A stretch of 64,000 nt of DNA from Verrucomicrobiota bacterium. GTDB lineage: Bacteria; Verrucomicrobiota; Verrucomicrobiia; Limisphaerales; UBA8199. This document shows positions 1 to 64,000 of this stretch, piece after piece. Each line of letters starts with the position of its first letter. Positions within the stretch are counted from its first letter, which is position 1. Where the stretch lies: assembly GCA_050011195.1 (NCBI GenBank), contig JBEKJO010000012.1, positions 895 through 64,894 on the forward strand, read 5' to 3'. The notes under the pieces are model-generated. The model was not told the DNA's origin and ran no database searches. It saw nothing but the letters and a program-made list of their open reading frames with translations. Made by a program: the position numbers and the translations under genes.

Positions 1-575
1 TCAACGAAATCTTCTCGGGCTTCGACGTGCTCGCGGAAAAGCATGGCCTGGAGAAAATCAAAACCATCGGCGACGCTTACATGGTCGCGGGCGGCATTCC
101 TTTGCCGCGACCCGACCACGCGGAGGCCATCGTGGAACTGGCCCTCGACCTGATGGCAGAGATCGAAAAGTTCAACCGCGCTTACAACACCTCCATCCAC
201 CTCCGCATTGGCATCAGCACCGGCTCCGTCGTTGCCGGCGTGATCGGGCGCCGGAAATTCACCTACGACCTTTGGGGCGACTCCGTCAACCTCGCCTGCC
301 GGTTGGAGTCGCTCGGCCCGGCGGGAAGCATCCAGGTCTCCGAAACGACCTATGAACGGCTAAAAGACAGATACCGATTCGACGGCAGCCAAACCATCGA
401 GATCAAAGGGCATGGCAAAGAGCTTGTCCATACCCTCTACGGCCCTCTCTCGAGCTTCTGCGGGCCGGAGGGCCCTCCGCCGGCGCCGTCAGCGCAAAGG
501 CGAACTCCCAAGGGGAGCGATGCACTGGAGCCGTTTGGCAGCCAGTTGCCGCGGCGATTTGAGCGCTGCGGCTAG
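1..575 (+). CDS. Class III adenylate/guanylate cyclase catalytic-domain protein (5' end lies outside the window)
   Basis: The frame is open from base 3. The translation NEIFSGFDVLAEKHGLEKIKTIGDAYMVAGGIP...GVIGRRKFTYDLWGDSVNLACRLES carries cyclase-homology-domain signatures. Confidence 0.85.
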   Translation, partial: NEIFSGFDVLAEKHGLEKIKTIGDAYMVAGGIPLPRPDHAEAIVELALDLMAEIEKFNRAYNTSIHLRIGISTGSVVAGVIGRRKFTYDLWGDSVNLACRLESLGPAGSIQVSETTYERLKDRYRFDGSQTIEIKGHGKELVHTLYGPLSSFCGPEGPPPAPSAQRRTPKGSDALEPFGSQLPRRFERCG

Positions 576-686
576 TTCTGATGTCGGGAAGGGAGGGGCG
601 AGCTGTTGGCATTGGATGTGGCCCGGCGAAATCCGGATTGGGACGCCCTGTGATCCAGGAAATTGACGAAAGGACCACATGACTGA

Positions 687-989
687 AGCAGCACAGGCCG
701 AATAGCGGAAGTCGGGCCAGGTAAGGGCAAACGCGCCCTGATGTCGGTCACGACCGGCGGCCCAGGGCCCGTCTATACGCAGGACGGCCGGAACGGAGAC
801 ATCCACGCAATCTTGCGCCCCGTCCAGGGCGGGATGCTGCGTTTCACAGGTTTCGAAGTTCTGGCGCCGAACCTGTGCTTCGGACCGGCCCGCGCGACGC
901 CGGAGCAGCGCGCGCAATGGCTCAAAGACTACGCAACCCGCCTGCACCGGATCGCGGAGGAGAAGCCGATCGATGTGGGAGAGTATTGA
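687..989 (+). pseudogene. C-terminal fragment of an NAD(P)H dehydrogenase (quinone)/flavodoxin-like-fold (NQO/MdaB-type) protein; the N-terminal half is missing
   Basis: The open frame GKRALMSVTTGGPGPVYTQDGRNGDIHAILRPVQGGMLRFTGFEVLAPNL parallels, as I recall it, the NQO1 block [49 protein letters not shown]. An in-frame stop lies at 684-686, and there is no room for the flavin-binding N-terminus after the cyclase stop at 575. Confidence 0.6.
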
Positions 990-1080
990 GACTCCCGTTG
1001 TGTCAGTACCAAGTTCGGCAACCACCGGCGAAGCATGATCGCGCGAGCTCTGGCGGTCTGGCTCATGGAAGTCACGCGCT

Positions 1081-2721
1081 TCATCGCGGGCGCGCATGAT
1101 GCAACATCTCCATGATCTGGCGGTGACGGTCCATCAGCATGGGGTTTAGGGCTGGTCCCGATTCAGCCGAAACGGCTTTCCAGTTTGCGTGCTGGACGAA
1201 CGGGTCGGATAGATCAAGAAACCGGTTTTGAGATGGGTCCCAAATGGCGGTCCAATCGCAGACGCATCCATGGCGAGAGGAATTGGCGCTGCCAAGGCGG
1301 CGGACGCACTCTCCCCGAAGGTTCGCTCGGCTGATGGCGGGGGGGAACTCTCTCGCGTGCTCGAAATTATCCACGCCGGGGAAGTGGTGATGCAGAACGC
1401 CCGAGTGGTCGAGCTGGGAAAACAGCCCGGCGTTCCCCAGTTGGCCGAAGCGAGTGTCCAATTCGAACACGCAGCTGCGCAGGGCTTGAAACTTCCTGAA
1501 TCCGTCGGCGGAGGCGCCCCGCTGAAGCAATTGGGGCGCAAATTCCGGCAACACCTGTGCCAAAAGGGTTTCTTCAGCCCAAAGGACCTCGAGATCGGCG
1601 AAATCCGGCGGGAGCTTTTTCCTGGCCAGCAATCTTCCCGTCGCCTCAGCCACTGTGTTCCATTTTTGCACGGCTTGCCAATTATACCCCTGAGCCGCAA
1701 GAAAGTGGTTAAAGGTGCTAAAGCGGATCGCCCAGTCGAGGCGCGTGGCGACCGACCCCGGGCTGCCGGACTCCAGCAGCTCCAGCACGCGCCGCCATTG
1801 CCGACAAACTTCCCCCGCCCAGGTGGGCATAAAAGAAGCGTGCAGGTGCGCCTCGGCCAGCGCGAGGTAGCGCCGCTGGATGGCCAGAGCCGTGACAGGT
1901 TCGCCCCGGGCGGTCGTGACGGTCTGCTGGCAGCGAGGATCCCCGGCAAAAGCCCGCATCGCCTCCAGGGGCGCGGAGAGCTTGAGTTGATCCCCCGGCC
2001 GCAGCCCGGCCTCAATCATCGCCACGACGATGGCCGTTACCCCGACTCGCAAGAAAATCGCCCATTCCGAAAACAAGCTCTCGGAACATAAGAGGTGGAG
2101 CCGGTTGTACCCGGCTGAACTCAGAGACTCGTTCTTGGTGTGCAGCACCCCCCGGCTATGTGTCGATTCGCCTGACACCTCTGCGGCAAGGTGCGGCACG
2201 CGCGGCGAGAGCGTGAAGCGGATGCCGGGGTAACTGGAATCGAAGCCACCGGCGCCGGTGTAGATGAGGCGGCTGGCCAAATGCGGGATCAGATGCTGCC
2301 GAAACAGCCCCGGGTCAGCTTGGTGGAGGTAGGATTCATGCGATCCCCAAGTGCTTCCCGTTCCGCTGTAATCAACGTTTTGCCTGAAGAAGCAGGCCTG
2401 ACCAACGGCATTCTGTTTCTTGGTCAACTCTGCCCCCAGGTCTTCCAAGGTTTTCTCTCCGGCTTTTACGTAGCGAGCGGCGTCCCAGGGGTTGGCCAGT
2501 TCAGGACCGGCGAACTCCGGATGGTGCCCGCAATCAATGTAGAGGCGCGCGCCATTGGTCAGGAACATGCCGCTCGACTGGAGATCCGGGAGGTGGGTCA
2601 GTTGCTGGCGAGCGGTTTCCAGCAACCACCCAGTCGCGAGCGGCAGGGCCATGCGCTGGCCCTGCCGATCCAGCAGCGCGAACGCATACTCGGTCTCGAG
2701 GCCAAAGAGCCGCTCCGCCAC
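1081..2721 (-). CDS. Pup-ligase/deamidase family protein, PafA-like
   Basis: The GTG start lies 2 nt after the Pup-like stop and is preceded by AGGAGGGAGGA. Family blocks present: GLETEYAF, NGARLYIDCGHHPEF, GSTWGSHESYLH, RLHLLCSES, RLDWAIRF. The spacer between the first two blocks is short (~45 aa), as in PafA. Confidence 0.85.
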   Translation of the reverse strand: MAERLFGLETEYAFALLDRQGQRMALPLATGWLLETARQQLTHLPDLQSSGMFLTNGARLYIDCGHHPEFAGPELANPWDAARYVKAGEKTLEDLGAELTKKQNAVGQACFFRQNVDYSGTGSTWGSHESYLHQADPGLFRQHLIPHLASRLIYTGAGGFDSSYPGIRFTLSPRVPHLAAEVSGESTHSRGVLHTKNESLSSAGYNRLHLLCSESLFSEWAIFLRVGVTAIVVAMIEAGLRPGDQLKLSAPLEAMRAFAGDPRCQQTVTTARGEPVTALAIQRRYLALAEAHLHASFMPTWAGEVCRQWRRVLELLESGSPGSVATRLDWAIRFSTFNHFLAAQGYNWQAVQKWNTVAEATGRLLARKKLPPDFADLEVLWAEETLLAQVLPEFAPQLLQRGASADGFRKFQALRSCVFELDTRFGQLGNAGLFSQLDHSGVLHHHFPGVDNFEHAREFPPAISRANLRGECVRRLGSANSSRHGCVCDWTAIWDPSQNRFLDLSDPFVQHANWKAVSAESGPALNPMLMDRHRQIMEMLHHARPR

Positions 2722-2723
2722 GA

Positions 2724-2924
2724 CTACTGTCCTCCCTCCTGACGCATCGAGGCATTGAATGCCTGGCTATTGCTGGAGAGCGCGTTTTGGATCGCGGCGT
2801 CGGCCGCAGCGTGCAAGGCGGCCGCCTGACGACGCAGATCGTTAAGGCTGCTGCCGTCAGGGGTGTCGGCGGGTGGTTCGGGAGGACGGTTTGATTCGAT
2901 ATGGTTTCTTTCGAGTTGATTCAT
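2724..2924 (-). CDS. Pup/UBact-like small protein modifier (66 aa, C-terminal GGQ)
   Basis: MNQLERNHIESNRPPEPPADTPDGSSLNDLRRQAAALHAAADAAIQNALSSNSQAFNASMRQEGGQ. It is small and low-complexity with a helix-prone centre. Its C-terminus ..FNASMRQEGGQ resembles the mycobacterial Pup tail ..FVRAYVQKGGQ. It sits between two Pup-ligase-family genes, and its ATG overlaps the upstream stop (ATGA). Confidence 0.8.
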   Translation of the reverse strand: MNQLERNHIESNRPPEPPADTPDGSSLNDLRRQAAALHAAADAAIQNALSSNSQAFNASMRQEGGQ

Positions 2925-4660
2925 GGCTTTAAGTAGGAAGGTCGGTCGCAATCGGAATCAGTGCTCCAATTGGACTGAGGGTTTGTTGCCTTTGTGGTTT
3001 GGTAACTCGGCGAGAGCCAATACTGCCCGGTGGTGGAGACCGGGTCGGGGTCATGGTCGGGGGCGCCGAGCAGATCCAACGCTTCGTTCAGGTTTTGGCT
3101 ATGGTGAAACACGACCTCGGTGTCGTGCTGGGTGAAGGCCAGGGGATTGGCGAGCATGACCGTCCGTCGGATTTCAGCGCCGCCCTGCGAACGCAACTTG
3201 AACGTGATCTTGTCCCAGTCAACCTCCGCAACCGTCTCGGGATCGGCCAAGCGCAGCAGGTAGGCGCGCGTCCAAGCGCGAGTGTTGGCGGGGGGCTCCT
3301 GGGTAAATTTGCGAATTTGCTCTTCCGTCACGCCGGCGCGTTCCACGGACCCCACCTGATCGCACGCCCAGAACAACCCTTCCTCGAGATCGGCATACTT
3401 GAAATCCAGGTGCTTGATCTCGGGACTGCCCCAGTTGAGTTCCTGGTGTTGTTGCATGGCCCGCTCGAGCAACTGCAGCTTGAGGACCCAATCGAGGCGG
3501 GCCGCCAGCGCTCCGAAATCGCGACGGCTGAGTTTGTCCAGCGTATCAGCCCACAACGCCAGGATCTCACGCGCAGCGGGAACGATGCCGTCGCAACCTC
3601 CGCTGTCCACAAAGCGCGCGGCCTGGTCGAAAAAGCGCCGCTGCAGCTCAAGGGCCGTCACTTCTTCCCCCGTGAGCAGGCCGGCGCGAGCGGTGAGTGC
3701 GGGGTCCCGGCTCCAGCGGGCAACCGTCTCGACCGGGTCTTCCAGAATGAGATGGAGATTCCCATCGGTCTCACCCCGTTCGAGCAGGCTGAGCAGGATC
3801 TGCATCATGCCGGCCCGGAGAACAATGGAGGCAGGACAAAGCGTCGAATCAAAGAAGATGCTATGCAGCCGGGCAAACCGGTCAGCCGGGCACCCGCGAG
3901 CCGTGTAGCCTCCACACAGCGCTTCGTCCCGGCTGTTGACGAGCGGGCGATGGCAGGTGGTCTGGGTTCCCACCAAGCACTCGAAAAAGGAGGCTCTTTG
4001 AGACACTTCGTAGCAACCCTTACCCCCGTCCGTCGTCCTGCTCTCGGAGTTCACCTTGCCTTGCCCCGTGAGGATGATGCTGGAAACCTGAAACGAGGCC
4101 AGCATCAGCAACTGATGAAGACGACGGCGGAACAGCCGATCCCACGCCGTGCGCGTCATCTGCAAACTCATGTGCGAGCCGTAAGAATGTCCTAGCCCGT
4201 CTTCGTTATTGACGACGGCCACGAGCTTTACCTTTTCGGGCAGCCTCGCGTTGGCCGCCTGTAACGCCGATCGGGCGATCCGGAGCATGGCGTGACATGC
4301 GGCCGCAAAATCATAGGCGCTTAAGACCTCTGGGGAGCAAATTTCCAGGTGATCGAGGTCGATGTAAAGGCAGCCGCCGTTGGCCGGCAGATACTTCCTG
4401 CCCCAGTCTTGCGGATTGGTTCCAAACGGTTGGGACTGATGAGACTGGTCAAGCCAGGAACCAGAGTAGCCGGGAGTGGGTCCAGGCAAGCCTTCGACCT
4501 CACGCAAGAGCGCACGCGAGGCCATCGCCCCGGTGCCGTATTCACGTTCCAGCCCCAAGACAAAGTTGCCCAATTCCACATCGGCACCGAGAATCTTCGG
4601 CGCTGCGCCCGTGTCGCTCAGGCCCGGAGCCCTTGGTTTGGGGGATAGTTCGGTTGACAT
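2921..4660 (-). CDS. Pup-ligase/deamidase family protein, Dop-like (divergent active-site motifs)
   Basis: Family blocks present: GADVELG, NGGCLYIDLDHLEICSPE, GHSYGSHMSLQM, EVSQRASFFE, PLVNSRDEAL, FARLHSIFFDS, RLDWVLKLQLLE, PPANTRAWTRAY. A ~70-aa insert follows the first block (Dop-loop-like). The gene lies immediately upstream of the Pup-like gene, as in actinobacterial dop-pup. Confidence 0.85.
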   Translation of the reverse strand: MSTELSPKPRAPGLSDTGAAPKILGADVELGNFVLGLEREYGTGAMASRALLREVEGLPGPTPGYSGSWLDQSHQSQPFGTNPQDWGRKYLPANGGCLYIDLDHLEICSPEVLSAYDFAAACHAMLRIARSALQAANARLPEKVKLVAVVNNEDGLGHSYGSHMSLQMTRTAWDRLFRRRLHQLLMLASFQVSSIILTGQGKVNSESRTTDGGKGCYEVSQRASFFECLVGTQTTCHRPLVNSRDEALCGGYTARGCPADRFARLHSIFFDSTLCPASIVLRAGMMQILLSLLERGETDGNLHLILEDPVETVARWSRDPALTARAGLLTGEEVTALELQRRFFDQAARFVDSGGCDGIVPAAREILALWADTLDKLSRRDFGALAARLDWVLKLQLLERAMQQHQELNWGSPEIKHLDFKYADLEEGLFWACDQVGSVERAGVTEEQIRKFTQEPPANTRAWTRAYLLRLADPETVAEVDWDKITFKLRSQGGAEIRRTVMLANPLAFTQHDTEVVFHHSQNLNEALDLLGAPDHDPDPVSTTGQYWLSPSYQTTKATNPQSNWSTDSDCDRPSYLKP

Positions 4661-4672
4661 GCGAGGCTTCTG

Positions 4673-6340
4673 TTACACGGGGTCGAGGTTGAGATAGCGC
4701 CGGGCGTTGGGCACCTTGCGCACCACAGGCTCGACGCTGACGACATCGACGTCCTGCGGGAGGTCAGCGAGATAGGCATGAACGTTATTGGGCGTGAGCT
4801 GGGTGCGTAACCGTTCTATGCCTTCGATTACGGCTTGCTCCATATCGCTGGCGTTGAGACCCGGCTCGCCGCCGCGAAGTTCGCGAACGAAAGCACGACG
4901 GCAGGCGTTCTCACAGATCTGCATGAAAAACCGGCCACTGGCCAGCTCGCGCGCGCTGATCGTGCGCTCTTTGCCGTCGCGGAATCGGATGCGGCAAATA
5001 GCATTATCCGCATTGGGCGCGTAGAGGAGCGAAACGGCGGCCTCGATTATCTCGTCGCGCGTGCCCGCGGCCAATTCACCGTTTGGCGAGAAGGGCAGTG
5101 ACGGCGGCAAATGTATGTTCAGAATGGCTTTGGCAGCGCACTGGTCCGGGCGACTCACCTGGACCTCCACCGCAAACCGGGCGAGCAGAGCTGGGTCCAG
5201 CAAATCCTTGCGATTGGTGGCGGCGATAATGGCGATGTCTTTACGGTCTTCGAACCCGTCCAGTTCCGCCAGGAGCGCCGCCAGATGTTTGTCACTGTGA
5301 ATGTTGGCGAAATTTCCCCGGGTCCGGGCAATGCTTTCAAGCTCGTCCAGGAAGAGGAAGGCCACCCCGTCGCGGGCCGCCTCCCGCAAGATTTTGAAGG
5401 TGTCCCGGATAGCTTTTTGGGTCGCGCCGACATAGGGGGACTCCCAGGCCGCCGGTTTAATCACGCCGAAGCGAACCCGGCGGCCGCTCAGGCGCCCGAT
5501 GTCGCTCGCCACGATGCGAGTCATGTGGGTCTTGCCGCAACCCGGCGGCCCGACCAACAAAATGGAGTTCCGCCCGCTGAGCCGGTAGCGTCGGGCCATT
5601 TCAGGGGCCACCAGTAGCGCGCTCAACGTGGTCCGCATCGTCTCATAACTGGCATCCAGCCCCCCGAGGAGCTCCCGCGTCAGGCTCGGGACTTCCTCGA
5701 GCATGAACTCCTTTCCCTGAACGTTCTCGACCTTGTCAAAGGCCAGCCAGATGGAGCGGTCGAATCGGACCAGATCCCCGGGCTGGAGCGCAAGGCTAGC
5801 GAGAGGGTGCGCCGGTTGCAGCACGATTTCATCATCGCGGCAGTTCACAACCAAATGGCCGTCACTGGTTCGGCGGTCGAATACACCGACCTCGCCGCAC
5901 CGTGGCAGACCATCGGGGGAGACGCCGGTGATCACATTCAATTCGTGGTTGAGGAAGACTTGGTCGCCCGGGCGCAGGGACTCGACCTCCAGTTCGGGAG
6001 CGAGATTGACCACCCGCCGGGCGCCGCCCTGGTGTACGATCGCCCGCGCCCCGGCCCCGGTGGACAGCGGTCCCATGAAAACCGCTGCCACCCAGGGCGT
6101 GGCCAGAACCCTATCCAGCGTTTCTTTAAGTTTCGCTTGGAGTCGCTGGGCCTCGTGAAGCCCGATCCTGGCCAGGTCCAGGTGTTCCAGGAGGTTTCGG
6201 TCAACGAAGTCCGCCAGGTCGGCGGATTCCAGGCGCAGCGCCTTGAGTTGCGCTAGCCGCTGGTCCAGGCTGAGATCGGCCTTGAGGCAAAAGTTGACCA
6301 GTTCTGTGGCGAAAGGATCAGGGGTGGCAGGACGTTTCAT
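4673..6340 (-). CDS. AAA+ ATPase, Mpa/ARC/PAN-like unfoldase (coiled coil, OB-like domains, AAA module)
   Basis: Coiled-coil N-terminus (LDQRLAQLKALRLE...LQAKLKETLDRV). OB-like segments (GDQVFLNHELNVI; GDLVRFDRSIWLAF). Walker A GPPGCGKTH and Walker B FLFLDELES. The start is set at the internal ATG 6340; the ORF-track start 6409 would overlap the upstream gene by 92 nt. Confidence 0.85.
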   Translation of the reverse strand: MKRPATPDPFATELVNFCLKADLSLDQRLAQLKALRLESADLADFVDRNLLEHLDLARIGLHEAQRLQAKLKETLDRVLATPWVAAVFMGPLSTGAGARAIVHQGGARRVVNLAPELEVESLRPGDQVFLNHELNVITGVSPDGLPRCGEVGVFDRRTSDGHLVVNCRDDEIVLQPAHPLASLALQPGDLVRFDRSIWLAFDKVENVQGKEFMLEEVPSLTRELLGGLDASYETMRTTLSALLVAPEMARRYRLSGRNSILLVGPPGCGKTHMTRIVASDIGRLSGRRVRFGVIKPAAWESPYVGATQKAIRDTFKILREAARDGVAFLFLDELESIARTRGNFANIHSDKHLAALLAELDGFEDRKDIAIIAATNRKDLLDPALLARFAVEVQVSRPDQCAAKAILNIHLPPSLPFSPNGELAAGTRDEIIEAAVSLLYAPNADNAICRIRFRDGKERTISARELASGRFFMQICENACRRAFVRELRGGEPGLNASDMEQAVIEGIERLRTQLTPNNVHAYLADLPQDVDVVSVEPVVRKVPNARRYLNLDPV

Positions 6341-7418
6341 GAATATCAGTACCGATGATGGACGCCGCCTCGACCACCGGCAGCGGCCGGGCGGTGTCGG
6401 GTTTAACAATGTGAAAACCGCGTTGAGTAATCACCGCCCGATCCCAGCCATACATGGTTAGTTTCATACCCGAGAAGGTATTGGTGACCAGGAGGGCGAT
6501 GCAGTGGGGTTGCCAGAAGGCGACGCGATGCAAATCACAGTCCGCCCTGGAAAAGAAGGGCGTGTTGAACGGGCATTGCTCCTTGGCTTCGGGTGAGCAG
6601 TCTTTATTGCAAAAATACCGGGCTGGGTGATTGTGAAAAAATCCCACGATTTGCTCGGCACTGCGGCGCAGATCCAGCGCGGCCTGAGCGGCAGCCCAGG
6701 TGTCCGCCGTAAAGGAGAGCCGCGTGGATTCCGATAAGGTATGGCGCGCGGGGATCTGCGCGGTGACTTTCAGGAAGAGTTCCTGCGTGCTCCGATCCTG
6801 GTGCATCTGACCGATGAGCACCGCCCCGACCTCGACGTTCTTGGCTCGCTCCGTCAGCGCCAGCACCTCATCAATCACTCCTTGCGGCACGAAAACCGGG
6901 ATCAGACCGGAACCGACATCCCCAAAGGCGATGGACCGCTCGAGCTCGTCATTGATCGAGCCTGGGGTCAGTGCCGTCGGCACAGGCACGTCCTCGATCT
7001 CAAGTGGATCCGGTGCCCTGGCACCTTGATCGTCGGATGCCGGGAAAGCCAGCACAGCGTAGGTGAACAGTTCACCAGATTCCAGTTTCTTCTGGTCCAC
7101 AAGGGCGTCTCCGATCCTCATGGCGCCGGGCTTAAAGAAGCTGTTCGGAATGTCCGCCGTAATCGTGGGCATTGTGTCTGTCCGGGCGGTCACGCGCAGG
7201 CCCTCGACGTACGGCGCTCCAGCCGTGGCGTGCCAAAGGGGCTGAATATGGATTTCCGCCTCGGCGGCCGACTTCGGGTTTAACCAGCGACACAGGGCGG
7301 TGAAGCGGCCCCATTCGGCGGCGGGCACGAAGTCCAGCTTCGCCGGGAATTGGCCCAGCAACGCCCCGCTCTTGGCGCGGGACATATCGAAAAAGTAGCG
7401 GAAGGATTGACGCGGCAT
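6318..7418 (-). CDS. JAB/MPN+ (JAMM) metallopeptidase with an uncharacterised N-terminal domain
   Basis: C-terminal JAMM elements are NVEVGAVLIGQ (Glu), FFHNHP (HxH) and FFSRADCDLH (S..D). The N-terminal ~200 aa has no motif I recognise. The start is set at ATG 7418; the ORF-track start 7574 would overlap the Ubl gene by 119 nt. Confidence 0.8.
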   Translation of the reverse strand: MPRQSFRYFFDMSRAKSGALLGQFPAKLDFVPAAEWGRFTALCRWLNPKSAAEAEIHIQPLWHATAGAPYVEGLRVTARTDTMPTITADIPNSFFKPGAMRIGDALVDQKKLESGELFTYAVLAFPASDDQGARAPDPLEIEDVPVPTALTPGSINDELERSIAFGDVGSGLIPVFVPQGVIDEVLALTERAKNVEVGAVLIGQMHQDRSTQELFLKVTAQIPARHTLSESTRLSFTADTWAAAQAALDLRRSAEQIVGFFHNHPARYFCNKDCSPEAKEQCPFNTPFFSRADCDLHRVAFWQPHCIALLVTNTFSGMKLTMYGWDRAVITQRGFHIVKPDTARPLPVVEAASIIGTDIHETSCHP

Positions 7419-7455
7419 AGGAAGAGGGGCGGCGGAGACCGCCGCCCCGTGTCCT

Positions 7456-7746
7456 TCAGCGGGTGCTCCCGGCGTCCACGTTCGGGTGAAGGGTAATCTG
7501 GTCGTTTGGGACCAACACCTCGCCAACCACTTCAGAGGAGTGGGCGTGCCGACCCAGGCGGTCAACCCGCGCATGGTAAGTCAGCGCCCGCCCGACGGAA
7601 TCCTGCGACGGGAGTTGGAGTCTCGGCAGCAGGTCCTGGACGAGATCCCCCATCGTGGAATCCATCGGTACCCGCCGGGCGCGCACACGCTTTTGACCGG
7701 TCAGGTCGGTGGCCGTGATGTTGGGAACAAATAATGGCTGTATCAT
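7456..7746 (-). CDS. Ubiquitin-like (beta-grasp) protein, 96 aa
   Basis: ATDLTGQKRVRARRVPMDSTMGDLVQDLLPRLQLP parallels ubiquitin [32 protein letters not shown]. The distal QITLHPNVDAG parallels STLHLVLRLRGG. It lies within the E1/E2/JAB cluster, and its ATG overlaps the upstream stop (ATGA). Confidence 0.7.
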   Translation of the reverse strand: MIQPLFVPNITATDLTGQKRVRARRVPMDSTMGDLVQDLLPRLQLPSQDSVGRALTYHARVDRLGRHAHSSEVVGEVLVPNDQITLHPNVDAGSTR

Positions 7747-8639
7747 AATTTCCTTTCGGTTGTTTGTTGGCTATCCTCGCTGTTGCGGGGGCCACCCCGG
7801 ATCGCGAGAAAGAGTTTGGCAGCTTCTTCATGCTGCAAAATGTCAACCACGGGGGCGCAAAGATCGGCGCCGACCGAGAGCGCTTCCAGCGCAGAGCGCA
7901 ACTCCGCCGCGGAAACCGGCGCCTCGAACAGGACTTCCAGTTGAGCGGCGCCACCGCTCTCATCCTCGGCGACAATGGCCCGCGCCAGCCTAAGCCGCGC
8001 GTTGGCCGTCAATAGCAAGGCAGAAAGGCCCTCTCGGCCAGGTGTGGGCAACGAGTCCCACGAGGCGAGTTCGGTACTGACCCGCACTGTCCCGGCCTGC
8101 GCTGTGAGCGAGGCTGTGTGCGCACCCCGACGGGTGTCCAGAAGAACGGCACAACGATCAGCCCGCCGCGAAGAGCACTGCCAACCAGCCGCTTCGACCA
8201 GCTTGGCCAAGTCCGGTGGCGCCACCTCGGGGGTAACGGTAACTGGATTTTCATTAGGGTCGAGCGTCAGATGCTGGGCGGCGGCGAACGCCCGGCATGC
8301 CTGGTCGAGCCGCAGGGAAACATTGCTTTCTGCCTCGACGGGGATTTCCGCCCGGAGCGACAAGTCGCTGTCCAGATTGGAGGAGAACTTTACGAGACCC
8401 GTCAAACTGGCGTTGACTTTAAGAAGGTCCCAGCGCGAGGGAGGAGTTCCGGGGGAAAATGTCCCCGCGAGAAGGAGAAACCCATCCCTAAGCTGCACCA
8501 GCAGCGGCGGCGCCGAAGAATCCTTGGGGCGGCCCCGCCAGCGGTCCGGAGCGACCGGCTCCACGGACTCCATTGCGGCCTGCAACGCAGCCTGGCACCG
8601 ACTCGCGTCGGCTACCGTGTGAGACTCGGATGCGATCAT
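7743..8639 (-). CDS. Hypothetical protein (298 aa) with two similar halves, embedded between the E2 and Ubl genes
   Basis: A long ORF translationally coupled at both ends by ATGA overlaps. The two halves share a pattern: LLVQLRDGFLLLAG...LLKVNASLTGLVKF...LSLRAEIPVE versus CAVLLDTRRGAHTASL...LLLTANARLRLARAIV...LEVLFEAPV. I recognise no family. Confidence 0.6.
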   Translation of the reverse strand: MIASESHTVADASRCQAALQAAMESVEPVAPDRWRGRPKDSSAPPLLVQLRDGFLLLAGTFSPGTPPSRWDLLKVNASLTGLVKFSSNLDSDLSLRAEIPVEAESNVSLRLDQACRAFAAAQHLTLDPNENPVTVTPEVAPPDLAKLVEAAGWQCSSRRADRCAVLLDTRRGAHTASLTAQAGTVRVSTELASWDSLPTPGREGLSALLLTANARLRLARAIVAEDESGGAAQLEVLFEAPVSAAELRSALEALSVGADLCAPVVDILQHEEAAKLFLAIRGGPRNSEDSQQTTERKL

Positions 8640-9172
8640 GGCTCACTCGCCTCCTTAACGTCACGAACCTGTGCCAAATAATCTGGCCGTTTCAACGGCC
8701 GGGGGTCTGTGGGGAACCGGCTCTGGTTGTTGCGCGCCCAGGCACAAGCCTCTTTGTTTAAACAGTTGTCTTCCCGGGGATTGAATTTGCGGTACACGAT
8801 AATCTCGAAGATTTGGTAAAGAATATCCACCAGGCCTGTGCCGGGTTGCAACCGGCCGATGCAGATGGCCCCCGCCGGGCCAAGAATATTTGGGTGAAAG
8901 ACGTTCGTCGGACCCAGCCAGGTGAGCACTTCTGGTATCGCGGCCCGTCGAAAGAAGTCGGCGGGAAAGAAAATGCCGACAATGAACAATCCACCTTCGC
9001 CGAGGCGCCCATCGCGGTTCTGGACAACCCCTTTGCAGCGGAACTCGGCGATATATTGTTGTGGGGTCGAACCCGCTGCCGGCATCAGCCTGAGGATGTC
9101 GCTTTTCGCGGCCAGCGCCCGGCCATCGGCGAGCTGACACTCCAAAAAGTTGCTGAATGATTTATCGTTCAT
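8636..9172 (-). CDS. E2-like ubiquitin-conjugating (UBC-fold) protein
   Basis: FIVGIFFPADFF...LTWLGPTNVFHPNILGPAGAICIGRL matches the UBC signature (FP..YP-like flap, HPN triad, catalytic Cys in the ICI/ICL context). ATG 9172 is preceded by GGAG 4 nt upstream and lies 10 nt after the E1 stop. Confidence 0.8.
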   Translation of the reverse strand: MNDKSFSNFLECQLADGRALAAKSDILRLMPAAGSTPQQYIAEFRCKGVVQNRDGRLGEGGLFIVGIFFPADFFRRAAIPEVLTWLGPTNVFHPNILGPAGAICIGRLQPGTGLVDILYQIFEIIVYRKFNPREDNCLNKEACAWARNNQSRFPTDPRPLKRPDYLAQVRDVKEASEP

Positions 9173-9182
9173 GGGACTCCTT

Positions 9183-10277
9183 TTAAGAACGGCCAAGCTC
9201 GAAAAAGTTAATCTGGCGCCGCTCGCCTATGGCAATCACGTCCGCCGGTTGGAGGCCCAGCGCGGACAAAGGATGGGCCAGGTCTCCGGGCGAAAGCGCG
9301 TCGCGAGCAAGGACGTTTGCCAGGCCTGTGCCCGTCGGTGACATGCGCCGGCCACACTTGGCGCAGGCCTGCGCCGCGGCACCGAACCTACCTTTAAGCC
9401 GCAGGACTGACCGCCGCGCACCGCACGAGCAGGCGAGTTCGCGCACAAACAGTTTGCCAGGCACTTCCAAGACGCCGGCGGCCTGGGATTTCGAGTTCGA
9501 GCCGTCTGACCCCAGGGCGAAGGCCTCCGCTACGGTGATTCGCCGTGGGCTCCGGCGTAAAGTGCGGATGTTGAAAGCGCCGTGGTCCAAGCGACACGTC
9601 TCGCGCCGCTCGAGGCGCGTCACGAACAGCTTTCGCGAGAAGGCATCATAGACTAACTCGCGGTTCAGCGATGCCTGGTCGAATTGCCCTGAGAGCAGCC
9701 TGGCGAATTCCGCGGTTTGGAGGCTGGCCGCCAGCGACCCCAGGTATGCCGGCGAATTCGTGGGGGGAGGCGTAAACTCCGGCTGACAAGGATAACTCTG
9801 CTCCGAGGCGTAATCTGCACTGTTCAGGGCGCATTCGTAGCAGGGGGCCTTTTGCCCCTGGGCGAAGGTGGAAATTCGTACCAGCCAAGGCGCGCTGACG
9901 CCCGAGTCTATCCAGAAAGGGATGGCCAGCTTACGGAACGCATAGTTGGCTACCATCCGGGCGCGCTTGGAATCCAAGGCAGTCAACAGGACGTCGCAGC
10001 GAAACAATCCCAACGGCAGATTCTCGATATCGGTAACCAGATGCTCGATTTGAAGCATGGGATTGATCGCTTGCATCATTTCGGCCACAGCTTGTGCCTT
10101 GGGCCGGCCGGCGTCCGCAGGGTGCCAGGCCTGAGTCTTCGTGACCACGTCCCGGTCAATAACCCGCACGCGACCCACGTTTGGGAGCGACGCTACCAGA
10201 AGCCCAAGGAACCTGCCGATCAGGCCGGCCCCGATTTGCAGCAAGTCTATGGGTTTGGAATGGTGGATGTGATTCAT
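9183..10277 (-). CDS. E1-like ThiF/MoeB/UBA-family adenylyltransferase with a C-terminal Cys-rich extension
   Basis: Nucleotide-binding IGAGLIGRFLG, IDRDVV, ALDSKRARMVAN, a CYEC pair and YPC. The C-terminal ~110 aa carries CSC...CAKC. Its ATG overlaps the upstream stop (ATGA). Confidence 0.85.
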   Translation of the reverse strand: MNHIHHSKPIDLLQIGAGLIGRFLGLLVASLPNVGRVRVIDRDVVTKTQAWHPADAGRPKAQAVAEMMQAINPMLQIEHLVTDIENLPLGLFRCDVLLTALDSKRARMVANYAFRKLAIPFWIDSGVSAPWLVRISTFAQGQKAPCYECALNSADYASEQSYPCQPEFTPPPTNSPAYLGSLAASLQTAEFARLLSGQFDQASLNRELVYDAFSRKLFVTRLERRETCRLDHGAFNIRTLRRSPRRITVAEAFALGSDGSNSKSQAAGVLEVPGKLFVRELACSCGARRSVLRLKGRFGAAAQACAKCGRRMSPTGTGLANVLARDALSPGDLAHPLSALGLQPADVIAIGERRQINFFELGRS

Positions 10278-10819
10278 AGACCATTAGGGGACCAACGGAA
10301 GCCAATCTCCGAATCGGTTGATTGATCGCAGAGCGGGCATTGCGTCGTTCCCGGATAACGCCAGCACGGCAATTCCTCCGTTTGGTGGCACCACGCCCCG
10401 CACGCGGGACAGGCGACCGCCAGCGAACCCCGTTCGATCGGCTTTCGGCAGCGGGCACAGAAAATCTCCTGGGCCGCCCCCGGAAAGGCAACGACTTGCG
10501 GCAGACGTTCAGTGGTGAAGTACAGCCGCTGGCCGTTTCCCAGGCGAATCTCATCCCGATCTCGGAGCGTGGTCGAACCCAGCAGTGCCTTGCGACCGTT
10601 CACCCGCAGCCGGCTTTCTGGCGCCACGACCAAGAACCAATGTTCGGTAGATTCATGAACCATGCGCACGAGTAGCTCGCTGGCGATGGGGCTAGTCGGG
10701 GAGTCGGCGCGCCGGATATACGGCTCGGCGGCCGCAAAGCGGTAGGTCGAACCGCCCAGCGGCTGGACCGCCCAGCACTGTCCGCTCTCACTCGTCTTCT
10801 GGATCCAGAGATGCGCCAT
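10274..10819 (-). CDS. FHA-like domain protein with a C-terminal Cys/His-rich (RING/PHD- or double-zinc-ribbon-like) domain; candidate E3
   Basis: The FHA-like core is HWFLVVAPESRLRVNGRKALLGSTTLRDRDEIRLGNGQRLYF. The C-terminus reads CARC-x12-CPAC-x3-CH-x6-C-x8-CPLC. It is the first gene of the co-directional cluster. Confidence 0.65.
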   Translation of the reverse strand: MAHLWIQKTSESGQCWAVQPLGGSTYRFAAAEPYIRRADSPTSPIASELLVRMVHESTEHWFLVVAPESRLRVNGRKALLGSTTLRDRDEIRLGNGQRLYFTTERLPQVVAFPGAAQEIFCARCRKPIERGSLAVACPACGAWCHQTEELPCWRYPGTTQCPLCDQSTDSEIGFRWSPNGL

Positions 10820-10942
10820 AAGAATGCAGTTCTAAATTGTCTTGCTCTATGGAAGCTGTTTTAGGCCCCGCTGCCAAACCACTGAACCTCCTTTTGCGCT
10901 GTCTTTGGCGCAGGGCGAATTGAGCCGCAAATACAGGCCACT

Positions 10943-11719
10943 TCAGCCTCCTCGGGAGCCTTCCTCCCCTGAACCTCCCCGCGCGCCGAGCACTGAATCA
11001 AATAAGCCGGCCCAAAACTTCTCCGGCGGTTCCGCGGCGGCGTCCAGGACTATATTGCTCACGGGAGTCGAAAGACGGTACCCCGCCAGCCTTTGCCCGG
11101 ACTCAATCAGGTTCGGATTGAATCCCCGCTCGCGCAGACGACGGCGCAGCTTGGCTACACACCGATAAATGTCCGATTCGATCGGGTAGGGCCAGCGGCC
11201 GGCCAACAAGCCACCTTCAGCGGTTAATTTGAGGATGATGTCCAGGATGGCTTTGACCGGCAGGAAAGCTGGCAACTGGTTCCTGCCGGCTTTCGACGCT
11301 GTGGCAGCGCACTTCGCCAGCCAGGCCAATATCAAAAGCAGGGTGTGCTCGCGACGGTTAAGTTTAATGGGTGGCTTGGTGTTAATCTTCAGCTCGCGAT
11401 GGTCATTTGTCCCCAACCGCCCACGAATCTCGACCACATCAATGGTGAGGTAGTCGCCGCTACGGATTTGGTCCGGCACGGGCTGGTGGGACACAGACGA
11501 GGAGAGCTGGGGGTGGGTGTCGGCCGCCTCCTTCGTGTTCGCAGGGGAAAGTTCCGGAAAACCGGCAATCAGCTCATCCGGCTTCAGGGAGGGTTTGGCT
11601 GCGGGGTCCGACGGAGCGCTCCCGCCGCGCCGGCAGATGCGTTGCAGGAGCTTGACAGCCAGGCACAGATGCCATAAAGCCAGAGCCGCGAGGGTCTTTG
11701 ATTTGCTTGTGTCAGCCAT
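10943..11719 (-). CDS. Winged-helix (OmpR/PhoB-type C-terminal effector domain) transcriptional regulator without a receiver domain
   Basis: LNRREHTLLLILAW...ESDIYRCVAKLRRRLRERGFNPNLIESGQRLAGYRLS matches the trans_reg_C pattern. ATG 11719 is preceded by GGAGGA about 8 nt upstream. Confidence 0.7.
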   Translation of the reverse strand: MADTSKSKTLAALALWHLCLAVKLLQRICRRGGSAPSDPAAKPSLKPDELIAGFPELSPANTKEAADTHPQLSSSVSHQPVPDQIRSGDYLTIDVVEIRGRLGTNDHRELKINTKPPIKLNRREHTLLLILAWLAKCAATASKAGRNQLPAFLPVKAILDIILKLTAEGGLLAGRWPYPIESDIYRCVAKLRRRLRERGFNPNLIESGQRLAGYRLSTPVSNIVLDAAAEPPEKFWAGLFDSVLGARGGSGEEGSRGG

Positions 11720-12448
11720 GAGTTTTTTCCTCCAGTGTTTTGGGTTATCTTCTCTTGCGGAACCGTGGGGGGATTTTTTTGCACAGCTCGCGCAACCCAC
11801 GACCGATCCCATTCCGCGCAGCGGCCCACTCGCCGCGTCGGAACAACAAGCACCAAGCGTGCAGAATGATTCTGCCCCAGGGGCGCTCCGCCAGCCATAG
11901 TTGCAGCAAAGCCCGCCGCCGGGGCGTAGTGGCACGCCGGTTGCCCAGAAGCGCAACCCCAGGCACACGAGCGGGGCGTCCTCGTTTCATGCTCCCTCCC
12001 CTGCGTCGCGCGCTGGCACATCACTCGCTCCCGAGCTTGACCTCAGGGTTGTTCCGCAGATGCCAGCCTGGTGCTCGTACCGCGGCGGCAAACCCCTGCA
12101 ACGGCAACAAAGCCAAACCGCGCACGATTCCAACAGAGTTGGGGAAGCACCGAACCACGGCCCAACAGCCCCAAGGACGGGGGTGGGAGCGGCTGGCGCT
12201 GGCGCGGGAGATCCCGCGCCACCGAATGGCCCCGGGTGTCGCGCAACCCACGCCGGGGCGCCACCGCGCCGGCGCACCCAGGCGCGACTCAAGGCTACTT
12301 GGCTGGAAGCGCCAGGACGGACTGACCGCGGCAGCGCGGCAACCCGATACCGACCGCCTCGCCGGTGCGCGAAGCCCGAAAGCGGACAGCATGCCGTACC
12401 GCTACGTGAAGGTGCGGCGCCTGTGGGCGGAGCTGCCGCCGTAGGCTC

Positions 12449-12460
12449 GGGGGGGGGGGG
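12449..12460. repeat. Homopolymeric G12 (C12) tract
   Basis: Read directly: ...gtaggctc gggggggggggg tggtag... Confidence 0.9.
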
Positions 12461-12819
12461 TGGTAGTGGGTTCATATAACACTCGGAGTTTAGGGAAGAA
12501 AGCAGTGGCGACAGGAGATCGCCCGGATGGCAACCACAGGGCAGGCATCACCAAGCGAGGGCGAGGCCTAACGGCGGCAAGCGTGTGGCCGGGGGACACG
12601 CGGCGGACACCAAAGCGCAAGAGCCAAGAGCAGGGCCCACCAGAAGGGCCGGCGCGGCCCGGCGGGGCGGGGGTCCGGGGCGGACCCACCCGGCGCGCGG
12701 GCGCGGACGAACGGCGCCTGGCGGACCACCGGCGGAGGCACGACGCAATGTGGCCAGTCATGGTGGCCATGAAATCGCATAGCAGGCCCCCAGTCAATAA
12801 TCCATTCAAAATATTGCTA

Positions 12820-12866
12820 TGTTTGAATATTATATTTATACATGATTTTGTATGAATATTCAAACA
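12820..12866. promoter_or_regulatory. 12-bp perfect inverted repeat (tgtttgaatatt / aatattcaaaca, 23-nt spacer) inside an ~80-bp AT-rich island
   Basis: Read directly. The arms lie at 12820-12831 and 12855-12866, and the surrounding DNA is GC-rich. Confidence 0.6.
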
Positions 12867-13161
12867 GCCGACTCCTTTCCGGGGCCTGGATCCGAGGCGA
12901 AGGGGGCGAGGGCCTTATCGCCGCCCCGCGCGGGGCGCTGGAGGCACCCGCCCGGCTGCCGGACGGTTGGCCTGCTTGATCTAACGCGAGAATGCCTTCT
13001 CCCCCCAGTCCCTGGCGATCCTTCATCTGGCCCATAACCTGCGTTAGAACGCCATATTCATACATAGAGTCAATGTCCGATCCTGGCGAGCGATAAAATA
13101 GGTGGTGTCAGTTGGGGTTTTCTGGTATGCCACTGCGGCTAATGACTGAAGAATTGCTGCG

Positions 13162-13617
13162 ATGAAAATCACGGAAGCTCTATTCGCGGAACATTTGGTG
13201 TTCCACAACATGTTCGATCACATTGAGGCGAGAGCGCCCCGCTTGAAAACGTTGGCTGAAGTCAAATCGCTGGCGGCGCTGATGGAGTCGCTGTTGAAGG
13301 CCCACTCGGACACCGAGGACGAACTGTTTATCGGGCCGCTGGAGCATTGCTTCGAGCAACTCGGCCAGCGGGACGCGTTTCTGGAGGAACACCAGGAGAT
13401 TGACGACAGCCTGAAGAACGTGCAGGAGGCGCGGCAGTTAAAGAAGGCGCGGCAACTGTTGCTGGCGGCGGTGGCCTACTCGCGCAAGCACTTCGACAAG
13501 GAGGAGCGCATTGTTTTTCCCCTCGCCGAACGCGTCCTGAAAAACAAGACGCTGACGACCCTGGGGCACACCTGGATGGAGCAAAGAGCGCGGGGCAGTT
13601 CCGAAAGCGGAGGCTAA
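13162..13617 (+). CDS. Hemerythrin-like HHE cation-binding domain protein
   Basis: Spaced His/Glu/Asp motifs: FAEHLVFHNMFDHIE, HSDTEDELF, EEHQEIDD, HFDKEERIVFP. Confidence 0.75.
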   Translation: MKITEALFAEHLVFHNMFDHIEARAPRLKTLAEVKSLAALMESLLKAHSDTEDELFIGPLEHCFEQLGQRDAFLEEHQEIDDSLKNVQEARQLKKARQLLLAAVAYSRKHFDKEERIVFPLAERVLKNKTLTTLGHTWMEQRARGSSESGG

Positions 13618-14402
13618 CAGCGTTGGGTCGCGAGGGCAGCGGTCACGCCTGCGACGAGCGCAGCCACCCGCACGGCCAACGGGAAATCGGACGGGGCTTC
13701 GAGCGTGTAGGAAAGCCGCGTTTTGTGGGTGATGAGAAAGAACGCTTCCGGCCAATCCGGACGGGAACGCGGATCGACGCTGGGGCGGATGATGCCGTTT
13801 TGGGCGGGCCGGCCTTCGATGACTTCCGCATGGTCGATCGGACACACCTCGCCAACGCGCGCGACCATCGCTTCGGCGAGCGAAGGCTGGTGGTCGGGAT
13901 TCAATTCGTACAAGTAGAATCCGCGCGCCTCCCAGTCCTCGTGGAGGCACAGGCAGAGATCGAAGCGCGGCTGCCGTCTGAGCCACGCGGCATGGGCCAC
14001 GGTCTCGTCGGCCCTAGGCGCGCGGTATTGGCGGTTGAGGTCCAGACCGTCGCGATTTTCCCGGCGGTTCAGCCCGAAGCCGGTTGGGTTCAAGCAGGGG
14101 CACAGCCAGAGGTCCAGCCCTTCCGGCCAGGCATTGTCTTGCAGCAGTTGGCGCGCCGCCAAAGGTCCGGCCGGCTCATCGCCGTGGATGCCGGTGGAAA
14201 GGTAGAGGCGCGGGGCGTGAGGCGTGTTGCGTGAGGTGTGTTGCGTGCAGGGTGTGGCGCGGCGGGTGAAGCCGAGAATGAGTTTCGGGGCCGGGTGAAT
14301 CTCTTCGATGGCCCAGCCGTGGGCTTGAGCGGCCGCGCAGCAGTCATGCAGGACGGCCTCGATTTCAATTCTCTCGCCAGCATAACCCTTGATCGCGGAC
14401 AT
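13614..14402 (-). CDS. M14-family zinc peptidase / succinylglutamate desuccinylase-aspartoacylase-like protein
   Basis: STGIHGDEPAG, CLNPTGFGLNRRENRDGLDLNRQY and CLHEDWE motifs. The start is set at the internal ATG 14402 (MSAIKGY). Confidence 0.75.
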   Translation of the reverse strand: MSAIKGYAGERIEIEAVLHDCCAAAQAHGWAIEEIHPAPKLILGFTRRATPCTQHTSRNTPHAPRLYLSTGIHGDEPAGPLAARQLLQDNAWPEGLDLWLCPCLNPTGFGLNRRENRDGLDLNRQYRAPRADETVAHAAWLRRQPRFDLCLCLHEDWEARGFYLYELNPDHQPSLAEAMVARVGEVCPIDHAEVIEGRPAQNGIIRPSVDPRSRPDWPEAFFLITHKTRLSYTLEAPSDFPLAVRVAALVAGVTAALATQRC

Positions 14403-14602
14403 GGTTGACAAATTAAGCGCTGGGCCGATTGGCGCAAGTGACGAACGGCGGCCTCCTCTCCCTCCCCTTTTCCTCCAAAGGAGGAGAGGGAGATCGAGTC
14501 GTTGACTGGTGGCAGTGTCAAGATGTGGCCGTCCCGCCGGGCGCAACCGATCCACAGTTGTGGCCGTTCAGGCTGAGGCCGCGCGCCGGACGCTGCCGCC
14601 AC

Positions 14603-15184
14603 TCAGTGAATAATGGGTCCCAGAATGTTTCTGCGCGGAACCGGCCCGTAGGTCCGGCTGTCAATGGAGTTCAGCCGATTATCGCCCAAAAGGAAGTACT
14701 GGTCCTTGCCGCACAGGATCAACTGGTCTCGGTATTTCGAGTCGGTGAAGGTCGGCGTGCCCGGAGCCAGATAGGCTTCGTTCAGCTTGCACCCGTTTAC
14801 GTACACGCTTCCGTCTTTCAAGTAGATTGAATCCCCCGGCGCGGCAATGACTCGCTTGACGGAAAAGCCGTTGTCGCTGGGGTCGCGCAGAACCACCACG
14901 TCGCCGTGCCGCGGCGCGTGGAGGTGATAGACCCAGCGGTTCAGGAGATAGCGCTGGGAGTCGTAAAGGGTGGGCACCATGCTGCGGCCAACGACTTTCA
15001 CCGATTGCAGAACAAACTGGCTGATGAAAAAGTAGCTGGCCGTCGCCAGGGCCGCTACGGCCAGAAATTGAACACTCTGCTGGAGGATCGAGCGAGGCTC
15101 GGCCCTGGGTTTGCGTCTGAGAGAGAGCGACGCCGGGCTGGCTGATACCGACCCCGGGGCTGTAGTTGTCAATGCCGTGCTCAT
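14603..15184 (-). CDS. lepB: Signal peptidase I
   Basis: An N-terminal TM segment, then VVGRSMVPTL (catalytic Ser), GDVVVLRDP, VKRVIAAPGD (Lys box) and GDNRLNSIDSRTYGPV. Confidence 0.9.
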   Translation of the reverse strand: MSTALTTTAPGSVSASPASLSLRRKPRAEPRSILQQSVQFLAVAALATASYFFISQFVLQSVKVVGRSMVPTLYDSQRYLLNRWVYHLHAPRHGDVVVLRDPSDNGFSVKRVIAAPGDSIYLKDGSVYVNGCKLNEAYLAPGTPTFTDSKYRDQLILCGKDQYFLLGDNRLNSIDSRTYGPVPRRNILGPIIH

Positions 15185-15342
15185 TAAAGCTCCCCCATTT
15201 TAGCGCGCCAGGCTGACGCCGCAAGTTGTGGAAAATACGCAGCGGGTTACCCGGTCAAGTACGGGCAAGGCATAGCCACCGTCTGAGGTCGAATCACCCG
15301 TGCCGAGGCCGCCCGCTCCCGGTGGTTGCTCTGACCGAAGGG

Positions 15343-15750
15343 CTAATCTGCCTCCGCGCCGCTCCGCGCCGCCGCGGGGGTGACTTTGGCAATCGCCTCG
15401 CGCAGGTTCTCCAGGAGAAAGGGTTTGCTGATGATCAGATCAACACCCGTGAGCGGATTGCCCGAAGCCTGGAGCATCTCGGCGTAGGCTGTAATCATCA
15501 CCACCGGCTGCTTCGGCGCCCGCGCTTTGATGGCCGCGGCCAACTCGTCCCCCTTCATCGCCGGCATCTGGAAATCAGTGATCACCAAATCGAATTGGCC
15601 CTCGTCGAGCATGGCCAAGGCCTCTTTTCCGTTGGCGGCGGTCTTGACCAGATGACCGTCGAAGTCCAGCATCATCTTGACGGCGTCGCAGACGAGCGGC
15701 TCGTCATCAACCACCAGAATGCGTCTTTGCGGAAAAGCTGCTGTTTGCAT
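15343..15750 (-). CDS. Single-domain response regulator (CheY-like receiver)
   Basis: RILVVDDEPLV...FDLVITDFQMPAMKGDEL...PVVMITAY. The ATG at 15750 is preferred; the ORF-track start is 15771. Confidence 0.85.
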   Translation of the reverse strand: MQTAAFPQRRILVVDDEPLVCDAVKMMLDFDGHLVKTAANGKEALAMLDEGQFDLVITDFQMPAMKGDELAAAIKARAPKQPVVMITAYAEMLQASGNPLTGVDLIISKPFLLENLREAIAKVTPAAARSGAEAD

Positions 15751-15791
15751 TGGCGTAACTATTAGGAGCACTGTACCGCCTTTCGGCAGAA

Positions 15792-18359
15792 TTGCCAGCT
15801 TTTCTTTTTTGCTCGCACTCCCCCCGAAAACCTGGTATTTATTGGGTTGTAGCTAAGCGCAAAGCGCAACACACCGGGCAAAACCGCTTGAACGTCAGAC
15901 TCACAGTCGCCCTGGCGGGTTGGCTGCTATTCGCAACCGCCCCAGCCGGCGCCCAAACCCTGAATCTTCCGCCCTGCCCCGCTGGCGCGCTGACCGGCAC
16001 CCAGTTCACCAATATCATCACGCCGATGTCGCTGACCGAGCGCGAGAATTGGATTTACGCGCAAGTCGTTAGCGGCAACGTGCCGAATTTCCAACGGACA
16101 CTCGTGCCGGTAACGGTGAGCGCCACCATTAACGGGGCCAGCCACACCGCGACTTACTACACGGCCCCCGACTACCTCGCCATCGGCACGGACGCGGACT
16201 ACTTCCTGGAGCCAACGACACCGCTGCTGGCCCAGCGTTTGTGCAATTTGCTTGGGTACACCCTGCCGACGCGCAAAATGGTGAATCAGATTTGGACCAA
16301 TGCCGCGGTGAAGCTGAACCCGCAACCGATCTCCCCCAGCGCTGCCATGATAACCGTGCCTGTCTTCGCCGAGGAAAACTACATGGTGCAGACCCAGCGC
16401 GATGCGTTTACCAATTCGTTTCCTCTCGGTGCACTCGTCAGCGGGGACAAGAAGGATGTCATCATTTCCACGATGATCTACACGAATTTCAACCAAACCA
16501 CCGGGGTTACCGACCCGGTCGTCATCTACGGCTGGCTCTACACCACCGGGGTTCCAATCCAGCCGATTTACAACGGCCACGAGAACACTTACATGGATTA
16601 CAGCCACGGCATCCGCCTGGTCCAAAACGCCATCACCGTGGATGGAAGCCCCAACACCATTACCAACGTCTTGACCAATCCCAACCTCGCCGCGCTCCTG
16701 AGCGATGAAGGGCCTAGCGAAGGGACAACCAGCGCCGGCGTCATCCTTGTCCCGCACTACACGATAGCGGCGCTGGCACCGGCGATCATTACCCAGCCGC
16801 GCAGCCAAACCGTGGTCCCCGGCGCCAGTCCCACCTATCGCGTGCTGGTCGCCGGCGACCCGCCGCTGAGCTATCGCTGGCAGTTCAATGGGGTATTCCT
16901 CGCCGGCGCGACCAACGCCAGCCTGCTCATCAGCAACGCCCAGGTTGCCAATGCCGGGAGCTACACCGTCGTCGTGACCAACAGCGCTGGTTCGGTCACC
17001 AGCCGGCCCGCGTTCCTTCGGGTGAACACGAATGTCCACCCGGTGCTCTTCGCCGACAACTTCGACACGGACACCTCGACGAATTGGAATCTGTTTTGGG
17101 GCGCGGCCAATGGCGTTGCCGATTACACGGCGGAATGGGCCTTTGATTACGGCACGACCCCCTACACCTTCAACGGCGTCACCGGCTTGATCCCGCCCGC
17201 GCCGAATTCCCCCGACGGCAGCACGAGCGGTGTGCGATTCACGGTGAACAACAATGACACCAATGCTTTCACCGCCGCCGTCAACATTTACCCCAAGGGG
17301 CAATCTTTCAGCAACAACTTCGCTTTGAAGTTCGATCTGTGGATCAACTACCCCGGGGATGCGGGCGGCATCAATTCAACCGGCAGCACGGAGTACGCGA
17401 TCTTCGGCATTGATCACCTCGGCACTGAGGTCAACTGGGACGCCCCCTCCGCCTCCTCTTCCGACGGCATTTGGTTTGGCGTCGATGGCGAGGGCGGCAG
17501 CGCAACGACCGACTACCGGGCCTATCTCGGCAACCCGTCGGGCACGCAGATCGATCTGGCGGCGCTGGGCACCAGCGGGTTAATCGCCTCGAACCACACG
17601 GCCACGATCTATCAGAACCTGTTTCCCTCCTCCCGCTTCGAGACCGCTGGCGCGCCCGGCAAGAACTGGATCGAGGTCGAGTTGCGTCAGACACATAATA
17701 TGATTCTCTGGCTCCTGGACGACACTGTGGTCGCGCAACGCACCAATACGTCGGTCTTCACCTCCGGCAACATCATGATCGGTTATATGGACCCCTACCC
17801 CTCGATCGCAAACCCGGCGGAGTATGCCTTCGTGCTTTTCGACAACGTGCGCGTGGAAGACCTCAGCGCCGCAGCGCTGCAGCCCCCCGCTATTTCATCC
17901 GAACCGGCCAGCCAAACCGTGACCTTGGGCACCAACGTCACTTTCACCGTCGGTGCGACCGGCTCGAATCCCCTTGGTTGCCAATGGCGGTTCACCGGCA
18001 CAAACCTCGCCGGCGCGACTAATCCATCGCTCTCGTTGACGAATGTTCAGACCGCGAGCGCTGGAGCGTATGATGTCGTGGTCAGCAACACCGCGGGCTT
18101 GGCTGCGAGTGCTCCGGCCACGCTGGCCGTGACTCTGCCCGAGGTCCGGTTCGTCTCGGTCGCCTTGCTGACCAACGGCCAGGCGCAACTTCTTTTCTCC
18201 GGCGTGCCGGGGCAGGATTATGTTATCCAGGCCTCCACCAACCTGGTGGACTGGATACCGATTTCGGTGCTCACCGCCAGCAACGGTCCCTTGCCCTTCA
18301 TTGATCCGGCGGCGACGAATTTCGCCTGGCGTTTCTATCGCGCACTAATGTCCAAGTGA
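15792..18359 (+). CDS. Large secreted protein with Ig (I-set-like) modules and a C-terminal RFYR module
   Basis: Signal-peptide-like RLTVALAGWLLFATAPAGAQT. Ig-like modules (..PLSYRWQFNG..AGSYTVVVTNSAG; ..LGCQWRFTG..AGAYDVVVSNTAG). The C-terminus reads QASTNLVDWIPI...NFAWRFYRAL. The start codon is uncertain (TTG in the ORF track). Confidence 0.75.
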   Translation: MPAFLFCSHSPRKPGIYWVVAKRKAQHTGQNRLNVRLTVALAGWLLFATAPAGAQTLNLPPCPAGALTGTQFTNIITPMSLTERENWIYAQVVSGNVPNFQRTLVPVTVSATINGASHTATYYTAPDYLAIGTDADYFLEPTTPLLAQRLCNLLGYTLPTRKMVNQIWTNAAVKLNPQPISPSAAMITVPVFAEENYMVQTQRDAFTNSFPLGALVSGDKKDVIISTMIYTNFNQTTGVTDPVVIYGWLYTTGVPIQPIYNGHENTYMDYSHGIRLVQNAITVDGSPNTITNVLTNPNLAALLSDEGPSEGTTSAGVILVPHYTIAALAPAIITQPRSQTVVPGASPTYRVLVAGDPPLSYRWQFNGVFLAGATNASLLISNAQVANAGSYTVVVTNSAGSVTSRPAFLRVNTNVHPVLFADNFDTDTSTNWNLFWGAANGVADYTAEWAFDYGTTPYTFNGVTGLIPPAPNSPDGSTSGVRFTVNNNDTNAFTAAVNIYPKGQSFSNNFALKFDLWINYPGDAGGINSTGSTEYAIFGIDHLGTEVNWDAPSASSSDGIWFGVDGEGGSATTDYRAYLGNPSGTQIDLAALGTSGLIASNHTATIYQNLFPSSRFETAGAPGKNWIEVELRQTHNMILWLLDDTVVAQRTNTSVFTSGNIMIGYMDPYPSIANPAEYAFVLFDNVRVEDLSAAALQPPAISSEPASQTVTLGTNVTFTVGATGSNPLGCQWRFTGTNLAGATNPSLSLTNVQTASAGAYDVVVSNTAGLAASAPATLAVTLPEVRFVSVALLTNGQAQLLFSGVPGQDYVIQASTNLVDWIPISVLTASNGPLPFIDPAATNFAWRFYRALMSK

Positions 18360-18433
18360 TCGACTTGGCCCCTTAGCGTCTGGACTCGGTGCTTCCTGTG
18401 CCCGGCCCACGGACCGGAGCGCGGAACTCCAGT

Positions 18434-19105
18434 TTAGATTGGCGCCGGCGCGCTTCCCTCGACCCAACCCTTGGACATGGCGTAGCGGGTCAACCCGGCG
18501 ATGTCGTGAATGTTCAGCTTATTCATCGCCTGCTGCCGATGCTTCTCCACCGTCTTGATGCTGATGGAGAGCTCGGCGGCGATCTGTTTGTTGACGAAGC
18601 CCTCGGCGACCAGTTGCAACACCTCCGCTTCGCGCGAACTCAACCTGGCGGCCTTCTTGTCCGCTGGCCCCACAGTAAAAGCATCGCGGCTCTGTTGGCG
18701 CAGACGTTTGGCGATCACCGGGCTGAAGAACGCAGTGCCTCTTCGCACCTCGCGAATCGCCTTCAACAGGTCAGCCGCCGCCGTTTGTTTCACGAGGTAC
18801 CCGATGGCTCCCGCCTCCATCAACTGTGCGACATAGTCATCATCCCCGTACGAAGTCAGCACCAGCACTTTGGCTGAGGGAACATTCCGTACGATCTGCC
18901 GCGTCGCTTCCAGACCGTTCATCCCTGGCATGGCCACATCCATGAGCACCACGTCCGGCAGGGTTTTCTTGGCCAACACCACCGCCGCTCGGCCGTTCTC
19001 CGCTTCGCCAACCACCGCGATGTCTCCCTCGGCCTCCAGCAAGGCGCGTAATCCCTGGCGAACGACCGCGTGATCGTCCACCAGCAAAACAGCAATCTTC
19101 TTCAT
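18434..19105 (-). CDS. NarL/LuxR-family response regulator (receiver domain plus LuxR-type HTH)
   Basis: KIAVLLVDDHAVVRQGL...DVVLMDVAMPGMNG. The C-terminus reads LSSREAEVLQLVAEGFVNKQIAAELSISIKTVEKHR. Confidence 0.9.
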   Translation of the reverse strand: MKKIAVLLVDDHAVVRQGLRALLEAEGDIAVVGEAENGRAAVVLAKKTLPDVVLMDVAMPGMNGLEATRQIVRNVPSAKVLVLTSYGDDDYVAQLMEAGAIGYLVKQTAAADLLKAIREVRRGTAFFSPVIAKRLRQQSRDAFTVGPADKKAARLSSREAEVLQLVAEGFVNKQIAAELSISIKTVEKHRQQAMNKLNIHDIAGLTRYAMSKGWVEGSAPAPI

Positions 19106-19266
19106 ACGAAATGAGTTGTTGCGCGCACCTACTTCCCGGGATGCGCTGCGCTCCGTTTAGCCTAACTGACCCCGGCCCACTTTCAAGCAAAATGTGCCCA
19201 AAATGTGCCCAAATGTACCGACTGTCAGCCGGGACTTGAAACCATCAGAAAGGCGCTCTTGAGCTT

Positions 19267-22200
19267 GTGTCGTGGCCGGCTTGCGCTTACAGTTGCCGCG
19301 TGAAGCCCCGGTTTTGTCCGAGTAGTGCGTTCAGCCTGATTGCGGTCGGTCTGCTGTTGGCGCCCTCCCCCACCCGAGCGCAAATGAAACCGATTCGTCT
19401 GCGCACCGGGGTCATCCCCGCCCAGGCCTCGCAGGGGGGCACCAGCCAAGCCCAATCGGCGCTGGCGCAGCCGCCGGTGTCGGGACTTTTCCTGATCCAG
19501 TTCAGCAGCCCGCCCGGGCGGGAAGCGCGCGAGCAACTCGCCGGTATCGGGGTGGACCTGCTGCGTTACGTTCCCGAAGATACTTTCATAGCGCGCCTGC
19601 GCGGCGTTAGCCTCGACCGAGTGCGGACCGCGCCCTTGGTGCAGTGGGTCGGCGAATACCGCCCGGCCTGCAAGGTTCATCCACGGCTGGCCGCCGCTGC
19701 GCGCGGGGCGCTGCAAACCAACCAGATCGTGGCGGTAAATGTTTTGCTCGCGCCCCAAGCCACGCCCGGTGAGATCGCCGAGGTGCGTTCCCTGTTCTCG
19801 ACCATCGCGCACGAAAGCCATTTGCGCCAGGGCACTATTTTGCGGGGTGGTTTAGCGCCCCACCGCCTGGAGGCGCTGGCGGAATCAAGTTCGGTCCTGT
19901 GGATCGAGCGCGCCCCCCGCCGAAAACTGGTGGACGAACTGGCGGCCAAGCTTGTGGGCGGCGACGATGGCCGAACCGGCACGCCGACGGTGACCCAGCA
20001 ACTCGGTTTTGGCGGATCAGGTGTCACGGTTTGCGTGGCGGATACCGGGCTGGACACCGGCGATACCAACACCATGCACCCAGACTTGAGGGGGCGCGTG
20101 ACGGGTTTTCAATACTATGGCTCTTCCCTGACGGATGGTTCGGATGGATACGGCCACGGCACGCACTGTGCCGGCATTGTCGCCGGCAACGCCGCCACGG
20201 GCGAGACAGACCCCGACACCGGGGCCTTCTACGGCCTGGGGGTCGCTTCGCAGGCGAACCTCTTCATCGAACGGATTTTCGACGACGATGCGAATGAGGT
20301 CGATCCGTTTCCCAGCGACGCAACGCTCACGCAGGACGCCGTGCGCAACGGGGCCGCCATCGGCTCGAACAGTTGGGGCAACGATGTTCAAGGGGAATAC
20401 GACACCGACGCGGCGCAATTCGACGAGCTGGTGCGGGATGCGGACCCATCGACGCCCGGGGACCAGCCTTACATTCTGGAATTCGCAGCCGGCAATGCCG
20501 GGCCCGATTCGCAGACCGTAGATAGCCCGGCGACAGGCAAGAATGTCATTGCCACCGGCGCCTCGGAAAACGTGACGGGGACTTTGGCGGAGACCTACGG
20601 ACTTTACGCCGACGACCCGGATACCATGGCGGATTTTTCCAGCCGCGGTCCATGCGAAGATGGCCGGATCAAGCCGGACTTAGTGGCGCCGGGCACTTGG
20701 ATCGCCTCCGCCGCCTCATCCGCAGCCCCGGACGAAGCGTCCATCGCCTGGACCGTGATTGACGACTATTACGTGTATATGGGTGGCACCAGCATGTCCG
20801 GACCTCACGCGGCGGGCGCCGCCGCCGTTTTCGTGCAGTATTACCAGAGCACGCACACGAACGCGCTGCCGTCGCCCGCGCTGGTCAAAGCGGCGCTGAT
20901 CAATTCGGCCAATGAGTTAGATGAACTGAACGGCGGGCCGGGTCCGATTCCCAACAACGACGAAGGCTGGGGCCGCATTACACTGACGAATATCATCGTC
21001 ACCAACGTCACCACCAATCCCCGCTACTTCGAATACGTGGACCAGACCGTCTTGCTGACCAACGGCCAGGTTTATGTCTATCACACCCTGGTCCAGAACT
21101 CGGATCAACCCTTCAAGGTCACGCTGGCCTATACCGACGTCGCCGGATTCCCGGGTGCGATCCCCGCGCTGGTAAACGATTTGGACCTCGAGGTCGTCGG
21201 TCCCGACGGCACCCTCTACCGTGGCAACCAGTTCGCCGGAAACGATTCCGTCCCCAACGCCCCTTCCCCCGACAACCTTAACAACGTCGAAGCCGTCCAC
21301 CTCAGTCAACCCCTGCCGGGCGACTACCTCGTCCGCGTCCGCGCCCGCCATGTCGTGCAGGATGCCCGGCTGGACACCGCCAGCATTGACCAGGATTTCG
21401 CGCTCGTCATCTCCGGTGACCTCGCCCGCCCCGGCGTCGGGTCCGTCCTGCTCGATCGCGCCACCTATACCGCGCCGAGCCTTATTCAGTTGTCCGTCTT
21501 TGACCCCGCCCGGGCCGCCAGCAACACCGTCAGCGTGCTGGTGAAAAGCACCACCGAAACCAACGGCGAAAACTTCACTTTGTATTCGGCCGGCAACTAC
21601 GGCGCGTTCACTGGTGCCGTCGCGACAGTCGTCGGTCCCGCCACCGTGGATGGGAAACTCGAAATTCACGACGGCGACACCATCGAAGCCGACTATTTTG
21701 ACAGCTCCGGCGTCAAGCGCATCGCCACCGCCTCGGCCGATCTGGTCCCGCCCGGCGTCAGCGGCGTCACCGCCACCGTGGACCTCGGCGTAATCACGAT
21801 CACGTGGCAGACGACCGAGCCAGCCAGTTCCATCGTCCGCTACGGCACCAATCTCACCTTCAACCTCGCCACAACGAATTCAGCGCTCGTCACCAGCCAT
21901 TCGGTCCGGTTGACCAAACTCATTCCCGGCCAAACCTACTTTTTCTATATCGTCTCCGCCGATGCCGCGGGAAACGTTGTCACGGACAACGATTCCGGCG
22001 CTTACTTCAGCTTCGTCGGCGTCCCCACGCCGACGGTCCTGCTCGTGGACGACTACGACACGGCGGGCGAGGAGGATGCTGGCGCCCCGGTCATTGACGA
22101 TGGTGTCTATACCAACGCCCTCACCTCCGCCGGCTTCAGCTACGGCTTCTGGAAGGTCAACCAGCGCGGTTACCCGCAGCTTTCCGACCTGCAGCCGTTT

Positions 22201-24738
22201 CCGGTCGTGATGTGGCGCACGACTGACGACATCATCTATTACGAAGGCACGAACAATACCCTCACCGCCCAGCAACAATTCATGATCGAGAATTACCTCA
22301 ATGGCGGCGGCTCCTTCTTCATGGCCTCCATGGGCATCCTCAGCCAGTTGGGGGATGTCGCCTTCCGGAAAGATGTCTTCCAGGTCGCCGGCTTTATTCA
22401 GAATCCCGACCCGCCGTCACCCTGCGACGATTGCGACGAGTATTTCGGCGTCCCCGCTATTCTTGGCGCTCCTGGCAATCCCATCTCCGGCGGGATGTAC
22501 GCCACCCTCGATTACAGCCAGTATCCCAGTTTTGACTTTGACGACTTCGCCTACGGACCGGATTTCTCGGACACCTTCACGCCCGGCACCAACGCCACTC
22601 CCATCGTCTTCGAGTCTGTTTCCGGCAAACCCTGCGGCATGAGCTATCCGCGCGTCGGCGTGGACAGCCCCGGTCGCGTCGTCTTTCTCTCCTTCCCCAT
22701 TGACGCTGTCCCGGCCACCGGAACCCCGCCCAATACCGGGGTCGTCCTGCTGCGCAACATTCTCAACTTCCTCACCCCGGGCGCCAACGGTGTCGGAACC
22801 ATCTCCCTCGACAACAGCGTTTATTCGATTCCCGAACAGATCACCGTTGAAGTGGGCGACTCTGACCTCACCGGCGCCGGCCAAACCCAGGCCACCTTCT
22901 CCACCAGCTCCAGCACCAACCGCGTCACCATTACCCTCAACGAAACCACCCACCCCGGACTGTTCCGCGGGTTCCTGACGCTGGTGGCCACCAACGCCGC
23001 CACGAATCAACTGACGGCCCGCAACGGGGATACCATCACAGCCAGTTACTTCGACGCCTCGAATAACAGCAATGTCGTCGCCACCGCAACCATTGACACC
23101 GTGCCGCCCGTCATCAGCCAGGTTGCCGCGGTCACCGGTTTCGGCGATGCCACGGTGAGCTGGATCACCTCAAAGCCGGCGGATTCGCTGGTCCAATACG
23201 GCGCGGTATTGCTGGATCAAACCGCCTACAGCGGGGCCTTGGTTACGAACCACGCCATCACCGTAGCGGGTCTCTTCGCCAACCGGAACTATTATTACCA
23301 GGTGACCAGCAGCGACGAGGCCGGTAACACGACCGTGGACGATAATCATGGGAAACTCTACACGTTCACGACCCGCAAGGCGCCTCAGCCTCCCTGGTTC
23401 GACAATTTGGAGAACGGCCCCGGTGATTGGACCGTCGTTCCGGATACCGTCAACGGCACGGATTTGAACTGGTCGCTCGGGACCCCCGACAACGGCCTGC
23501 AGACCTCCGCGCATTCAGGGACGAACGCCTGGGGCAGCAATCTCTACGGGCAGTCCTTCAACTTATTTGAAAGCACCTTCCTTTACAGCCCCGTGATTGA
23601 CCTCTCCGGCTTCAGTTCAGCCACCCTCACCTTCTGGCACTGCTTCGATTTCAGCTCCGGGTACGAATCCGGCCAACTGGGCATCAGCACCAGCAGCAGC
23701 ACGCCGCCGCTCAACATCCCTGGCCTGACAAACTATACCGGCCAAACCTCGCTCGATTGGACCCAGGCCACTGTGGACCTGACCGCATTCGTGGGGCAAA
23801 CCATCCAAGTCGTGTGGTACTATCAAGGGATTGACATTGACTCCCCCCCGAACGGCTGGCTGGTGGACGATGTCGGCATCACCGGCGTGGCCGGCGGCGG
23901 GACGATTGTCATCTCGAAGAACCTCGGGCAGGGAACCTTCACTCTCAACGGCCTCATCAGCCAATCCGGCACCTACCCCTTGACCACCATCACCAACGCG
24001 CCCCCCGGCCCTTATACGGTGCACTTTAGCGACGTCGCCTTTTATCAAACTCCCCTGGACCAGTCGAATACCCTCACTAACGGCAGCACTTTGAACTTCT
24101 CGGGCAATTACACCTTCATCGACGTTAACCACAACGGCATTTCCGACGCCTGGGAAGAGTACTACTTCGGTTCGGTGAGCACCAACCGGACGCAGTACAC
24201 GGACACGGATGGAAACGGGATGTCAGATTACGCCAAGTTCATCGCGGGCATCAATCCGACCAACCCGGCCTCCAAGTTCGTTATCCTTTCGGTAACGCTC
24301 CAGAGCAACAAGCTGTTCCAATTGCAATGGGCGGCCATTCCCGGCCGGCTTTATCAAGTTGAAACCTCCGCTCTCCTGCCCCTGCTGATCTCGCCCGCCA
24401 CGCTAGCCGGGTCGATTGACAATCTCAGCGGCAGCTTCAAACTCCATATCGACGCTCCAACTAACTTGCCTTACGCCATCCAGGTTTCCAGCAATCTCAC
24501 CGTCTGGACCTCGTTGTACACGAACCTGCCGGGCGGGAAGCTGGATTTCCTTGACCCTCAGGCTGCCCATTCCGCGCGCCGCTTTTACCGGACCCTGGCC
24601 TTGACTACGCCAGCCTCCACCAACCTCACCTGGGCGCCCGTCAGCGATTGGCTTCAGGCTTCCGGCAGTCCCATGTCCTATACCACGACCAACGCCAACC
24701 AGGGTTCGCGCTTTTTCCGAGTTCAGGTCCGACCATGA
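19267..24738 (+). CDS. Giant secreted subtilisin-like (S8) serine protease with FN3-like and other beta-sandwich domains and C-terminal RFYR/RFFR modules
   Basis: Catalytic triad contexts VCVADTGLDTGD, HGTHCAGIVAG and GGTSMSGPHAAGAAAVF. The signal peptide is KPRFCPSSAFSLIAVGLLLAPSPTRAQ. An alternative GTG start lies at 19300. Confidence 0.9.
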   Translation: MSWPACAYSCRVKPRFCPSSAFSLIAVGLLLAPSPTRAQMKPIRLRTGVIPAQASQGGTSQAQSALAQPPVSGLFLIQFSSPPGREAREQLAGIGVDLLRYVPEDTFIARLRGVSLDRVRTAPLVQWVGEYRPACKVHPRLAAAARGALQTNQIVAVNVLLAPQATPGEIAEVRSLFSTIAHESHLRQGTILRGGLAPHRLEALAESSSVLWIERAPRRKLVDELAAKLVGGDDGRTGTPTVTQQLGFGGSGVTVCVADTGLDTGDTNTMHPDLRGRVTGFQYYGSSLTDGSDGYGHGTHCAGIVAGNAATGETDPDTGAFYGLGVASQANLFIERIFDDDANEVDPFPSDATLTQDAVRNGAAIGSNSWGNDVQGEYDTDAAQFDELVRDADPSTPGDQPYILEFAAGNAGPDSQTVDSPATGKNVIATGASENVTGTLAETYGLYADDPDTMADFSSRGPCEDGRIKPDLVAPGTWIASAASSAAPDEASIAWTVIDDYYVYMGGTSMSGPHAAGAAAVFVQYYQSTHTNALPSPALVKAALINSANELDELNGGPGPIPNNDEGWGRITLTNIIVTNVTTNPRYFEYVDQTVLLTNGQVYVYHTLVQNSDQPFKVTLAYTDVAGFPGAIPALVNDLDLEVVGPDGTLYRGNQFAGNDSVPNAPSPDNLNNVEAVHLSQPLPGDYLVRVRARHVVQDARLDTASIDQDFALVISGDLARPGVGSVLLDRATYTAPSLIQLSVFDPARAASNTVSVLVKSTTETNGENFTLYSAGNYGAFTGAVATVVGPATVDGKLEIHDGDTIEADYFDSSGVKRIATASADLVPPGVSGVTATVDLGVITITWQTTEPASSIVRYGTNLTFNLATTNSALVTSHSVRLTKLIPGQTYFFYIVSADAAGNVVTDNDSGAYFSFVGVPTPTVLLVDDYDTAGEEDAGAPVIDDGVYTNALTSAGFSYGFWKVNQRGYPQLSDLQPFPVVMWRTTDDIIYYEGTNNTLTAQQQFMIENYLNGGGSFFMASMGILSQLGDVAFRKDVFQVAGFIQNPDPPSPCDDCDEYFGVPAILGAPGNPISGGMYATLDYSQYPSFDFDDFAYGPDFSDTFTPGTNATPIVFESVSGKPCGMSYPRVGVDSPGRVVFLSFPIDAVPATGTPPNTGVVLLRNILNFLTPGANGVGTISLDNSVYSIPEQITVEVGDSDLTGAGQTQATFSTSSSTNRVTITLNETTHPGLFRGFLTLVATNAATNQLTARNGDTITASYFDASNNSNVVATATIDTVPPVISQVAAVTGFGDATVSWITSKPADSLVQYGAVLLDQTAYSGALVTNHAITVAGLFANRNYYYQVTSSDEAGNTTVDDNHGKLYTFTTRKAPQPPWFDNLENGPGDWTVVPDTVNGTDLNWSLGTPDNGLQTSAHSGTNAWGSNLYGQSFNLFESTFLYSPVIDLSGFSSATLTFWHCFDFSSGYESGQLGISTSSSTPPLNIPGLTNYTGQTSLDWTQATVDLTAFVGQTIQVVWYYQGIDIDSPPNGWLVDDVGITGVAGGGTIVISKNLGQGTFTLNGLISQSGTYPLTTITNAPPGPYTVHFSDVAFYQTPLDQSNTLTNGSTLNFSGNYTFIDVNHNGISDAWEEYYFGSVSTNRTQYTDTDGNGMSDYAKFIAGINPTNPASKFVILSVTLQSNKLFQLQWAAIPGRLYQVETSALLPLLISPATLAGSIDNLSGSFKLHIDAPTNLPYAIQVSSNLTVWTSLYTNLPGGKLDFLDPQAAHSARRFYRTLALTTPASTNLTWAPVSDWLQASGSPMSYTTTNANQGSRFFRVQVRP

Positions 24739-24801
24739 AGACCGTTCCGTGGGTTGGGGGAGGGGGAACTGCTCAAACTTCTTGTCAGACCTTGGTCCCT
24801 G

Positions 24802-24843
24802 GACTTTGGACTTTAGACTTTAGACTTCAGACTTTAGGCTTCG
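24802..24843. repeat. 7-nt tandem repeat, about 6 units (gactttg gacttta gacttta gacttca gacttta ggcttcg)
   Basis: Read directly. It lies immediately upstream of ATG 24846. Confidence 0.9.
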
Positions 24844-24845
24844 TC

Positions 24846-25409
24846 ATGCTCATCGCCTTCCACAAACCCTGCGGCGTCCTCTCCCGATTCACGCCCGACG
24901 GTTCCCCCAATCGCACCCTGGCCGAATTTGCCTTCCCCAAGCAGGTCTATCCCATTGGCCGGCTCGATGCCGACTCCGAAGGATTGCTCCTGCTCAGCGA
25001 CGAGGCCGCGCTGAATGAACGATTGCTGCACCCGCGCCGCGCCCACCAGCGCGAATACTGGGCCCAGGTCGAACGAATTCCCCTGCCGGACGCCCTGCTC
25101 AAGCTGGCAAAAGGGCTGGTCATTCGCGAACGCCAGACGCTGCCCGGCCGCGCCTGGATTCTCGACCCGCAGCCGGACGTTCCCCCGCGTGACCCGCCGA
25201 TCCGCTTCCGCAAGACCGTGCCGGCCTGTTGGATTGGGTTGGAGTTGGCTGAAGGGAAGAACCGCCAGGTCCGCCGCATGACCGCCGCCATCGGCCATCC
25301 CACCTTGCGGCTTATCCGGGTGAGAATCGGGAACCTTGAACTGCGCGACCTGCCCCCCGGCGCCTGGCGAAAGCTAACCCCACTCGAGCGAACGCAACTG
25401 TTGTGCTGA
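24846..25409 (+). CDS. RNA pseudouridine synthase, RsuA/RluE family
   Basis: FHKPCGVLSRF, YPIGRLDADSEGLLLLSDE (catalytic Asp motif), REYWAQVE and GKNRQVRRM. The start is the internal ATG of ORF 24648..25409. Confidence 0.85.
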   Translation: MLIAFHKPCGVLSRFTPDGSPNRTLAEFAFPKQVYPIGRLDADSEGLLLLSDEAALNERLLHPRRAHQREYWAQVERIPLPDALLKLAKGLVIRERQTLPGRAWILDPQPDVPPRDPPIRFRKTVPACWIGLELAEGKNRQVRRMTAAIGHPTLRLIRVRIGNLELRDLPPGAWRKLTPLERTQLLC

Positions 25410-25452
25410 CCTTGCTGCCCTGCTCCGCCTGTCCGCAGGCTCAGCCTTCCTG

Positions 25453-25480
25453 AATCGCAAATCGTAAATCGCAAATCCCC
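25453..25480. repeat. 7-nt tandem repeat, 4 units (aatcgca aatcgta aatcgca aatcccc)
   Basis: Read directly, upstream of the GspE-like gene. Confidence 0.9.
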
Positions 25481-25497
25481 TCCTTCTGCCTTTTCTG

Positions 25498-26661
25498 TTG
25501 TTCCCCCCCGCTCACGATGCCATGATCGCGGCCAGAAACGTTGTGGCTAAACATCGCACCATGCCGGGCGGGGAGACTGCGGACTCCGGCCAATCCGCGC
25601 CGCAGGTGCTGGAGCGGCTCGTGCACCAGGCCGAGCGCGCCCGGGCCAGTGATATTCACCTCCACATGCGCGCGGGCTGCGCGTCGGTCGCCTTCCGGCT
25701 CGACGGCGTGATGACCCCCACGACGGAGTTGCCGGGGGCAATCGCCGAACGGGTCTTTGGCCGCATCAAGTTCCTGGCCCGGCTCAAGACCTACCAGGAG
25801 TCCCTGCCCCAAGATGGCCGCATTGACAAGGCCGCTCTCAACGCCCGCACCGACATCCGCGTCGCCACCTACCCCACCGTCACGGGTGAGAAAATAGTCC
25901 TCCGCCTGTTCGACAACGCCGGCATCCAAACCCTCGACGAACTGGGTTTCCCTGCCGAAGCCAGGGCGGAATTGGAACGCTTCCTGCGCCAAACCGCCGG
26001 CCTGTTGCTGCTGACCGGCCCCGCCGGCAGCGGCAAGACCACGACCATTTACGCCTGCCTGCGCCACCTCGCGGAGCACGGTGGCCGCCATATCATCACC
26101 GTCGAAGACCCCGCCGAGCAAATCATCCCCGGCGTCATGCAAACCGAGGTGAACGAAGCGCGCGGCCTGGATTTCGCCAAGGCCGCCCGTCATCTCCTCC
26201 GGCAGGACCCGCAAGTCCTCGTGATCGGGGAGATTCGCGATGAGGAGACGGCCAATATCGCCGTCCGCGCCGCCCTCACCGGCCACCTGGTTATTTCGAC
26301 CCTCCACGCCGGCTCTTGCCAGGGCGTCTTTGAACGGCTCCTCGTGCTCTGCGCCGATCACTCCGCCGTGGCTTCCTCACTGGAGTTGGTCCTTAACCAG
26401 CGCCTGCTCCGCCGCCGTTGCGCCGAGTGCTCCGGCAAAGGCTGCCCGGCCTGCCTGGCCACCGGCTATCGCGGACGGCTGCCCCTCGTCGAATGGCTGC
26501 GCCTCAACGATTCCCTCCGCCGCCGCATCGCCGCGCGCGACCTCGATGGTCTCGCCGCCCGCCCAGCCCTCGCCGAGAGCGCCCAGGCACTCGTACAGGC
26601 CGGATTGACCACCGAGGCGGAGGTCGCCAGGGTGCTCGGATTCCCAAGCGCCACGCACTGA
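25498..26661 (+). CDS. Type II secretion / type IV pilus assembly ATPase (GspE/PilB family, short form)
   Basis: Walker A GPAGSGKTT, Walker B/Asp box VLVIGEIRDEET, His box LTGHLVISTLHA and the tetracysteine CAEC..CPAC. The ORF-track start is TTG; internal ATGs are possible. Confidence 0.9.
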   Translation: MFPPAHDAMIAARNVVAKHRTMPGGETADSGQSAPQVLERLVHQAERARASDIHLHMRAGCASVAFRLDGVMTPTTELPGAIAERVFGRIKFLARLKTYQESLPQDGRIDKAALNARTDIRVATYPTVTGEKIVLRLFDNAGIQTLDELGFPAEARAELERFLRQTAGLLLLTGPAGSGKTTTIYACLRHLAEHGGRHIITVEDPAEQIIPGVMQTEVNEARGLDFAKAARHLLRQDPQVLVIGEIRDEETANIAVRAALTGHLVISTLHAGSCQGVFERLLVLCADHSAVASSLELVLNQRLLRRRCAECSGKGCPACLATGYRGRLPLVEWLRLNDSLRRRIAARDLDGLAARPALAESAQALVQAGLTTEAEVARVLGFPSATH

Positions 26662-26693
26662 TCGCCAGGCGTTAGAGCCGCGCTGCTCTGGAC

Positions 26694-26721
26694 CTTCGGA
26701 TTTCGGGCTTCGGATTCCCGA
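26694..26721. repeat. 7-nt tandem repeat, 4 units (cttcgga tttcggg cttcgga ttcccga)
   Basis: Read directly, in the GspE-GspF intergenic region. Confidence 0.85.
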
Positions 26722-26839
26722 CCAGGCACCCCCCCTTCGCCGGGCGCGGTCTTCAGCCCCAGCACGAAAACTTCTCGCGTGACGATCCACGCCCTCCCCT
26801 GTCGAATCTTTCAGTTGATGATGTATTTGGATTAATTGC

Positions 26840-27829
26840 ATGAACTACGACGAATTTGCCTTCTTTAACCAGCAACTGGCGGCGATGCTCCGCGAGGGCA
26901 TCCCGCTGGAAGGGGCGCTCAAACAGTTATGCGCCGGGATGCGGTCCGGCCCGTTGCGGACCGAGGTCCAGCAATTGGAAGCGGACCTGGCCCGCGGCAC
27001 CCCGCTCAAGGAAGCCCTGGCCCGGCGCGCCCTTCCGGACCTCTACCGCCAGATGGTCCAGATAGGCGCCCGCAGCAACGACCTCCCCGGCGTGCTCACC
27101 TTGCTGGCGGACCATTACCACCGCGCCAACGCCCTCTGGACCCGCCTCAAAGGACTGATGGTCTATCCGCTGCTGGTCATCCTCGTATCGTTGGGGCTGA
27201 CCTTGCTGGTTTCGCTGAACTTCAGCCGCTTCACGTCCCAGTTCTTCGGGCAAATCGCCCCGCCGCCCTTTCTCTCCATCCCAATGATGTGGATGCCGCC
27301 CGTCGTTCTCGCCTTCGCCGCGCTGCTTGGGTTGGCCGCAGTTTCCATCCCGAGCTGGCGCGCCCGCCTGCGCTGGCGTCTCCCCGCCTTCCGCGAAGCC
27401 AGCCTCGCCCAGCTCGCCTCGGCCATGGCCCTCATGCTCAAAAACGGCACCACCCTGCCCGAGGCGCTCGCGCTGGCGGAGGCGGTCGAAAGCGCCACGC
27501 CCGCCGGCAAAGCCCTCGCCCGTTGGCGGCATCTGGTGGAAGCCGGCCAGGGCAAACCGGCCGAGTGGACCGGTGACAGCCGCCCGTTCCCGCCGCTGTT
27601 CGTCTGGCTGGTGCAAAAGGGCGGCGAGGACGTGGCCGCAGGGTTCCAGAAAGCCGCCGAAATCTACCAGGCCCGCGCCTCATACCGGATCGAACTTGCC
27701 CTGTATGGCGCGCTGCCCGTCTCGATCCTGCTGCTGGCTCAGATGGTTCTATGGCAAGCCGTGCCGCTGCTGCGATCAATGATTTGGCTCATGGATATGC
27801 TCGGCGGTACCGGCGGCGGTGCAGATTGA
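26840..27829 (+). CDS. GspF/PilC-family inner-membrane platform protein (paralog 1)
   Basis: T2SSF-type pattern FFNQQLAAMLREGIPLEGAL...LARGTPLKEAL...LYRQMVQIGARSNDLPGVL followed by TM segments. A second repeat is present: LASAMALMLKNGTTLPEAL. Confidence 0.8.
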   Translation: MNYDEFAFFNQQLAAMLREGIPLEGALKQLCAGMRSGPLRTEVQQLEADLARGTPLKEALARRALPDLYRQMVQIGARSNDLPGVLTLLADHYHRANALWTRLKGLMVYPLLVILVSLGLTLLVSLNFSRFTSQFFGQIAPPPFLSIPMMWMPPVVLAFAALLGLAAVSIPSWRARLRWRLPAFREASLAQLASAMALMLKNGTTLPEALALAEAVESATPAGKALARWRHLVEAGQGKPAEWTGDSRPFPPLFVWLVQKGGEDVAAGFQKAAEIYQARASYRIELALYGALPVSILLLAQMVLWQAVPLLRSMIWLMDMLGGTGGGAD

Positions 27830-27835
27830 CCAGCC

Positions 27836-29032
27836 ATGAGCGAAAGCTTCCTACAACTCCTTCATTCCGACCCGCTCCAGGCCATCGCCACGGCGGCCCT
27901 GGCCTTCGTGGTCTATCTGCTGCTTGGCCTGCTCCCGGTCTGCGGCGTCACTTACGTCATTTACTTTCTGTTCACCCTGCCCCTCCGCCGCAACGAACGC
28001 GCCCGAATGTTCCTGGACTTGCTCGAACTTGGTTTGCGGGAAGGCCGCACGCCGGAAGCTGCTATCGTCGGCGCCGCCGCCAGTCGTGACCGTTCGCTGG
28101 GCGTCCGCTTCCAACTGCTGGCCGCCCACCTCGAACAGGGATCGCGGCTCAGCCAGGCGCTCGAACAGGAGCCCCGGCTCCTCCCGCCCCAAGTCCGGGC
28201 CATGCTCAAGACCGGCGAACGCATCGGCGATATGCGGAAGGTGCTGCCCGCCTGCCGCCTGCTCTTGCGGGACAGCGTCTCCTCTGTGCGCGGGGCGCTC
28301 AACTACCTCATCCTCTTGGCCTTCGCTGTCACACCGGCGATGGCCGTTATGCCAATCCTCTTCAGGATATGGGTCTTGCCCAAGTTCAAAGAGGTCTTTG
28401 CCGGAATGCTTGAAAACCAGCAGTTGCCGGCATTCACCCGGCTGGTCTTCGCGGGAAATGGCATCACCACGGCCATTCAGCTCGGGATCGTGGGAATCAT
28501 CTGGCTGGCCACGCTGGCTTATTTGGGCGGACCACGGTTGCACGCTTGGTTGCACCCCGTCTTCCCGGGCGCGCAGGATTGGATGCTTTCCCGGCTCCCG
28601 TGGCGGCGCAAACGTCTCCAGCGCGATTTCTCGGCCATGCTCGCCGTGCTGCTCGACGCCGAAGTGCCTGAAGCTGAAGCGGTCAGCCTCGCGGCCCAAT
28701 CCACCGCCAACCTCGCCGTCATCCGCCGGGCGCAGAAAGTCCGCGCCCTGCTCCAGCAGGGAGTCAAACTGCCCGAGGCCATGCGCGCCCTGGACAACTC
28801 GCACGAATTGCAGTGGCGGCTCTCCAATGCGCTGCGCCGCGGCGCCGGTTTCGTGCGCGCCCTCACCGGCTGGCACGAGGCCCTCGATGCCAAGGCGTTT
28901 CAGTTGGAACAGGCCGCCGCCCAGGTCACCACCACCGTTCTCGTGTTGGTCAACGGGCTGATCGTCGCCAGCTTCATGATCGCTGTGTTTTTGGTCCTCA
29001 TCACCCTTATAAACGGAGCTGCGCTATGGTGA
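27836..29032 (+). CDS. GspF/PilC-family inner-membrane platform protein (paralog 2)
   Basis: LDLLELGLREGRTPEAAI...LEQGSRLSQAL...VRAMLKTGERIGDMRKVL and a second repeat FSAMLAVLLDAEVPEAEAV...LQQGVKLPEAM, with TM segments. Confidence 0.8.
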   Translation: MSESFLQLLHSDPLQAIATAALAFVVYLLLGLLPVCGVTYVIYFLFTLPLRRNERARMFLDLLELGLREGRTPEAAIVGAAASRDRSLGVRFQLLAAHLEQGSRLSQALEQEPRLLPPQVRAMLKTGERIGDMRKVLPACRLLLRDSVSSVRGALNYLILLAFAVTPAMAVMPILFRIWVLPKFKEVFAGMLENQQLPAFTRLVFAGNGITTAIQLGIVGIIWLATLAYLGGPRLHAWLHPVFPGAQDWMLSRLPWRRKRLQRDFSAMLAVLLDAEVPEAEAVSLAAQSTANLAVIRRAQKVRALLQQGVKLPEAMRALDNSHELQWRLSNALRRGAGFVRALTGWHEALDAKAFQLEQAAAQVTTTVLVLVNGLIVASFMIAVFLVLITLINGAALW

Positions 29033-29526
29033 TCCCGAACCCATTCTGCATGAACCAGCTTGCCGGGGTTCCCCTCGCCCATCGGATGCAAGAGGGGCCA
29101 GGGGTGAGGGCCAATTCCCTGCCTGCCATCAACTCTCAACTCTCAACTCTCAACCACCTCTCCGCCAGGCGCCGCCGCCAACGCGGCGCCCTCATGGTCG
29201 AGTTGCTCGTTGCGATGGCGCTGCTGGCCGGCGTCTTGCTGCCCGTTGCCTACTCCTTGACGTCGGAAAGACGCCTCGCGCGCGCCTCCTACCAGCGGGC
29301 CGTGGCCATGGAAATCGTGGACGGAGAGATGGAGGCCCTGCTGGCGGGCGAATGGCGTGCTTTCACACCGGGCGTCCACAACTACCCTGTTCACGCTGGC
29401 GCCGCCACTAACCTGCCGCCTGGCCGGTTCATGCTTGCCCTCCAGCCAGGCAAGCTCCGACTCCAATGGCAGCCGGCACTCAAAGATCACGGCGGCCCCG
29501 TCACCCGGGAGGCGGTGCTCAAATGA
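29026..29526 (+). CDS. Pseudopilin-like protein (prepilin-type N-terminal motif); start uncertain
   Basis: RRRRQRG/ALMVELLVAMALLAGVLLP fits a Gly cleavage site with Glu at +5 and a hydrophobic helix. In-frame ATG 29026 overlaps the upstream stop. Later ATG or GTG starts are possible, and the heptamer repeat lies inside the putative leader. Confidence 0.6.
   Translation: MVIPNPFCMNQLAGVPLAHRMQEGPGVRANSLPAINSQLSTLNHLSARRRRQRGALMVELLVAMALLAGVLLPVAYSLTSERRLARASYQRAVAMEIVDGEMEALLAGEWRAFTPGVHNYPVHAGAATNLPPGRFMLALQPGKLRLQWQPALKDHGGPVTREAVLK
29129..29156. repeat. 7-nt tandem repeat, 4 units (tcaactc x3, tcaacca)
   Basis: Read directly. Confidence 0.9.
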
Positions 29527-30053
29527 AGACTCAACCATTGCGCCTGCGGCAGGCCCCTTGCCCCGGCCAACGCGCCTACCTCCTCATCGAGGCTCTCGTC
29601 TATATCAGCGCGGTATTCGTGCTGCTCGGAGCCGGCTACGCCGCCATGTATCACTGCATTGACAGCTCGGTTGCCCTGCGCCGCAACGCCGACGACATCA
29701 CCAGCGCCCTCCATGCCGGCGAACGGTGGCGAGCCGACGTGCGCTCCGCCACCAGCCAGGCCCGGTTGGAAAGCACGGCTGCCGGCCAGCTTTTCTACCT
29801 TGAGAGCGCCAGCGGCACAGTCGCCTATCGTTTCGCCACCAATACCGTGACCCGCCGCGTCGGCGCCGGCCCCTGGGTGCGCCTCCTGCCCAATGTGAAG
29901 TCCTCGACCATGACATCCGATCCGCGGGAATACGTAACCGCCTGGCGCTGGGAACTCGAACTCGAGCCCCGCGCCAAGGGAAGCGTTAAGCCGGGCCGTG
30001 TCCGCCCCCTGTTCACCTTCATCGCCGTCCCCGAACGGCCCTCAAGCAAATGA
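29523..30053 (+). CDS. Pseudopilin-like protein (prepilin-type N-terminal helix)
   Basis: MKTQPLRLRQAPCPGQRAYLLIEALVYISAVFVLLGAGY. The ATG overlaps the upstream stop (ATGA). Confidence 0.6.
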   Translation: MKTQPLRLRQAPCPGQRAYLLIEALVYISAVFVLLGAGYAAMYHCIDSSVALRRNADDITSALHAGERWRADVRSATSQARLESTAAGQLFYLESASGTVAYRFATNTVTRRVGAGPWVRLLPNVKSSTMTSDPREYVTAWRWELELEPRAKGSVKPGRVRPLFTFIAVPERPSSK

Positions 30054-30328
30054 AACTGCCTTCCCTTCACGCGTCACGCATCACGCCTTACGTTTCACTC
30101 CCCCGCCGTCGCCAGGCCGGTTCAGCCGTGATTGTCGTTATGGCGCTTCTGGCTATCATTCTTGTTTACCTTGCCGCCAATCTCCGCACCCTCGACAGCC
30201 TCGGGCGCGAGTTGAAACTGCTTGAACGCCAGCAAACCCGCCGCCTCCAGACCGCCACCGCAACGACCAATTCACCATCCGCCACTACTGTCGGCACCAA
30301 TTCCGTTCCGAAGTCCCCTCCGAATTGA
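30050..30328 (+). CDS. Small single-pass membrane protein (pseudopilin-operon member)
   Basis: The ATG overlaps the upstream stop (ATGA). RRRQAGSAVIVVMALLAIILVYLAANL is followed by a short coiled segment. A heptamer repeat lies within codons 6-17. Confidence 0.5.
   Translation: MKLPSLHASRITPYVSLPRRRQAGSAVIVVMALLAIILVYLAANLRTLDSLGRELKLLERQQTRRLQTATATTNSPSATTVGTNSVPKSPPN
30066..30100. repeat. 7-nt tandem repeat, 5 units (ttcacgc gtcacgc atcacgc cttacgt ttcactc)
   Basis: Read directly. Confidence 0.9.
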
Positions 30329-30330
30329 CC

Positions 30331-30393
30331 AATCACCAGTCACTAATCACCCATTACTCCATCACTCCAGCACTCCAGCACTCCACCCCCCCC
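30331..30393. repeat. Composite short tandem repeats: 7-mers (aatcacc agtcact aatcacc cattact), then 8-mers (cactccag x2, cactccac), then a C8 run
   Basis: Read directly. The block ends at ATG 30394. Confidence 0.85.
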
Positions 30394-30642
30394 ATGCCGC
30401 GCATCATCGTAATCCGCCAATCCCTGACGGCCTTCGTCTGCGGCCTGTTTGGTTTCCTGCCGGTCATTGGCATCGTGCCCGGGCTTTACGCGTTGTTTTG
30501 CTGGAGACGTATTCGCACCCGCTACCCCAAGGAGTGGAATCCAGCCTCCGCCTACCTGGATTGGGGCGTCCGCCTGGCCCTGCTCGGCTTTGGCGCTTCG
30601 GCCCTGATCGTCTCCGCCGCCATCGTGAACTCTGGCCAGTAA
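30394..30642 (+). CDS. Small integral membrane protein (two TM segments)
   Basis: MPRIIVIRQSLTAFVCGLFGFLPVIGIVPGLYALFCW...VRLALLGFGASALIVSAAIV. An alternative TTG start at 30325 overlaps the upstream stop. Confidence 0.5.
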   Translation: MPRIIVIRQSLTAFVCGLFGFLPVIGIVPGLYALFCWRRIRTRYPKEWNPASAYLDWGVRLALLGFGASALIVSAAIVNSGQ

Positions 30643-31129
30643 GTTCGTCGGGCTGAGGCACTCTTCGGTTCAGCCACAATGAAGGCAGCATCATACTTCG
30701 CCCTTGGACGGCGCCCTGGGTTCCCTGGGAGTGGTTTTCTATTTGCGGATGCCATAAGCTTTTCGGCGCTGGCGCGCCCGGGCAGCCAGGGCGCGACAAG
30801 GGAAAACGAAAAAGGCGCGCCAGCCAAAAGCCGGCGCGCCGTGAACTCAGCGCAATACCACCCAAGAGCTGCGCCTAGTTCCACTCAGGCGCGTTTGCCT
30901 GAACCGCCCCGATAGGACCAGTCAAAACGCGCCTGAAGCCATTTGCAGAAGGCTTGAGCAGGACGCCCAAACCGGCTGGACGGCAGCCTCCGCCACTGCA
31001 TCATGCTGCGCGATGTGTGCTTTCTACATACGCTCTACACAGGTTTTGCTGAAATCCAAGCCCACTGAAAACTCATAAGCCCCGCATTCTAAAGGGACAA
31101 AGTGAGGTTTTGCCGGGGAATCCACTCTC

Positions 31130-32542
31130 TTACACGTCGTAGTAGAGGAAAAACTCATAAGGATGGGGCCGCAGGCGCAACGCATCGTGCTCCTTGCGCT
31201 TGGTCGCTACCCACATGTCAATGAAGTCCATGGTGAACACGTCGCCTTTGAGCAAAAACTCGTGGTCCTTCTCCAGCGCGCTAATGGCCTCCTCGAGACT
31301 GCCCAGAATCTGCGGCACTTTGGCCATCTCTTCGGGCGGCAATTCGTAAAGGTTCTTGTCCATCGGCTCACCCGGGTCCAGCTTGTTCTGAATCCCGTCC
31401 AACCCCGCCAGCAGCATCGCTGCAAACGCCAGATACGGATTGGCCGCCGGGTCCGGCGGCCGATACTCCAGGCGCTTGGCCTTGGGATTATCGCTGTAAG
31501 TCGGGATGCGGATGGCCGCCGAACGATTGCGCGAACTGTAAGCCAGGTTCACCGGCGCTTCATAGCCCGGTACCAGCCGCTTGTAACTGTTGGTCGTCGG
31601 GCTGCAAAAGGCGCACAAGGCATGGGCGTGCTTCAAGAGCCCGCCGATATAATGCAGCGCCATCTTGCTCAAGCCCGCATACTCGTTGCCGGCAAAGAGC
31701 GGCTTGCCTTTCTTCCACAAGCTCTGATGGGTGTGCATCCCGCTGCCGTTGTCCCCAAAGAGCGGCTTGGGCATCAGCGTCACCGTCTTGCCGTGCTTGC
31801 GGGCCACGTTCTTCAACACATACTTATAGACCATCATGTTGTCGGCCATCTTGACCAGCGTGTCGAATCGGATGTCTATCTCCGCCTGGCCCGCCGTGGC
31901 GACCTCATGGTGCTGCTTCTCAATCTGCAGCCCCAACTCCTCCATCACCAGGCACATCTCGGTCCGAATATCCTGCTGCGTGTCGGCCGGCGCGACCGGG
32001 AAATACCCTTCTTTGTGCCGAATCTTGTAACCGGTGTTGGGCGACTCCTCCCGGCCGGTGTTCCAGATGCCTTCCACGCTGTCCACGCTGTAACCGGTGC
32101 CGTTGGATTTGGCGTCAAACTGCACGTTGTCAAAGATGAAAAACTCCGCCTCCGGCCCAAAGAAGGCCTGGTCGCCAATCCCGGTGGAGACCAGATATTT
32201 CTCGGCCCGCTGGGCGATGCCGCGCGGGTCGCGAATGTAGGCCTCTTTGGTCCCGGTCTCGGCAATCGTGCAGGTCAGGCTCAGGGTCGGCACTTCGCAG
32301 AACGGATCGATAAACGCCGTCGCCGGGTCCGGCATCGCCAGCATGTCGGAGGCCTCGATGCTCTTCCACCCCCGGATGCTGGAGCCGTCAAAACCCAGCC
32401 CCTCGGTGAAGACTTCCTCCGTCAACTCCCGGATCGGACAACAGAAATGCTGCCAGGTGCCAAAGGTATCGACAAACTTGATGTCCATCATCTTGGCCCC
32501 GGTCTTCTTTGCTAACTCAACTACGCTCTTGGGTGTGTTCAT
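31130..32542 (-). CDS. glnA: Glutamine synthetase, type I
   Basis: A full-length GS-I pattern: [33 protein letters not shown] and the adenylylation-site context [10 protein letters not shown]. Confidence 0.95.
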
Positions 32543-32579
32543 GTCTTAGTATATTTAGTTTTCGTTTTGTTCGTGATCG

Positions 32580-32627
32580 AGGCGCCACGCCCGCCGCCGC
32601 CCCCTGCGGTGGACCGGCATGGCGCCT
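32580..32627. other. GC-rich hairpin (8-bp outer stem aggcgcca/tggcgcct) in the amtB-glnA intergenic region
   Basis: Read directly. No U-run follows on either strand. Confidence 0.5.
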
Positions 32628-32633
32628 GCGAAA

Positions 32634-34609
<1,976 letters not shown>

Positions 34610-35166
34610 TTAATTGCACACCCTGGGTCCTCAACACATGATTCCACGTGACTATTCTTGTCCGCCGACCCCCTGAGCAGCACGGATGCCAACCTGATCC
34701 GCTACCAGAGGGCCAGGCCAAAAGGCCTGATTTCATTGGGGAATTTGGCTGCCGGGATATTTCCCGGGAAGGCGCAGGCGTGTTGAGATTTGCGCAGCAA
34801 GGCAATTCTCAGCCAGCACCTTCTAGACGCTCCAGAGTCCATGAAATTGTAGCCGTCGCCGACTACGGGTTGGATCCTCCCGGACCGTAACGGCGCATTT
34901 CGACACTGCCCCCGGACCGCGAGCCGTCCCTGGCTCGCAGCCGCCACCCATGCGAAACGGCGATCGAACCTCTGGTCCGTTCCCTGCACGGTCGAACGTG
35001 CTGCGAGCCGGGGACGGCTCGCGGTCCGTGACCCGTGGGGGCGTTCTCACTCTTTGGGGGCAGTGCCCGGATACGCCCGAGCGTGATGAGCCACAAGGTC
35101 GCCGTTGACAATAGTCGCCGTTCGGCTACCGTTGCGCGCTCTGAATAATTGATTGGACCTTGATTT

Positions 35167-35430
35167 ATGCCGAATACGAAGTCAGCCGAACGCCGCATGA
35201 GAAACAGCGCCCGCAAGAACTTGCGCAATCGCAGCACCAAGTCGCGTCTCCATACGCTCGAGATGAATTACCTCGAACTCCTCTCCGCCGGCAAAAAGGA
35301 CGACGCCGCCAAAGAACTGCGGACGCTCAGTTCCGCTTTTGACAAGGCCGCCAAGTCGGGCGTCCTGCATCGCGCCACGGCCGACCGCAAGAAATCACGC
35401 CTGGCCCTTCGTCTGGCCAAGGCGAAATAA
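35167..35430 (+). CDS. rpsT: 30S ribosomal protein S20
   Basis: MPNTKSAERRMRNSARKNLRNRSTKSRL...HRATADRKKSRLA. Confidence 0.95.
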   Translation: MPNTKSAERRMRNSARKNLRNRSTKSRLHTLEMNYLELLSAGKKDDAAKELRTLSSAFDKAAKSGVLHRATADRKKSRLALRLAKAK

Positions 35431-35461
35431 GCGGTCTCAACCAAAAATAGGTCCTGACCCT

Positions 35462-36244
35462 TTAAGCCGGTTTGGAAACCGGCGCCCCGGCCCGCCCAAC
35501 GGGCGGGAACAACTTGCACCCCAGCAGCCCCATCCGGGCCAGACGAAAACGCAACCCCGTCCCCAGGCAACCCAACCCATACGGGATGCTCCGCCGCAGG
35601 TTGATGGAAGACGCCTCGGCAAAGTACTTCGTCGGGCAGCTTACCTCGGCAATCGTGAAACCGTGCCACAGGATTTGCGCCAGCATCTGGTTGTCGAACA
35701 CAAAATCGTCCGAGTTGTCCGCCAGGCGCAGCTTCTCCAGGACCTCCCGCGAGAACGCCCGATAGCCGGTGTGGTACTCGGACAACTTGGCCCCCAGCAG
35801 AATATTCTCCGCCAGCGTCAAGCAGCGATTCGACACGTACTTCCAAAACGGCATCCCCCCCCGCAAAGCGTATCCGCCCAGAATCCGGCTGCCCAGCACG
35901 CACGGATGCAGCCCGTTGCCGATGATTGAGACCATCGCCGGAATCAGCTTCGGCGTGTACTGATAATCGGGATGAATCATGATGACGATGTCCGCCCCCG
36001 CTTCCAGCGCCAGCCGGTAACACGTCTTTTGATTTCCCCCGTAGCCTTTGTTCACCTCGTGGACGTGGACCTGCACCCCCTCCAGGCCCCGCGCGACCGA
36101 CACCGTGTCATCCCGGCTGCCGTCGTCCACGAGGATGATGCCGTCCACCAATCCCTGCTCCCGCACCTCCGCGTATGTTTGACGCAGCGTCCGGGCCGCA
36201 TTATAGGCCGGCATCACCACCACCACTTTCTTGTCCCGATACAT
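35462..36244 (-). CDS. Family 2 glycosyltransferase (dolichyl-phosphate sugar synthase-like)
   Basis: VVVMPAYNAARTL, ILVDDGSRDDT and IVIMIHPDYQY. Confidence 0.85.
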   Translation of the reverse strand: MYRDKKVVVVMPAYNAARTLRQTYAEVREQGLVDGIILVDDGSRDDTVSVARGLEGVQVHVHEVNKGYGGNQKTCYRLALEAGADIVIMIHPDYQYTPKLIPAMVSIIGNGLHPCVLGSRILGGYALRGGMPFWKYVSNRCLTLAENILLGAKLSEYHTGYRAFSREVLEKLRLADNSDDFVFDNQMLAQILWHGFTIAEVSCPTKYFAEASSINLRRSIPYGLGCLGTGLRFRLARMGLLGCKLFPPVGRAGAPVSKPA

Positions 36245-36591
36245 AAATCTGCCGGGGAAAATGCCTGACCCCGCCCCCGGTTGAGAAGCCTAAAATGCCC
36301 CCCATGAAACATGTGCGCGCCTTGATACTGCCGCTATGGGATTCCCGGCGAAGGTACCCCTGACCTGTTTGGGCAACGCCGCACAAGAGCCCCTCAACCC
36401 AGCATGAGTTGCATCGCTGGCTGTTGACTCCGCACTTCGCATTCCAACGTGAGGCCAAGGAGGTGGGTCGCTTCCTCAGTGTCGAGGTGGGGACGGAGAG
36501 CGCCCGGCTCCGCCTCGACACTCTAACCGGGTCCGGCTCCCTGATAGGCGGTGTGACGGGGTGTACAACAGGCAATTAAAAACAGAGCGGC

Positions 36592-37488
36592 TTACCTGCT
36601 CTGGCGCCGGAGGAGCGGCAGGACACCGAGGCCGAGAGCCAGCAGACCGAAGCTGGAAGGCTCGGGCACCTCTTCAACGTCAAGGAATGCTGGCAAACTC
36701 AACCCCGAGACCAGCGAGGCGTTGACCGTCGCCCCAGCGGTGGTGTATTCGCCAATCGTACTGTTGTAGTCCCAGTTCGCGACAAAGAGATCTCCGCCAG
36801 AGACCGCGATGCCAAATGGGGAATCCAACCCTGAGACCAGCGCGGCGTTGACCGTCGTCCCAGCGGTGGTGTATTCGCCAATGGTGCCGGCGTTGACATT
36901 CGCGACAAAGATATTTCCGCCAGACACCGCGAGGCCCAATGGGACATTCAACCCTGAGACCAGCGAGGCGTTGACTGTCGCCCCAGCGGTGGTGTATTCA
37001 CCAATCGTGCTGGAGGCCGCGCATGCGACAAAGATATCTCCACCAGACACCGCGAGGCCAACTGGGGAATTCAACACTGAGACCAGCGAGGCGTTGACCG
37101 TCGCCCCGGCGGTGGTGTATTCGCCAATCGTGCCGTTGTTGTGGTTCGCGACAAAGAGATCTCCGCCAGACACCGCGAGGCCATAAGGGCCATTCAACCC
37201 TGAGACCAGCGAGGCGTTGACCAGCGCCCCAGCGGTGGTGTATTCGGCAATGGTGCCGGCGTTGACATTCGCGACAAAGAGATCTCCGCCAGACACCGCG
37301 AGGCCAAGGCCATTCAGCCCTGAGACCAGCGAGGCGTTGACCGTCGCCCCAGCGGTGGTGTATTCGCCAATCGTGCCGCTGCCGTAGTTCGCGACATAGA
37401 TTTGCCCGCTAACAGTTTCAGGGATGGTCCAAAGCGCGGCGCAAATCGTCAGACCAGTAACAACAAATGAACGGAGCGATGTTTTCAT
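36592..37488 (-). CDS. PEP-CTERM-anchored beta-propeller-type repeat protein
   Basis: A signal peptide, about 6.5 tandem 41-aa repeats (GTIGEYTTAGATVNASLVSGLN.P.GLAVSGGDLFVAN), and a C-terminal VPEPSSFGLLALGLGVLPLLRRQSR. Confidence 0.85.
   Translation of the reverse strand: MKTSLRSFVVTGLTICAALWTIPETVSGQIYVANYGSGTIGEYTTAGATVNASLVSGLNGLGLAVSGGDLFVANVNAGTIAEYTTAGALVNASLVSGLNGPYGLAVSGGDLFVANHNNGTIGEYTTAGATVNASLVSVLNSPVGLAVSGGDIFVACAASSTIGEYTTAGATVNASLVSGLNVPLGLAVSGGNIFVANVNAGTIGEYTTAGTTVNAALVSGLDSPFGIAVSGGDLFVANWDYNSTIGEYTTAGATVNASLVSGLSLPAFLDVEEVPEPSSFGLLALGLGVLPLLRRQSR
36665..37405. repeat. About 6.5 tandem ~123-bp coding repeats (near-identical at the DNA level)
   Basis: The core ctgagaccagcgaggcgttgaccgtcgcccc recurs at about 36707, 36830, 36953, 37076, 37199 and 37319. 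Confidence 0.85.
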
Positions 37489-38039
37489 ATGCGACCCTTT
37501 CTTAACACATTGCCGACTGCGCGTCTGTCAGACAACTTCGGAAAATCATGTAAGGAAATCTCTTACAACATAGGCCAAAATGGAAAAAGTTATTCACAGG
37601 GTTATTCACAGTGAAGATTTCGCTGTTTGTTATATTCAGCGGTTTTACCCCCTCTCGACCCCCTCCCCGAAGATGCCCATCCCGCCGATTGGTGACTCCC
37701 CTCTCGACATCAGCAGTCCCGATGCCGCCACCCACGCCCAACTGCGGTTTCTTCTCGTCGCCAACAGTTGGTGGCGGTGGTGGCGCCGGATCAGGGCCGG
37801 GGTACCGCCACAGAACGGCTTACCGTGTTCCAGGGATGTGTCAGGAATGTTTCAGGGATCCCCATTCTCTCCCCCGCCCTGCCCCCGGGCCAGGCACCCA
37901 GAGGCTCAGGGGGACGCTCGCCCTCGCGTCCTTCTTTCTGCCGCGCGCCGGGCTTGGCAGCAGTATCAAGAAGCTCTCTGCCGCCTTTTCCTGCGATTCC
38001 TTCTTGCAACCAAGTCTCAATTGCCCTAACTTCCTCGCA

Positions 38040-38339
38040 GTGAAACAGAAACCGCCGCCGCCATTCCAGGTTCTCGAGGGCCGTTGTGCCGGACCCGAGG
38101 TTTGTCCCCTGAGCCGTGTCCAGGCCGGCGCGGTCGTCTGCATCAAGCAGCTTTCCACCGCGCCCGAGGTCACCGACCGGCTGCGTGAACTCGGTTTCTG
38201 CGAGGAGCAGCGGATCAAAATACTCTCCCGTCAATCCAACTTCATTTGCCAGGTTTGCAACGCGCGGCTGGGTATCTCCGGGAAGCTGGCGGACTCGATC
38301 ATGGTGGAAACTGTCTCTGACCCGCTCCCGGAGAAGTGA
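38040..38339 (+). CDS. feoA: FeoA-domain protein (copy 1)
   Basis: LSRVQAGAVVCIKQL...VTDRLRELGFCEEQRIKIL...ARLGISGKLADSIMVE. The start is set at in-frame GTG 38040. The upstream part of ORF 37611..38339 looks non-coding. Confidence 0.6.
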   Translation: MKQKPPPPFQVLEGRCAGPEVCPLSRVQAGAVVCIKQLSTAPEVTDRLRELGFCEEQRIKILSRQSNFICQVCNARLGISGKLADSIMVETVSDPLPEK

Positions 38340-38611
38340 CCTGCGCTGGTTCCGAAATCCTGCAAGCTATGCCGCCCACCCTTCAGCCGCTCACCTCGGT
38401 CGCCTTAGGCGCGACGGCCACCGTGGTCGAAATCAAACTGCCGCCCGAAAGCCGTCCGCGGTTAATGGAAATGGGATTGCTCGTCGGCACACCGGTCGAG
38501 CTGGTGCGGTTTGCTCCGCTCGGCGACCCGGTCGAGATCAAGGTGCGGGGCTATCATTTGACTTTGCGCAAGCACGAGGCGGAGCAGATTCTGGTGCAAG
38601 CCGATGCCTAA
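38336..38611 (+). CDS. feoA: FeoA-domain protein (copy 2)
   Basis: LTSVALGATATVVEIKL...RLMEMGLLVGTPVELVRFAPLGDPVEIKVRGYHLTLRKHEAEQILV. An alternative ATG lies at 38369. Confidence 0.8.
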   Translation: MTCAGSEILQAMPPTLQPLTSVALGATATVVEIKLPPESRPRLMEMGLLVGTPVELVRFAPLGDPVEIKVRGYHLTLRKHEAEQILVQADA

Positions 38612-38644
38612 ACCTGCCCGAGCCGGTCACTCGGCCAGCCGGAG

Positions 38645-40975
38645 ATGAACCCCGTATCCCCCAGCGCTGAGGAGCAGCCTGTCTTGCCCGCTGCAGCCGC
38701 CGCGCCTGGTTCGAGCACCACCGGCGCGGCAACCAGACCCACCCCCAAATCTGGCCCGCCGTTGCCGGCCTACATCGTTCTGACCGGCAATCCGAACTCC
38801 GGCAAGACGACTCTGTTCAACGGTCTGACCGGTCTCCGGGCCAAAGTCGGCAACTACGCCGGCGTAACGGTCGAGCGCAAAGAAGGCCGCCTGCTGGCCG
38901 CGCCCGCCGCCGCGAACGCCCGCGTGCTGGACTTGCCCGGCACCTACAGCCTCAGCCCACAGTCCCTGGACGAGCAAATCTCGCGCGACGTCCTGCTCCA
39001 CCGGCTGCCCGAGTTGCCCGCGCCCTCGGTGATCGTGGTGGTGGTGGATGCCTCGAATTTGCAGCGCAACCTCTACTACGCCTCCCAAGTGATCGAGCTG
39101 GGGTACCCGACGCTGATTGCGCTGAACATGATTGATGTGGCGGAGGAGAATGGGCACCAGATTGACGCCGGGAAACTGGCCGGCGAACTCGGCGTGCCCG
39201 TGCTGCCGCTGGTGGCCAGCACCGGCCAGGGGGTGCCTGAACTCCGCCAGGCAATCCTGGCCTCGCTCCAGGCTCCTCTGCGGGCCAAGCCGCGCCAGTT
39301 CTCCGAGTTGCCCGCCCTGTTGAAAGCGGAGGCCCTTGCCCTGGCCGGCTTGCTGGCCAAGACTTTTCACGAGCGGCGCGCGCAGGCGGCCGCCGAGGCG
39401 CTCCTCATTCTCAGCAATGAAAAGGCTCTCGCTTCCAGCCTGCAACATTACCCGGCCTCCATCCAGGAAGCCGTCTCCGCCGCCCGCCGCCGCCTCGATG
39501 CCGCCGGCGTTGACTGGCGCGGCGTGACCATCGAAGGCCGCTACCTGGGCGTGTCGGCCATCCAGCGCGCCGTCACCACCGAGCTGGCGCCCCCGGGCGA
39601 AAACTTCAGCGACAGGCTGGACCGGGTGCTGACCCACAAAGTCTGGGGGACAATGATCTTCCTGGCCATCATGACGCTGATGTTCCAGAGCATCTTCACC
39701 TTCGCGCGCATCCCGATGGACGCCCTGCAAAGCGGCGTCGGTTGGCTCGGCCACGTTGTGGGCGGACTGATTCCGCCGGGCGATTTGAACAGCCTGCTCG
39801 TGGACGGCGTGATTGCGGGCGTGGGCGCCGTCGTTGTGTTTCTCCCGCAAATCCTGCTGCTGTTTCTCTTCATCGGCTTTCTGGAAGACACCGGTTACAT
39901 GGCCCGCGCCGCCTTTTTGATGGACCGCCTGATGAGCAAAGTCGGCTTGCATGGCAAGAGTTTCATCCCGATGCTCAGTTCCTTTGCCTGCGCAATCCCC
40001 GGCATCATGGCCACGCGCACCATCGAAAGCCCCAAAGACCGCCTTGTGACCATCCTGGTGGCCCCGCTGATGAGTTGCTCCGCCCGCTTGCCCGTCTATA
40101 CCCTGCTCATCGCGGCGTGCATCCCGAACCTCACGGTCCTCGGCTTCCTCAAGCTGCCCGGTCTGACGATGCTTTCCATGTACCTGCTCGGCATCGTCGT
40201 GGCCCTCCTCATGGCCTGGCTGTTCAAGAAGACCCTGCTGAAAGGAGAAACCCCCATGCTCATCATGGAGCTGCCCCCCTATAAACGGCCCCTGTTGCGG
40301 GTCGTCGTCCGCCACATGTGGGACCGCTCGAAACTCTTTCTGCGCCGCGCCGGCACCGTCATTCTCGGCATCAACATCCTCCTCTGGTTCCTCGCCACCT
40401 ATCCCCATAGCGCCGAGACCCAACCCGTCCCTCCCGAACAGCGTGCCCGCCTCAAGACCCAACCTCCGCAGGCCCCTCCTCCTGAACCGGCGGCGGCCCT
40501 GCACGCCGACACCGCCGCGCTCGACAGCCAAACCGCTGGCGCCAGACTTCGCCAAAGCTTTGCCGGTCGCCTGGGCCGGCTCATTGAACCGGCCATTGCG
40601 CCCCTCGGCTTCGATTGGAAGATCGGCATTGGCATCATTACCAGCTTTGCCGCCCGTGAGGTCTTCGTCAGCACCATGTCCATCGTCTATAACGTCGGCA
40701 AAACTGAGGCCGACTCCTCCAGCATGACCAGCCTGGCCCAAACCCTCCAAACCCAAAAATGGCCTGATGGCAGCCCCGTCTATACCCCCCTGACCGCCGT
40801 CACGCTCATGGTCTTTTACGTCTTCGCCCTGCAATGCGTCAGCACTGTGGCCATCGTCCGGCGCGAGACCAATTCGTGGAGGTGGCCGATCTTCCAGTGG
40901 TTGTACATGGGCGTGTTGGCCTGGGGCCTGGCCTTCATCACCCACCTCGGGGGGCGACTGTTCGGCTGGCACTGA
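38645..40975 (+). CDS. feoB: Ferrous iron transporter FeoB
   Basis: N-terminal G-domain IVLTGNPNSGKTTLFNGLTG, DLPGTYSL, ALNMID, followed by a multi-TM permease region. Confidence 0.95.
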   Translation: MNPVSPSAEEQPVLPAAAAAPGSSTTGAATRPTPKSGPPLPAYIVLTGNPNSGKTTLFNGLTGLRAKVGNYAGVTVERKEGRLLAAPAAANARVLDLPGTYSLSPQSLDEQISRDVLLHRLPELPAPSVIVVVVDASNLQRNLYYASQVIELGYPTLIALNMIDVAEENGHQIDAGKLAGELGVPVLPLVASTGQGVPELRQAILASLQAPLRAKPRQFSELPALLKAEALALAGLLAKTFHERRAQAAAEALLILSNEKALASSLQHYPASIQEAVSAARRRLDAAGVDWRGVTIEGRYLGVSAIQRAVTTELAPPGENFSDRLDRVLTHKVWGTMIFLAIMTLMFQSIFTFARIPMDALQSGVGWLGHVVGGLIPPGDLNSLLVDGVIAGVGAVVVFLPQILLLFLFIGFLEDTGYMARAAFLMDRLMSKVGLHGKSFIPMLSSFACAIPGIMATRTIESPKDRLVTILVAPLMSCSARLPVYTLLIAACIPNLTVLGFLKLPGLTMLSMYLLGIVVALLMAWLFKKTLLKGETPMLIMELPPYKRPLLRVVVRHMWDRSKLFLRRAGTVILGINILLWFLATYPHSAETQPVPPEQRARLKTQPPQAPPPEPAAALHADTAALDSQTAGARLRQSFAGRLGRLIEPAIAPLGFDWKIGIGIITSFAAREVFVSTMSIVYNVGKTEADSSSMTSLAQTLQTQKWPDGSPVYTPLTAVTLMVFYVFALQCVSTVAIVRRETNSWRWPIFQWLYMGVLAWGLAFITHLGGRLFGWH

Positions 40976-41112
40976 TGCGGGCTGCCCAAGCCCGGGTCCG
41001 TAGAAGACCCGACGCCCGGTTGCAAAAAAAAGTGAAAAAAGGGCTTGCACCGGGCTGGCCCGCAGGCTAAATTCTGATGCGGATAACGGCAATGACCGTC
41101 GCATTAGCGAAC

Positions 41113-41910
41113 ATGAATTCGCGACAGACATCACGGTCGCGGCAGACATCACGGCCTCGAGGGTTTACGCTCATCGAGATGCTCACTGTGATCACGACCA
41201 TTGCGATCCTCGCTGCCCTCCTCCTCCCCATTTTAAGCAAAGCCAAGATCAAGGCCCAGCGCACCGCCTGCCTTTCCAATCTCCGGCAACTGGGCCTCGC
41301 TTGGGTCATGTACAAGGATGATAATAACGGCTTCCTGTCCGAGTCCTATCCAACCAACAATCCCGACGTATGGGTACAAGGTGACATGACCAATCCCAAC
41401 CAGGCCGGCGATGCTGGTTTGATCCGCCAGGGCAAACTCTACCCCTACAACGGCAATGTCCTCATTTACCATTGCCCGACCGACCAAGGCGTTTGCATTA
41501 GCGGGACCGTAGTCCCCACGGTCCGCAGCTACTCCATGAACTGCTTCATGGGCGCGCGCGACCCGACCCTTGGCCCGATCCCCTCCACCGCCGCCGGCTA
41601 CGTTCCGTTTTATGCGAAAGACAGCGACATCCCGAACCCGTCCCAAATGTGGGTCCTGATCGAGGAAGACGAGCGCAGTATCAACAACGGTTTCTTCATC
41701 ACCGACCCCACCGCCGGCATTTGGTTTAGTTTCCCCCCCATATCCGTTCATCGCCACAACTACAGCTACGTCCTCGATTTCGCTGATGGGCATTCCGAAA
41801 TCTGGCGCTATAATGACCCGCGCTCGTTCCAGGTCAGCGTGAACCAGACCGAGCAGCCCGGCGACACTGACCTCGCAAGCCTGGCCCGCGCGACCTCGAC
41901 CCCGAAATAA
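41113..41910 (+). CDS. Prepilin-type N-terminal cleavage/methylation-domain protein with an H-X9-DG motif
   Basis: [26 protein letters not shown]. The C-terminal [13 protein letters not shown] fits H-X9-DG. The ORF-track start 41077 is also possible. Confidence 0.85.
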
Positions 41911-41949
41911 CCCGCCGCGGTAACGCCTGCGGCATAGTCATTCCTCTTG

Positions 41950-44900
41950 CTACTGAACCTGCGGGTATAGAACAACGCGATAGAACTTCTGCGCGTTGGT
42001 GCAAAGGTTGTCGGAAGCGGTGACGGCGCTGCCGGTCGCGGTGATTAGACTGCCCATTAGACCGCCCAGATAACTCCAGTTGGTCGAGGCCAAACTGGAT
42101 TTATACTGCAAGCGATACTCTTGCCCCACCGCGGCGCTCCAGGTCAGGCTAAGCGTGCAATTCGAACGCACCACCGACAGGAACACCGGCGGGAAGACAA
42201 CTGTCAGGTGCGCCGCCGCGCTGGTCACCGAACCGAGGGCGTTGCTTACCAACACCGAGTAGGTCCCGGCATCGGCCAAGGAGACGTTGGCGAGGCTCAA
42301 GATGCGATTGGTGGAGCCGGACAGGTTGCCCCCATCCACCAGGTTGGTGCCGTTTTTCTGCCACTGATAGAAGAATTGCCGGGCCCCGGAGACCGCCGGG
42401 TTGAACAGCACGTTGGCTCCGCCGAGGACCGCCTGGCTTGCAGGTTGAGCCGTGATTTGGGGCGGGCCGGTGAAGCTGAGCCGGAAGATGGTGCCCTGGC
42501 CTCCCGGGCCGTTGGTAGTTGTCGTGCCATACAGATTGCCATCGGTATCCTCCACGAGCGCGGCGGCCGGCTGGGCGCCGTCATCGAAGCCATCGAAAAA
42601 GACGAACGTGGCGAAGGTGCTGCCGTTGGGAGACACCCCGAAAACCGTGCCATAACCGGTGAGGAGATCGGAAAGGGTCGTGCCATACAAATTCCCATCA
42701 ATGCTCTGCACCAGCCCGGCTTGAGGATAAAGACCATCCGGGTTAAGGTAATTACCAAATGAGTGCAAAGTCGTCAGCGCGCCATTCGGAGTCAGCTTGA
42801 AAGCCGTGCCCGGGCTGCCCAGCCCGCCCAAGGTGGTTGTGCCGTAGAAATTGCCATCGAGGCCCTGGACCAGCGCCCCAGCCGGCGTATAGCCATCGCG
42901 GCCACCGGTAAATGAGTAAATGGTGGTGAGCACACCGCCGGGGGTGAGCCTGAAGGCATTGCCCTTGCCGTAAGCGCCGCCGTAGGGCGTCAGGCCGTAG
43001 AAATTGCCATCGGCCCCCTGCATCAGCGCGCCGGTGGGACCGTTGCCGTCCAAGCCGCCGGTAAACGAGTAAAGGTTGGTGAAGGCGCCGGCGAGAGTGA
43101 GTTTGAAGATATTGCCATAGCCGTAGGTGCCGCCGGTTGGCGTCGTTCCATAGAGGTTGCCATCGCTGGCCGACAGCAGCGGGGCAACGGGAAACCTGCC
43201 ATCCACGCCACCCGCAAAGGAGTAGAGGTTGCTGAGCGCGCCCTCCGGAGTCATTTGGAACACGTTACCGACCCAGTTGGTCCCCCCGTATTCCGTCGTG
43301 CCGTAGAGATTGCCATCGCTGCCCTGGACGAGCGCGGCTTGCGGCCCCACGCCATTGGTGCCTGCGAACGAAACAAGAGTGGTCAGAATCCCATTGGTGG
43401 TCATGCGGAATGCGGTGCCCAAGCCGAGGGGGTTACCAGCCTGGCCATATTGCGTCGTGCCATAAAGATCGCCGTTGGTGGCCAACATCAGGCCGTTGGG
43501 GGTCAAGCCGCCCCCGCTCGCGGGGCCGAACCCGACCAGCGTCGCCAGCCGCGTCCCTGGCGCGCTCACCGGAATAACGGTCAGCACGGCGCCAGTGCTA
43601 GTGACCGAGGCGAGGGCATTGCTGACGATGACCGCGTAGGTTCCACTATTGGTTTCGAGGACATTGAACAGCGTCAAGGTACTGGTAGCCGAGCCGGAAA
43701 GGTTGCCGCCGTCGGCCAGGTTGGTTCCGTTCTCTTGCCATTGGTAGAAAAGGGGCAGGTTTCCGAAGGCAGTCACGGCAAACGTCACGGTTGCGCCCGG
43801 CGCCGGCGATTGGTTGGTCGGCTGTACGGTGATAAAAGGCGGAGAGGATGTCACCGACAGGACCGCGTCGGCGCTCCGCGCCAAACCGAGAGCGTTGCTA
43901 ACGATCACGGAATAAGTTCCGCTGTCGGCCAGGGATACGTTGCCAAGAGTCAGGAGGCGGGCGGCAGAGCCGGAGAGGTTGCCCCCATCGACCAGGTTGG
44001 TCCCGTTCTTCTGCCACTGGAAGGAAAACGGGCTGGTGCCGAAGACCGCGACGCCGAGCACCACGTCGGCTCCCACATACACTGACTGGCTGGCGGGCTG
44101 GCTCGTGATCTGCGGCGCGCCGCTGAAGCTGAGCCGGAAGATGACGCCTTCGTCGCTGGCGCCGCCGTTTTGGGTCGTCCCCAGCAAGCTCCCGTCTGCA
44201 TCCTCTATCAGCGCAGCCTCGGGATTCGCGCCCGCGTAGCCGTCGAACGCGACCAGCGTGGTCAGCGAGCCACCCGGCGTCAGCCTGAACACCGTGCCGT
44301 CCCCGTAGGTGCCGCCGTAGGCGGTCGTGCCGTAGAAATTGCCGTCACTGCCTTCAAGCAAGGGTGCCATGGGATAACTGCCGTCGCTGCCGCCGGTAAA
44401 TGAATATAGATCGGTGAGCGCACCCACCAGCGACCATTGGAAAACTGCGCCATTGTTAAACGCGCCGCCGCCGGTCGTCGTGCCACAGAATGTCCCGCCC
44501 GCCTGCGCCAACCCTGCCAGAGGAAAGGCGCCATTGGTGTTATTGAAGGAAGCCAGAGTGGTCAGAGTGGTCAGTGCGCCACTGGCAGTTATTTGGAACA
44601 CGGTGCCATACCCATAAGCGCCGACTTGGTAGGTCGTGCCGTACAAATTGCCATCGCTGCCTCTGAGCAAACCCGCCGCCGGGAAGCCGCCATCCGAGCC
44701 AGCGCTGAACGAGTAAAGCGTCGTCAGCGTGCCGTTGGTGGAGATTCTGAAGGCCGTGCCAAAGCCCGCTGCCCCGCCCTGGTAGGTCGTGCCGTAGAAG
44801 TTGAGATCGCTGCCCAGCGTCAGCCCGGCATACGGCAGGTCGCCATTCGTGATATTGAGCGAAATCAAATTGGTCAAGACGCCGCTCGCTGTCACCCGGA

Positions 44901-47859
44901 ATACCGTCCCATTGTCATAAGCCCCGCCCTGGAAGGTGGTGCCGTAGAAATTACCATCCGGGCCCTGTGCCAACGCGGCAAAAGGAGTCGCGCCATCGTT
45001 CCCCCCGGTAAAGGAGTAAAGGCCCGTAACCGCGCCGCCATCGGTCATTTGAAACACCGTTCCCGCCAGGTTCGTTCCGCCGTGTTGAGCAGTGCCGTAG
45101 AAACTGCCGTTGGCGACCCGCAGCAGCCCGTTCGGGTTGCCGCCATCGCTGCCGCCCGTGAACGAATACACCGTGCTCAGGGTCGTCCCCGGCGCGGTCA
45201 CCGATGTGACCGTCAGCACCGCTCCGGAACTGGCTGCCACCCCGTCGGCATTGCCCACCACCACGGAATACGTTCCCGCATCGGCCAACGACGCGCTCGC
45301 GAGGGTCAGGCTGCTCGAAGCCGAGCCGGAAATGTTGCCGCCGTCGCTTAAGTTCGTTCCGTTCTGCTCCCACAGATAGAACAGCGGCTGGTTGCCAACC
45401 GCCGTAACCGTGAACGTCACCGTCTCGCCCGCCAGCACCGTCTGGCTGCTCGGCTCAACCGTAATCACCGGGCGCCACGGGAAGACCGCCAGAAACGCCT
45501 CGGTGCTGACGACCGCTCCGGCGGCGTTGCTCACGATGACCGAGTAAGCCCCCGCCTCGGCGGGCGTTGCGTTGCTGATCACCAGCGTGCTCGCGGCGGA
45601 CCCGGAGACGTTGCCGCCATCCGTGAGATTGGTCACATACAGGCCGTTGTCGTATTGCCACTGGTAAGACACCCACGCGCTGTTCGCCACTCCCACCGTA
45701 AAGCTCGCCGTCATCCCCTCGAATACCGTCTGGTTGGTGGGCTGCGACGTAATCACCGGCGGCGCAACGATGTCCAGGTTGACTGTGCCGCTCTGGCCCA
45801 GCCGATTATTCAGGTTGGTGAACCACAGCGTGGCCGCGTAATTGCCGACCGCCAAGCTGCTCGCCGCCCCGGTCAGCGTCACGGCTACCGTCGCAGCCGG
45901 CCCGCCATTCGTGAGCATGCCGCTGGCCGGTGACACACTGAGCCAGGGGGCCGTATTGGCCAGCGTCCAACTCAACGGAGCATTGCCGTCGTTGGTCAAC
46001 ACAAAACCTTGCGCCGCCGGGCGGAAGGGACCGCCGAACGGGCCGGTGAACGCGAGCGGCGTTGCGGGTGTAATGCTCAACGGAACGGGCGGTACCAGCA
46101 ACGCCGAGATGAGGTTGCTCCCGTTGGGGGTGCCCCAACCGGTGCACAGGTCGTAGCCGGGGCAGGCGAAAAACTTGTTGGGGCCGCAGCAACCATTGGT
46201 GGTGTTGCCGGTCGTAATGTCGTGGAAGACCAAGGCATAGCTTGACGATTTGCCGATGGCATAGATGGCCGGGTTGATAAACCCGACGCTGGGCTGGCCG
46301 CTGGCCGCCGCCTGCTGATTGATCAGCGCGGCAAAGCCCGCCCACAAAGGCGCCGCGGCGCTCGTCCCGCCTATCACCCCCTGCTCCCCGTGGTCTGCGA
46401 TCAGCCAGATACCCGCAGCGACGCAGGCCACGTCCGGCAGGTTCCGCATGGCCGTCGAGCCTCCGTTGCAGGTCATATCCACCCCTTGCTGCCAGTTCGG
46501 GATCGCGTAGTTGGTGCTGCTCCCGCCCCCGCTGCCGACATACGTGCCGTTGGGTTGTCGGCCCGCGTTCCACACCGTCTCCGACAGCCAGGCCCCGCCG
46601 GGCGCGCTGGTGGTTAAGGATGTCCCGCCGACGACCGTGATATTCGTGCTGTCGGTCGGGGGATAAGGAGCGCACGCTCCGCAATAAGCCCCGTAGTCCC
46701 CGGAAGCCTGGAAGAACGATTGCCCCTGCGCCGCCAACTGCTGGAAGATCTGCTCCTGGGCGGCGGTGGGAGAGGCTGGCCAGGACCAGGACGAGCTGAG
46801 TTGCCGCGCCACCGGCTGTCCGAGGTTATTCGTGTCCGTCGCCATCCGGTTCAAAAGGTCATAGGGATTGCTGCCCGGCGCCGCCTCATAGACGATCACC
46901 CTCGACAGGCCCGGCGCCATGCAAATCGCCATGTCAATGTCCAGCGCTACCTCGACGTTATTGCCGCCCGGCTGCCCGCTAAACCCGTCCACTAGCACAT
47001 TGGTCACGGTGACGTTCGGCAGCCCCGCCAGGTTCTCGTAAGCCAGCACGTCACTGGTGAAGTAGCCGTCAAACTCCAGCAACCCCACCGCCTGCCCCGC
47101 GCCGTCCAGCCCCACCCCCGGAGCGTAGGCCGCCCGGAAATCCCGCCCTATGAACGTCCCTCTTGGTCCCGCGCCCGTCCCCCACGGCTCCGCGTTGGGC
47201 GCCGCCTCGGAGATTTTGCGGAAGGAGAAGGCGGCCTGACTCGCCGGACGCGGCAGCGCATAGTTGTCCAGCCCGCTCACGGCCAATACCGGCACCGCCA
47301 GATCGAGTGACGGCTCCACATCCGGCGCATAGAACGTCCGCCCCTCCGTCGGGTGCTGATAAACGTGCAGCCTTACCTGGAACGTCTTCTCGATGTCCCC
47401 CACCGCCCCGCTCATATCCACCAGCGTCCGGTTGGGATGTGTGCCCGTGACCCGCAGACTGTTGGCTTTCGCATACGCGATCACCGCCTCATAATCCTCC
47501 GGCGTCGGGCCAAACCGCTCCGCGAACTCTCCCGGCGTCAGGTATTGGCGGTAACCCCGGCTGGCGGGGTCATAAAGCTGCCCCAGCAAGCCGGCCAGCG
47601 CCTCCCGGTTGCGCAACGGCAGCCCGATCACCAGCTCCAGCCGGTTTGTGCTCGCCAATCGCTCCAGCGCCGGCAGGCGCCCCACCGCCGGCGGCACGTG
47701 GCCCTGCAACGTCTGTCTTTCCCCCGCCCGCGCGGGCGTACCCTCTGCCAGCCACGCCGCGCAGAGCAAGGCCAGAAGTCCCGCTACAAGCCGCGGTCCT
47801 TGCCTGTTTGCAGTTGGGTGAACACCGGAGTTTGCACATTGGTTGGTAAGCTTTCTCAT
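41950..47859 (-). CDS. Giant secreted protein: pro-kumamolisin activation domain, S53 (sedolisin) peptidase, Ig I-set modules, GloVer-type repeats, and a C-terminal KFYRV module
   Basis: Propeptide block YRQYLTPGEFAERFGPTPEDYEAV. The S53 Ser context is GGTSAAAPLWAGFAALINQ. There are many LYSFTGG.DG..P.A.L..G.DGNFYGTT repeats and Ig modules (..YQWQ.NGTNL..AG.Y.V.VSN..G). The start is ATG 47859 or 47868; the ORF track gives 47919. Confidence 0.9.
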   Translation of the reverse strand: MRKLTNQCANSGVHPTANRQGPRLVAGLLALLCAAWLAEGTPARAGERQTLQGHVPPAVGRLPALERLASTNRLELVIGLPLRNREALAGLLGQLYDPASRGYRQYLTPGEFAERFGPTPEDYEAVIAYAKANSLRVTGTHPNRTLVDMSGAVGDIEKTFQVRLHVYQHPTEGRTFYAPDVEPSLDLAVPVLAVSGLDNYALPRPASQAAFSFRKISEAAPNAEPWGTGAGPRGTFIGRDFRAAYAPGVGLDGAGQAVGLLEFDGYFTSDVLAYENLAGLPNVTVTNVLVDGFSGQPGGNNVEVALDIDMAICMAPGLSRVIVYEAAPGSNPYDLLNRMATDTNNLGQPVARQLSSSWSWPASPTAAQEQIFQQLAAQGQSFFQASGDYGAYCGACAPYPPTDSTNITVVGGTSLTTSAPGGAWLSETVWNAGRQPNGTYVGSGGGSSTNYAIPNWQQGVDMTCNGGSTAMRNLPDVACVAAGIWLIADHGEQGVIGGTSAAAPLWAGFAALINQQAAASGQPSVGFINPAIYAIGKSSSYALVFHDITTGNTTNGCCGPNKFFACPGYDLCTGWGTPNGSNLISALLVPPVPLSITPATPLAFTGPFGGPFRPAAQGFVLTNDGNAPLSWTLANTAPWLSVSPASGMLTNGGPAATVAVTLTGAASSLAVGNYAATLWFTNLNNRLGQSGTVNLDIVAPPVITSQPTNQTVFEGMTASFTVGVANSAWVSYQWQYDNGLYVTNLTDGGNVSGSAASTLVISNATPAEAGAYSVIVSNAAGAVVSTEAFLAVFPWRPVITVEPSSQTVLAGETVTFTVTAVGNQPLFYLWEQNGTNLSDGGNISGSASSSLTLASASLADAGTYSVVVGNADGVAASSGAVLTVTSVTAPGTTLSTVYSFTGGSDGGNPNGLLRVANGSFYGTAQHGGTNLAGTVFQMTDGGAVTGLYSFTGGNDGATPFAALAQGPDGNFYGTTFQGGAYDNGTVFRVTASGVLTNLISLNITNGDLPYAGLTLGSDLNFYGTTYQGGAAGFGTAFRISTNGTLTTLYSFSAGSDGGFPAAGLLRGSDGNLYGTTYQVGAYGYGTVFQITASGALTTLTTLASFNNTNGAFPLAGLAQAGGTFCGTTTGGGAFNNGAVFQWSLVGALTDLYSFTGGSDGSYPMAPLLEGSDGNFYGTTAYGGTYGDGTVFRLTPGGSLTTLVAFDGYAGANPEAALIEDADGSLLGTTQNGGASDEGVIFRLSFSGAPQITSQPASQSVYVGADVVLGVAVFGTSPFSFQWQKNGTNLVDGGNLSGSAARLLTLGNVSLADSGTYSVIVSNALGLARSADAVLSVTSSPPFITVQPTNQSPAPGATVTFAVTAFGNLPLFYQWQENGTNLADGGNLSGSATSTLTLFNVLETNSGTYAVIVSNALASVTSTGAVLTVIPVSAPGTRLATLVGFGPASGGGLTPNGLMLATNGDLYGTTQYGQAGNPLGLGTAFRMTTNGILTTLVSFAGTNGVGPQAALVQGSDGNLYGTTEYGGTNWVGNVFQMTPEGALSNLYSFAGGVDGRFPVAPLLSASDGNLYGTTPTGGTYGYGNIFKLTLAGAFTNLYSFTGGLDGNGPTGALMQGADGNFYGLTPYGGAYGKGNAFRLTPGGVLTTIYSFTGGRDGYTPAGALVQGLDGNFYGTTTLGGLGSPGTAFKLTPNGALTTLHSFGNYLNPDGLYPQAGLVQSIDGNLYGTTLSDLLTGYGTVFGVSPNGSTFATFVFFDGFDDGAQPAAALVEDTDGNLYGTTTTNGPGGQGTIFRLSFTGPPQITAQPASQAVLGGANVLFNPAVSGARQFFYQWQKNGTNLVDGGNLSGSTNRILSLANVSLADAGTYSVLVSNALGSVTSAAAHLTVVFPPVFLSVVRSNCTLSLTWSAAVGQEYRLQYKSSLASTNWSYLGGLMGSLITATGSAVTASDNLCTNAQKFYRVVLYPQVQ

Positions 47860-48421
47860 ATAGCACATGCCCTTTCGATTGGCTCCACTGAACCAGAACC
47901 GACCGGTTACATCAAGCACTTTCCTCCGCGCCGCTCAATCGGTAGGGCGCGCTGTCCTCAGCGCTCCGTGGCTGGCAACCACCGCGACCCAAACTTCTCC
48001 GGCTATCAACTATCACCCCCCCGGCTATCTCTGGACAGCAAGCGCGGCTGGCCGCCCGCCCAACGCCCTCCTCACATTATCCACACACCGTCCTCACACC
48101 GTCCTCACACTGCTGCAGAGCCGACTTTGGCATGGAGCCTTTCGGGGGATCACCACAAAACCGACAAATTAACAGATAATTGCTGTCATGCGGGAGTCGG
48201 AACGCCTGACCCGTGCGCCCCCGGCTATCAACTCCTCAAGTTTGGAACACGCTTGGAACCAGCGTGGTACTACGGTGTTGCTACGGCTCCACGACGGCCT
48301 TTCTCCCGCGACTCCGCCAGCCCGCCGGCTCCCCCAAACGGCCCCGCTCCCCGCCCCACCCGCCAAACCCGGCAAATTGACGGCTGGCAATTGACGCCCT
48401 GAGCCTCAGCGTGCGCGTACC

Positions 48422-48537
48422 GCCGGAGTGCGCCCGTCCTCGGGCGCAGCAGGCTCCGACCCGCCCGGCACGTTGGAATGTTCCAAGACTCCATTGCTTG
48501 CGGACGTTGCTGCGCCCGAGGACGGGCGCACTCCGGC
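48422..48537. repeat. 30-bp perfect inverted repeat (gccggagtgcgcccgtcctcgggcgcagca / its reverse complement) with a 56-nt spacer
   Basis: Read directly. The arms lie at 48422-48451 and 48508-48537, and each arm contains its own 6-bp mini-hairpin gcgccc...gggcgc. Confidence 0.9.
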
Positions 48538-48679
48538 CCCAGCCAATTCGGTCCTTGACGAGAATCCGCGCCCCGGCTTTCATTCTCGCATGGCAGGAAC
48601 GACGTTTCTGGAGCTCCCGCAGGCAGGCGCCCGGCCAGGGAGTGGAGGATAATAACATTATTAGTCTGTGAGGCGGCCC

Positions 48680-48982
48680 ATGCAAGAGCACGACAAATTC
48701 GAGGTGCAGTTCCGCTTTGCAGTTGCTGGCCTATTGCAGGTTATCCTATTTGTGTTTGGGCTTGATCAGTTGACCAGGTATCGGGATTACAGCCACGAGA
48801 TTTGGAAGCACTTTTGGATCTCCGCCGCCGCCGCAGTAGCAGTTGCCGTTGTGTGGCCCTTGCTTCGGCGGGGAGCCGTCTGGCTACGTGTTTTGGCCGC
48901 GCTATTCTGTTTGTTCCCGTTCCTGCTGTTTTGCTATGTGATTGCGGCTCACTTCGACATCCTCCCTAAGTGGATGAAATGA
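48680..48982 (+). CDS. Hypothetical small membrane protein (locally low GC)
   Basis: MQEHDKFEVQFRFAVAGLLQVILFVFGL...AAAAVAVAVVWPLL...LAALFCLFPFLLFCYVIA has about 3 TM segments. Its stop overlaps the next ATG (ATGA). Confidence 0.5.
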   Translation: MQEHDKFEVQFRFAVAGLLQVILFVFGLDQLTRYRDYSHEIWKHFWISAAAAVAVAVVWPLLRRGAVWLRVLAALFCLFPFLLFCYVIAAHFDILPKWMK

Positions 48983-49392
48983 AGACAACCACCGCCATCT
49001 TCGTGCTCTTGCCGATTGCGTTCGAGACCTATGTGTGGTCTCTCCCACTCCCAATAGATGACCCGATGTGGATACTGTTTGCAGTGTGGATTTTATTGAA
49101 CATTGCCTGCTTGGCCTGGGGCATTTTCATTCGCAGCAAACATCCCCGGCTGGCGTGGTGTTGCTTCATAGCCTGCGGCTTGCAGGCGCTCATCGTTCTC
49201 TTGCCGGCATTTATTCCACCAGGCAAGACAAAGACCGTACCGGCTACGGCGTCGCGCTGCTTGCGGTCTCACCCGGCTGCTGCAGGCAATCGCCGGATTA
49301 CGTCTCTCTTGCATTCCGGGCACATTTGGACCGCCGCGCCCGAGCAGTATTGTTATTGGTCCATACAACGCAACGCCTTGCTTCCGAAATAG
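48979..49392 (+). CDS. Hypothetical small membrane protein (locally low GC)
   Basis: MKTTTAIFVLLPIAFETYVW...MWILFAVWILLNIACLAWGIF...WCCFIACGLQALIVLLPAFI. It is translationally coupled to the previous ORF. Confidence 0.5.
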   Translation: MKTTTAIFVLLPIAFETYVWSLPLPIDDPMWILFAVWILLNIACLAWGIFIRSKHPRLAWCCFIACGLQALIVLLPAFIPPGKTKTVPATASRCLRSHPAAAGNRRITSLLHSGHIWTAAPEQYCYWSIQRNALLPK

Positions 49393-49472
49393 CGCCTGAA
49401 GTGGGCGGCCTCGTAGCGGATAGCCTCTGTAGCACTGCGCGCGGCTGCCAAATCCTTCGCCCAGGCCGCCAA

Positions 49473-50246
49473 CTACAGCAGCCGCAGCAAGAGGCTCAAG
49501 GTCGCTATGAGGCCCAGGCCGAGGAAGAAGTTCGTGAGCACGAGGGCCTTGTGGTGCTTGAGGATTTCGCCCAGCACCGCGTGGATGGCGAGGTAGAGGA
49601 ATCCGCCGCCGACGTGCGCCACGACGGCATCCAGCCAGAATGCCGAGATGTGGGGCAGGAAAACCAGGCCCAGCACGCCACCCAACAGGGTGGTGGACTC
49701 GACCGCGGCCACGCGGGCCAGGGTTTGCGCGCGGCTGAAACCCGCGCCCAGCAGCAAAGCGCCCAGCGCCAGGCCCTCCGGCACCTTGTGTACGCACACG
49801 GCCATGACAAGCGAGAAATTCAGCACATGGCCGCCGGGGGCGTGCGCCGCTTCGGCCTCGTGACCCGCCGCCAGCGCCACGCCGTCCGCCGTGCAGTGAA
49901 CGGCCAGGGCCAGCATCATCGCGCCGGCGATCTCACTGAAATGGTGGGCGGCGGCTTCGTCGAAATGGCTCGCCGCGCAAGCCGGGCAGACGTGATACAG
50001 GTATTTGCTGATAAAGAAGAAGACGGCGTAGCCGGAAGCCAGGGCCAGCAAGACCCCCCACCAGCGCACTCCTTCGAGGCACTCCGGCAGGATGGCAAAT
50101 AGGGTCACGCCCAGGAGCGTGCCCGCGCCAAGGCTGATCAAGGCGCACAGCCGCTCGTGCGAGCTGCCTAGCGACGCGCCCAGAGCACCCCCGCCGACAG
50201 CCAGCGCAAAGGCCAGCGTCACGTAGGCGAGAGAGAGGTTTTCCAT
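49473..50246 (-). CDS. ZIP-family divalent metal (zinc) transporter, ZupT-like
   Basis: Eight-TM pattern with the HKVPEGLALGALL signature and a His-rich loop (HEAEAAHAPGGH). Confidence 0.85.
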   Translation of the reverse strand: MENLSLAYVTLAFALAVGGGALGASLGSSHERLCALISLGAGTLLGVTLFAILPECLEGVRWWGVLLALASGYAVFFFISKYLYHVCPACAASHFDEAAAHHFSEIAGAMMLALAVHCTADGVALAAGHEAEAAHAPGGHVLNFSLVMAVCVHKVPEGLALGALLLGAGFSRAQTLARVAAVESTTLLGGVLGLVFLPHISAFWLDAVVAHVGGGFLYLAIHAVLGEILKHHKALVLTNFFLGLGLIATLSLLLRLL

Positions 50247-50252
50247 GATGGT

Positions 50253-51149
50253 TCAGGGGAGCCTTGGCCCTCCGCCGCCCCGATTCAAGCGGACCATCTT
50301 CCGGGCGAGGAAAGCCAGGCTGTAGATCACGCCGAGCAGGACCACATCCGCCGGCCCAACCGGAAGGTCGTACCGGTAAGCGATGCAAAAGCCGACAAAA
50401 GAAACCGCGCCGCCCAGCAGTGAGGCGAAGACGGTGAGCTGCCGCATGTTGGCGGCAAAGAGATGGGCCGTCAGCGCCGGGATCAGCAGGAAGCCAAAGG
50501 CGATCAGCGGGCCGACGCTCAGCACGGCCATTGACACAGTCAACCCAATCAGCAGATACAACAACGCGTCCCACGCCACCACGTTCTTGCCGAGCGTGGC
50601 CGCCATCGCGCGGTCGAACGAAACCAGCAGCAACTCCCGGTGAAACAACGCCAGTGCCACCACCACCACCGCCAAAGCCGCTCCCGTCAGCGCCAGATCA
50701 ACGTTATCAACGGTGATAATCTCCCCCTTCATCAGGTCCAGCCAGCCGACCTCCGAGTAGCGGTTCTTCGAGAGCAGCAGGATGCTCAACGCCGCCGCCA
50801 CCACGTAGGCGCTGCCCAGCCGCCCTTCCGGCAGGCCGCGCCGCCGCCGGTCCAGAAACGCCAGCACCAGAATCGCCGACAGGGAAAATACCGTCGAACC
50901 GGCATAGGCCAGCAGATGTTCACTATGGAGGGCGTGCTCCGGCTGCAGGATGCCGAGCCACATCGGCACGCACAGCGCGATGGCCACGCCCGTCGAGGAG
51001 ATTTGCGGCAAGGCCACACCCATGAATACGAGCCGGCGCAAAACGAGAAACACGCCGACCAGCGGACAGGCGAACCCAATGAGCACGCTGGTATAGACCG
51101 AATTCCGCAGCAGGAAATCGGGCGCGAGGATTTGACGGAGTGTTTCCAT
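50253..51149 (-). CDS. Metal ABC transporter permease (ZnuB/TroCD family)
   Basis: ABC-3-type multi-TM protein. ATG 51149 lies 1 nt from the ATPase stop. The ORF-track N-terminal extension overlaps the ATPase gene. Confidence 0.85.
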   Translation of the reverse strand: METLRQILAPDFLLRNSVYTSVLIGFACPLVGVFLVLRRLVFMGVALPQISSTGVAIALCVPMWLGILQPEHALHSEHLLAYAGSTVFSLSAILVLAFLDRRRRGLPEGRLGSAYVVAAALSILLLSKNRYSEVGWLDLMKGEIITVDNVDLALTGAALAVVVVALALFHRELLLVSFDRAMAATLGKNVVAWDALLYLLIGLTVSMAVLSVGPLIAFGFLLIPALTAHLFAANMRQLTVFASLLGGAVSFVGFCIAYRYDLPVGPADVVLLGVIYSLAFLARKMVRLNRGGGGPRLP

Positions 51150-51150
51150 A

Positions 51151-51870
51151 TTAACCGCCGACCTCGATGTCCAACACCTCGGCCAGGTGCTCGGGCCGGA
51201 GCAGTTCAGCGGCCGTCCCGGTGCGGACTGTGCCTTGATGGAGCCAGATGACTTGCTGCGCATGATGGCGGACCAGGTGCAAGTCGTGGGTGACCAGCAG
51301 AATCGTCAACCGCCGCTCCTCATGGACCTGGGAGATGAACGCCAGCAGGGCCTGGGTGGCGGCGGCATCGACGCCTGCGGTCGGCTCGTCGAGCACGAGA
51401 ATATTGGGTTTGGTGGCCAGGGCGCGGGCAATGAGCACGCGCTGTTTTTGGCCGCCGGAAAGCTCCGCAAACCGCTGGCGGGCGAACTCCTCCGCGCCGG
51501 TCGCTTGCAGGCACTCGCGCACAAAGGCCCGCTCGCTTTGCGGGACCAGCCGGCCCGGGCCAACCCGCCCATACACGCCCATGAGCGCCACGTCGTAACC
51601 GGTCACCAGATAGAGCGGGTCGAACTGCGTGGCTTGGGGCACGTAACCGAAAACGGGAGCGGCCCCGGCAGGCGCGCTGAAGCGGATGCCCCCCGCGATG
51701 GGCGGCTGGAGACCCAGCAGGGTCTTGAGCAGGGTGGATTTGCCCGACCCGTTGGCGCCGAGAATGGCGGTGAAACTGCCACGCGGGATGGACAGCGAAA
51801 TGCCGGAAAGCACCGGCTGGCTGTCATAGCCGATGGCCAGGTTGTCGAGTGTAATGAATGGCTCGCTCAT
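51151..51870 (-). CDS. Metal ABC transporter ATP-binding protein (ZnuC-like)
   Basis: Walker A GANGSGKSTLLK, signature LSGGQKQRVLIARAL, Walker B ILVLDEPTAGVD. The start is the internal ATG (MSEPFITLDNL). Confidence 0.9.
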   Translation of the reverse strand: MSEPFITLDNLAIGYDSQPVLSGISLSIPRGSFTAILGANGSGKSTLLKTLLGLQPPIAGGIRFSAPAGAAPVFGYVPQATQFDPLYLVTGYDVALMGVYGRVGPGRLVPQSERAFVRECLQATGAEEFARQRFAELSGGQKQRVLIARALATKPNILVLDEPTAGVDAAATQALLAFISQVHEERRLTILLVTHDLHLVRHHAQQVIWLHQGTVRTGTAAELLRPEHLAEVLDIEVGG

Positions 51871-51937
51871 GGGCAGTCCAAGCGGGCCTGCCGGACGCGA
51901 CGGACGCCCCGGCAGGGCCACAAGTCCGGCGGCCAGA

Positions 51938-52867
51938 CTATCCTCGTTTTGCCTCAGCCGCAACCAGTGTGTGGACGATATAGTCCATCATCTCGATATA
52001 GGTGCTGGTGTGGGGAACGCCCCCGGGCATGATCGGCAGTTTCACCAGCGTGGCCCCGGTCTCTTGGGCGATGAGCCTGGGCACCCTTTCCGGGAACTGC
52101 GGTTCGCGGATCACGATCGGGACATGCTCGGTTTTCATGCCGGTGATGGTTTGCTCGATGTGCCGCGGGGTGGGGTCAATGCCCGGCTTCAACTCAATCG
52201 TGCCGAAAACCTTCATCCCGAAGCGTTCGGCGAAGTATTCCCACTCCTCGTGGTAGGAAATGAACTGGACGCCTTTGAGCGGTTTGGCCTCCGCCTGCCA
52301 CTGGGCAATCTTCGCGTCAAGCTTGGCCAGGTAGGCCGCCCGATTGCGAGCGAAGTCCGCCTGGTACTGCGGGGCAATCGCCACCAGCGCTTCGTAAATG
52401 TGCTGGATGGCCGTCTTGGCCAGCACCGGATCGAGCATGTAATGCGGATTCCCATACGGATGCACGTCCCCTTCCGAGTGGTCGGTGGATTTGGGCACCG
52501 CCAGCGGCACGATGCCGGGCGAACAATCCACGTAGCCGGGTTTGCCGTATTGGATGCGGGGGTTCTTGCTGGCTTCCAGCAACGCGGGCAGGAACGCGTG
52601 TTCGCAGCCAAATCCCACGGAGACCATCAGGTCGGCCCGGTTCATCACCGGCACGAAACTCGGTTTCATGGGCACGCCGTGGGTGTCTTCGACGCCCGTG
52701 GCGAGGCTGAACACTTCAACGTGATCGCCTCCAATCTCGCGCGCGAAGTCGGCCAGGTCGGTCAGCGTGGTCACCACGCGAATTTTGGCGGCTTGAGCCG
52801 GCGAGGGTGCGAACCCAATCGCCGCAATGGTCGCCGCTGACAATAGATGGAACAGTTTCGATTTCAT
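51938..52867 (-). CDS. Periplasmic metal-binding protein (ZnuA/TroA family, cluster A-I SBP)
   Basis: Signal peptide MKSKLFHLLSAATIAAIGFAPSPAQA, with metal-ligand contexts EDTHG, DVHPYGNPHYMLDP and YHEEWEYF. Confidence 0.85.
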   Translation of the reverse strand: MKSKLFHLLSAATIAAIGFAPSPAQAAKIRVVTTLTDLADFAREIGGDHVEVFSLATGVEDTHGVPMKPSFVPVMNRADLMVSVGFGCEHAFLPALLEASKNPRIQYGKPGYVDCSPGIVPLAVPKSTDHSEGDVHPYGNPHYMLDPVLAKTAIQHIYEALVAIAPQYQADFARNRAAYLAKLDAKIAQWQAEAKPLKGVQFISYHEEWEYFAERFGMKVFGTIELKPGIDPTPRHIEQTITGMKTEHVPIVIREPQFPERVPRLIAQETGATLVKLPIMPGGVPHTSTYIEMMDYIVHTLVAAEAKRG

Positions 52868-52871
52868 ACTC

Positions 52872-52916
52872 AACTCACTTAACTCATTTGACTTAATTAA
52901 CTCAACTAACTCATTT
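52872..52916. repeat. 9-nt tandem repeat, 5 units (aactcactt aactcattt gacttaatt aactcaact aactcattt)
   Basis: Read directly. It fills the AT-rich gap between the porin-like stop and the ZnuA-like start. Confidence 0.85.
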
Positions 52917-52923
52917 CATGGGG

Positions 52924-54369
52924 TCAGCGTTGCTGCCAGCCATGCGCATGGGAACCGATGATCCACGCCCATTGCAGGTAAATGGCGTCGTCCGGGTGCA
53001 GGCCGGAGACCGCGTTGTGGTCCGTGTGGGTGTACTGCAGCCGAAGTTGGTTCCAGTGGCTCAGCGCCCAGGTGATGTAGGGCGAGTAAGCGACCGTCAC
53101 GTCATTGTGGTTTTCGGCGCTTTGCACGTAGTCAAACAGGAATCCCGCGCTCCACTGCCGGTGCCATTTGTAGGTCACGTACGAATACAGGCCGACCGAG
53201 CCGACGTTGCCATCATAATCGTCGCCGCTGCCGGGTTTGCCGTCCGGGTCGAACAGGTAACGGCTGTCGCTGTAGAGCACCTCCGTGCCCCAGTCCAACC
53301 TTTGGAATTGATTGTTCCGCAGCGGAACATAGCTCACTTTCAGGTCGAACCCCGCGACGCGGCGCTCCTTTTCGGTCAACGTCGTGACCCCGTTGGGCTG
53401 CGCCAGCGCGCCGCCGAGATTCTGGGTGCTGGGATTGATTAATCCCGATACACCCGTTTCCAATTGCAGGTCCGGCGTCAGGTCAAAATACGTCGAGAGC
53501 CGGCCAAAGTAATTGAGGCCGCTTAAGGCGCGGTACGAGCCAGGGTCGTTCGGCGGGATATCGCCGCCGAACCCATCGCCCAAGCCCGCTGTCAAGCTGA
53601 CGTAGTGCGGCACCGGCAGCAGCCAATTCACTTGCGCCCCATCGGTCCGGGACTCCCCGCCGATATATTCTTCGAGCGCCAGCGGACGATTCACAAAGGG
53701 CAGTTCGTGATCGTGGATGTAGGAGAGTTTGCCAAACTCCCCGAAGAACCGGCCGGCCTTCAACTCCAGGTTCCAGGGCAGCGAGGTCGTCTGCAAGGCG
53801 GCCTCCTCGACGCCTAACGTCGCCTCGCCCGTTTGAGAGTCGGCCGACGCATTGATCACCGCGTAGCCCTTCGCAAAAGGATCGACGGAGGCGGCAATGT
53901 TCAGCTCGACCGAGCGCTGATACACATCGAACCCGCCGGGCCGGTCGCTGCCGGTATCCTCCGACCCTTTGCTGCGGTAGGAGAAAACCGTTTCTCCGAC
54001 CAGGCCAATGGACGGATTGAATTCGCTGGGCAGGATTTTCTTCGCGGCTTCACTCACTTTGTCCACCTTCTCATTCAATTCCTGCAACTGCGCCGCCACC
54101 GCGCCCGCCGGGGCGGCATTGCTTTGAACCCCGGCCACGGCGTTCGTCGCGTTAGCGATTTGCTGCTTGAGCGCCTCGATCTGCGCCTGTTGCTCGCGAA
54201 TCAGGCGCTCGAAATTCTCGCGCATCTCGCGCTGCTGCTTCTCGAACGATTCCTGGATTTGCTTCAACCGCTGGTCGAGCTTGTCCACTTCAATTGTCTC
54301 CTGGGCCTGAGCAATGATGGCGCTCAGGCAAAGGGCAGAAGACCACCCTAAAACGTATTTCAGCTTCAT
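52924..54369 (-). CDS. Putative outer-membrane beta-barrel porin with an N-terminal coiled coil
   Basis: A signal peptide, then a coiled coil (LKQIQESFEKQQREMRENFERLIREQQAQIEALKQQI), then alternating amphipathic beta-strand-like segments to the C-terminus. I am not sure of any family name. Confidence 0.6.
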   Translation of the reverse strand: MKLKYVLGWSSALCLSAIIAQAQETIEVDKLDQRLKQIQESFEKQQREMRENFERLIREQQAQIEALKQQIANATNAVAGVQSNAAPAGAVAAQLQELNEKVDKVSEAAKKILPSEFNPSIGLVGETVFSYRSKGSEDTGSDRPGGFDVYQRSVELNIAASVDPFAKGYAVINASADSQTGEATLGVEEAALQTTSLPWNLELKAGRFFGEFGKLSYIHDHELPFVNRPLALEEYIGGESRTDGAQVNWLLPVPHYVSLTAGLGDGFGGDIPPNDPGSYRALSGLNYFGRLSTYFDLTPDLQLETGVSGLINPSTQNLGGALAQPNGVTTLTEKERRVAGFDLKVSYVPLRNNQFQRLDWGTEVLYSDSRYLFDPDGKPGSGDDYDGNVGSVGLYSYVTYKWHRQWSAGFLFDYVQSAENHNDVTVAYSPYITWALSHWNQLRLQYTHTDHNAVSGLHPDDAIYLQWAWIIGSHAHGWQQR

Positions 54370-54491
54370 ACTTTCTCTTCCAAACACGCGAACGCGCCAA
54401 GCGTCCGCAAAAGATTAAAGACTCCCCTCAGTCAACAACCAAAGGAGGGTTGCGGGTTGAGAGCCGAGAGCGGGGAGTGTTTTCCCCGGCT

Positions 54492-54839
54492 CTAACCAAC
54501 AACCGTTTGGGAAGAGAAAAGGAAAGGTGGAGCGCGGCTCGGAGAAAGCCGGTAATCGCAGGCGGGAACAAATTGAACTTCGGCGCGGCAGACCGCCGCG
54601 ACCGCGACCGGCGCCGGGGCCGGCGCAGTAATGGCGGCAAACCCGGCGAGCAACGGGTGCTGCTGGATTTGGGTGATCAGGCAGTTGTGATCGGGAGCTT
54701 GAGCATCCCGGTGGAGGAGATGGTGAAGCTCGGGCGAAATCGCCAGAGCGAACGTTGCGATCCACAGCAAAAGCATCAAACCGGCGACACTAACCCTGCC
54801 GCCAGCGCGCGAACGCCTTGATATACTCCAGAACTTCAC
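54492..54839 (-). CDS. Small membrane protein with a conserved His/Cys motif (paralog A)
   Basis: MKFWSISRRSRAGGR..., one TM segment, then SPELHHLLHRDAQAPDHNCLITQIQQHPLLAGF...DYRLSPSRAPP. It is clearly paralogous to 55032..55364. Confidence 0.65.
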   Translation of the reverse strand: MKFWSISRRSRAGGRVSVAGLMLLLWIATFALAISPELHHLLHRDAQAPDHNCLITQIQQHPLLAGFAAITAPAPAPVAVAAVCRAEVQFVPACDYRLSPSRAPPFLFSSQTVVG

Positions 54840-55031
54840 TTTCTGCGCATAATGCAGCAGATTTCATCTAATGCAAGTAGAAGCATTTAAGCGACAAGGG
54901 GCCGGTTCGCCGCCACGGCGAGCGTCAGCACCGCCGGGGAACGTTGTCCAGCAGTCTGCGAATGGGGCATCACATTTCCCCTTGCGCAACTGGACCGAAT
55001 CCTGCTTGCATTACGTCCAATCTCGGATTAT

Positions 55032-55364
55032 ATGACCGGCGTGAAGTTTTGGACGACGTCAAAGCGTCAGCGCAACGGCAGCCGTCTGGCCGCCGTCGCG
55101 GTGATGATCTCGCTATGGGCCGCGCTATGGGCCCTCGAGATGTCGCCAGACCTTCATCGTTTCCTGCACGAGGATGCCCAGAGTCCCGACCACCACTGTT
55201 TAGTCACTCTATTCCAGCACCACTTGTTGCTGTCAGGCTTCGTCGCCGCTGCCACGCCGCCGCTGCCCGTTGTTTCGTGGACCCCGCTTACCTGTGGCGG
55301 TTTTCAGTTTTATCCTTCTTACGATTACCGGCTGACCCCCAGCCGCGCTCCCCCTGCCGTTTAG
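55032..55364 (+). CDS. Small membrane protein with a conserved His/Cys motif (paralog B)
   Basis: VKFWTTSKRQRNGSR..., one TM segment, then SPDLHRFLHEDAQSPDHHCLVTLFQHHLLLSGF...DYRLTPSRAPP. Confidence 0.65.
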   Translation: MTGVKFWTTSKRQRNGSRLAAVAVMISLWAALWALEMSPDLHRFLHEDAQSPDHHCLVTLFQHHLLLSGFVAAATPPLPVVSWTPLTCGGFQFYPSYDYRLTPSRAPPAV

Positions 55365-55545
55365 TTCTCTTGTTTCGCGCAATCCCTGCGTTGTGTTCAG
55401 CGCGGGGAACTTGCGTGCTTCCCTAAACTGATCTGCCTGGCGCCACCCCGCTCGGCGGGCCTTTTCCCAGGCTGTTAACGAACGCAACTGTTTTGTCAAC
55501 GAGAACTCTGGATTTGAAACGTAAGTATTATCAATTATTTATTGT

Positions 55546-57873
55546 ATGAAGGCTCATTTTTGTCTGACTCGAACGCGCTCGACCGATGGTCGAGGCAACC
55601 CCCGGAATGCCCGGGTTTATCGCGCAGTCATTCTGCTGGTCTTACTAGCGTGTGGCGGCGCCACCGCCATCGCCCAGACCAATAATCCGCCGGTTTCGCC
55701 GGCCAGTCCCGGTGGCGGCAACTCCACGAATACCGTCGGCATCTCTACGAATGCCGTTGGCAACTCTACCAATGTCGTCAAGCTCGCGCCCACCACGGTG
55801 GTCGGCAAGCTGGACGTCGCGCGTAATCAGATTGTCCCTGATTTGGGAGCGACCGTTTACACGATGAACGAGGCGCAAATTGCCGCCCTGCCGCAAGGCG
55901 AGAACGCCCCGTTCAATACGGTGCTGCTGGCGACGCCGGGCATGGCGCAGGACTCCGCCGTCAACGGAGACCTGCACCTCCGCGGCGAGCACGCCAATAT
56001 CCAATACCGCATCAACGACGTGCTGTTGCCGGAAGGCATCACCGGGTTTGGCGAGGAACTGGACACCCGATTCGTGGACAGCTTGCGGCTGATCACCGGG
56101 TCCCTGCCGGCCCAATACGGATTCCGCACGGCGGGCGTGGTGGACCTCACCACCAAGAGCGGGGCGTTCGCGCCCGGCGGGGAGGCCTCGGTCTATGGAG
56201 GCAGCTACGACACGATCAAGCCCAGCTTCGAAGTGGGGGGCTCCAAGGGGAACCTGAACTATTTCGTGGATGGCAGCTACGATCACAATAGCCTCGGCAT
56301 CGAGAACCCGACCTCGAGCGCAACGGCGATTCATGACGACACCGATCAGTTCAAGACCTTTGCCTATTTGTCCTACATTATGGACGATACCAGCCGCATC
56401 AGCGTCATGGGTAGCGCCTCCTACGCCGATTTCCAGGTCCCCAACACGCCCGGCCTGCCCGCGGGCACAAATAGCAACGGCATCTTCTGGAATCAGGTTG
56501 GCTCTGGCTTGCCTGCGACTTTCAACTCCAGCGACCTGAACGAAAACCAAAACGAGCAGAACTATTACGCGGTGGCCGCTTACCAGAAATCGCTCGAAGA
56601 TTTCAACCTGCAAGTCGCCGGCTTTGGCCGCGTGAGCACCGTGCACTTCACGCCTGATCCGGTGGGTGATCTTTACTTCAACGGAGTCGGCAGCGACGTG
56701 GACCGGAAGCTCTACTCGGGCGGGCTGCAAGCGGATGCCAGTTACAAACTGGGGGAGAGCCACACCTTGCGGGGAGGTCTCATGGTGCTGGATGAATACC
56801 TAACCGCGGACACGACCACCACGGTGTTTAATTTGGATGCGAACGGAAACCCAACCGGGCTGGCATATCCGATCGTGGACAACACCGCCGCGCACGCCTT
56901 GTTTATCGGGGTTTATTTGCAGGACGAGTGGAAGGTTCTGCCCAAAGTGACGCTGAACTATGGCGCTCGGTTTGACCTGTATTATGCCTCCTTTGATAAG
57001 GAGAACCAGCCCAGCCCGCGCGTGAACCTGATTTATCAACCTACTGACGCCACAACGTTACATGCGGGGTATGCGCGGTATTTCACGCCGCCGCCGCTGG
57101 AAAACGTGCCTTCGACGAGCGTCGCTAAATTCGACGGCACCTCGAACGCGTCGGGGACGGATCTGGACGATCATGCCAGGGCCGAACGCGCCAACTATTT
57201 CGACGCGGGCATCAGCCAGAAGCTCGCCCCCGGCTTGCAAGTCGGCGTGGACGGCTATTACAAGAATTCAGTCCAGCAGCTCGACGATGGCCTCTTTGGA
57301 CAGACCCTCATCTTGCAGGCGTTCAACTATGCTGAGGGCAGGATCTATGGCGTCGAGTTCACCACCTCCTACACCACCGGCGGCTTCTCCACTTATGCCA
57401 ACCTCGCCTACTCGGTGGCGCAGGGCCAGAACTGGGACTCGGCGCAATTCTTGTTCGACCCGGGCGACGCCCAGTACGTCCAGAACCACTGGATCTATCT
57501 CGACCATGATCAGCGTGTCACCGGCTCGTTTGGTGCGTCATACCTTTGGAAGGAAGAATTCGGGGCCACGCGAGTCTATGTTAACGCGCTTTACGGCACC
57601 GGCCTCAGGCAGGATGGCGGAGGGACAGAGGATGGGACGCCGACCGGCGCGCCGATACCCAATGGCGCGAGCGTTCCGTCCTACTACTCGGTGAGCCTGG
57701 GGGCGGAGCAGAGCCTCAAGGTTGGGCACAAGAGCCAGTTGAAAGCCCGGCTGGACGTGGTCAACATCACCGACGACGTGTACGAACTCCGCAGCGGCAC
57801 CGGCGTGGGCGTCAATGCCGCTCAATACGGCATGAGGCTGGGCTTTTTTGGCACCCTCAGCTATGTGTTTTAG
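55546..57873 (+). CDS. TonB-dependent outer-membrane receptor
   Basis: A signal peptide, plug-domain motifs (VVGKLDVARN...TVYTMNEAQIAALPQGENAPFNTVLL, LHLRGEHANIQYRINDVLL), a long barrel and the C-terminal LGFFGTLSYVF. Confidence 0.9.
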   Translation: MKAHFCLTRTRSTDGRGNPRNARVYRAVILLVLLACGGATAIAQTNNPPVSPASPGGGNSTNTVGISTNAVGNSTNVVKLAPTTVVGKLDVARNQIVPDLGATVYTMNEAQIAALPQGENAPFNTVLLATPGMAQDSAVNGDLHLRGEHANIQYRINDVLLPEGITGFGEELDTRFVDSLRLITGSLPAQYGFRTAGVVDLTTKSGAFAPGGEASVYGGSYDTIKPSFEVGGSKGNLNYFVDGSYDHNSLGIENPTSSATAIHDDTDQFKTFAYLSYIMDDTSRISVMGSASYADFQVPNTPGLPAGTNSNGIFWNQVGSGLPATFNSSDLNENQNEQNYYAVAAYQKSLEDFNLQVAGFGRVSTVHFTPDPVGDLYFNGVGSDVDRKLYSGGLQADASYKLGESHTLRGGLMVLDEYLTADTTTTVFNLDANGNPTGLAYPIVDNTAAHALFIGVYLQDEWKVLPKVTLNYGARFDLYYASFDKENQPSPRVNLIYQPTDATTLHAGYARYFTPPPLENVPSTSVAKFDGTSNASGTDLDDHARAERANYFDAGISQKLAPGLQVGVDGYYKNSVQQLDDGLFGQTLILQAFNYAEGRIYGVEFTTSYTTGGFSTYANLAYSVAQGQNWDSAQFLFDPGDAQYVQNHWIYLDHDQRVTGSFGASYLWKEEFGATRVYVNALYGTGLRQDGGGTEDGTPTGAPIPNGASVPSYYSVSLGAEQSLKVGHKSQLKARLDVVNITDDVYELRSGTGVGVNAAQYGMRLGFFGTLSYVF

Positions 57874-57874
57874 G

Positions 57875-58303
57875 TCACACCGGCAAATCCTTGCCCGCCG
57901 TCGTTACCGTGAGCTTCCCATGCTTCACCCCTTTGGCGGCGATCAGTTCGTCGGCGATTTGCTTGATGCGCCCGGCATGGCCGCGCACGACCAGCACCTC
58001 GAGGCAGTTGTGGTGGTCCAGATGCACATGGACCGTGGAGATAATCAGCTCGGGATGGTCGTGCTGAATATCGGTCAGAGTGGCCTGGACATGCTGCTTG
58101 TGGTGGTCATAGACCAGCGTGATGGTGCCGGCGATTTCGCCGGCGCCATATTTCCGACGATGCTCAACGAGGTGATCCCGGATCATGTCGGCCACGGCGA
58201 GCGACCGGTTGTCGTATCCTTTATCCGCGACCATCGCGTCGAATTGCCGGAGCAATTTGGGCGGCAGGGAAACACTAAAGCGAGCGGCTTGTTCTTCTTT
58301 CAT
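57875..58303 (-). CDS. nikR: Nickel-responsive regulator NikR (ribbon-helix-helix plus metal-binding ACT-like domain)
   Basis: RFSVSLPPKLLRQFDAMVADKGYDNRSLAVADMIRDHL and the His/Cys cluster YDHHKQH...VHVHLDHHNCLEVLVV. The start is the internal ATG 58303. Confidence 0.9.
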   Translation of the reverse strand: MKEEQAARFSVSLPPKLLRQFDAMVADKGYDNRSLAVADMIRDHLVEHRRKYGAGEIAGTITLVYDHHKQHVQATLTDIQHDHPELIISTVHVHLDHHNCLEVLVVRGHAGRIKQIADELIAAKGVKHGKLTVTTAGKDLPV

Positions 58304-58332
58304 AGGCTGCACACGATTATTCTGTTGCGTAA

Positions 58333-58358
58333 TATTCGTATTTCTCGTAATACGAATA
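58333..58358. promoter_or_regulatory. Candidate NikR operator: 9-bp perfect inverted repeat tattcgtat-N8-atacgaata
   Basis: Read directly in the AT-rich divergent region between nikR (ATG 58303) and the downstream TonB-dependent receptor (GTG 58466). A direct repeat cgtaata occurs twice. Confidence 0.5.
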
Positions 58359-58465
58359 CCTATGAACGTAACACCACGCTTCACGCGGAGTCAAGCCTCT
58401 TCCAGCCGCGGTGGATTTCTCTGCCGCCAGAGACCGGCGGCGCGCGCAACCCTGGTGAACCGTTT

Positions 58466-60667
58466 GTGAGAATTCACCTCTGCTGGGGACGGCTGGCCCC
58501 GACAGCGGTCAGGGGCACGGCTGCGGGCTTGGCGTGCCTGGCCGTGGCTCTGGCGCCCGCGCAGGAAGCCACCAACGCGCTGGCGGCCGTATCCGCCCGG
58601 GAATCCGGGGCGGAACCTTCGGTGCGGCTGCCGGAAACCGTCGTAACCGGGAGAGCGGACAGCCTGCTCGGGATTGCGGATTCGGCGACAGAGGGAACGG
58701 TGGGAGCGGCGCAATTGGCCGATCGGCCCATGTTGCGCAGTGGCGAGATCCTCGAAACCGTGCCCGGCGTCATCATCACGCAGCACGCGGGCGGCGGAAA
58801 GGCGAATCAGTATTTCCTGCGCGGCTTCAATCTGGATCATGGCACGGACTTCGCGGTATTACTCGACGACATGCCGCTCAACTTGCCGTCGCACGCGCAC
58901 GGCGAGGGTTACTCCGACATGAACACGGTCATCCCGGAATTTGTGCAGCGCGTAAACTACAAGAAAGGCCCTTACTATGCCGACGTAGGCGATTTCGGCT
59001 CAGCGGCTGCAGCGCATCTGGAATTTTACAAGACGCTCCCGCAAGACTTCGTCACGCTGGAAGGCGGCATGTTTGGTTATGAGCGCCTCGTGTTTGGTGC
59101 GTCGCAAAAACTCGGCTCGGGCAATTTGCTTTACGGAGGCGAAGCCTATCACGACGACGGCCCTTGGGTGAATCCGGATGACTATTCTAAGTTCAACGGT
59201 ATTTTGACCTACAGCCAGGGCGATGAAGTCAACGGCTACAGCGTCACCGCGCGCGGCTATCACGGCAAATGGAATTCCAGCGACCAGATTGCCTCTAGTT
59301 TTGGCGCGACGAATTTCTTTGGGGCCATCAATCCAACCGACGGCGGCAATTCCCAGCGCTACAGCCTACAAGCCGAATGGCATCGCCATGACGAGAATTC
59401 CGAAACAAAAATCATGGCCTATGGGTTTTACTATGACCTCGATCTGTTTTCCGACTTCACTTACTTCCTCGCGGACACGAACAAAGGCGACCAGTTCGAG
59501 CAGCAGGACAAACGCTGGGTGGCCGGCCTCGACGCGCGCCACACGATTTTCAGCCAGTGGTTTGGCCAGGACGTGGAAAACACAATCGGTTTGCAAGTCC
59601 GCAACGACTGGATCAACAACGGCCTTTATCAGACGGAAAATCGCGTGCGCGTGGACAAATTCGATTTGGCAACCGGCACCATTCTCCCTGCCGTCACGGA
59701 AGCGGATGATTTTACGGACACGCAAGTCGGCTTCTATGTGGAAAACAAAATCCAGTGGGCGGAAAGACTCCGCGTCGTCGCGGCTTTGCGCGGCGACTTG
59801 GACTATTTTGATGTCACCGGCCTTAGCAACCCGACCAATTCGGGGACGGCCGACGCTTTTCTCCCCAGCCCGAAGTTGAGTTTGATTTTCGGGCCGTGGG
59901 CGAAAACAGAAATCTGTGTGCAAGGCGGTTTTAGTTTTCACAGCAACGACGGGCGCGGCGCGACGCAGACCGTGGAGCCGGTCTCGGCGGATAATCCCTA
60001 CCCCGGAACAACGTCCGCGAAGATTCCCGTCTTGATCCAAACCAAAGGCGCGGAAATCGGCGTGCGCACGCTGGCCTTGCCGCATTTGCAAAGCACTCTT
60101 TCACTGTGGTGTCTGCACAGCGATTCCGAATTGCAGCAGGATGGCGACACCGGCGGCACCGTTGCTTCAAAGTCACCGAGCAACCGTTACGGTGTCGAGT
60201 GGGCGAATTACTACACGCTGACCAGGCATTTGGCTTTGGACTTTGATTGTGCGGATTCCATCGCCCGTTTCACTTCAATTGACGCGGATGATGCCGCTCC
60301 GGGCAGTCCCGGCGGCACGCATGTGCCCGAGGCGGTCGGGCTGGTGATTTCCTCGGGCATCACGCTACGTGATTTCCATGGCTTTTCGGCGAGCCTCCGG
60401 CTGCGCTACTTCGGCCCGCGCGATCTCACCTCGGATGCGCTGTATCGTTCCAGCGAAACGCTGCTGCTGAATGCGGAAGCCGGCTATCAAATTAACAAGA
60501 CGTGGCGCATCTCCGCCGAATTCCTGAACCTGCTTGACCGGCGCGACCATGACATTGATTACGCCTACGAATCACGTGTGACGCCGACCGACCCCCCGTC
60601 CTTCCAAAGTGTCTTTCATCCCGTCGAACCCTTCCAGGTGCGGGTTGGCCTGACCGCGCGGTTTTGA
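58466..60667 (+). CDS. TonB-dependent outer-membrane receptor (candidate NikR-controlled metal uptake)
   Basis: GTG start with signal peptide GLACLAVALAPAQE. The plug reads LPETVVTG...ILETVPGVIITQHAGGGKANQYFLRGFNLDHGTDF. The C-terminus is FQVRVGLTARF. The upstream part of ORF 57848..60667 is antisense to nikR. Confidence 0.85.
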   Translation: MRIHLCWGRLAPTAVRGTAAGLACLAVALAPAQEATNALAAVSARESGAEPSVRLPETVVTGRADSLLGIADSATEGTVGAAQLADRPMLRSGEILETVPGVIITQHAGGGKANQYFLRGFNLDHGTDFAVLLDDMPLNLPSHAHGEGYSDMNTVIPEFVQRVNYKKGPYYADVGDFGSAAAAHLEFYKTLPQDFVTLEGGMFGYERLVFGASQKLGSGNLLYGGEAYHDDGPWVNPDDYSKFNGILTYSQGDEVNGYSVTARGYHGKWNSSDQIASSFGATNFFGAINPTDGGNSQRYSLQAEWHRHDENSETKIMAYGFYYDLDLFSDFTYFLADTNKGDQFEQQDKRWVAGLDARHTIFSQWFGQDVENTIGLQVRNDWINNGLYQTENRVRVDKFDLATGTILPAVTEADDFTDTQVGFYVENKIQWAERLRVVAALRGDLDYFDVTGLSNPTNSGTADAFLPSPKLSLIFGPWAKTEICVQGGFSFHSNDGRGATQTVEPVSADNPYPGTTSAKIPVLIQTKGAEIGVRTLALPHLQSTLSLWCLHSDSELQQDGDTGGTVASKSPSNRYGVEWANYYTLTRHLALDFDCADSIARFTSIDADDAAPGSPGGTHVPEAVGLVISSGITLRDFHGFSASLRLRYFGPRDLTSDALYRSSETLLLNAEAGYQINKTWRISAEFLNLLDRRDHDIDYAYESRVTPTDPPSFQSVFHPVEPFQVRVGLTARF

Positions 60668-60670
60668 ACC

Positions 60671-61402
60671 ATGTCGAACGCGACGAATACAGTGGATTCG
60701 GATCGGCTATCAGGCGCTTACGAGCTGAACTCCGAACTGGCCCGGACGGGGCTGCATGCGACTGAGGCAGACCCCGACCGGAAGCTCGCCTGGGTGAACT
60801 CCATTTGCACGCTCTTCCTCCTCATCGGAATCGTAGGCTCCCAGCCAGCCTCTATCAGGATTAAGCCGTTGCCTCCCATCGAGGAGGTCAACGCGGCGAT
60901 TGTCGAACCCCTCCCGCCGCCACCGCAGGTTCGGTCTGACCAGAAAAAGCTGGAGCAGCAGAACGAGCAGGAACAACCAGACACGCCCCAGGTGGTGGTG
61001 GTGACTCTGGACGCTCCCAGCATCAACTTCTCCGTCCCAACCATCGGCAACGTGCTGGTGCCCAATGCGATTGCGCAGGCCCCACCGGTGGCCCCGCTCA
61101 AGCCGGTGGCTCCCGTGCGCAACCTGCCCGCGGTGCTCAATACCACCGGCAACGCCGGAGAGCGACCGGAACCACCTTACCCCAAGATTGCCCTGGAACA
61201 GGGCCAGCAGGGTTCGGTCATGCTCCGCATGACCGTAGATGATGCAGGCCTGGTCAAGACAATCGAGGTGGCGCAATCCTCGGGATTTCCGGTCCTGGAT
61301 CACAGCGCCTTGGAATTTGTGAAACGGCACTGGACCGTCCCGCCCGGCAATGGCACCCGGATTTACGAAGCAACCATCAACTACAAACTGCAAATCAACT
61401 AA
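60671..61402 (+). CDS. tonB: TonB-family energy transducer
   Basis: An N-terminal TM segment, a Pro-rich spacer (EPLPPPPQV) and the C-terminal TonB_C pattern PPYPKIALEQGQQGSVMLRMTVDDAGLV...SSGFPVLDHSALEFVKRHW. Confidence 0.85.
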   Translation: MSNATNTVDSDRLSGAYELNSELARTGLHATEADPDRKLAWVNSICTLFLLIGIVGSQPASIRIKPLPPIEEVNAAIVEPLPPPPQVRSDQKKLEQQNEQEQPDTPQVVVVTLDAPSINFSVPTIGNVLVPNAIAQAPPVAPLKPVAPVRNLPAVLNTTGNAGERPEPPYPKIALEQGQQGSVMLRMTVDDAGLVKTIEVAQSSGFPVLDHSALEFVKRHWTVPPGNGTRIYEATINYKLQIN

Positions 61403-61414
61403 ACACTCGTCTCT

Positions 61415-62047
61415 ATGGCAGCAAACATCGTATTTCAATTCTTTCTCAAGGGCGGTCCGGTGATGTGGCCGATTCTGTTTTGCGCCCTGGCGGCCGTGGC
61501 CGTGGTGGGCGAACGCGCTTTCTGGTGGTGGCGTGAGAGTCGCAAACGGGATGTCCCGAGAAGGGAAAAGCTCGTGGCGGCCTTGGAGAACTCGGATGTC
61601 GAGGAAGCTCAGCGGCTCGCTCAAGGCTCCGAGGACCCAGTCATCCGCATGATTCGTCACAGTCTCAACCACGAGCATACGTCGATTCCGGTGGCGCTGC
61701 AGATGGCGGCCGGGATAGAGGTGGAGCGGGCCGGCCGTTTCCTCAACGTAATGGACACGCTGGTGACACTCGCTCCGCTGCTGGGGCTTCTGGGCACTGT
61801 CACCGGCCTGATGCGCGCCTTCCTCAAGGTCGGCGAGGCGGAATTGTCGGTCATGGCCGTGACGGGCGGCATCGGGGAAGCATTGATCGCCACGGCGTGC
61901 GGTTTATTGATCGCCATCGTTTCCCTCGTCCCGCTGAACTTCTTCTCCGGCAAACTGGCGCGCTTGCAGTTCGAACTTGAGACCGCCGCCAGCAACGTCG
62001 AAGTGCTGGCCAATGCCGGGAAATTGAACCGGGAGGTGGTCAAGTGA
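61415..62047 (+). CDS. exbB: MotA/TolQ/ExbB proton-channel protein
   Basis: LAPLLGLLGTVTGLMRAF...GGIGEALIATACGLLIAIVSLVPLNFF. Confidence 0.9.
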   Translation: MAANIVFQFFLKGGPVMWPILFCALAAVAVVGERAFWWWRESRKRDVPRREKLVAALENSDVEEAQRLAQGSEDPVIRMIRHSLNHEHTSIPVALQMAAGIEVERAGRFLNVMDTLVTLAPLLGLLGTVTGLMRAFLKVGEAELSVMAVTGGIGEALIATACGLLIAIVSLVPLNFFSGKLARLQFELETAASNVEVLANAGKLNREVVK

Positions 62048-62469
62048 ACCTGGGTTCTCCTTTTCGACGGAAGCATTGTCGCATTGAGATCATCCCGCTT
62101 ATTGACATCATGTTCTTCCTGCTCGCGTCCTTCATGATGGTCAGCTTGAGCATGGACCAAACCCGGAATATCAAGGTGAATCTGCCGTACGCGACCCAGG
62201 CCCGGCACGATTTCAAGCCCGATATGCTCAACGTAGCCGTGGACAAGGCCGGGGCTGTGTGGTTCCAGCAAACGCAGGTTTCGTTGCCGGAGCTGAGCCT
62301 GGTGGTCAGCAACCGGTTCCGCGCCGATACCAATCTCCCGGTTTATATCAGTGGCGACCGGGACACACCGCACGGCGCGATGGCCGACGTCTATGAAGTC
62401 GTCCGCGCCGCCGGGGTTCAGAAAGTCGCCTTCGCCGTAGCCGGCAAAGAAACCCTAAACGCCCAATGA
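62044..62469 (+). CDS. exbD: ExbD/TolR-family protein (copy 1)
   Basis: RIEIIPLIDIMFFLLASFMMVS followed by a periplasmic domain. It overlaps exbB by 4 nt. Confidence 0.9.
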   Translation: MNLGSPFRRKHCRIEIIPLIDIMFFLLASFMMVSLSMDQTRNIKVNLPYATQARHDFKPDMLNVAVDKAGAVWFQQTQVSLPELSLVVSNRFRADTNLPVYISGDRDTPHGAMADVYEVVRAAGVQKVAFAVAGKETLNAQ

Positions 62470-62885
62470 AGCTCCGTTCCCCACTCCGCCGCCGGCGGAC
62501 CCGTTTGGAGATCATTCCGCTGATCGACATCATGTTCTTTCTCCTCGCCTCCTTCATGATGGTCAGCCTTCAAATGCAGAAGGTGCGCACGCTCAAGGCC
62601 AGCCTGCCAACCGCCACGTTAGCGACCGCCGCCACCAAGCCCGATATGGTGACGCTCACCGTCGATCGCAACGGCCAGGTGGCGGTTGACAGCAAAGCGG
62701 TTGCCTTTCCCGATTTGCTGACGCTGCTAACCAATCGCTACAGCCTTAACACCAACCTCCCCGTCTATATCACCGGCACGCGCGATGCCACGCATGGCTC
62801 GGTGATGTATGTGCTGGATTTCGTCAAACGCGCCGGCATCCAGCGCGTCGCTATCGCGGTCAAGGCCGCCCCGGGCCATTCCTAA
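62466..62885 (+). CDS. exbD: ExbD/TolR-family protein (copy 2)
   Basis: RLEIIPLIDIMFFLLASFMMVS followed by a periplasmic domain. It overlaps the previous gene by 4 nt. Confidence 0.9.
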   Translation: MKLRSPLRRRRTRLEIIPLIDIMFFLLASFMMVSLQMQKVRTLKASLPTATLATAATKPDMVTLTVDRNGQVAVDSKAVAFPDLLTLLTNRYSLNTNLPVYITGTRDATHGSVMYVLDFVKRAGIQRVAIAVKAAPGHS

Positions 62886-62893
62886 AGACCACC

Positions 62894-63421
62894 ATGAAAA
62901 GCTTCCAGCAAAACCTGTTCATTATCGTGGCGCTCAGCCTTTGTGTCTTATGCGTTTATCAATGGTATGGCCAAAGTTTGCAGCGGAACGACATCCAGAA
63001 GTTGGAGCAAGCGGTCTATCTGAAGTCCGCTGCCATCCAGGCCTGCACGAAGTCAATCCAGACGATGGAACACCAAATCGCCCAGATGGACGCGCGAATC
63101 ACTGAGCTTAAGGCGGAGGTCAAAACCAACGCCGAACTCGTCATCACTCAGAAACGTGAGCTCAACCGCTGGCAGGCCACCGCCCACGGATTGACCAACG
63201 AAATTACCGAATACAGGATGGCGGTGGATGGCTTGCAAGGGAAGTTAAAGGAGGCTTACGATGGCATCCAAAAGCAAAATGCAGCCATGAAAGAGCTGGC
63301 GGCCCAGCGAGACGAGTTCGTGAAGAAGCTCAACGACAGCGTCAAGGAACGCAACGACATCGTCGCGAAGTACAACGATCTGGCTGCACAGGTGGAAAAA
63401 CTACAAGGGGGCAAACAATGA
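62894..63421 (+). CDS. Membrane-anchored coiled-coil protein
   Basis: An N-terminal TM segment ([17 protein letters not shown]) followed by about 140 aa of heptad-rich sequence. Confidence 0.6.
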
Positions 63422-63774
63422 CCGCTCCAAACATAATCCTAAAGACCGAAAACTTGTCAGTGAGTTATCGCAGCCGCGAGCCAAAGCAGGGCGTCAATCT
63501 AGCGGTGCGCAACCTTAACCTCTTGGTGCACCAGGGCGAAGTCTTTGGTTTCCTTGGTCCGAACGGCGCCGGCAAGACGACCACGATGAACGTGTTGCTC
63601 GGGTTACCCACAGGCCCTCAGCTACATGGAACTATGGAAGGCTCGCTCGGCCACTCCGGAGGCGGTCCAGAAATACCTCGACGACGTCCGGCACAAAATG
63701 TCTTCGCCAGCGCCGGCCCCGGCGGCTCCTTCCCCGCAAACTCCGGGCCAGGCGCCCTGACCTCCAACCTATGA
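63418..63774 (+). pseudogene. Truncated ABC-transporter ATPase (N-terminal ~70 aa with Walker A only, then unrelated low-complexity tail)
   Basis: [10 protein letters not shown]...[24 protein letters not shown] is ABC-like. After about nt 63630 the frame reads [21 protein letters not shown]..., with no Q-loop, signature or Walker B. Confidence 0.5.
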
Positions 63775-64000
63775 CGCTGCTCGAAATCTCAGATCTCAAA
63801 AAGTCCTTCCTCACCCCGGATGGCTCGAACCATTGCGTCGTCAACGTGAAAACCTTTGCCCTCGCCGAACAGGCCCATGTGGCGCTGGAGGGCGAGAGTG
63901 GCTCCGGCAAGACCACCTTTCTCCACCTGATTGCCGGAATTCTTAAGCCGGATGCGGGCCGGATTGTCCTTGCCCGCCAGGAGATGTCCGCCCTCAACGA
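63771..64000 (+). CDS. ABC-transporter ATP-binding protein (3' end outside the window)
   Basis: [13 protein letters not shown]...[31 protein letters not shown] (Walker A). The ATG overlaps the previous stop (ATGA), and the frame is open to the window end. Confidence 0.8.

What the first reader, a model, noticed from the sequence alone, without database searches (positions are those of the whole stretch)
2724..2924. 66-aa Pup/UBact-like modifier ending in GGQ, encoded between the two ligase-family genes
The product (MNQLERNH...SQAFNASMRQEGGQ) has Pup's size. It has a low-complexity N-terminus, a central helix-prone segment (LNDLRRQAAALHAAADAAIQNAL) suited to docking on an Mpa-type coiled coil, and the exact GGQ terminus. 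In mycobacteria that terminus must be deamidated by Dop before PafA ligates it. The ORF-track start (2951) adds 9 residues, but the ATG at 2924 overlaps the Dop-like stop, which favours the shorter form. A GGQ tail in an apparently Gram-negative, proteasome-less context is unusual and easy to test.
Basis: partly seen in the sequence, partly recalled or inferred. Interest (0 to 1): 0.75.

Follow-up and report, generated by a model that had tools for sequence, protein, structure and literature searches.

The report
Divergent Pup-like tag in Ubl/Pup operon
The 66-residue gene is real and conserved, and is best read as a divergent relative of the bacterial protein tag Pup that the standard Pup and UBact models miss; it always sits in a ten-gene operon that also encodes a complete ubiquitin-like E1/E2/RING/JAB tagging system and an Mpa-like unfoldase, with no proteasome genes nearby.

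Summary
**Observation: confirmed.** A 66-codon ORF (2924→2724, minus strand) ends in MRQEGGQ. Its ATG overlaps the stop codon of the upstream Dop-like gene (ATGA).

**Coding evidence.**
- Every related locus examined carries a 64-68-aa ORF at the same place.
- dN/dS against the closest related locus is 0.11 overall and 0.04 over the C-terminal 41 codons.
- A search of 1.84 billion representative proteins found 45 relatives. 45 of the 46 family sequences end in GG[Q/E].

**Family assignment.**
- No curated Pup or UBact model is reached.
- A profile of the family ranks Pup first in the PDB, aligned without gaps to the last residue. hhalign gives 71% against Pup and 0.1% against UBact.
- I therefore read it as a third, unmodelled clade of Pup-like tags. 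It is mostly lysine-free and only weakly acidic.

**Neighbours.** The upstream enzyme has Dop-type features and the downstream enzyme has PafA-type features.

**Likely mechanism (inferred, not shown).** Dop-like deamidation converts GGQ to GGE. PafA-like ligation then attaches it to lysines. An Mpa-like AAA+ protein reads the tag.

**Context.** In all six lineages with enough sequence, the gene lies in a conserved operon: RING-like, E1, E2, YbjN-like, Ubl, JAB, AAA+, Dop, tag, PafA. No 20S proteasome gene was found in the window or in these loci. The literature holds one sentence noting such a Ubl-Pup coupling.

**Verdict:** new variant of a known kind. Expression and conjugation are untested.

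The parts
2724..2924 (-). Pup-like small modifier gene (66 aa, ends QEGGQ; stop codon included)
   Evidence: ORF and sequence. Related ORFs at the same place in L001, L002, L003, L014, L015, L017 and L019. dN/dS 0.11 overall and 0.04 in the C-terminal half. Family of 46 sequences. Pup is the top PDB profile hit. hhalign 71% against Pup. Helix at residues 24-64.
2921..4660 (-). Dop-like deamidase/depupylase homologue (579 aa)
   Evidence: Pfam Pup_ligase 1.8e-82. TIGR03688 Dop 234 bits against PafA 190 bits, both below cut-off. PDB: Dop 8.3e-55 against PafA 1.5e-27. GADVELG start motif. Dop-type spacing after the catalytic Asp (YIDLDHLE). An extra stretch of about 45 aa at the Dop-loop position. 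Dop-type alpha-loop residues (F.E..G), judged against Table 1 of PMC7947786.
1081..2721 (-). PafA-like ligase homologue (546 aa, GTG start)
   Evidence: Pfam Pup_ligase 1.9e-77. TIGR03686 PafA 215 bits against Dop 205 bits. Aligns to PafA from residue 2 and has no Dop loop. GLETEY start motif. PafA-type one-residue insertion after the catalytic Asp (YIDCGHHPE, compared with the 'VHA to LVGS' change in PMC7947786). His/Ser/Ser at alpha-loop positions 25, 29 and 33.
4673..6409 (-). Mpa/ARC-like AAA+ unfoldase. Public gene calls use the ATG at about 6340, giving 555 aa.
   Evidence: Pfam AAA plus Prot_ATP_ID_OB_N and Prot_ATP_ID_OB_C. TIGR03689 pup_AAA 253 bits, the best NCBIfam hit. Single-stretch match of residues 84-530 to Mpa 77-554 in 7px9. 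The N-terminal stretch before the OB domains and a near-C-terminal R-[RH]-[YF]-[LV] motif followed by 2-5 residues are conserved across loci; I read the N-terminal stretch by eye as a likely coiled coil.
6318..7574 (-). JAB/MPN metalloprotease homologue (public gene-366 aa)
   Evidence: Prok-JAB 1.9e-4 and JAB 0.016, both sub-threshold. PADLOC JAB 3.3e-4. Conserved in all related loci.
7456..7746 (-). 96-aa putative beta-grasp ubiquitin-like protein ending ...NVDAG-STR
   Evidence: No family hit. 71-77% identical in L001-L003 where neighbouring genes are 35-76% identical. Alignment A2 shows an invariant A-G followed by 0-3 residues. The fold is not verified: single-sequence AF2 gave pLDDT 43.
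7743..8639 (-). 298-aa YbjN-like protein of unknown role
   Evidence: Pfam YbjN 1.5e-4, 22.5 bits against a cut-off of 22. Conserved position in all loci.
8636..9196 (-). E2-like ubiquitin-conjugating enzyme (HPN motif followed by a Cys: HPNILGPAGAICIG)
   Evidence: Pfam UQ_con 4.9e-6, 26.6 bits against a cut-off of 27. Motif read from the translation. Conserved in all loci.
9183..10277 (-). E1-like ThiF-family adenylating enzyme
   Evidence: Pfam ThiF 2.6e-16. NCBIfam ThiF/MoeB/SAMP-E1 hits. Conserved in all loci.
10274..10819 (-). 181-aa protein with a C-terminal Cys/His-rich, RING-like treble-clef region; first gene of the operon
   Evidence: Prok-RING_1 E=0.0023, sub-threshold. Conserved at the head of the operon in L001-L003, L015 and L019.

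Best explanation
The ORF encodes a Pup-family protein tag that belongs to a distinct clade recognised by neither the Pup nor the UBact curated models.

Proposed mechanism, by analogy with the actinobacterial pathway:
1. The protein is largely unstructured. Its conserved C-terminal half (consensus AAgDAAIxxALSGNSxAF[LN]xAxRQxGG[Q/E]) folds into helix when it binds a partner.
2. The upstream Dop-like enzyme deamidates the terminal Gln to Glu. The clade members that end in GGE would skip this step.
3. The downstream PafA-like enzyme phosphorylates the Glu gamma-carboxylate and joins it to lysine side chains of target proteins. The Dop-like enzyme can remove the tag again.
4. The Mpa-like AAA+ protein encoded just upstream captures the helical part of the tag and unfolds or remodels the tagged protein. 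No 20S proteasome is encoded nearby, so the outcome may be remodelling, or hand-over to an unlinked protease.
5. The tag is made together with a separate beta-grasp Ubl/E1/E2/RING/JAB conjugation module in a single operon. The two tagging systems therefore probably act on the same process and may share the unfoldase.

What is shown here: the gene is real and under purifying selection, its C-terminus and gene context are conserved, it resembles Pup at profile level, and the flanking enzymes carry Dop-type and PafA-type features. What is inferred: every biochemical step, and any interplay with the Ubl module.
For: **Coding and conservation.** Related ORFs of 64-68 aa lie at the same position in every related locus fetched. 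dN/dS is 0.11 overall and 0.04 for codons 26-66. There are 45 relatives among 1.84 billion representative proteins, 44 of them 64-69 aa, and all align to their last residue.

**C-terminal signature.** GG[Q/E] is found in 45 of 46 sequences (Q 38, E 8). Q at position -5 is found in 46 of 46 and F at -11 in 43 of 46.

**Link to Pup.**
- The family profile ranks Pup chains first in the PDB (7px9_G E=0.07; also 3m9d, 7oxy, 3m91, 9cku and 7oy3). The alignment IerALSgnSeaFlaanrQeGGQ / IDDVLEENAEDFVRAYVQKGGQ is ungapped and anchored at the C-terminus.
- hhalign against M. tuberculosis Pup gives probability 71%, E 3.7e-5.
- 5 of 46 members touch Pfam Pup, best E 0.0026.
- 2 of 46 members touch TIGR03687, best E 0.0027.

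**Shape.** AF2 on the family alignment gives coil for residues 1-23 and a helix for 24-64, with pTM 0.37, so no globular fold.

**Enzymes.** Both flanking genes are Pup_ligase family members that keep the catalytic Asp. The upstream one is Dop-type and the downstream one PafA-type by the discriminating positions in PMC7947786.

**Reader.** The AAA+ protein has Mpa architecture.

**Context.** The ten-gene operon is conserved in the window, L001, L002, L003, L015 and L019. These loci range from 24.9% to 77% protein identity to the window.
Against: - The window protein matches no Pfam or NCBIfam model even at E<=10. Single-sequence phmmer against the PDB does not find Pup.
- The profile-level similarity is weak (E 0.07; 71%) and covers about 22-40 residues of a low-complexity, alanine-rich helix. 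Convergence cannot be formally excluded.
- The clade differs chemically from Pup. Its mean net charge is -2.5 against -12 for M. tuberculosis Pup, and the Lys at -4 of Pup is replaced. Docking on the AAA+ protein or on PafA may therefore differ.
- Both flanking enzymes fall far below the curated Dop and PafA cut-offs. The downstream one scores slightly better against Dop than against PafA in the PDB.
- L019 has no PafA-like gene within its 11.6-kb contig.
- No RNA run could be found, so expression is unverified.
Confidence: 0.75

Rival explanations
1. It is a member of the UBact family, the Pup homologues described in Gram-negative phyla including Verrucomicrobia.
For: It lies between Dop and PafA homologues in a Gram-negative, Verrucomicrobiota-like genome. 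L001 and L002 are Verrucomicrobiota MAGs. The window carries TonB, ExbB, T2SS and PEP-CTERM genes. It ends in Q.
Against: No family member matches NF033388 at E<=10. A UBact-type control sequence scores 64.5 bits against a cut-off of 35 in the same library. hhalign of the family against that UBact-type sequence gives 0.1%, compared with 71% against Pup. The terminal motif is Q-x-G-G-[QE], not the R-[TS]-G-[EQ] that I recall for UBact (from memory).
Confidence: 0.04
2. It is a small partner peptide that is not conjugated to proteins. It could be a regulator or decoy substrate of the two carboxylate-amine ligase homologues, or a carrier whose terminal Glu/Gln is ligated to a small molecule, as in LysW-type carriers or a modified-peptide precursor.
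For: [quoted passage not shown] No conjugation has been shown. The peptide is nearly lysine-free and not acidic, unlike Pup. L019 has only one ligase homologue.
Against: An Mpa-type unfoldase with OB domains is always encoded next to it. The end-anchored similarity is to Pup. Alternation between Q and E at the terminus is the pattern expected for a deamidation-then-ligation tag. The family contains no Cys, so there is no zinc ribbon like that of LysW.
Confidence: 0.12
3. It is a Pup-type tag with a dedicated role inside the operon. It would mark one or a few components or clients of the co-encoded Ubl system for the AAA+ protein, for example by switching the E1/E2/RING or JAB proteins on or off, rather than acting as a general degradation tag.
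For: It is strictly co-inherited with the Ubl/E1/E2/RING/JAB module in 6 of 6 lineages that have enough upstream sequence. No linked 20S genes were found. Flanking genes differ between lineages, as in mobile or accessory modules. PMC7159879 places related Ubl modules in conflict systems.
Against: There is no direct evidence. PADLOC gives no specific defence-system match. This reading refines the main explanation rather than excluding it.
Confidence: 0.3
4. It is a chance ORF in GC-rich DNA between two real genes.
For: It is short, alanine-rich and low in complexity, and has no HMM hit.
Against: dN/dS is 0.04-0.11 with near-saturated dS. Length, start position and C-terminus are conserved even in loci whose neighbouring genes are only 25-50% identical. 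There are 45 distinct relatives.
Confidence: 0.01

Closest known systems
Actinobacterial Pup (prokaryotic ubiquitin-like protein; Pfam PF05639, TIGR03687) with Dop, PafA and Mpa
   Same: Size of about 64-66 aa. Variable, disordered N-terminus and helix-forming C-terminal half. Terminal GG[Q/E] with both Q and E forms. Shared positions counted from the C-terminus: Q-1, G-2, G-3, Q-5, A-8, F-11, N-15, L-18 and I-22. Gene order mpa-like, dop-like, tag, pafA-like. Flanking enzymes carry Dop-type and PafA-type discriminating features.
   Different: It does not reach the curated Pup models. It is alanine/serine-rich and only weakly acidic, with net charge about -2.5 against -12. 30 of 46 members have no lysine, and the Lys at -4 of Pup is replaced by E/Q/S/D. 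No prcB/prcA genes lie between the tag and pafA or elsewhere in the loci examined. The host is Gram-negative and Verrucomicrobiota-like. It is embedded in an operon with a beta-grasp Ubl system.
UBact (NCBIfam NF033388), the Pup homologues of Nitrospirae, Verrucomicrobia and other Gram-negative phyla
   Same: A small tag encoded between Dop and PafA homologues, next to an Mpa homologue, in Gram-negative bacteria, ending in Q or E.
   Different: No detectable sequence relationship. The terminus is x-G-G-[QE], not R-[TS]-G-[EQ] (the latter from memory). As I recall, the UBact report describes loci that include proteasome subunit genes; these loci have none.
[quoted passage not shown]
   Same: The same idea: an E1/E2/RING(E3)/JAB/Ubl module and a Pup module in one gene neighbourhood, read by the authors as linking Ubl conjugation to degradation.
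   Different: That paper gives one sentence in its main text, with no description of the tag, its clade or its motif in the passages I read. Here the operon is in Verrucomicrobiota-like genomes. The tag family is defined (46 sequences), and the ten-gene order is shown to be conserved across divergent lineages. I could not check whether their loci are the same family.
Proteasome-independent pupylation, as in Corynebacterium (own knowledge) and the Plesiocystis and Rhodopirellula neighbourhoods in PMC2588565
   Same: Pup, a ligase and an ARC/Mpa-type ATPase without linked 20S genes. This implies unfolding or remodelling rather than obligatory proteasomal degradation.
   Different: Those systems are not fused to a beta-grasp Ubl cascade. 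Absence of a 20S proteasome from the whole genome is not shown here.

Membership tests
Pup (PF05639 / TIGR03687) | Small protein (about 50-90 aa) that is intrinsically disordered, with a helix-forming C-terminal half | tested here: met
   The protein is 66 aa and 44 of its 45 relatives are 64-69 aa, one being 91 aa. AF2 on the family alignment gives coil for 1-23 and a helix for 24-64, pTM 0.37. The N-terminal half evolves about 5 times faster than the C-terminal half.
Pup (PF05639 / TIGR03687) | C-terminal G-[EQ], typically G-G-[QE] (PMC2588565) | tested here: met
   GGQ in 37, GGE in 8 and NGQ in 1 of 46 sequences. All four close loci end in GGQ.
Pup (PF05639 / TIGR03687) | Gene adjacent to PafA/Dop (Pup_ligase family) genes | tested here: met
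   Pup_ligase genes lie on both sides in the window and in L001-L003, L014 and L015. One is seen downstream in L017, whose contig ends upstream of the tag, and one upstream in L019.
Pup (PF05639 / TIGR03687) | Scores above the curated cut-off of the family model | tested here: not met
   The window protein has no hit at E<=10 in Pfam or NCBIfam. Among 46 members, 5 touch PF05639 (best E 0.0026) and 2 touch TIGR03687 (best E 0.0027). The control, M. tuberculosis Pup, scores 74.7 bits against a cut-off of 41.45.
Pup (PF05639 / TIGR03687) | Remote homology to Pup detectable by profile methods | tested here: inconclusive
   The top PDB profile hit is Pup (E 0.07), and 6 of the top 11 hits are Pup chains, aligned without gaps to the C-terminus. 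hhalign gives 71%, E 3.7e-5. The results are consistent but below conventional significance.
Pup (PF05639 / TIGR03687) | Isopeptide linkage of the terminal Glu gamma-carboxylate to substrate lysines; deamidation of the Gln form by Dop | not testable with these tools
   This needs biochemistry or proteomics. No RNA run was available either.
Pup-proteasome system | 20S proteasome subunit genes (prcB/prcA) in the neighbourhood | tested here: not met
   None lies between the tag and the pafA-like gene. No Proteasome family was found among 20 other window ORFs of 151-398 aa, nor among called genes of L004-L020. The rest of the genome was not examined.
UBact (NF033388) | Match to the UBact model | tested here: not met
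   0 of 46 members match at E<=10. A UBact-type control scores 64.5 bits against a cut-off of 35. hhalign gives 0.1%.
UBact (NF033388) | C-terminal R-[TS]-G-[EQ] (recalled from the original description, not verified in a held paper) | tested here: not met
   Positions -4 to -1 are [EQSD]-G-G-[QE].
Beta-grasp ubiquitin-like modifiers | Beta-grasp fold with a C-terminal Gly that is activated by an E1 | tested here: not met
   The predicted structure is a single helix with no strands. The terminal residue is Q/E, not G. A separate 96-aa gene in the operon (7456-7746) is the candidate beta-grasp Ubl.
Dop (TIGR03688), for the upstream enzyme | Dop loop, Dop-type spacing after the catalytic Asp (V-D-H-A-H-P-E) and a loop-type alpha-loop (PMC7947786) | tested here: met
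   YIDLDHLE has the same spacing as Dop. There is an extra stretch of about 45 aa before the NGG motif, and F.E..G in the alpha-loop. PDB scores are Dop 8.3e-55 against PafA 1.5e-27. The curated cut-off is not reached: 234 bits against 492.
PafA (TIGR03686), for the downstream enzyme | No Dop loop, a one-residue insertion after the catalytic Asp (L-D-V-G-S-H-P-E), and His/Ser/Ser in the alpha-loop (PMC7947786) | tested here: inconclusive
   YIDCGHHPE carries the insertion. There is no Dop loop. H, S and S align to positions 25, 29 and 33, and the N-terminus aligns to PafA from residue 2. However, PDB scores slightly favour Dop (1.5e-48 against 2.5e-36), and the TIGR03686 score of 215 bits is far below the 551 cut-off.

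The most novel reading that the evidence does not exclude
This is a third clade of Pup-like tags, separate from Pup and UBact, that evolved as part of a two-tag machine. One operon would install both a lysine-free Pup-like tag (through Dop/PafA chemistry) and a beta-grasp ubiquitin-like tag (through E1/E2/RING, trimmed by JAB). A single Mpa-like unfoldase would read one or both tags without a dedicated 20S proteasome. That would be a bacterial system in which the two evolutionarily unrelated protein-tagging chemistries are functionally coupled.
Probability: 0.35. Interest if true: 0.8.

Novelty: new variant of a known kind. Interest (0 to 1): 0.6.

Why it matters
- **Annotation gap.** Pupylation and ubiquitin-like conjugation are chemically and evolutionarily unrelated ways of tagging proteins. 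Here both are encoded in one tightly packed, conserved operon around a single Mpa-like unfoldase. The Pup-like tag belongs to a clade that the current annotation models miss: where a public source gives a name, it is 'hypothetical protein'. A model for this clade would let pipelines recognise these systems.
- **New questions.** The system offers a way to ask how two tags cooperate or compete. It also allows a test of what pupylation does without a linked proteasome, and of why this tag has lost its lysines and most of its acidic charge.
- **Enzyme evolution.** One lineage (L019) shows only a single Dop/PafA-family enzyme within its 11.6-kb contig, next to a Gln-ended tag. This bears on how ligase and deamidase activities diverged (PMC7947786).

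Tried and rejected
**Searches that could not be made or gave nothing**
- Direct Pfam and NCBIfam scans of the 75-aa and 66-aa forms gave nothing, even at E<=10.
- Single-sequence phmmer against the PDB returned only a chance cytochrome c' match at E 2.5.
- No RNA sequencing run was listed for the region, so expression is untested.
- The promoter/terminator consensus scan of 1-12500 did not exceed the shuffled controls.
- PADLOC gave only generic AAA/JAB/E1 similarity and no defence-system assignment.

**Structure predictions that failed**
- The single-sequence run gave pLDDT 43 and is unusable, so the beta-grasp fold of the 96-aa protein is not verified.
- A PafA-tag fusion model was considered and dropped. 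It would not be an exact window sequence, and no deep alignment could be built.

**Literature**
- The 2011 prokaryotic RING paper (PMC5938088) is not held.
- Searches for 'UBact' found only passing citations.

**Readings rejected**
- UBact membership.
- Chance ORF.
- The 75-aa TTG start.

**Limits of coverage**
- The genome contigs and metagenome-contig scans found only 2 loci and 1 locus. They could not be repeated with a profile because of the caps.
Full report
**1. The observation**

The minus strand carries an ORF at 2724..2951 (75 aa from a TTG). The internal ATG at 2924 gives the 66-aa product MNQLERNHIESNRPPEPPADTPDGSSLNDLRRQAAALHAAADAAIQNALSSNSQAFNASMRQEGGQ. The ATG overlaps the TGA stop of the upstream 579-aa gene (ATGA). 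The downstream 546-aa gene starts at a GTG 2 nt after the TAG stop.

Two results favour the 66-aa start. Loci L001, L002, L003 and L014 each have a 66-aa ATG ORF at the same position. The exact 66-aa protein is a called gene in 37 blocks of public assemblies, while the 75-aa form is not in the collection.

**2. It is a real, constrained gene**

Against L001, whose neighbouring enzymes are 70-76% identical to the window's, dS is 0.82 and dN is 0.09. For codons 26-66, dN/dS is 0.033/0.766. For codons 1-25 it is 0.196/0.918. The C-terminal half is therefore under strong purifying selection and the N-terminal half is much freer, the pattern expected for a Pup-like protein.

In L002 the PafA-like enzyme is only 49% identical, yet the last 41 residues of the small protein still read NLDTLRQQAAALRAAADAAIAHALSANSQDFNAAMRQEGGQ.

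**3. The family**

A phmmer search of the 66-aa protein against 1.84 billion representative proteins found 45 hits at E<=1e-3. 44 of them are 64-69 aa (one is 91 aa), and all align through to their last residue.

The alignment (A1) has the consensus ...AAgDAAIxxALSGNSxAF[LN]xAxRQxGG[Q/E]. Counting from the C-terminus:

| Position | Residue | Sequences (of 46) |
|---|---|---|
| -1 | Q | 38 |
| -1 | E | 8 |
| -2 | G | 46 |
| -3 | G | 45 |
| -5 | Q | 46 |
| -11 | F | 43 |
| -14 | S | 45 |
| -17 | S | 46 |
| -18 | L | 43 |
| -22 | I | 42 |

Where a public source gives these proteins a name, it is 'hypothetical protein'.

**4. Relation to Pup and UBact**

The window protein matches nothing in Pfam or NCBIfam, even at E<=10. 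It does not find Pup in the PDB by single-sequence search.

The libraries are adequate for the test. M. tuberculosis Pup scores 74.7 bits on TIGR03687 (cut-off 41.45).

At profile level the picture changes:
- The A1 profile ranks Pup chains first in the PDB (7px9_G E=0.07). Six of the top eleven hits are Pup.
- The alignment is ungapped and anchored at the C-terminus: IerALSgnSeaFlaanrQeGGQ against IDDVLEENAEDFVRAYVQKGGQ.
- hhalign of A1 against M. tuberculosis Pup gives 71% probability, E 3.7e-5.
- Five of 46 members touch Pfam Pup and two touch TIGR03687, all below threshold.
- No member touches UBact, and hhalign against the UBact-type sequence gives 0.1%.

I conclude that this is a Pup-family tag from a distinct, unmodelled clade that is closer to actinobacterial Pup than to UBact. 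The sequence evidence alone is weak. It becomes convincing only together with the conserved terminus and the gene context.

**5. Shape and composition**

AlphaFold2 on A1 predicts coil for residues 1-23 and one long helix for 24-64. Mean pLDDT is 74, peaking at 94 over residues 31-40, and pTM is 0.37, so there is no globular fold.

The clade differs from Pup in two ways:
- It is barely acidic, with mean net charge -2.5 against -12 for M. tuberculosis Pup.
- It is strikingly poor in lysine. 30 of 46 members have none, and K makes up 1.0% of residues against 9.9% for R. The Lys at -4 of Pup is replaced by E, Q, S or D.

A lysine-free tag cannot itself be tagged on a side chain by either conjugation system in the operon. 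This is an inference.

**6. The two flanking enzymes**

Both are Pup_ligase family members (1.8e-82 and 1.9e-77). Both fall far below the curated Dop and PafA cut-offs, and both keep the catalytic Asp.

| Feature | Upstream enzyme (2921-4660) | Downstream enzyme (1081-2721) |
|---|---|---|
| PDB score against Dop | 8.3e-55 | 1.5e-48 |
| PDB score against PafA | 1.5e-27 | 2.5e-36 |
| Start motif | GADVELG | GLETEY |
| Motif after catalytic Asp | YIDLDHLE, Dop-type spacing | YIDCGHHPE, PafA-type one-residue insertion |
| Dop-loop position | extra stretch of about 45 residues | no loop |
| Alpha-loop | Dop-type F.E..G | His, Ser, Ser at positions 25, 29, 33 |
| N-terminal alignment | aligns to Dop from about residue 82-87 | aligns to PafA from residue 2 |

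The discriminating positions come from the 'VHA to LVGS' change and Table 1 of PMC7947786. The gene order dop-like, tag, pafA-like matches the canonical one. For the downstream enzyme the PDB scores slightly favour Dop, so its assignment as the ligase rests on these structural features and is less secure.

**7. The unfoldase**

The next gene upstream encodes an AAA+ protein with proteasomal-ATPase OB domains. Its best NCBIfam hit is the Pup-system ATPase (TIGR03689, 253 bits). Residues 84-530 match Mpa residues 77-554 in a single stretch.

Its N-terminal stretch is conserved across loci and looks to me like a coiled coil, judged by eye. Its C-terminus carries a conserved R-[RH]-[YF]-[LV] motif followed by 2-5 further residues. 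As I recall, Mpa ends exactly in GQYL, so this resembles the Mpa docking tail but is not terminal. Whether it can dock on a 20S proteasome is open.

**8. Context**

The finding as written does not mention the rest of the operon. Upstream on the same strand, with overlapping or abutting reading frames, lie the following:
- A RING-like treble-clef protein (10274-10819).
- A ThiF-type E1 (9183-10277).
- An E2 with an HPN...Cys motif (8636-9196).
- A YbjN-like protein (7743-8639).
- A 96-aa protein (7456-7746).
- A JAB protease (6318-7574).

The 96-aa protein is the best conserved gene of the operon: it is 71% identical in L002, where its neighbours are 35-61% identical. It ends in an invariant Ala-Gly followed by 0-3 extra residues. 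That is what a ubiquitin-like protein matured by a JAB protease would look like. Its fold could not be verified.

All ten genes occur in the same order in L001, L002 and L003 and in the distant L015. L019 has the same order but shows no PafA-like gene within its 11.6-kb contig. In L015 and L019 the tag is only 38-43% identical to the window's. Every lineage with enough upstream sequence therefore has the hybrid operon (6 of 6). In L015 the PafA-like gene is 939 aa long.

No proteasome subunit family was found among 20 other window ORFs of suitable size, nor among the called genes of the related loci. The rest of the genomes could not be examined.

The window's other genes (TonB, ExbB, T2SS, PEP-CTERM, prepilin-type N-terminal motifs) and the titles of L001 and L002 point to Verrucomicrobiota.

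**9. Mechanism proposed**

By analogy with the Pup pathway (PMC7947786, PMC2588565):
1. The Dop-like enzyme deamidates Gln66.
2. The PafA-like enzyme ligates the resulting Glu gamma-carboxylate to target lysines.
3. The Mpa-like ATPase captures the helical half of the tag and unfolds or remodels the target.
4. The Dop-like enzyme can reverse the mark.

The shared operon suggests that this module and the Ubl/E1/E2/RING/JAB module act on one process and may share the unfoldase. All of these steps are inferred. None is shown here.

**10. Prior knowledge and novelty**

- Pup homologues with a G[EQ] end in verrucomicrobia, planctomycetes, nitrospirae and deltaproteobacteria were reported in 2008. 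Two of those genomes (Plesiocystis and Rhodopirellula) lack proteasome genes in the neighbourhood (PMC2588565).
- UBact was named in 2017; I found only citations of it.
- I found no description of this tag clade, of its motif, or of the Verrucomicrobiota operon.

I therefore rate it a new variant of a known kind. The gene is an expected component once the Dop/PafA pair is recognised. Its clade and its hybrid operon are not characterised.

**11. Limits**

- Expression is untested.
- Homology to Pup is weak at the sequence level.
- The UBact motif and the UBact control sequence come from my memory, although the control was validated by its strong hit to NF033388.
- Absence of a proteasome applies only to the DNA examined.

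Noticed in passing
window 1081-10819 (minus strand); also L001, L002, L003, L015, L019: A ten-gene operon joins a complete ubiquitin-like cascade (RING-like, E1, E2, YbjN-like, 96-aa Ubl, JAB) to a Pup module (Mpa-like AAA+, Dop-like, tag, PafA-like). Reading frames overlap or abut, and the gene order is conserved down to about 25-50% protein identity.
   Followed up: partly
window 7456-7746 (-); alignment A2: The 96-aa putative Ubl is the most conserved protein of the operon. It ends in an invariant Ala-Gly followed by 0-3 variable residues (STR, GIR, GAR, G-R, or none in L002 and L019). This suggests C-terminal trimming by the adjacent JAB protease to expose ...AG. The fold could not be confirmed because AF2 failed.
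   Followed up: partly
alignment A1 (family of the 2724-2924 product): 30 of 46 family members contain no lysine at all (K 1.0% of residues against R 9.9%). The tag could not be modified on a side chain by either lysine-directed system, nor form chains.
   Followed up: partly
window 2721-2745 (-): The codons for the conserved QEGGQ tail (CAGGAGGGAGGACAG) form a GGAGG Shine-Dalgarno-like sequence just upstream of the PafA-like GTG start. GGAGG is also kept in L001, L003, L014 and L015. The tail codons may therefore also serve translational coupling.
   Followed up: no
L019 9208-9408 and L015 10202-13021: In L019 (NCBI GCA_964619725.1) the GGQ-ended tag is followed by a sigma-factor gene, and no PafA-like gene is present on the 11.6-kb contig. 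Only one 632-aa Dop-like enzyme is visible. In L015 the PafA-like gene is extended to 939 aa.
   Followed up: partly
window 4673-4720 (-), C-terminus of the AAA+ protein: A conserved R-[RH]-[YF]-[LV] motif lies 2-5 residues before the C-terminus in all seven related sequences. It is reminiscent of the terminal GQYL of Mpa (from memory) but is not terminal. Its relevance to proteasome docking is unknown.
   Followed up: no
window 489-1097 (-) and about 900-1000 (+): Public gene calls disagree downstream of the PafA-like gene. Some call a 202-aa same-strand ORF that overlaps its 3' end and has no family hit. Others call an 82-aa opposite-strand gene with a weak Flavodoxin_2 hit. A response-regulator/guanylate-cyclase gene follows; its 3' part is at window 27-575.
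   Followed up: no
window 10943-11719 (-): A gene of about 258 aa lies directly upstream of the operon. It has no family hit and is present in all same-species contigs. It could be a regulator or an eleventh component.
   Followed up: no
window 19267-24738 (+) and 41950-47919 (-): Two very long ORFs (1823 and 1989 aa) were not examined.
   Followed up: no

Follow-up and report, generated by a model that had tools for sequence, protein, structure and literature searches.

A predicted bacterial ubiquitin-fold protein with a conserved Ala-Gly terminus and a probable disposable tail, encoded in a ten-gene cassette of ubiquitin-type and Pup-type genes

In the window analysed here, a stretch of 64,000 nucleotides from a Verrucomicrobiota genome, the gene at 7456-7746 probably encodes the precursor of a ubiquitin-fold tag (Ubl) within a conserved bacterial E1–E2–RING–JAMM conjugation system, in which the Ser-Thr-Arg following Gly93 would be a disposable cap. 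Judged by its gene content, the cassette around it joins ubiquitin-type and Pup-type tagging systems in one operon. The pairing of Ubl and Pup has been noted once in print and never studied: in one 2020 paper it takes up a single sentence, which very probably refers to a cassette of this type. That paper describes neither the Ubl with its Ala-Gly terminus and tails nor the YbjN-like gene and the gene order, all of which are given here, and it contains no experiments; the distribution given here is also wider (Verrucomicrobia-like, Acidobacteriota, Gemmatimonadota and Armatimonadota).

Results

The genes of the cassette overlap or abut, and follow the order RING–E1–E2–YbjN-like–Ubl–JAB–Mpa-like AAA+–Dop-like–Pup(GGQ)–PafA-like:

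10274..10819, minus strand: putative RING-type E3, 181 aa (Pfam Prok-RING_1, E=0.0023, 18.3 bits, below the cut-off of 29.1)
9183..10277, minus strand: E1-like adenylating enzyme of the ThiF/MoeB family, 364 aa (Pfam ThiF, 2.6e-16)
8636..9172, minus strand: E2-like enzyme with UBC fold (Pfam UQ_con, E=4.9e-6, 26.6 bits, just under the cut-off of 27)
7743..8639, minus strand: YbjN-like protein, 298 aa (Pfam YbjN, E=1.5e-4, 22.5 bits, cut-off 22)
7456..7746, minus strand: predicted Ubl precursor, 96 aa (ATG at 7746; TGA at 7456-7458)
7468-7746, within the Ubl gene: codons 1-93, the predicted mature part
7468-7470, within the Ubl gene: Gly93
7459-7467, within the Ubl gene: the STR tail
6318..7418, minus strand: JAMM/JAB (Rpn11-like) metallopeptidase, 366 aa (weak Pfam Prok-JAB/JAB match)
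4673..6409, minus strand: Mpa/ARC/PAN-like AAA+ ATPase (Pfam AAA, Prot_ATP_ID_OB_C and Prot_ATP_ID_OB_N)
2921..4660, minus strand: Pup_ligase-family protein, Dop-like (Pfam Pup_ligase, 1.8e-82; closer to the depupylase/deamidase Dop)
2724..2924, minus strand: Pup-like small protein, 66 aa, with the C-terminal end MRQEGGQ
1081..2721, minus strand: Pup_ligase-family protein, PafA-like, with a C-terminal extension (Pfam Pup_ligase, 1.9e-77; marginally closer to the ligase PafA)

Translation of the minus-strand ORF at 7456-7746 gives MIQPLFVPNITATDLTGQKRVRARRVPMDSTMGDLVQDLLPRLQLPSQDSVGRALTYHARVDRLGRHAHSSEVVGEVLVPNDQITLHPNVDAGSTR*, in agreement with the preliminary description of this DNA, which had reported a 96-aa protein ending in HPNVDAG and then STR. 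A ribosome-binding site, AAAGGAAA, lies ahead of the start codon, whose ATG overlaps the stop codon of the YbjN-like gene upstream (ATGA). It has 35 close homologues, and the family at large, annotated as 'hypothetical protein', comprises at least 321 clusters (50% identity, E<=1e-3) and has no model in Pfam or NCBIfam. Because homologues exist, gene order is kept in distant loci and the AF2 model reaches a pLDDT of 91.7 (pTM 0.80), this is a real gene and not a chance ORF. A search for RNA runs containing the gene found none.

The model follows the order beta-beta-alpha-beta-beta-3/10-beta, which is the topology of ubiquitin, with strands at residues 6-13, 20-27, 54-61, 66-68 and 83-90 and helices at 32-43 and 74-77; residues 94-96 fall below a pLDDT of 50 and are disordered. 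In Foldseek comparisons with the PDB it matched ubiquitin, SUMO, NEDD8, ISG15, the Caldiarchaeum ubiquitin (6fnn_C) and BilA (8tyx_A), with a probability of 1.00 and TM-scores of 0.56-0.68 (query) and up to 0.82 (target). All of the best 50 matches were Ub, SUMO, NEDD8, ISG15 or Ubl-domain entries, none of these 50 being described as ThiS or MoaD, and viral ubiquitins were matched as well. A beta-grasp fold, which had been named beforehand as a check on the ubiquitin reading, is thus what the prediction returned. By sequence, the Ubl found no match in Pfam, NCBIfam, PADLOC or, with phmmer, among PDB entries, and an hhalign comparison of an 89-sequence family profile with human ubiquitin was not significant (probability 0.66%, E=0.086). 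The earlier threading of the protein onto ubiquitin agrees in register with the predicted structure, in which helix 32-43 aligns with ubiquitin helix 23-34, and the same segment alone was paired by hhalign, but at E=0.086 the likeness is not significant at the sequence level. Since all sequence-only searches gave nothing, the resemblance to ubiquitin rests on predicted structure and genomic context, and it is on the predicted structure that we confidently regard the Ubl as a ubiquitin-fold (beta-grasp) protein.

Ubiquitin-like proteins ending in something other than a free Gly-Gly are familiar from other systems. UFM1 ends in VG-SC and is trimmed by cysteine proteases, QbsE ends in GG-CF and is trimmed by the JAMM enzyme QbsD, and CysO/Mec+ is a further pair of a Ubl with a JAMM enzyme; QbsE and CysO are sulfur carriers that operate without an E2 or E3. 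A non-Gly penultimate residue is compatible with E1 activation, and bacterial JAMM enzymes do trim short caps off beta-grasp carriers. In the present family, A92 and G93 are invariant throughout the close orthologue set (>50% identity), whose tails measure 0-10 residues and six members of which terminate exactly at AG. Family-wide, AG is found in 168 of 182 members, 60 of them without a tail and 108 with tails of 1-27 aa, and across several phyla, 27 GTDB-species loci show the same pattern of AG and tail. The Ala-Gly ending had initially been called atypical, but it is the norm of the family; the orthologue comparison proposed at that stage, by contrast, came out as anticipated, with the last Gly kept (invariant in the close set) and the tail variable (0-27 residues). 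Such an invariant terminal Gly, at which many members stop exactly, is characteristic of proteins activated at their C-terminus. No lysine is conserved, so there is no sign of chain formation: at position 19, 47% of members have K and 32% have R, and 16 of 148 have no lysine at all. The alignments also lack any conserved stretch of 7-10 columns. Two long proteins from the search of representatives, P0112 and P0179, were considered as poly-Ubls and rejected, their 17 and 20 stretches of ~3 bits each being spurious repeat matches.

The JAB gene begins 37 nt downstream of the Ubl gene. A 418-aa ORF at 6318-7574, which overlaps the Ubl gene, was discarded as an artefact of an upstream in-frame ATG, and the start was set at the ATG at 7418 because the resulting 366 aa agree with the homologues. 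The product contains an N-terminal domain of ~130 aa, which had no Pfam match even at E<=10, and a Cys-rich insert between the HxH and SxxD motifs. Its JAMM motif E..HxH..SxxD is intact, with E196, H262, H264, S290 and D293 invariant and C270, C274 and C282 nearly invariant in 34 sequences. The best Foldseek match of its AF2 model (pLDDT 84.9) was CsRpn11 (6fnn_B, 1e-7), solved in complex with the Caldiarchaeum ubiquitin; Rpn11, BRCC36, CSN5 and AMSH were also among the top matches. Pfam, the invariant motif and Foldseek thus all uphold the prior assignment of this next gene to a JAMM peptidase. A JAB with intact motif also accompanies the tail-less Ubls of loci L004, L007 and L009, so the enzyme cannot be there only to mature the Ubl, nor be defined by that task; deconjugation is probably what it has been conserved for, and maturation would be an additional function. 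In every related locus, the JAB gene directly precedes the gene of the proteasomal-type AAA+.

Upstream of the Ubl, the E1 carries CxxC twice, and the alignment shows a conserved Cys behind the first of these pairs that is a candidate thioester Cys; its NCBIfam matches are to ThiF, MoeB and UbaA, all below cut-off, and in the PDB it matched MoeB (1jw9_B, 3e-6). In the E2, H93, P94 and N95 (the HPN motif), I96 and then C104 are invariant in five distant orthologues, and the same number of distant orthologues of the RING-like protein conserve its C-terminal pattern C-x2-C...C-x2-C...H...C...C-x2-C (C4HC3-like). The N-terminal domain of the latter looks FHA-like by eye, and found no Pfam match even at E<=10. 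The YbjN-like gene always stands between E2 and Ubl in related loci; profiles of the YbjN-like protein and of the E2 matched no PDB sequence, and the literature on UBact and YbjN offered no lead.

The downstream half shows the layout of a pupylation module, in that a small protein ending in GGQ or GGE lies between the Dop and PafA homologues and adjoins the Mpa-type AAA+. The four proteins of this half all fall far short of the NCBIfam cut-offs of the Mpa, Dop, Pup and PafA equivalogs. The AAA+, which probably starts not at the listed TTG but further downstream, near 6340, scores 253 bits with pup_AAA 'proteasome ATPase' (cut-off 505); the product of 2921..4660 scores 234 bits with Dop and 190 with PafA, and that of 1081..2721 scores 215 bits with PafA and 205 with Dop, in each case below cut-off. 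For the Pup-like protein there was no Pfam or NCBIfam Pup match. Its orthologues end in GGQ or GGE, one of them in SGQ, and the orthologue from L004 aligned by BLASTP with M. tuberculosis Pup (a hand-entered copy of the sequence) over the C-terminal 39 aa (E=4e-5). As to a 20S particle, no proteasome Pfam family was found within ±10 kb of the cassette in loci L001-L009.

Related loci were searched for with the E2 alignment. The order of the cassette recurs in metagenome-assembled genomes (MAGs) of Verrucomicrobia-like bacteria, Acidobacteriota, Gemmatimonadota, Armatimonadota and Planctomycetota, where all ten genes hold their order at 29-77% Ubl identity and with unrelated flanks; a further set of 34 genome loci shows it as well. 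In locus L038, the Ubl half stands without the Pup half.

Discussion

Several known systems resemble parts of the cassette. In the operon of Caldiarchaeum subterraneum, too, a single-domain Ubl, an E1, an E2 and an Rpn11-like JAMM enzyme are each encoded by a gene of their own, next to one for a small RING-type E3 (PMC6043591, PMC5654768). Of the features of that type, a separate Ubl, a ThiF-type E1, an E2 with HPN and Cys and an Rpn11-like JAMM are present here, and the RING-type E3 has a putative counterpart; moreover, CsUb and CsRpn11 are among the best structural matches of the Ubl and JAB of the window. However, the Caldiarchaeum system is archaeal, its Ubl has a Gly-Gly instead of an Ala-Gly terminus and a precursor extension of 9 aa instead of 3, and its operon has no YbjN-like gene, no extra N-terminal domain on the JAMM enzyme and no Mpa/Dop/Pup/PafA module; with phmmer against the PDB, no sequence similarity between CsUb and the Ubl of the window was detected. 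BilABCD is, like the cassette, a bacterial operon of E1, E2, Ubl and JAB, in which BilA has one residue past its Gly97 and matches the Ubl structurally (8tyx_A). Yet it consists of four genes, without a RING, a YbjN-like gene or a Pup module, and its E2 bears a CEHH motif (PMC11354881) where that of the cassette has a canonical HPN...Cys. With ten genes, a RING-like protein, an HPN E2 and weak generic PADLOC matches, the cassette was not counted among BilABCD systems, nor among the Bub/6E/DUF6527 operons, which have the DUF6527 serine peptidase BubE and Ubl-E2 or E2-E1 fusions (PMC11601603): the ten proteins contain no DUF6527 match and no fusions. The downstream half in turn has the same order as the actinobacterial mpa–dop–pup–prcBA–pafA locus (OB-domain AAA+, Dop-like, GGQ protein, PafA-like), and the C-terminal helix of its Pup is recognisably similar to the actinobacterial one; it differs in that the cassette has no 20S genes and that its Pup module is physically joined to a ubiquitin-type E1/E2/E3 module.

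The enzymatic steps, the protease responsible for tail removal and the connection of the two modules are inferred in the model that we propose here. The cap would be removed, most probably by the Rpn11-like JAMM peptidase, leaving a free Gly93 carboxylate that the ThiF-type E1 would adenylate and then hold as a thioester; the Ubl would next be handed to the Cys of the HPN-type E2, and steered by the RING protein onto amino groups of targets, from which the same JAMM enzyme would also strip it. The Ubl module would thereby form one half of a ten-gene operon whose other half (Mpa-like AAA+ unfoldase, Dop-like, Pup-like and PafA-like proteins) would be a pupylation system, and both halves most likely serve a single pathway by which proteins are unfolded or turned over in a regulated way. 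A more specific arrangement can be imagined, which we put forward only tentatively and consider rather unlikely in its details: a two-tag targeting machine like the 26S proteasome cap, in which RING E3 and E2 would attach the Ubl to chosen substrates, PafA would add the disordered Pup as a threading handle for the Mpa-like ring, and the JAB would strip the Ubl at the ring during pull-through. If so, bacteria would already have joined ubiquitin-type selection to unfoldase engagement, in an operon that lacks a 20S of its own.

A different purpose for the same genes, of about the same modest plausibility as the two-tag machine, is anti-phage defence of the Bil or CBASS type, where the Ubl would be put on phage proteins, the Pup/AAA+ half would dispose of these, and the tail would keep the Ubl inert until infection activates the JAB. 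All experimentally characterised bacterial E1/E2/Ubl/JAB operons act in phage defence so far (PMC11601603, PMC10557695), and related Ubl systems were placed among conflict systems by Kaur et al. 2020. Furthermore, the patchy spread over at least five phyla with unrelated flanks suggests horizontal transfer, and in one locus the cassette has IS21, Mu and rve transposase genes as neighbours. On the other hand, PADLOC returned no system-level match for the cassette and only weak generic matches to JAB, E1-E2 and AAA, the cassette was absent from viral contigs (E2 scan) and from plasmids (Ubl tblastn), its neighbours in the window are of the housekeeping type (signal peptidase, response regulator, glnA, amtB) and form no defence island, and pupylation machinery serves proteostasis elsewhere.

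Less probable still, the Ubl could be a genuine E1/E2-conjugated tag whose JAB acts solely as a deconjugating isopeptidase, possibly on the AAA+ ring like Rpn11, while an unrelated cellular peptidase or carboxypeptidase trims the tail. The presence of a JAB next door is by itself no proof that it is the maturase, and another peptidase could do the trimming. The intact JAMM motif in the three loci with tail-less Ubls speaks for this division of labour, as does the proteasomal-type AAA+ gene that directly follows the JAB gene in every locus, and with about one third of the family being tail-less, the conserved selective reason for the JAB would not be maturation. Against it, CsRpn11 cuts precursor CsUb precisely behind its C-terminal Gly and cuts conjugates too (PMC6043591), and BilC, which likewise does both jobs, pre-processes BilA, whose Gly97 is not adenylated while Ala98 is present (PMC10557695); JAMM trimming of an archaeal and of a bacterial Ubl is thereby documented. 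In addition, the cassette contains no other conserved peptidase, and tails of 1-27 unrelated residues imply that the protease must recognise the body of the Ubl, as a cognate DUB does. Our analysis thus supports JAB-dependent maturation of the Ubl.

That the Ubl is instead a beta-grasp sulfur carrier of the ThiS/MoaD kind, or a non-covalent adaptor docking on the AAA+, never conjugated and with an irrelevant tail, is very improbable: although the E1 scores best with ThiF/MoeB models and sequence searches did not link the Ubl to any conjugated one, nothing described as ThiS or MoaD is among its best 50 Foldseek matches and no Pfam or NCBIfam match assigns it there, it is invariably encoded together with an E2 with HPN and Cys, a RING-like protein and a JAB of the Rpn11 kind, the neighbours are E2, RING, JAB, AAA+ and Pup genes with none for thiamine, molybdopterin or siderophore biosynthesis, and the terminal Gly is invariant and often the exact C-terminus.

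Conclusions

In experiments so far, phage defence (Bil, CBASS, Bub) is the only function to which ubiquitin-type conjugation in bacteria has been linked, while pupylation has been linked to the actinobacterial proteasome. The cassette appears to combine both kinds of tagging with an unfoldase of the proteasomal type in one operon, whose order is kept over at least five phyla. With this coupling in a single operon, a long-standing question can be put directly to the test: did ubiquitin-like tags in prokaryotes already supply an ATP-dependent machine for unfolding or degradation? The Ubl offers a handle for such work, being a short protein with a confident model and a defined predicted site of processing, Gly93↓Ser94, and the approximately one third of its relatives that already end in the 'mature' form could serve as natural controls. 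Beyond this, defining the Ubl family would improve the annotation of many soil and peat genomes.

The Ubl gene and the operon around it

The 96-codon reading frame ending in AG-STR that the preliminary description had proposed is present on the minus strand at 7456-7746, with an ATG at 7746 and a TGA at 7456-7458 on translation; its product closes with ...QITLHPNVDAG-STR, Gly93 being encoded by 7468-7470 and the three-residue tail by 7459-7467. A Shine-Dalgarno sequence (AAAGGAAA) precedes the ATG, and the ATG and the stop codon of the gene upstream overlap as ATGA, which points to translational coupling. Chance reading frames of this size are common here (16 kb contain 125 that reach 50 aa or more; 62 % G+C in the window). 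That the Ubl is a real gene follows from its 35 close homologues (none functionally named, any label reading 'hypothetical protein'), from the 321 clusters at E<=1e-3 (183 at E<=1e-10) that a profile recovered among 1.84 billion cluster representatives, from the conserved order of its neighbours, and from an AlphaFold2 model with a mean pLDDT of 91.7. Two plus-strand frames within it (7486-7734 and 7506-7718) are presumably spurious. The gene sits in a tightly packed, ten-gene minus-strand operon, hereafter the cassette.

Genes of the cassette and the reading frame upstream of it
10943-11968 (-), upstream reading frame, C-terminal part ...IYRCVAKLRRRLRERGFNPNLIESGQRLAGYRLSTP, OmpR/PhoB-type winged-helix appearance by eye
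10274-10819 (-), RING-like protein, 181 aa, Prok-RING_1 E=0.0023, C4HC3-like ligand pattern conserved
9183-10277 (-), ThiF-type E1, 364 aa
8636-9172 (-), UBC-type E2, UQ_con E=4.9e-6, HPNI and downstream Cys invariant
7743-8639 (-), YbjN-like protein, 298 aa, Pfam match just at threshold
7456-7746 (-), Ubl, 96 codons
6318-7418 (-), JAB/JAMM peptidase, 366 aa, starting 37 nt past the Ubl stop
4673-6409 (-), AAA+ protein with proteasomal-ATPase OB domains, best NCBIfam model pup_AAA 'proteasome ATPase', 253 bits
2921-4660 (-), Pup_ligase-family protein, nearer Dop (NCBIfam: Dop 234 bits, PafA 190 bits)
2724-2924 (-), Pup-like small reading frame, 66 aa, ending ...MRQEGGQ
1081-2721 (-), Pup_ligase-family protein, marginally nearer PafA (NCBIfam: PafA 215 bits, Dop 205 bits)

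A complete mpa–dop–pup–pafA-like module (1081-6409, minus strand) directly follows the JAB gene on the same strand. Its Pup-like protein went undetected by the Pup models of Pfam and NCBIfam; orthologues end in GGQ, GGE or, once, SGQ, and one of them matched M. tuberculosis Pup over its C-terminal 39 residues with E=4e-5. The AAA+ C-terminus (4673-4800, minus strand) carries a motif conserved across the related loci L001-L043, LPQDVDVVxVEPxxRKV...[YF]-[LF]-x(2-5)-A, which resembles, without being identical to, the GQYL/HbYX docking motifs of proteasomal ATPases; a 20S core is not encoded nearby. The YbjN-like gene invariably lies between those for E2 and Ubl; its product had no match among PDB sequences, and might be an adaptor or chaperone.

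A predicted beta-grasp fold with a conserved glycine and a labile tail

The modelled topology of the Ubl is that of the ubiquitin beta-grasp, with five strands (residues 6-13, 20-27, 54-61, 66-68 and 83-90) and two helices (32-43 and a short one at 74-77); tail residues 94-96 fall below pLDDT 50. Foldseek against the PDB returned 89 matches at E<=1e-3, of which the best 50 were Ubl domains, SUMO, ubiquitin, NEDD8 and ISG15, including Caldiarchaeum subterraneum ubiquitin (CsUb) solved with its Rpn11 homologue (6fnn_C, 6fno_D) and a bacterial Ubl–deubiquitinase complex (8tyx_A); viral predicted structures again yielded ubiquitins. The AlphaFold and Foldseek comparison suggested in the preliminary description hence came out as a beta-grasp protein of the Ub/SUMO/NEDD8/ISG15 type. 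No entry described as ThiS or MoaD occurred in the top 50, and a ThiS/MoaD-type carrier was rejected. By sequence, the Ubl matched nothing in Pfam, NCBIfam, PADLOC or a phmmer search of the PDB, and an hhalign comparison of human ubiquitin with a family profile of 89 sequences was not significant (probability 0.66 %). The single segment that it paired, VPMDSTMGDLVQDLLPRLQLPS with a 22-letter human ubiquitin segment, has the register of the AF2 model and of the threading first proposed, for which the support is structural and not at the sequence level.

All 36 sequences of the close orthologue set (50-93 % identity) share A92 and G93. Six stop at G93, others go on with AR, GIR, GAR, GKW, AAC or GETS, and one has ten residues more. 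A single sub-clade of more than 70 % identity mixes tail-less and tailed homologues (P0024, P0025, P0028 and P0030 versus P0027 and P0032), which shows the tail to be evolutionarily labile. In the wider family, 168 of 182 short members have Ala-Gly at the profile positions of A92-G93; 60 of these stop exactly at the glycine and 108 continue for 1-27 residues, mostly 2-5, with Gly as first tail residue in 53. Species-representative genomes of several phyla gave the same mixture (27 loci with a readable Ubl end: 11 tail-less, 16 tailed). The expectation of a conserved last Gly and a varying tail was therefore borne out, while the description of Ala-Gly as atypical was not: judged from these alignments, Ala-Gly is the hallmark of the family and no peculiarity of the window gene. 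An invariant terminal Gly followed by a dispensable, unconstrained extension reads as the signature of a tag that would be activated at Gly after trimming.

Lysine is scarce in the family (median two per protein, none in 16 of 148 members), and Lys occupies position 19 in 47 % and Arg in 32 %. Since the lysines are few and unconserved, a conserved chain-forming lysine is not indicated. The window Ubl has a single lysine, K19, and the window Pup-like protein (2724-2924) none; such lysine-poor tags may reflect avoidance of self- or cross-modification.

The JAB peptidase and a proposed maturation step

As first noted, the gene directly downstream encodes a JAMM peptidase, and its motif is intact: E196, H262, H264, S290 and D293 are invariant in 34 JAB sequences, down to 30 % identity. 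We placed its start at ATG 7418 because homologues are 365-368 aa long, lengths that rule out a 418-aa frame (6318-7574, minus strand) overlapping the Ubl 3' end in another frame. In the AF2 model (pLDDT 84.9), the catalytic domain best matches the C. subterraneum Rpn11 homologue (CsRpn11) solved with its ubiquitin (6fnn_B, E=1e-7), followed by eukaryotic Rpn11, BRCC36, CSN5 and AMSH; Pfam recognised nothing in the N-terminal domain of ~130 residues, which is modelled with confidence. An insert of ~24 residues between HxH and SxxD (residues 265-290), with C270, C274 and C282 nearly invariant, is possibly a structural metal site or docking element.

From these genes, in which the catalytic motifs of JAB, E1 and E2 are all intact, we infer the following steps. 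The STR cap would have to be removed before the Gly93 carboxylate could be adenylated, and the neighbouring JAMM enzyme would remove it; E1, E2 and the RING protein would then conjugate the Ubl to targets, from which JAB would additionally release it. Cap removal and JAMM trimming have direct experimental precedent, as both were shown in the two nearest structural relatives, CsRpn11 and BilC, the JAB of Bil anti-phage systems. The CsUb precursor of 87 aa is cut by CsRpn11 exactly behind the C-terminal Gly-Gly, and conjugates are substrates of this enzyme too (PMC6043591); Gly97 of the Bil Ubl, BilA, sits in the E1 active site, unreactive while Ala98 is present, until BilC trims BilA (PMC10557695). 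Loci with a tail-less Ubl still hold a JAB with an intact motif, which suggests that deconjugation is probably its conserved role; maturation appears to be a second task in tailed lineages, including the window.

Conservation, distribution and coupling of the two halves

On contigs with Ubl homologues (L001-L009; Ubls 77 %, 50 %, 43 % and 29 % identical to that of the window) the same ten genes occur in the same order between unrelated flanks, and no proteasome family was found within ±10 kb. An E2-alignment scan of one genome per GTDB species yielded 34 loci, all from metagenome-assembled genomes (MAGs), labelled Acidobacteriota in the majority, Gemmatimonadota, Planctomycetaceae, Armatimonadota, Eisenbacteria and others. 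Mapped with HMMs of the ten components, the cassette was complete and ordered in 16 (including three with the Pup frame spotted by eye), and contig-truncated loci kept the order as far as the contig end. Two were exceptions: a Planctomycetaceae locus (L038) has the Ubl half and lacks the AAA+/Pup half within 7 kb, and another (L016) runs from E2 onward, RING and E1 being unrecognisable upstream. Frameshift-like breaks, which cost L033 and L037 the Ubl C-terminus and split AAA+ and E1 in L025 and L037, probably reflect faulty assembly or decay.

Neither a scan of viral contigs with E2 nor a tblastn search of plasmids with the Ubl recovered the cassette; in L007/L008 it is bordered by IS21, Mu-transposase and rve integrase genes. 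The window sequence originates from peat and wetland metagenomes, and among named Ubl homologues the nearest belongs to a Verrucomicrobia MAG. The frame at 10943-11968, without significant Pfam match, has a conserved counterpart only in the close relative L001 (67 % identity, residues 170-328), being absent from cassettes of other phyla, and may be a lineage-specific regulator. The remainder of the window (13162-64000) looks chromosomal and housekeeping in character, with genes for a hemerythrin, an AstE/AspA-like deacylase, signal peptidase I, a response regulator, a 1823-aa subtilase, two T2SS-F proteins, glnA adjoining amtB, a 1989-aa pro-kumamolisin/Ig-repeat protein, an ABC-3 permease and two TonB-dependent receptors; ARAGORN found no tRNA genes there, and of the large reading frames scanned with Pfam none matched a proteasome subunit or a mobile-element family.

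So strict a gene order from phylum to phylum strongly suggests joint action of the Ubl and Pup halves. Since the JAB gene always immediately precedes the AAA+ gene, JAB is Rpn11-like and Pup serves Mpa as a disordered handle for threading, a 19S-like arrangement is an attractive hypothetical model, in which the Ubl would provide selectivity and Pup engagement, with JAB stripping the Ubl at the ring.

Relation to known systems

In actinobacteria, the order mpa–dop–pup–pafA occurs with 20S genes; the last four genes of the cassette share this order, minus the 20S genes. With the Caldiarchaeum and Bil systems the cassette has in common a predicted precursor Ubl, a putative JAMM maturase/deubiquitinase, E1 and E2, and it fits the prokaryotic E1–E2–RING–Ubl–JAMM class, with the RING putative (Prok-RING_1 E=0.0023). 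A Bil operon is ruled out by the ten genes, the RING-like protein, the HPN motif of E2 in place of CEHH, and PADLOC, which gave weak generic matches only; a Bub/DUF6527 operon was likewise rejected.

What the preliminary description observed is confirmed, and the interpretation offered there is supported by all available computational tests. Ubl–Pup linkage as such is not new, a 2020 paper having mentioned it in one sentence; the literature covered, with Burroughs 2011 and 2012 outside its scope, describes neither the Ubl family, with its Ala-Gly ending and its tails, nor the YbjN-like component, the invariable order of the ten genes or the distribution seen here, and it holds no experiments. 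A tailed Ubl is nothing unusual for systems of this known kind; what makes it interesting is the surrounding system, a widespread, unstudied variant in which tagging of the ubiquitin type and of the Pup type is tied to an unfoldase of the proteasomal type.

What the first reader, a model, noticed from the sequence alone, without database searches (positions are those of the whole stretch)
10274..10819. FHA-like domain fused to a C-terminal Cys/His-rich zinc module, the RNF8/CHFR/Dma1-type FHA-RING architecture, at the head of a bacterial E1/E2 operon
The N-terminal two-thirds reads as an FHA-like beta-sandwich (..HWFLVVAPESRLRVNGRKALLGSTTLRDRDEIRLGNGQRLYF). The canonical GR and S-x-x-H phosphopeptide-binding residues look diverged (IRR; VRMVH). 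The C-terminus has nine potential ligands: CARC-x12-CPAC-x3-CH-x6-C-x8-CPLC. This is compatible with a cross-braced RING/PHD-like binuclear treble clef, and also with two consecutive zinc ribbons. In eukaryotes, FHA plus RING defines phospho-dependent ubiquitin ligases. Its ATG-proximal position and the 4-nt overlap with the E1 gene make it the best E3 candidate.
Basis: partly seen in the sequence, partly recalled or inferred. Interest (0 to 1): 0.75.

Follow-up and report, generated by a model that had tools for sequence, protein, structure and literature searches.

The report
Bacterial FHA-fold plus RING-like E3 candidate
This 181-residue bacterial protein joins a degenerate FHA-fold domain to a RING/PHD-type two-zinc finger and always heads an operon encoding a eukaryote-like ubiquitin-type cascade, which runs on into a Pup/Mpa tagging module. 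It is the likely target-choosing ligase (E3) of an uncharacterised bacterial protein-tagging pathway, but it is probably not a phosphopeptide reader.

Summary
The ORF is real: 10819..10274, minus strand, 181 aa, with an ATGA overlap onto the E1 gene.

**Fold.** An AlphaFold2 model built on 96 homologues is confident (pLDDT 93.9, pTM 0.85). All 50 best PDB fold matches are FHA domains. The canonical phosphothreonine-binding residues (GR, SxxH, loop Asn) are not conserved. No Pfam FHA match was found, and no Hanks-type kinase motif lies in the window or in 58 related loci.

**Zinc module.** The C-terminus has eight conserved ligands, not nine: C121, C124, C137, C140, H145, C152, C161 and C164. 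This is a C4HC3 pattern. It matches Pfam Prok-RING_1 at family level and PHD/RING-H2 profiles weakly, and the model resembles viral RING domains. Cross-brace geometry could not be measured.

**Distribution and synteny.** The family has about 1,070 clusters at 50% identity. In 50 of 53 loci the E1 gene lies directly downstream. Order: FHA-RING, E1, E2, YbjN-like, small Ubl ending in AG, JAB, Mpa-like ATPase, Dop, Pup(GGQ), PafA. It recurs in Acidobacteriota, Verrucomicrobiota and Planctomycetota.

**Verdict.** The architecture and the E3 candidacy are supported. The phospho-dependent RNF8/CHFR-type reading is not. RING-type E3s in bacterial ubiquitin-like operons were predicted computationally in 2011, so this is a member or variant of a known but biochemically untested kind.

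The parts
10274..10819 (-). FHA-fold plus RING-like protein, 181 aa (whole ORF including stop)
   Evidence: ORF list. 1,067 homologous clusters. AF2 model pLDDT 93.9, pTM 0.85.
10484..10819 (-). N-terminal FHA-fold beta-sandwich (residues ~1-112). Degenerate: the pThr-binding residues are not conserved. Conserved positions are M1-A-H-L-W5, W16, L21, W61, N74-G75, G81, L85, D87-R-D89-E90, F101 and E104.
   Evidence: All top 50 PDB Foldseek hits are FHA domains. hhalign to GarA aligns only the C-terminal half. Conservation table. No Pfam FHA hit.
10277..10471 (-). C-terminal C4HC3 binuclear zinc module (residues ~117-181). Ligands are C121, C124, C137, C140, H145, C152, C161 and C164. R123 is invariant and W153 is 95% conserved.
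   Evidence: Pfam Prok-RING_1 E=0.0023 for the window protein, below the curated cut-off; 20 of 38 homologues match, best 1.6e-7. PHD and RING-H2 PDB profile hits. RING-type BFVD fold hits. Ligand conservation.
9183..10277 (-). E1-like adenylating enzyme (ThiF family, 364 aa); its ATG overlaps the stop of the FHA-RING gene (ATGA)
   Evidence: Pfam ThiF 2.6e-16. NCBIfam ThiF/MoeB/SAMP-E1 matches, all below cut-off. Directly downstream in 50 of 53 loci.
8636..9196 (-). E2-like UBC-fold protein (186 aa) with an HPN motif and catalytic Cys (..VFHPNILGPAGAICIG..)
   Evidence: Pfam UQ_con 4.9e-6. PDB phmmer hits are all eukaryotic E2s.
7743..8639 (-). YbjN-like protein (298 aa), a conserved operon member of unknown role
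   Evidence: Pfam YbjN 1.5e-4. Conserved position in most loci.
7456..7746 (-). Candidate ubiquitin-like modifier (96 aa). The C-terminus is ...HPNVDAG followed by STR. Homologues end ...QPN[IV][DQ]AG plus 0-6 extra residues.
   Evidence: C-terminal alignment from 23 loci. No Pfam or PDB sequence match, so the beta-grasp fold is not shown.
6318..7574 (-). JAB/JAMM metallopeptidase with an HNH...SRAD motif. The true start is probably downstream of 7456, because the 5' part of the ORF overlaps the Ubl gene.
   Evidence: Pfam Prok-JAB 1.9e-4 and JAB 0.016. tblastn matches begin near residue 50.
4673..6409 (-). Mpa/ARC-like proteasomal-type AAA ATPase with OB domains
   Evidence: Pfam AAA 9e-27 and Prot_ATP_ID_OB_C/N. 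NCBIfam pup_AAA 4.9e-75, 253 bits, below the equivalog cut-off.
2921..4660 (-). Pup-ligase family protein, Dop-like (deamidase/depupylase)
   Evidence: Pfam Pup_ligase 1.8e-82. NCBIfam best hit is Dop at 234 bits, against PafA at 190.
2724..2951 (-). Pup-like small ORF ending ...SMRQEGGQ*
   Evidence: ORF list. A G-[EQ] C-terminus defines Pup (PMC2588565). No HMM hit.
1081..2721 (-). Pup-ligase family protein, PafA-like
   Evidence: Pfam Pup_ligase 1.9e-77. NCBIfam best hit is PafA at 214.7 bits, against Dop at 205.
10943..11968 (-). Upstream gene on the same strand (341-aa ORF; the conserved part is the C-terminal ~120 aa), possibly a winged-helix regulator
   Evidence: Weak Pfam Trans_reg_C/RecX_HTH1 matches. 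A homologous gene lies upstream of the FHA-RING gene in many loci. Pairwise E=0.003 to the L003 copy.

Best explanation
The protein is the E3-type specificity subunit of a bacterial ubiquitin-like conjugation cassette.

**Shown**
- It has an FHA-fold N-terminal domain and a C-terminal eight-ligand (C4HC3) RING/PHD-type zinc module. The two are predicted to pack as one rigid unit.
- It is encoded immediately upstream of a ThiF-type E1 and is often translationally coupled to it.
- The E1 is followed by a UBC-type E2 (HPN and Cys), a YbjN-like protein, a small protein ending in Ala-Gly, and a JAB peptidase.

**Inferred mechanism**
1. JAB trims the Ubl tail (STR here) to expose the terminal Gly.
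2. E1 adenylates the Ubl and forms a thioester with it.
3. The Ubl passes to the E2 cysteine.
4. The zinc module docks E2~Ubl, with the conserved W153 in the place of the E2-contacting Trp of RING-H2 domains.
5. The FHA-fold domain, which has lost the phosphothreonine pocket, holds the target or an adaptor through phospho-independent protein contacts. The Ubl is then discharged onto a target lysine. JAB reverses the mark.

**Link to pupylation (inferred)**
The cassette is contiguous, on the same strand, with an Mpa-like unfoldase, Dop, Pup-GGQ and PafA. The two tagging systems therefore probably act on a common process. Either Ubl-marked proteins are delivered to the Mpa-type ATPase, or one system regulates the other.
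For: - **Fold.** AF2 with 96 homologues gives pLDDT 93.9 and pTM 0.85. All 50 best PDB Foldseek hits are FHA domains, for example Slr1951 at 3.3e-5, then Dun1, OdhI, Ki67, GarA and Chk2.
- **RING-type fold hits.** BFVD hits after the first FHA hit are mostly RING-type or RING-H2 proteins: 63-79 columns, rmsd 2.8-4.5 A, probability 0.9-0.98.
- **Zinc module.** Eight ligands are at least 97% conserved and C144 is not. Pfam Prok-RING_1 is the best hit for the window protein and matches 20 of 38 members, best 1.6e-7. PDB profile hits are TAF3 and Pygopus PHD fingers and the EL5, Arkadia and RNF126 RING-H2 domains. C121/C124 align to C1/C2, C161/C164 to C7/C8, and W153 to the EL5 Trp.
- **Context.** E1 is directly downstream in 50 of 53 loci. 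In 18 of 20 long loci E1 and E2 are detected together with the JAB, AAA and two Pup-ligase genes. The loci come from Acidobacteriota, Verrucomicrobiota and Planctomycetota.
- **Other components.** The E2 matches eukaryotic E2s. The Ubl candidates end in AG, with or without a short tail. A JAMM motif is present.
- **Precedent.** The archaeal small RING protein srfp is required for substrate ubiquitylation with its operon's E1 and E2 in vitro (PMC5654768). RING-type E3s in bacterial operons were predicted earlier (Burroughs et al. 2011, as cited in PMC10557695).
Against: - No biochemical evidence exists for this family.
- The window protein's own Prok-RING_1 score (18.3 bits) is below Pfam's cut-off (29.1).
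- PDB and BFVD matches of the zinc module are individually non-significant (E 0.0035 to 1), and the best sequence-profile hits are PHD fingers, which are readers rather than ligases.
- Three residues were shown to matter in archaeal srfp: I30, W58 and the linchpin R69. Only the Trp has a counterpart here. By motif position, the place after the first Cys pair holds an invariant Arg (R123), and no conserved Lys/Arg follows C164.
- Cross-brace geometry was not measured.
- Two Phycisphaerae loci keep FHA-RING, YbjN-like, JAB, Mpa, Dop and PafA but have no E1, E2 or Ubl within 10 kb.
- The Ubl candidate has no detectable similarity to known Ubls.
Confidence: 0.6

Rival explanations
1. The zinc module is a PHD-like or other non-catalytic binding finger. 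On this reading the protein is a scaffold or adaptor, for example tethering E1, the Ubl, the YbjN-like protein or the Mpa-like ATPase, and it does not activate the E2~Ubl thioester.
For: - The best PDB profile matches are PHD fingers (TAF3 at 0.0035, then Pygopus and EBS), with the PHD-like signature C-x2-C...C-x2-C-x-W-x-H.
- C4HC3 is the PHD/RINGv ligand order.
- The hydrophobic residue after the first Cys pair and the linchpin Arg of active RINGs are absent.
- The gene overlaps E1, not E2.
Against: - Pfam's best family is Prok-RING_1, not PHD.
- RING-H2 domains align across the whole module, including W153.
- BFVD fold hits are RING E3s.
- The operon has no other E3 candidate, and a review states that prokaryotic RINGs are C4HC3 (PMC11354881).
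Confidence: 0.2
2. One reading: a phospho-dependent ligase of the RNF8/CHFR/Dma1 type. The FHA domain reads a phosphothreonine mark written by a Ser/Thr kinase, and the RING then ubiquitylates the phosphoprotein.
For: - The domain order, FHA then RING, is the same as in RNF8/CHFR.
- FHA domains in bacteria commonly pair with Hanks kinases (established knowledge). GarA and OdhI are among the fold hits.
Against: - No position between residues 22 and 60, where the GR and SxxH motifs lie, is at least 70% conserved except L50.
- The pThr-contacting Asn of 'SLNGT' aligns to a variable stretch (APESR). The conserved N74 is the structural 'vNG' Asn.
- No Pfam FHA hit was found in 31 members at E<=10.
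- The predicted loops there have the lowest confidence in the model (block means 87 and 80).
- No HRDLKxxN-type kinase motif occurs in the window or in the 58 loci.
Confidence: 0.07
3. The protein works mainly with the Pup/Mpa module, for example as a regulator or adaptor of Mpa, Dop or PafA or of pupylated proteins. Its link to E1/E2 is secondary.
For: - All 20 loci with at least 9.3 kb downstream carry JAB, the Mpa-like AAA ATPase and both Pup-ligase paralogues.
- The Phycisphaerae variant (L015, L051) keeps FHA-RING, YbjN-like, JAB, Mpa, Dop and PafA without E1, E2 or Ubl nearby.
Against: - Adjacency to E1 holds in 50 of 53 loci and often involves overlapping or nearly abutting genes.
- Pupylation needs no RING in any studied system (PMC2588565, and established knowledge).
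- E1, E2 and Ubl may simply lie elsewhere in the Phycisphaerae genome.
Confidence: 0.1
4. The C-terminus is two consecutive zinc ribbons (DZR-like), with a nucleic-acid-binding or structural role and no E2-binding surface.
For: Weak Pfam DZR and Zn_ribbon matches for the window protein (E 0.077-0.64). One of 38 members hits DZR at 0.0053.
Against: - Prok-RING_1 matches 20 of 38 members.
- The model has a single beta-hairpin in the module (133-136 and 143-145), and its fold hits are RING-type proteins.
- The H145/C152 pair sits between two CxxC knuckles, as in interleaved binuclear fingers.
Confidence: 0.03

Closest known systems
Pfam PF14446 Prok-RING_1, and the predicted RING-type E3s of prokaryotic E1/E2/Ubl/JAB operons (Burroughs, Iyer and Aravind 2011, Mol Biosyst; not readable here, cited via PMC10557695 and PMC11354881)
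   Same: - The zinc module is the best Pfam match, and 20 of 38 family members match it.
- The ligand order is C4HC3, as reported for prokaryotic RINGs (PMC11354881).
- The gene neighbourhood holds E1, E2, Ubl and JAB.
   Different: - The window protein scores below the curated cut-off.
- The N-terminal FHA-fold domain is invisible to sequence models. I could not verify whether it, or the fusion of the operon with the Pup/Mpa module, was described in that paper.
- The family has never been tested experimentally.
Caldiarchaeum subterraneum small RING finger protein (srfp), the E3 of the archaeal Ub/E1/E2/Rpn11 operon (PMC5654768)
   Same: - A small RING-type protein encoded in an operon with E1, E2, Ubl and a JAMM peptidase.
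- It has a conserved Trp in the E2-facing position.
- It provides the functional precedent that such a protein is needed for substrate modification in vitro.
   Different: - srfp is a stand-alone RING-H2 (C3H2C3) with a hydrophobic I30 and a linchpin R69. This protein is C4HC3, has the invariant R123 at the I30-type position, and has no conserved basic residue after the last Cys.
- This protein carries an FHA-fold domain.
- This operon additionally contains YbjN-like, Mpa, Dop, Pup and PafA genes.
Eukaryotic FHA-RING ubiquitin ligases (RNF8, CHFR, Dma1)
   Same: The domain order is the same, with an N-terminal FHA fold and a C-terminal RING-type finger. The presumed role is as an adaptor E3 for a UBC-type E2.
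   Different: - Those FHA domains bind phosphothreonine through the conserved Arg, Ser, His and Asn. Here these positions are not conserved and no kinase is linked.
- None of RNF8, CHFR or Dma1 was among the 50 best fold hits.
- The similarity is best read as convergent architecture, not orthology.
Degenerate, phospho-independent FHA-fold domains, such as the N-terminal FHA-like domains of the type VII secretion ATPase EssC (PDB 5fwh)
   Same: EssC is the only PDB sequence-profile match of the N-terminal domain (E 0.08-0.12, aligned over ...W-x-l...vNG...L.d.D...). It has an FHA fold without a canonical pThr pocket (the latter point from my own knowledge).
   Different: The match is not statistically significant, and the context (secretion ATPase) is unrelated.
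Actinobacterial Pup-proteasome system (Mpa, Dop, Pup, PafA) and its sporadic relatives outside actinobacteria, e.g. in verrucomicrobia and planctomycetes (PMC2588565)
   Same: - The downstream half of the cluster has the Mpa-Dop-Pup-PafA gene order.
- A small ORF ends in GGQ, and two Pup-ligase paralogues flank it.
   Different: - All components score below the NCBIfam equivalog cut-offs.
- No 20S proteasome genes were seen next to the cluster. The whole window was not scanned.
- The module is fused to a complete Ubl cascade, which is not part of the studied actinobacterial systems.
Experimentally studied bacterial Ubl-conjugation operons (Bil, Bub, type II CBASS Cap2/Cap3)
   Same: These are bacterial operons with E1, E2, Ubl and a peptidase (PMC10557695, PMC11601603).
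   Different: - Those systems have no RING-type E3.
- PADLOC defence models give no meaningful hit to any protein of this operon; the only matches are E1 at 0.0021 and JAB at 3.3e-4.
- Nothing here shows a defence role.

Membership tests
FHA domain (Pfam PF00498; phosphothreonine-binding module) | Eleven-stranded beta-sandwich FHA fold | tested here: met
   The AF2 model (pLDDT 93.9) has 10 strands in residues 3-111. All 50 best PDB Foldseek hits are FHA domains, with E down to 3.3e-5 and target-normalised TM mostly 0.4-0.7.
FHA domain (Pfam PF00498; phosphothreonine-binding module) | Conserved pThr-binding residues: Gly-Arg (beta3-beta4 loop), Ser-x-x-His (beta4-beta5 loop) and Asn (beta6-beta7 loop) | tested here: not met
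   In 96 homologues no position in residues 22-60 except L50 reaches 70% conservation. The GarA 'SLNGT' Asn aligns to the variable APESR stretch.
FHA domain (Pfam PF00498; phosphothreonine-binding module) | Significant match to the family's sequence model | tested here: not met
   None of 31 N-terminal domains hits any FHA-type Pfam family at E<=10. hhalign to GarA covers only the C-terminal half, with probability 6.6%.
FHA domain (Pfam PF00498; phosphothreonine-binding module) | Binding of phosphothreonine peptides | not testable with these tools
   This needs peptide-binding assays.
RING finger / Prok-RING_1 (PF14446), binuclear treble clef | Eight conserved Cys/His ligands with RING/PHD-type spacing | tested here: met
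   C-x2-C-x12-C-x2-C-x4-H-x6-C-x8-C-x2-C, with each ligand at least 97% conserved in 96 sequences.
RING finger / Prok-RING_1 (PF14446), binuclear treble clef | Match to the family model above the curated cut-off | tested here: inconclusive
   The window protein scores 18.3 bits against a cut-off of 29.1. Of 38 homologues, 20 match at E<=0.01, best 1.6e-7. Fourteen of the 74 homologues carry a precomputed PF14446 annotation.
RING finger / Prok-RING_1 (PF14446), binuclear treble clef | Cross-brace (interleaved) coordination of two Zn ions | tested here: inconclusive
Indirect support comes from BFVD fold hits to RING-type proteins (rmsd ~3-4 A over ~65 columns, E 0.2-1). An analysis of ligand co-loss was uninformative.
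RING finger / Prok-RING_1 (PF14446), binuclear treble clef | E2-binding surface: a hydrophobic residue after the first Cys pair, a Trp near ligand 6, Pro in C-P-x-C, and a basic linchpin after the last Cys | tested here: inconclusive
   W153 (95% conserved) aligns with the EL5 Trp, and C161-P-L-C164 is present in the window protein. However, R123 replaces the hydrophobic residue, and no conserved Lys/Arg follows C164.
RING finger / Prok-RING_1 (PF14446), binuclear treble clef | Gene-neighbourhood association with E1, E2, Ubl and JAB | tested here: met
   E1 is directly downstream in 50 of 53 loci. E2, Ubl and JAB follow in nearly all loci that are long enough.
RING finger / Prok-RING_1 (PF14446), binuclear treble clef | E3 activity (stimulates E2~Ubl discharge) | not testable with these tools
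   This needs reconstitution with the operon's E1, E2 and Ubl.
Double zinc ribbon (PF12773 DZR) | Two sequential four-ligand zinc ribbons; match to the model | tested here: not met
   The window protein scores E=0.077, 13.6 bits, against a cut-off of 27.3. Only 1 of 38 members matches at E<=0.01. No fold hit is named as a zinc ribbon.
Known anti-phage Ubl systems (Bil, CBASS Cap2/Cap3) in PADLOC | Match of the operon's proteins to defence-system models | tested here: not met
   The FHA-RING protein has no hit. E1 (0.0021) and JAB (3.3e-4) give only marginal generic hits.

The most novel reading that the evidence does not exclude
The FHA-RING protein is the specificity factor of a dual-tag pathway in Gram-negative soil and freshwater bacteria. 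In this pathway a eukaryote-like cascade (E1, E2, RING E3, Ubl and an Rpn11-type JAB) is mechanistically coupled to an Mpa-type unfoldase and to pupylation. For example, Ubl-marked proteins might be recognised and unfolded by the Mpa-like ATPase, or the Ubl system might modify the Pup machinery or pupylated substrates. That would be a bacterial counterpart of ubiquitin-to-proteasomal-ATPase coupling. The phospho-independent FHA fold would serve as the substrate receptor.
Probability: 0.22. Interest if true: 0.85.

Novelty: new member of a known kind. Interest (0 to 1): 0.55.

Why it matters
- **An untested class.** Complete E1/E2/RING-E3/Ubl/DUB cascades in bacteria have been predicted since 2011, but none has been tested. 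The bacterial Ubl operon families named as characterised in PMC11601603 (type II CBASS, Bil) include no RING-type E3.
- **A concrete target.** This family is large (about 1,070 clusters at 50% identity), compact (181 aa) and confidently modelled. Its operon partners are clear, so it is a practical target for reconstitution.
- **Two questions it could address.** First, how a RING-type adaptor with a non-canonical E2-facing surface (invariant Arg, no linchpin) works. Second, why a ubiquitin-type cascade is kept in one operon with an Mpa-type unfoldase and the unrelated Pup tagging system across three phyla. The second bears on how ubiquitin tagging became coupled to proteasomal ATPases.
- **A caution for annotation.** An FHA fold here should not be read as evidence of phospho-signalling.

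Tried and rejected
1. **Single-sequence AF2** gave an unusable model (pLDDT 40.1).
2. An alignment of homologues from the representative search (A5) was accepted.
3. Synteny was obtained from the search for related loci plus my own tblastn instead.
4. **Over-diverse alignments.** The search for related loci rejected alignments A1 and A2 as too diverse. A five-sequence alignment worked.
5. **Sequence-level detection of FHA.** Pfam on 31 N-terminal domains at E<=10 found no FHA hit. The PDB profile search gave only EssC at E~0.1 and a spurious ThreeFoil repeat match.
6. **Cross-brace test by ligand co-loss.** Only isolated single changes or alignment shifts were found, so the test was uninformative.
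7. **No coordinates.** The model's coordinates are not exposed, so zinc-site distances could not be measured.
8. **Ubl candidate.** A profile of 16 sequences gave no meaningful PDB or Pfam match.
9. **Primary paper unavailable.** The paper on prokaryotic RINGs (PMC5938088, PMID 21547297) and the related review (PMC5881585) are not held. Four full-text searches found no paper describing an FHA-RING fusion or a combined Ubl plus Pup operon. I therefore cannot say whether these two points were reported.
10. **Search considered and dropped.** A further 5.8-billion-protein search with the zinc module alone would have been swamped by the same family.
11. **Rejected readings.** A defence-system assignment (PADLOC negative) and a kinase-linked FHA reading.


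Full report
**1. The observation**

The ORF at 10819..10274 on the minus strand starts at ATG, encodes 181 aa and has the quoted sequence. Its stop codon overlaps the start codon of the next gene in an ATGA arrangement: the plus strand at 10274-10277 reads tcat.

The next gene is a ThiF-family E1 (Pfam 2.6e-16). It is followed by a UBC-type E2 (UQ_con 4.9e-6), in which the HPN motif and the catalytic Cys are visible. PDB sequence matches of the E2 are all eukaryotic E2s.

The Cys/His string is present as described. It is not a chance ORF. phmmer against 1.84 billion cluster representatives finds 1,067 clusters at E<=1e-3 and 800 at E<=1e-10. Nearly all of the 150 best listed are 160-200 aa and match end to end.

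**2. N-terminal domain**

Sequence models do not recognise it. No Pfam FHA-type family is hit by any of 31 N-terminal domains, even at E<=10. The only PDB profile match of that kind is the FHA-like region of EssC, at E about 0.1.

Structure prediction settles the fold.
- With 96 homologues as the alignment, AlphaFold2 gives pLDDT 93.9 and pTM 0.85, with ten strands between residues 3 and 111.
- The single-sequence model was useless (pLDDT 40).
- All 50 best PDB Foldseek matches are FHA domains: Slr1951 at 3.3e-5, then Dun1, OdhI, KIF1A, Ki67, GarA, Chk2, EmbR and others.
- The best BFVD match is a phage FHA protein.

The phosphothreonine pocket is not preserved.
- hhalign of the family against it aligns only the C-terminal half. 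N74 corresponds to the structural Asn of 'vNG' and D89 to the 'GD' Asp.
- The pThr-contacting Asn of 'SLNGT' falls on a variable stretch (APESR in the window protein).
- Across 96 homologues, no position between residues 22 and 60 except L50 reaches 70% conservation. This is where the Gly-Arg and Ser-x-x-His motifs should lie. It is also the least confident part of the model, with block means of 87 and 80.
- A regular-expression scan for the Hanks kinase catalytic loop found nothing in the 64-kb window or in the 58 related loci.

The domain is therefore an FHA fold used, most likely, for phospho-independent protein contacts. What is conserved is the N-terminus M-A-H-L-W, together with W16, L21, W61, N74-G75, G81, L85, D87-R-D89-E90, F101 and E104. 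Part of this probably forms the interface with the zinc module, since a pTM of 0.85 implies a fixed two-domain arrangement. That last point is an inference.

**3. C-terminal module**

Eight ligands are conserved at 97% or more: C121, C124, C137, C140, H145, C152, C161 and C164. C144 is Cys in only 6% of sequences. The pattern C-x2-C-x12-C-x2-C-x4-H-x6-C-x8-C-x2-C is C4HC3. A review reports this ligand order for prokaryotic RING domains (PMC11354881).

Family and fold evidence:
- Pfam's best family for the window protein is Prok-RING_1, at E 0.0023 and 18.3 bits, below the 29.1-bit cut-off.
- Twenty of 38 homologues match Prok-RING_1, best 1.6e-7. DZR matches one.
- Profile searches of the PDB return PHD fingers (TAF3 at 0.0035, Pygopus, EBS) for the first half of the module.
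- They return RING-H2 domains (EL5, Arkadia, RNF126) across the whole module.
- In the EL5 alignment, C121/C124 align with C1/C2, C161/C164 with C7/C8, and W153 (95% conserved) with the EL5 Trp.
- After the FHA hit, the BFVD fold matches are mostly RING-type E3s: 63-79 columns, rmsd 2.8-4.5 A, probability 0.9-0.98, E 0.2-1.

Each piece is weak because the domain is small, but together they point to a RING/PHD-type binuclear finger rather than two zinc ribbons. I could not measure the zinc geometry because coordinates are not exposed. A ligand co-loss test was uninformative.

Two features differ from active RINGs that have been characterised. By motif position, the place after the first Cys pair holds an invariant Arg (R123) instead of a hydrophobic residue. 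No conserved basic 'linchpin' follows C164. In the archaeal srfp E3 the corresponding I30, W58 and R69 all matter (PMC5654768).

**4. Context**

I collected 17 loci from species-representative genomes and 41 from metagenomes and mapped the window's proteins onto them with tblastn.
- In 50 of 53 loci with at least 400 nt downstream, the E1 gene follows directly on the same strand.
- In the 20 loci with at least 9.3 kb downstream, all carry the JAB, the AAA ATPase and two Pup-ligase paralogues. Eighteen carry E1 and E2.
- The conserved order is FHA-RING, E1, E2, YbjN-like, a roughly 90-aa protein, JAB, Mpa-like ATPase, Dop-like, a small ORF, PafA-like.
- Named sources are Solibacteraceae, Blastocatellia, Acidobacteriaceae, Chthoniobacteraceae, Opitutaceae, Pedosphaera, Planctomycetia, Phycisphaerae and one bin labelled Bacteroidaceae.

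The small protein at 7746..7456 ends ...HPNVDAG-STR. Its homologues end ...QPN[IV][DQ]AG with 0-6 further residues, and five stop exactly at AG. This is the behaviour of a Ubl precursor trimmed by the neighbouring JAMM peptidase. Its fold is not shown, because there is no Pfam or PDB match.

Downstream components:
- The ATPase has proteasomal OB domains, and its best NCBIfam match is pup_AAA at 4.9e-75.
- The two 550-580-aa proteins are Pup-ligase family members (1.8e-82 and 1.9e-77). The first scores best as Dop and the second as PafA.
- The ORF between them ends ...QEGGQ. This is the Pup signature (PMC2588565).

No 20S proteasome gene was seen at the flanks, but the whole window was not scanned. 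PADLOC gives no defence-system assignment.

**5. Exceptions**

- Two identical-looking Phycisphaerae loci (L015, L051) have FHA-RING directly followed by YbjN-like, JAB, Mpa, Dop and PafA. They have no E1, E2 or Ubl within 10 kb.
- A Blastocatellia locus (L003) has FHA-RING and E1 followed by a DUF4062-STAND NTPase and a WD40 protein. Similar STAND or WD40 genes lie near the cluster in several other loci.

**6. Mechanism**

The best-supported reading is that the protein is the E3-type adaptor of the Ubl cascade. The zinc module docks E2~Ubl. The FHA fold holds the target or an adaptor. JAB processes the Ubl and reverses the mark.

The unbroken, conserved continuation into Mpa, Dop, Pup and PafA suggests that the Ubl cascade and pupylation serve one process. 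The domain folds, the ligand conservation and the synteny are shown. E2 binding, catalysis, target choice and any coupling to Mpa or Pup are inferred.

The rivals, with my estimates of likelihood, are:
- a non-catalytic PHD-like scaffold (about 0.2);
- a primary role with the Pup/Mpa module (about 0.1);
- a true phospho-reader ligase (about 0.07);
- tandem zinc ribbons (about 0.03).

**7. Comparison with what is known, and novelty**

RING-type E3s in sparse bacterial E1/E2/Ubl/JAB operons were predicted by Burroughs, Iyer and Aravind in 2011. That work is the source of the Prok-RING Pfam families (from my own knowledge). [quoted passage not shown] I could not read that paper. My literature searches found no description of the FHA fusion or of the combined Ubl and Pup operon, so I cannot say whether these are new.

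The closest experimentally characterised relative is the archaeal srfp E3. The resemblance to RNF8, CHFR and Dma1 is one of architecture only.

I file the finding as a new member of a known, computationally predicted kind. Two features are possibly unreported: a cryptic FHA fold, and the linkage to pupylation. Interest is moderate. The system is a ready target for reconstitution and bears on how ubiquitin-type tagging came to be coupled to proteasomal ATPases.

Noticed in passing
window 1081-6409 (minus strand): The Ubl operon runs straight on into a pupylation module. It comprises an Mpa/ARC-like AAA ATPase with proteasomal OB domains (6409..4673), a Dop-like protein (4660..2921), a 75-aa ORF ending ...QEGGQ (2951..2724, Pup-like) and a PafA-like protein (2721..1081). 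The whole order is conserved across three phyla. No 20S proteasome genes were seen at the flanks.
   Followed up: partly
L015 9674-18440 and L051 (Phycisphaerae): A variant cluster in which FHA-RING is followed directly by YbjN-like, JAB, Mpa, Dop and PafA. No E1, E2 or Ubl is detectable within 10 kb on either side. The zinc ligands and the Trp are retained, and there is an insertion between ligands 6 and 7 (..CWTGYVDEGRPFATC..).
   Followed up: partly
L003 11662-18210 (Blastocatellia); also L002, L007, L008, L030, L031 upstream regions: In L003, a DUF4062-STAND (NACHT-like) NTPase and a large WD40 protein follow E1 in place of E2. Homologous STAND or WD40 genes lie within a few kb of the cluster in several Acidobacteriota and Verrucomicrobiota loci. 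None is present in the window.
   Followed up: partly
window 10943-11968 (minus strand): An upstream gene on the same strand whose C-terminal ~120 aa resemble an OmpR-type winged helix (weak Trans_reg_C and RecX_HTH1 matches). A homologous gene sits just upstream of the FHA-RING gene in more than 20 loci. It may be the cluster's regulator.
   Followed up: partly
window 10805-10819 (residues 1-5 of the protein): The extreme N-terminus M-A-H-L-W is conserved at 73-97% across 96 homologues. This is unusually high for a first beta-strand, and no explanation was tested.
   Followed up: no
window 7456-7746 (minus strand): The presumed Ubl has no detectable sequence similarity to ubiquitin, ThiS/MoaD, Prok_Ub or any PDB chain, although it has the conserved ...QPN[IV][DQ]AG C-terminus. 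Its fold remains to be shown.
   Followed up: yes
window 6318-7574 and 4673-6409 (minus strand): The longest ORFs for JAB and for the AAA ATPase overlap the preceding genes by 119 nt and 92 nt. tblastn matches start near residues 50 and 25-45 respectively. The real start codons are therefore probably further downstream than the first in-frame start.
   Followed up: partly
window 7743-8639 (minus strand): A 298-aa YbjN-like protein (Pfam YbjN 1.5e-4) is a fixed member of the cluster between E2 and the Ubl. Its role is unknown; it may be an adaptor or chaperone.
   Followed up: no
L035 19593-20519, L053 11811-12713, L056 11588-12529: In some loci a further AAA-type ATPase gene follows PafA; it is cut off by the end of the locus. 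There is no counterpart in the window, where an unannotated 202-aa ORF (1097..489) follows.
   Followed up: no
window 13162-14555: A hemerythrin-domain protein (13162-13617, plus strand) and an AstE/AspA or M14-like carboxypeptidase-fold protein (14555..13614, minus strand) lie upstream of the cluster. They were not checked in the related loci.
   Followed up: no
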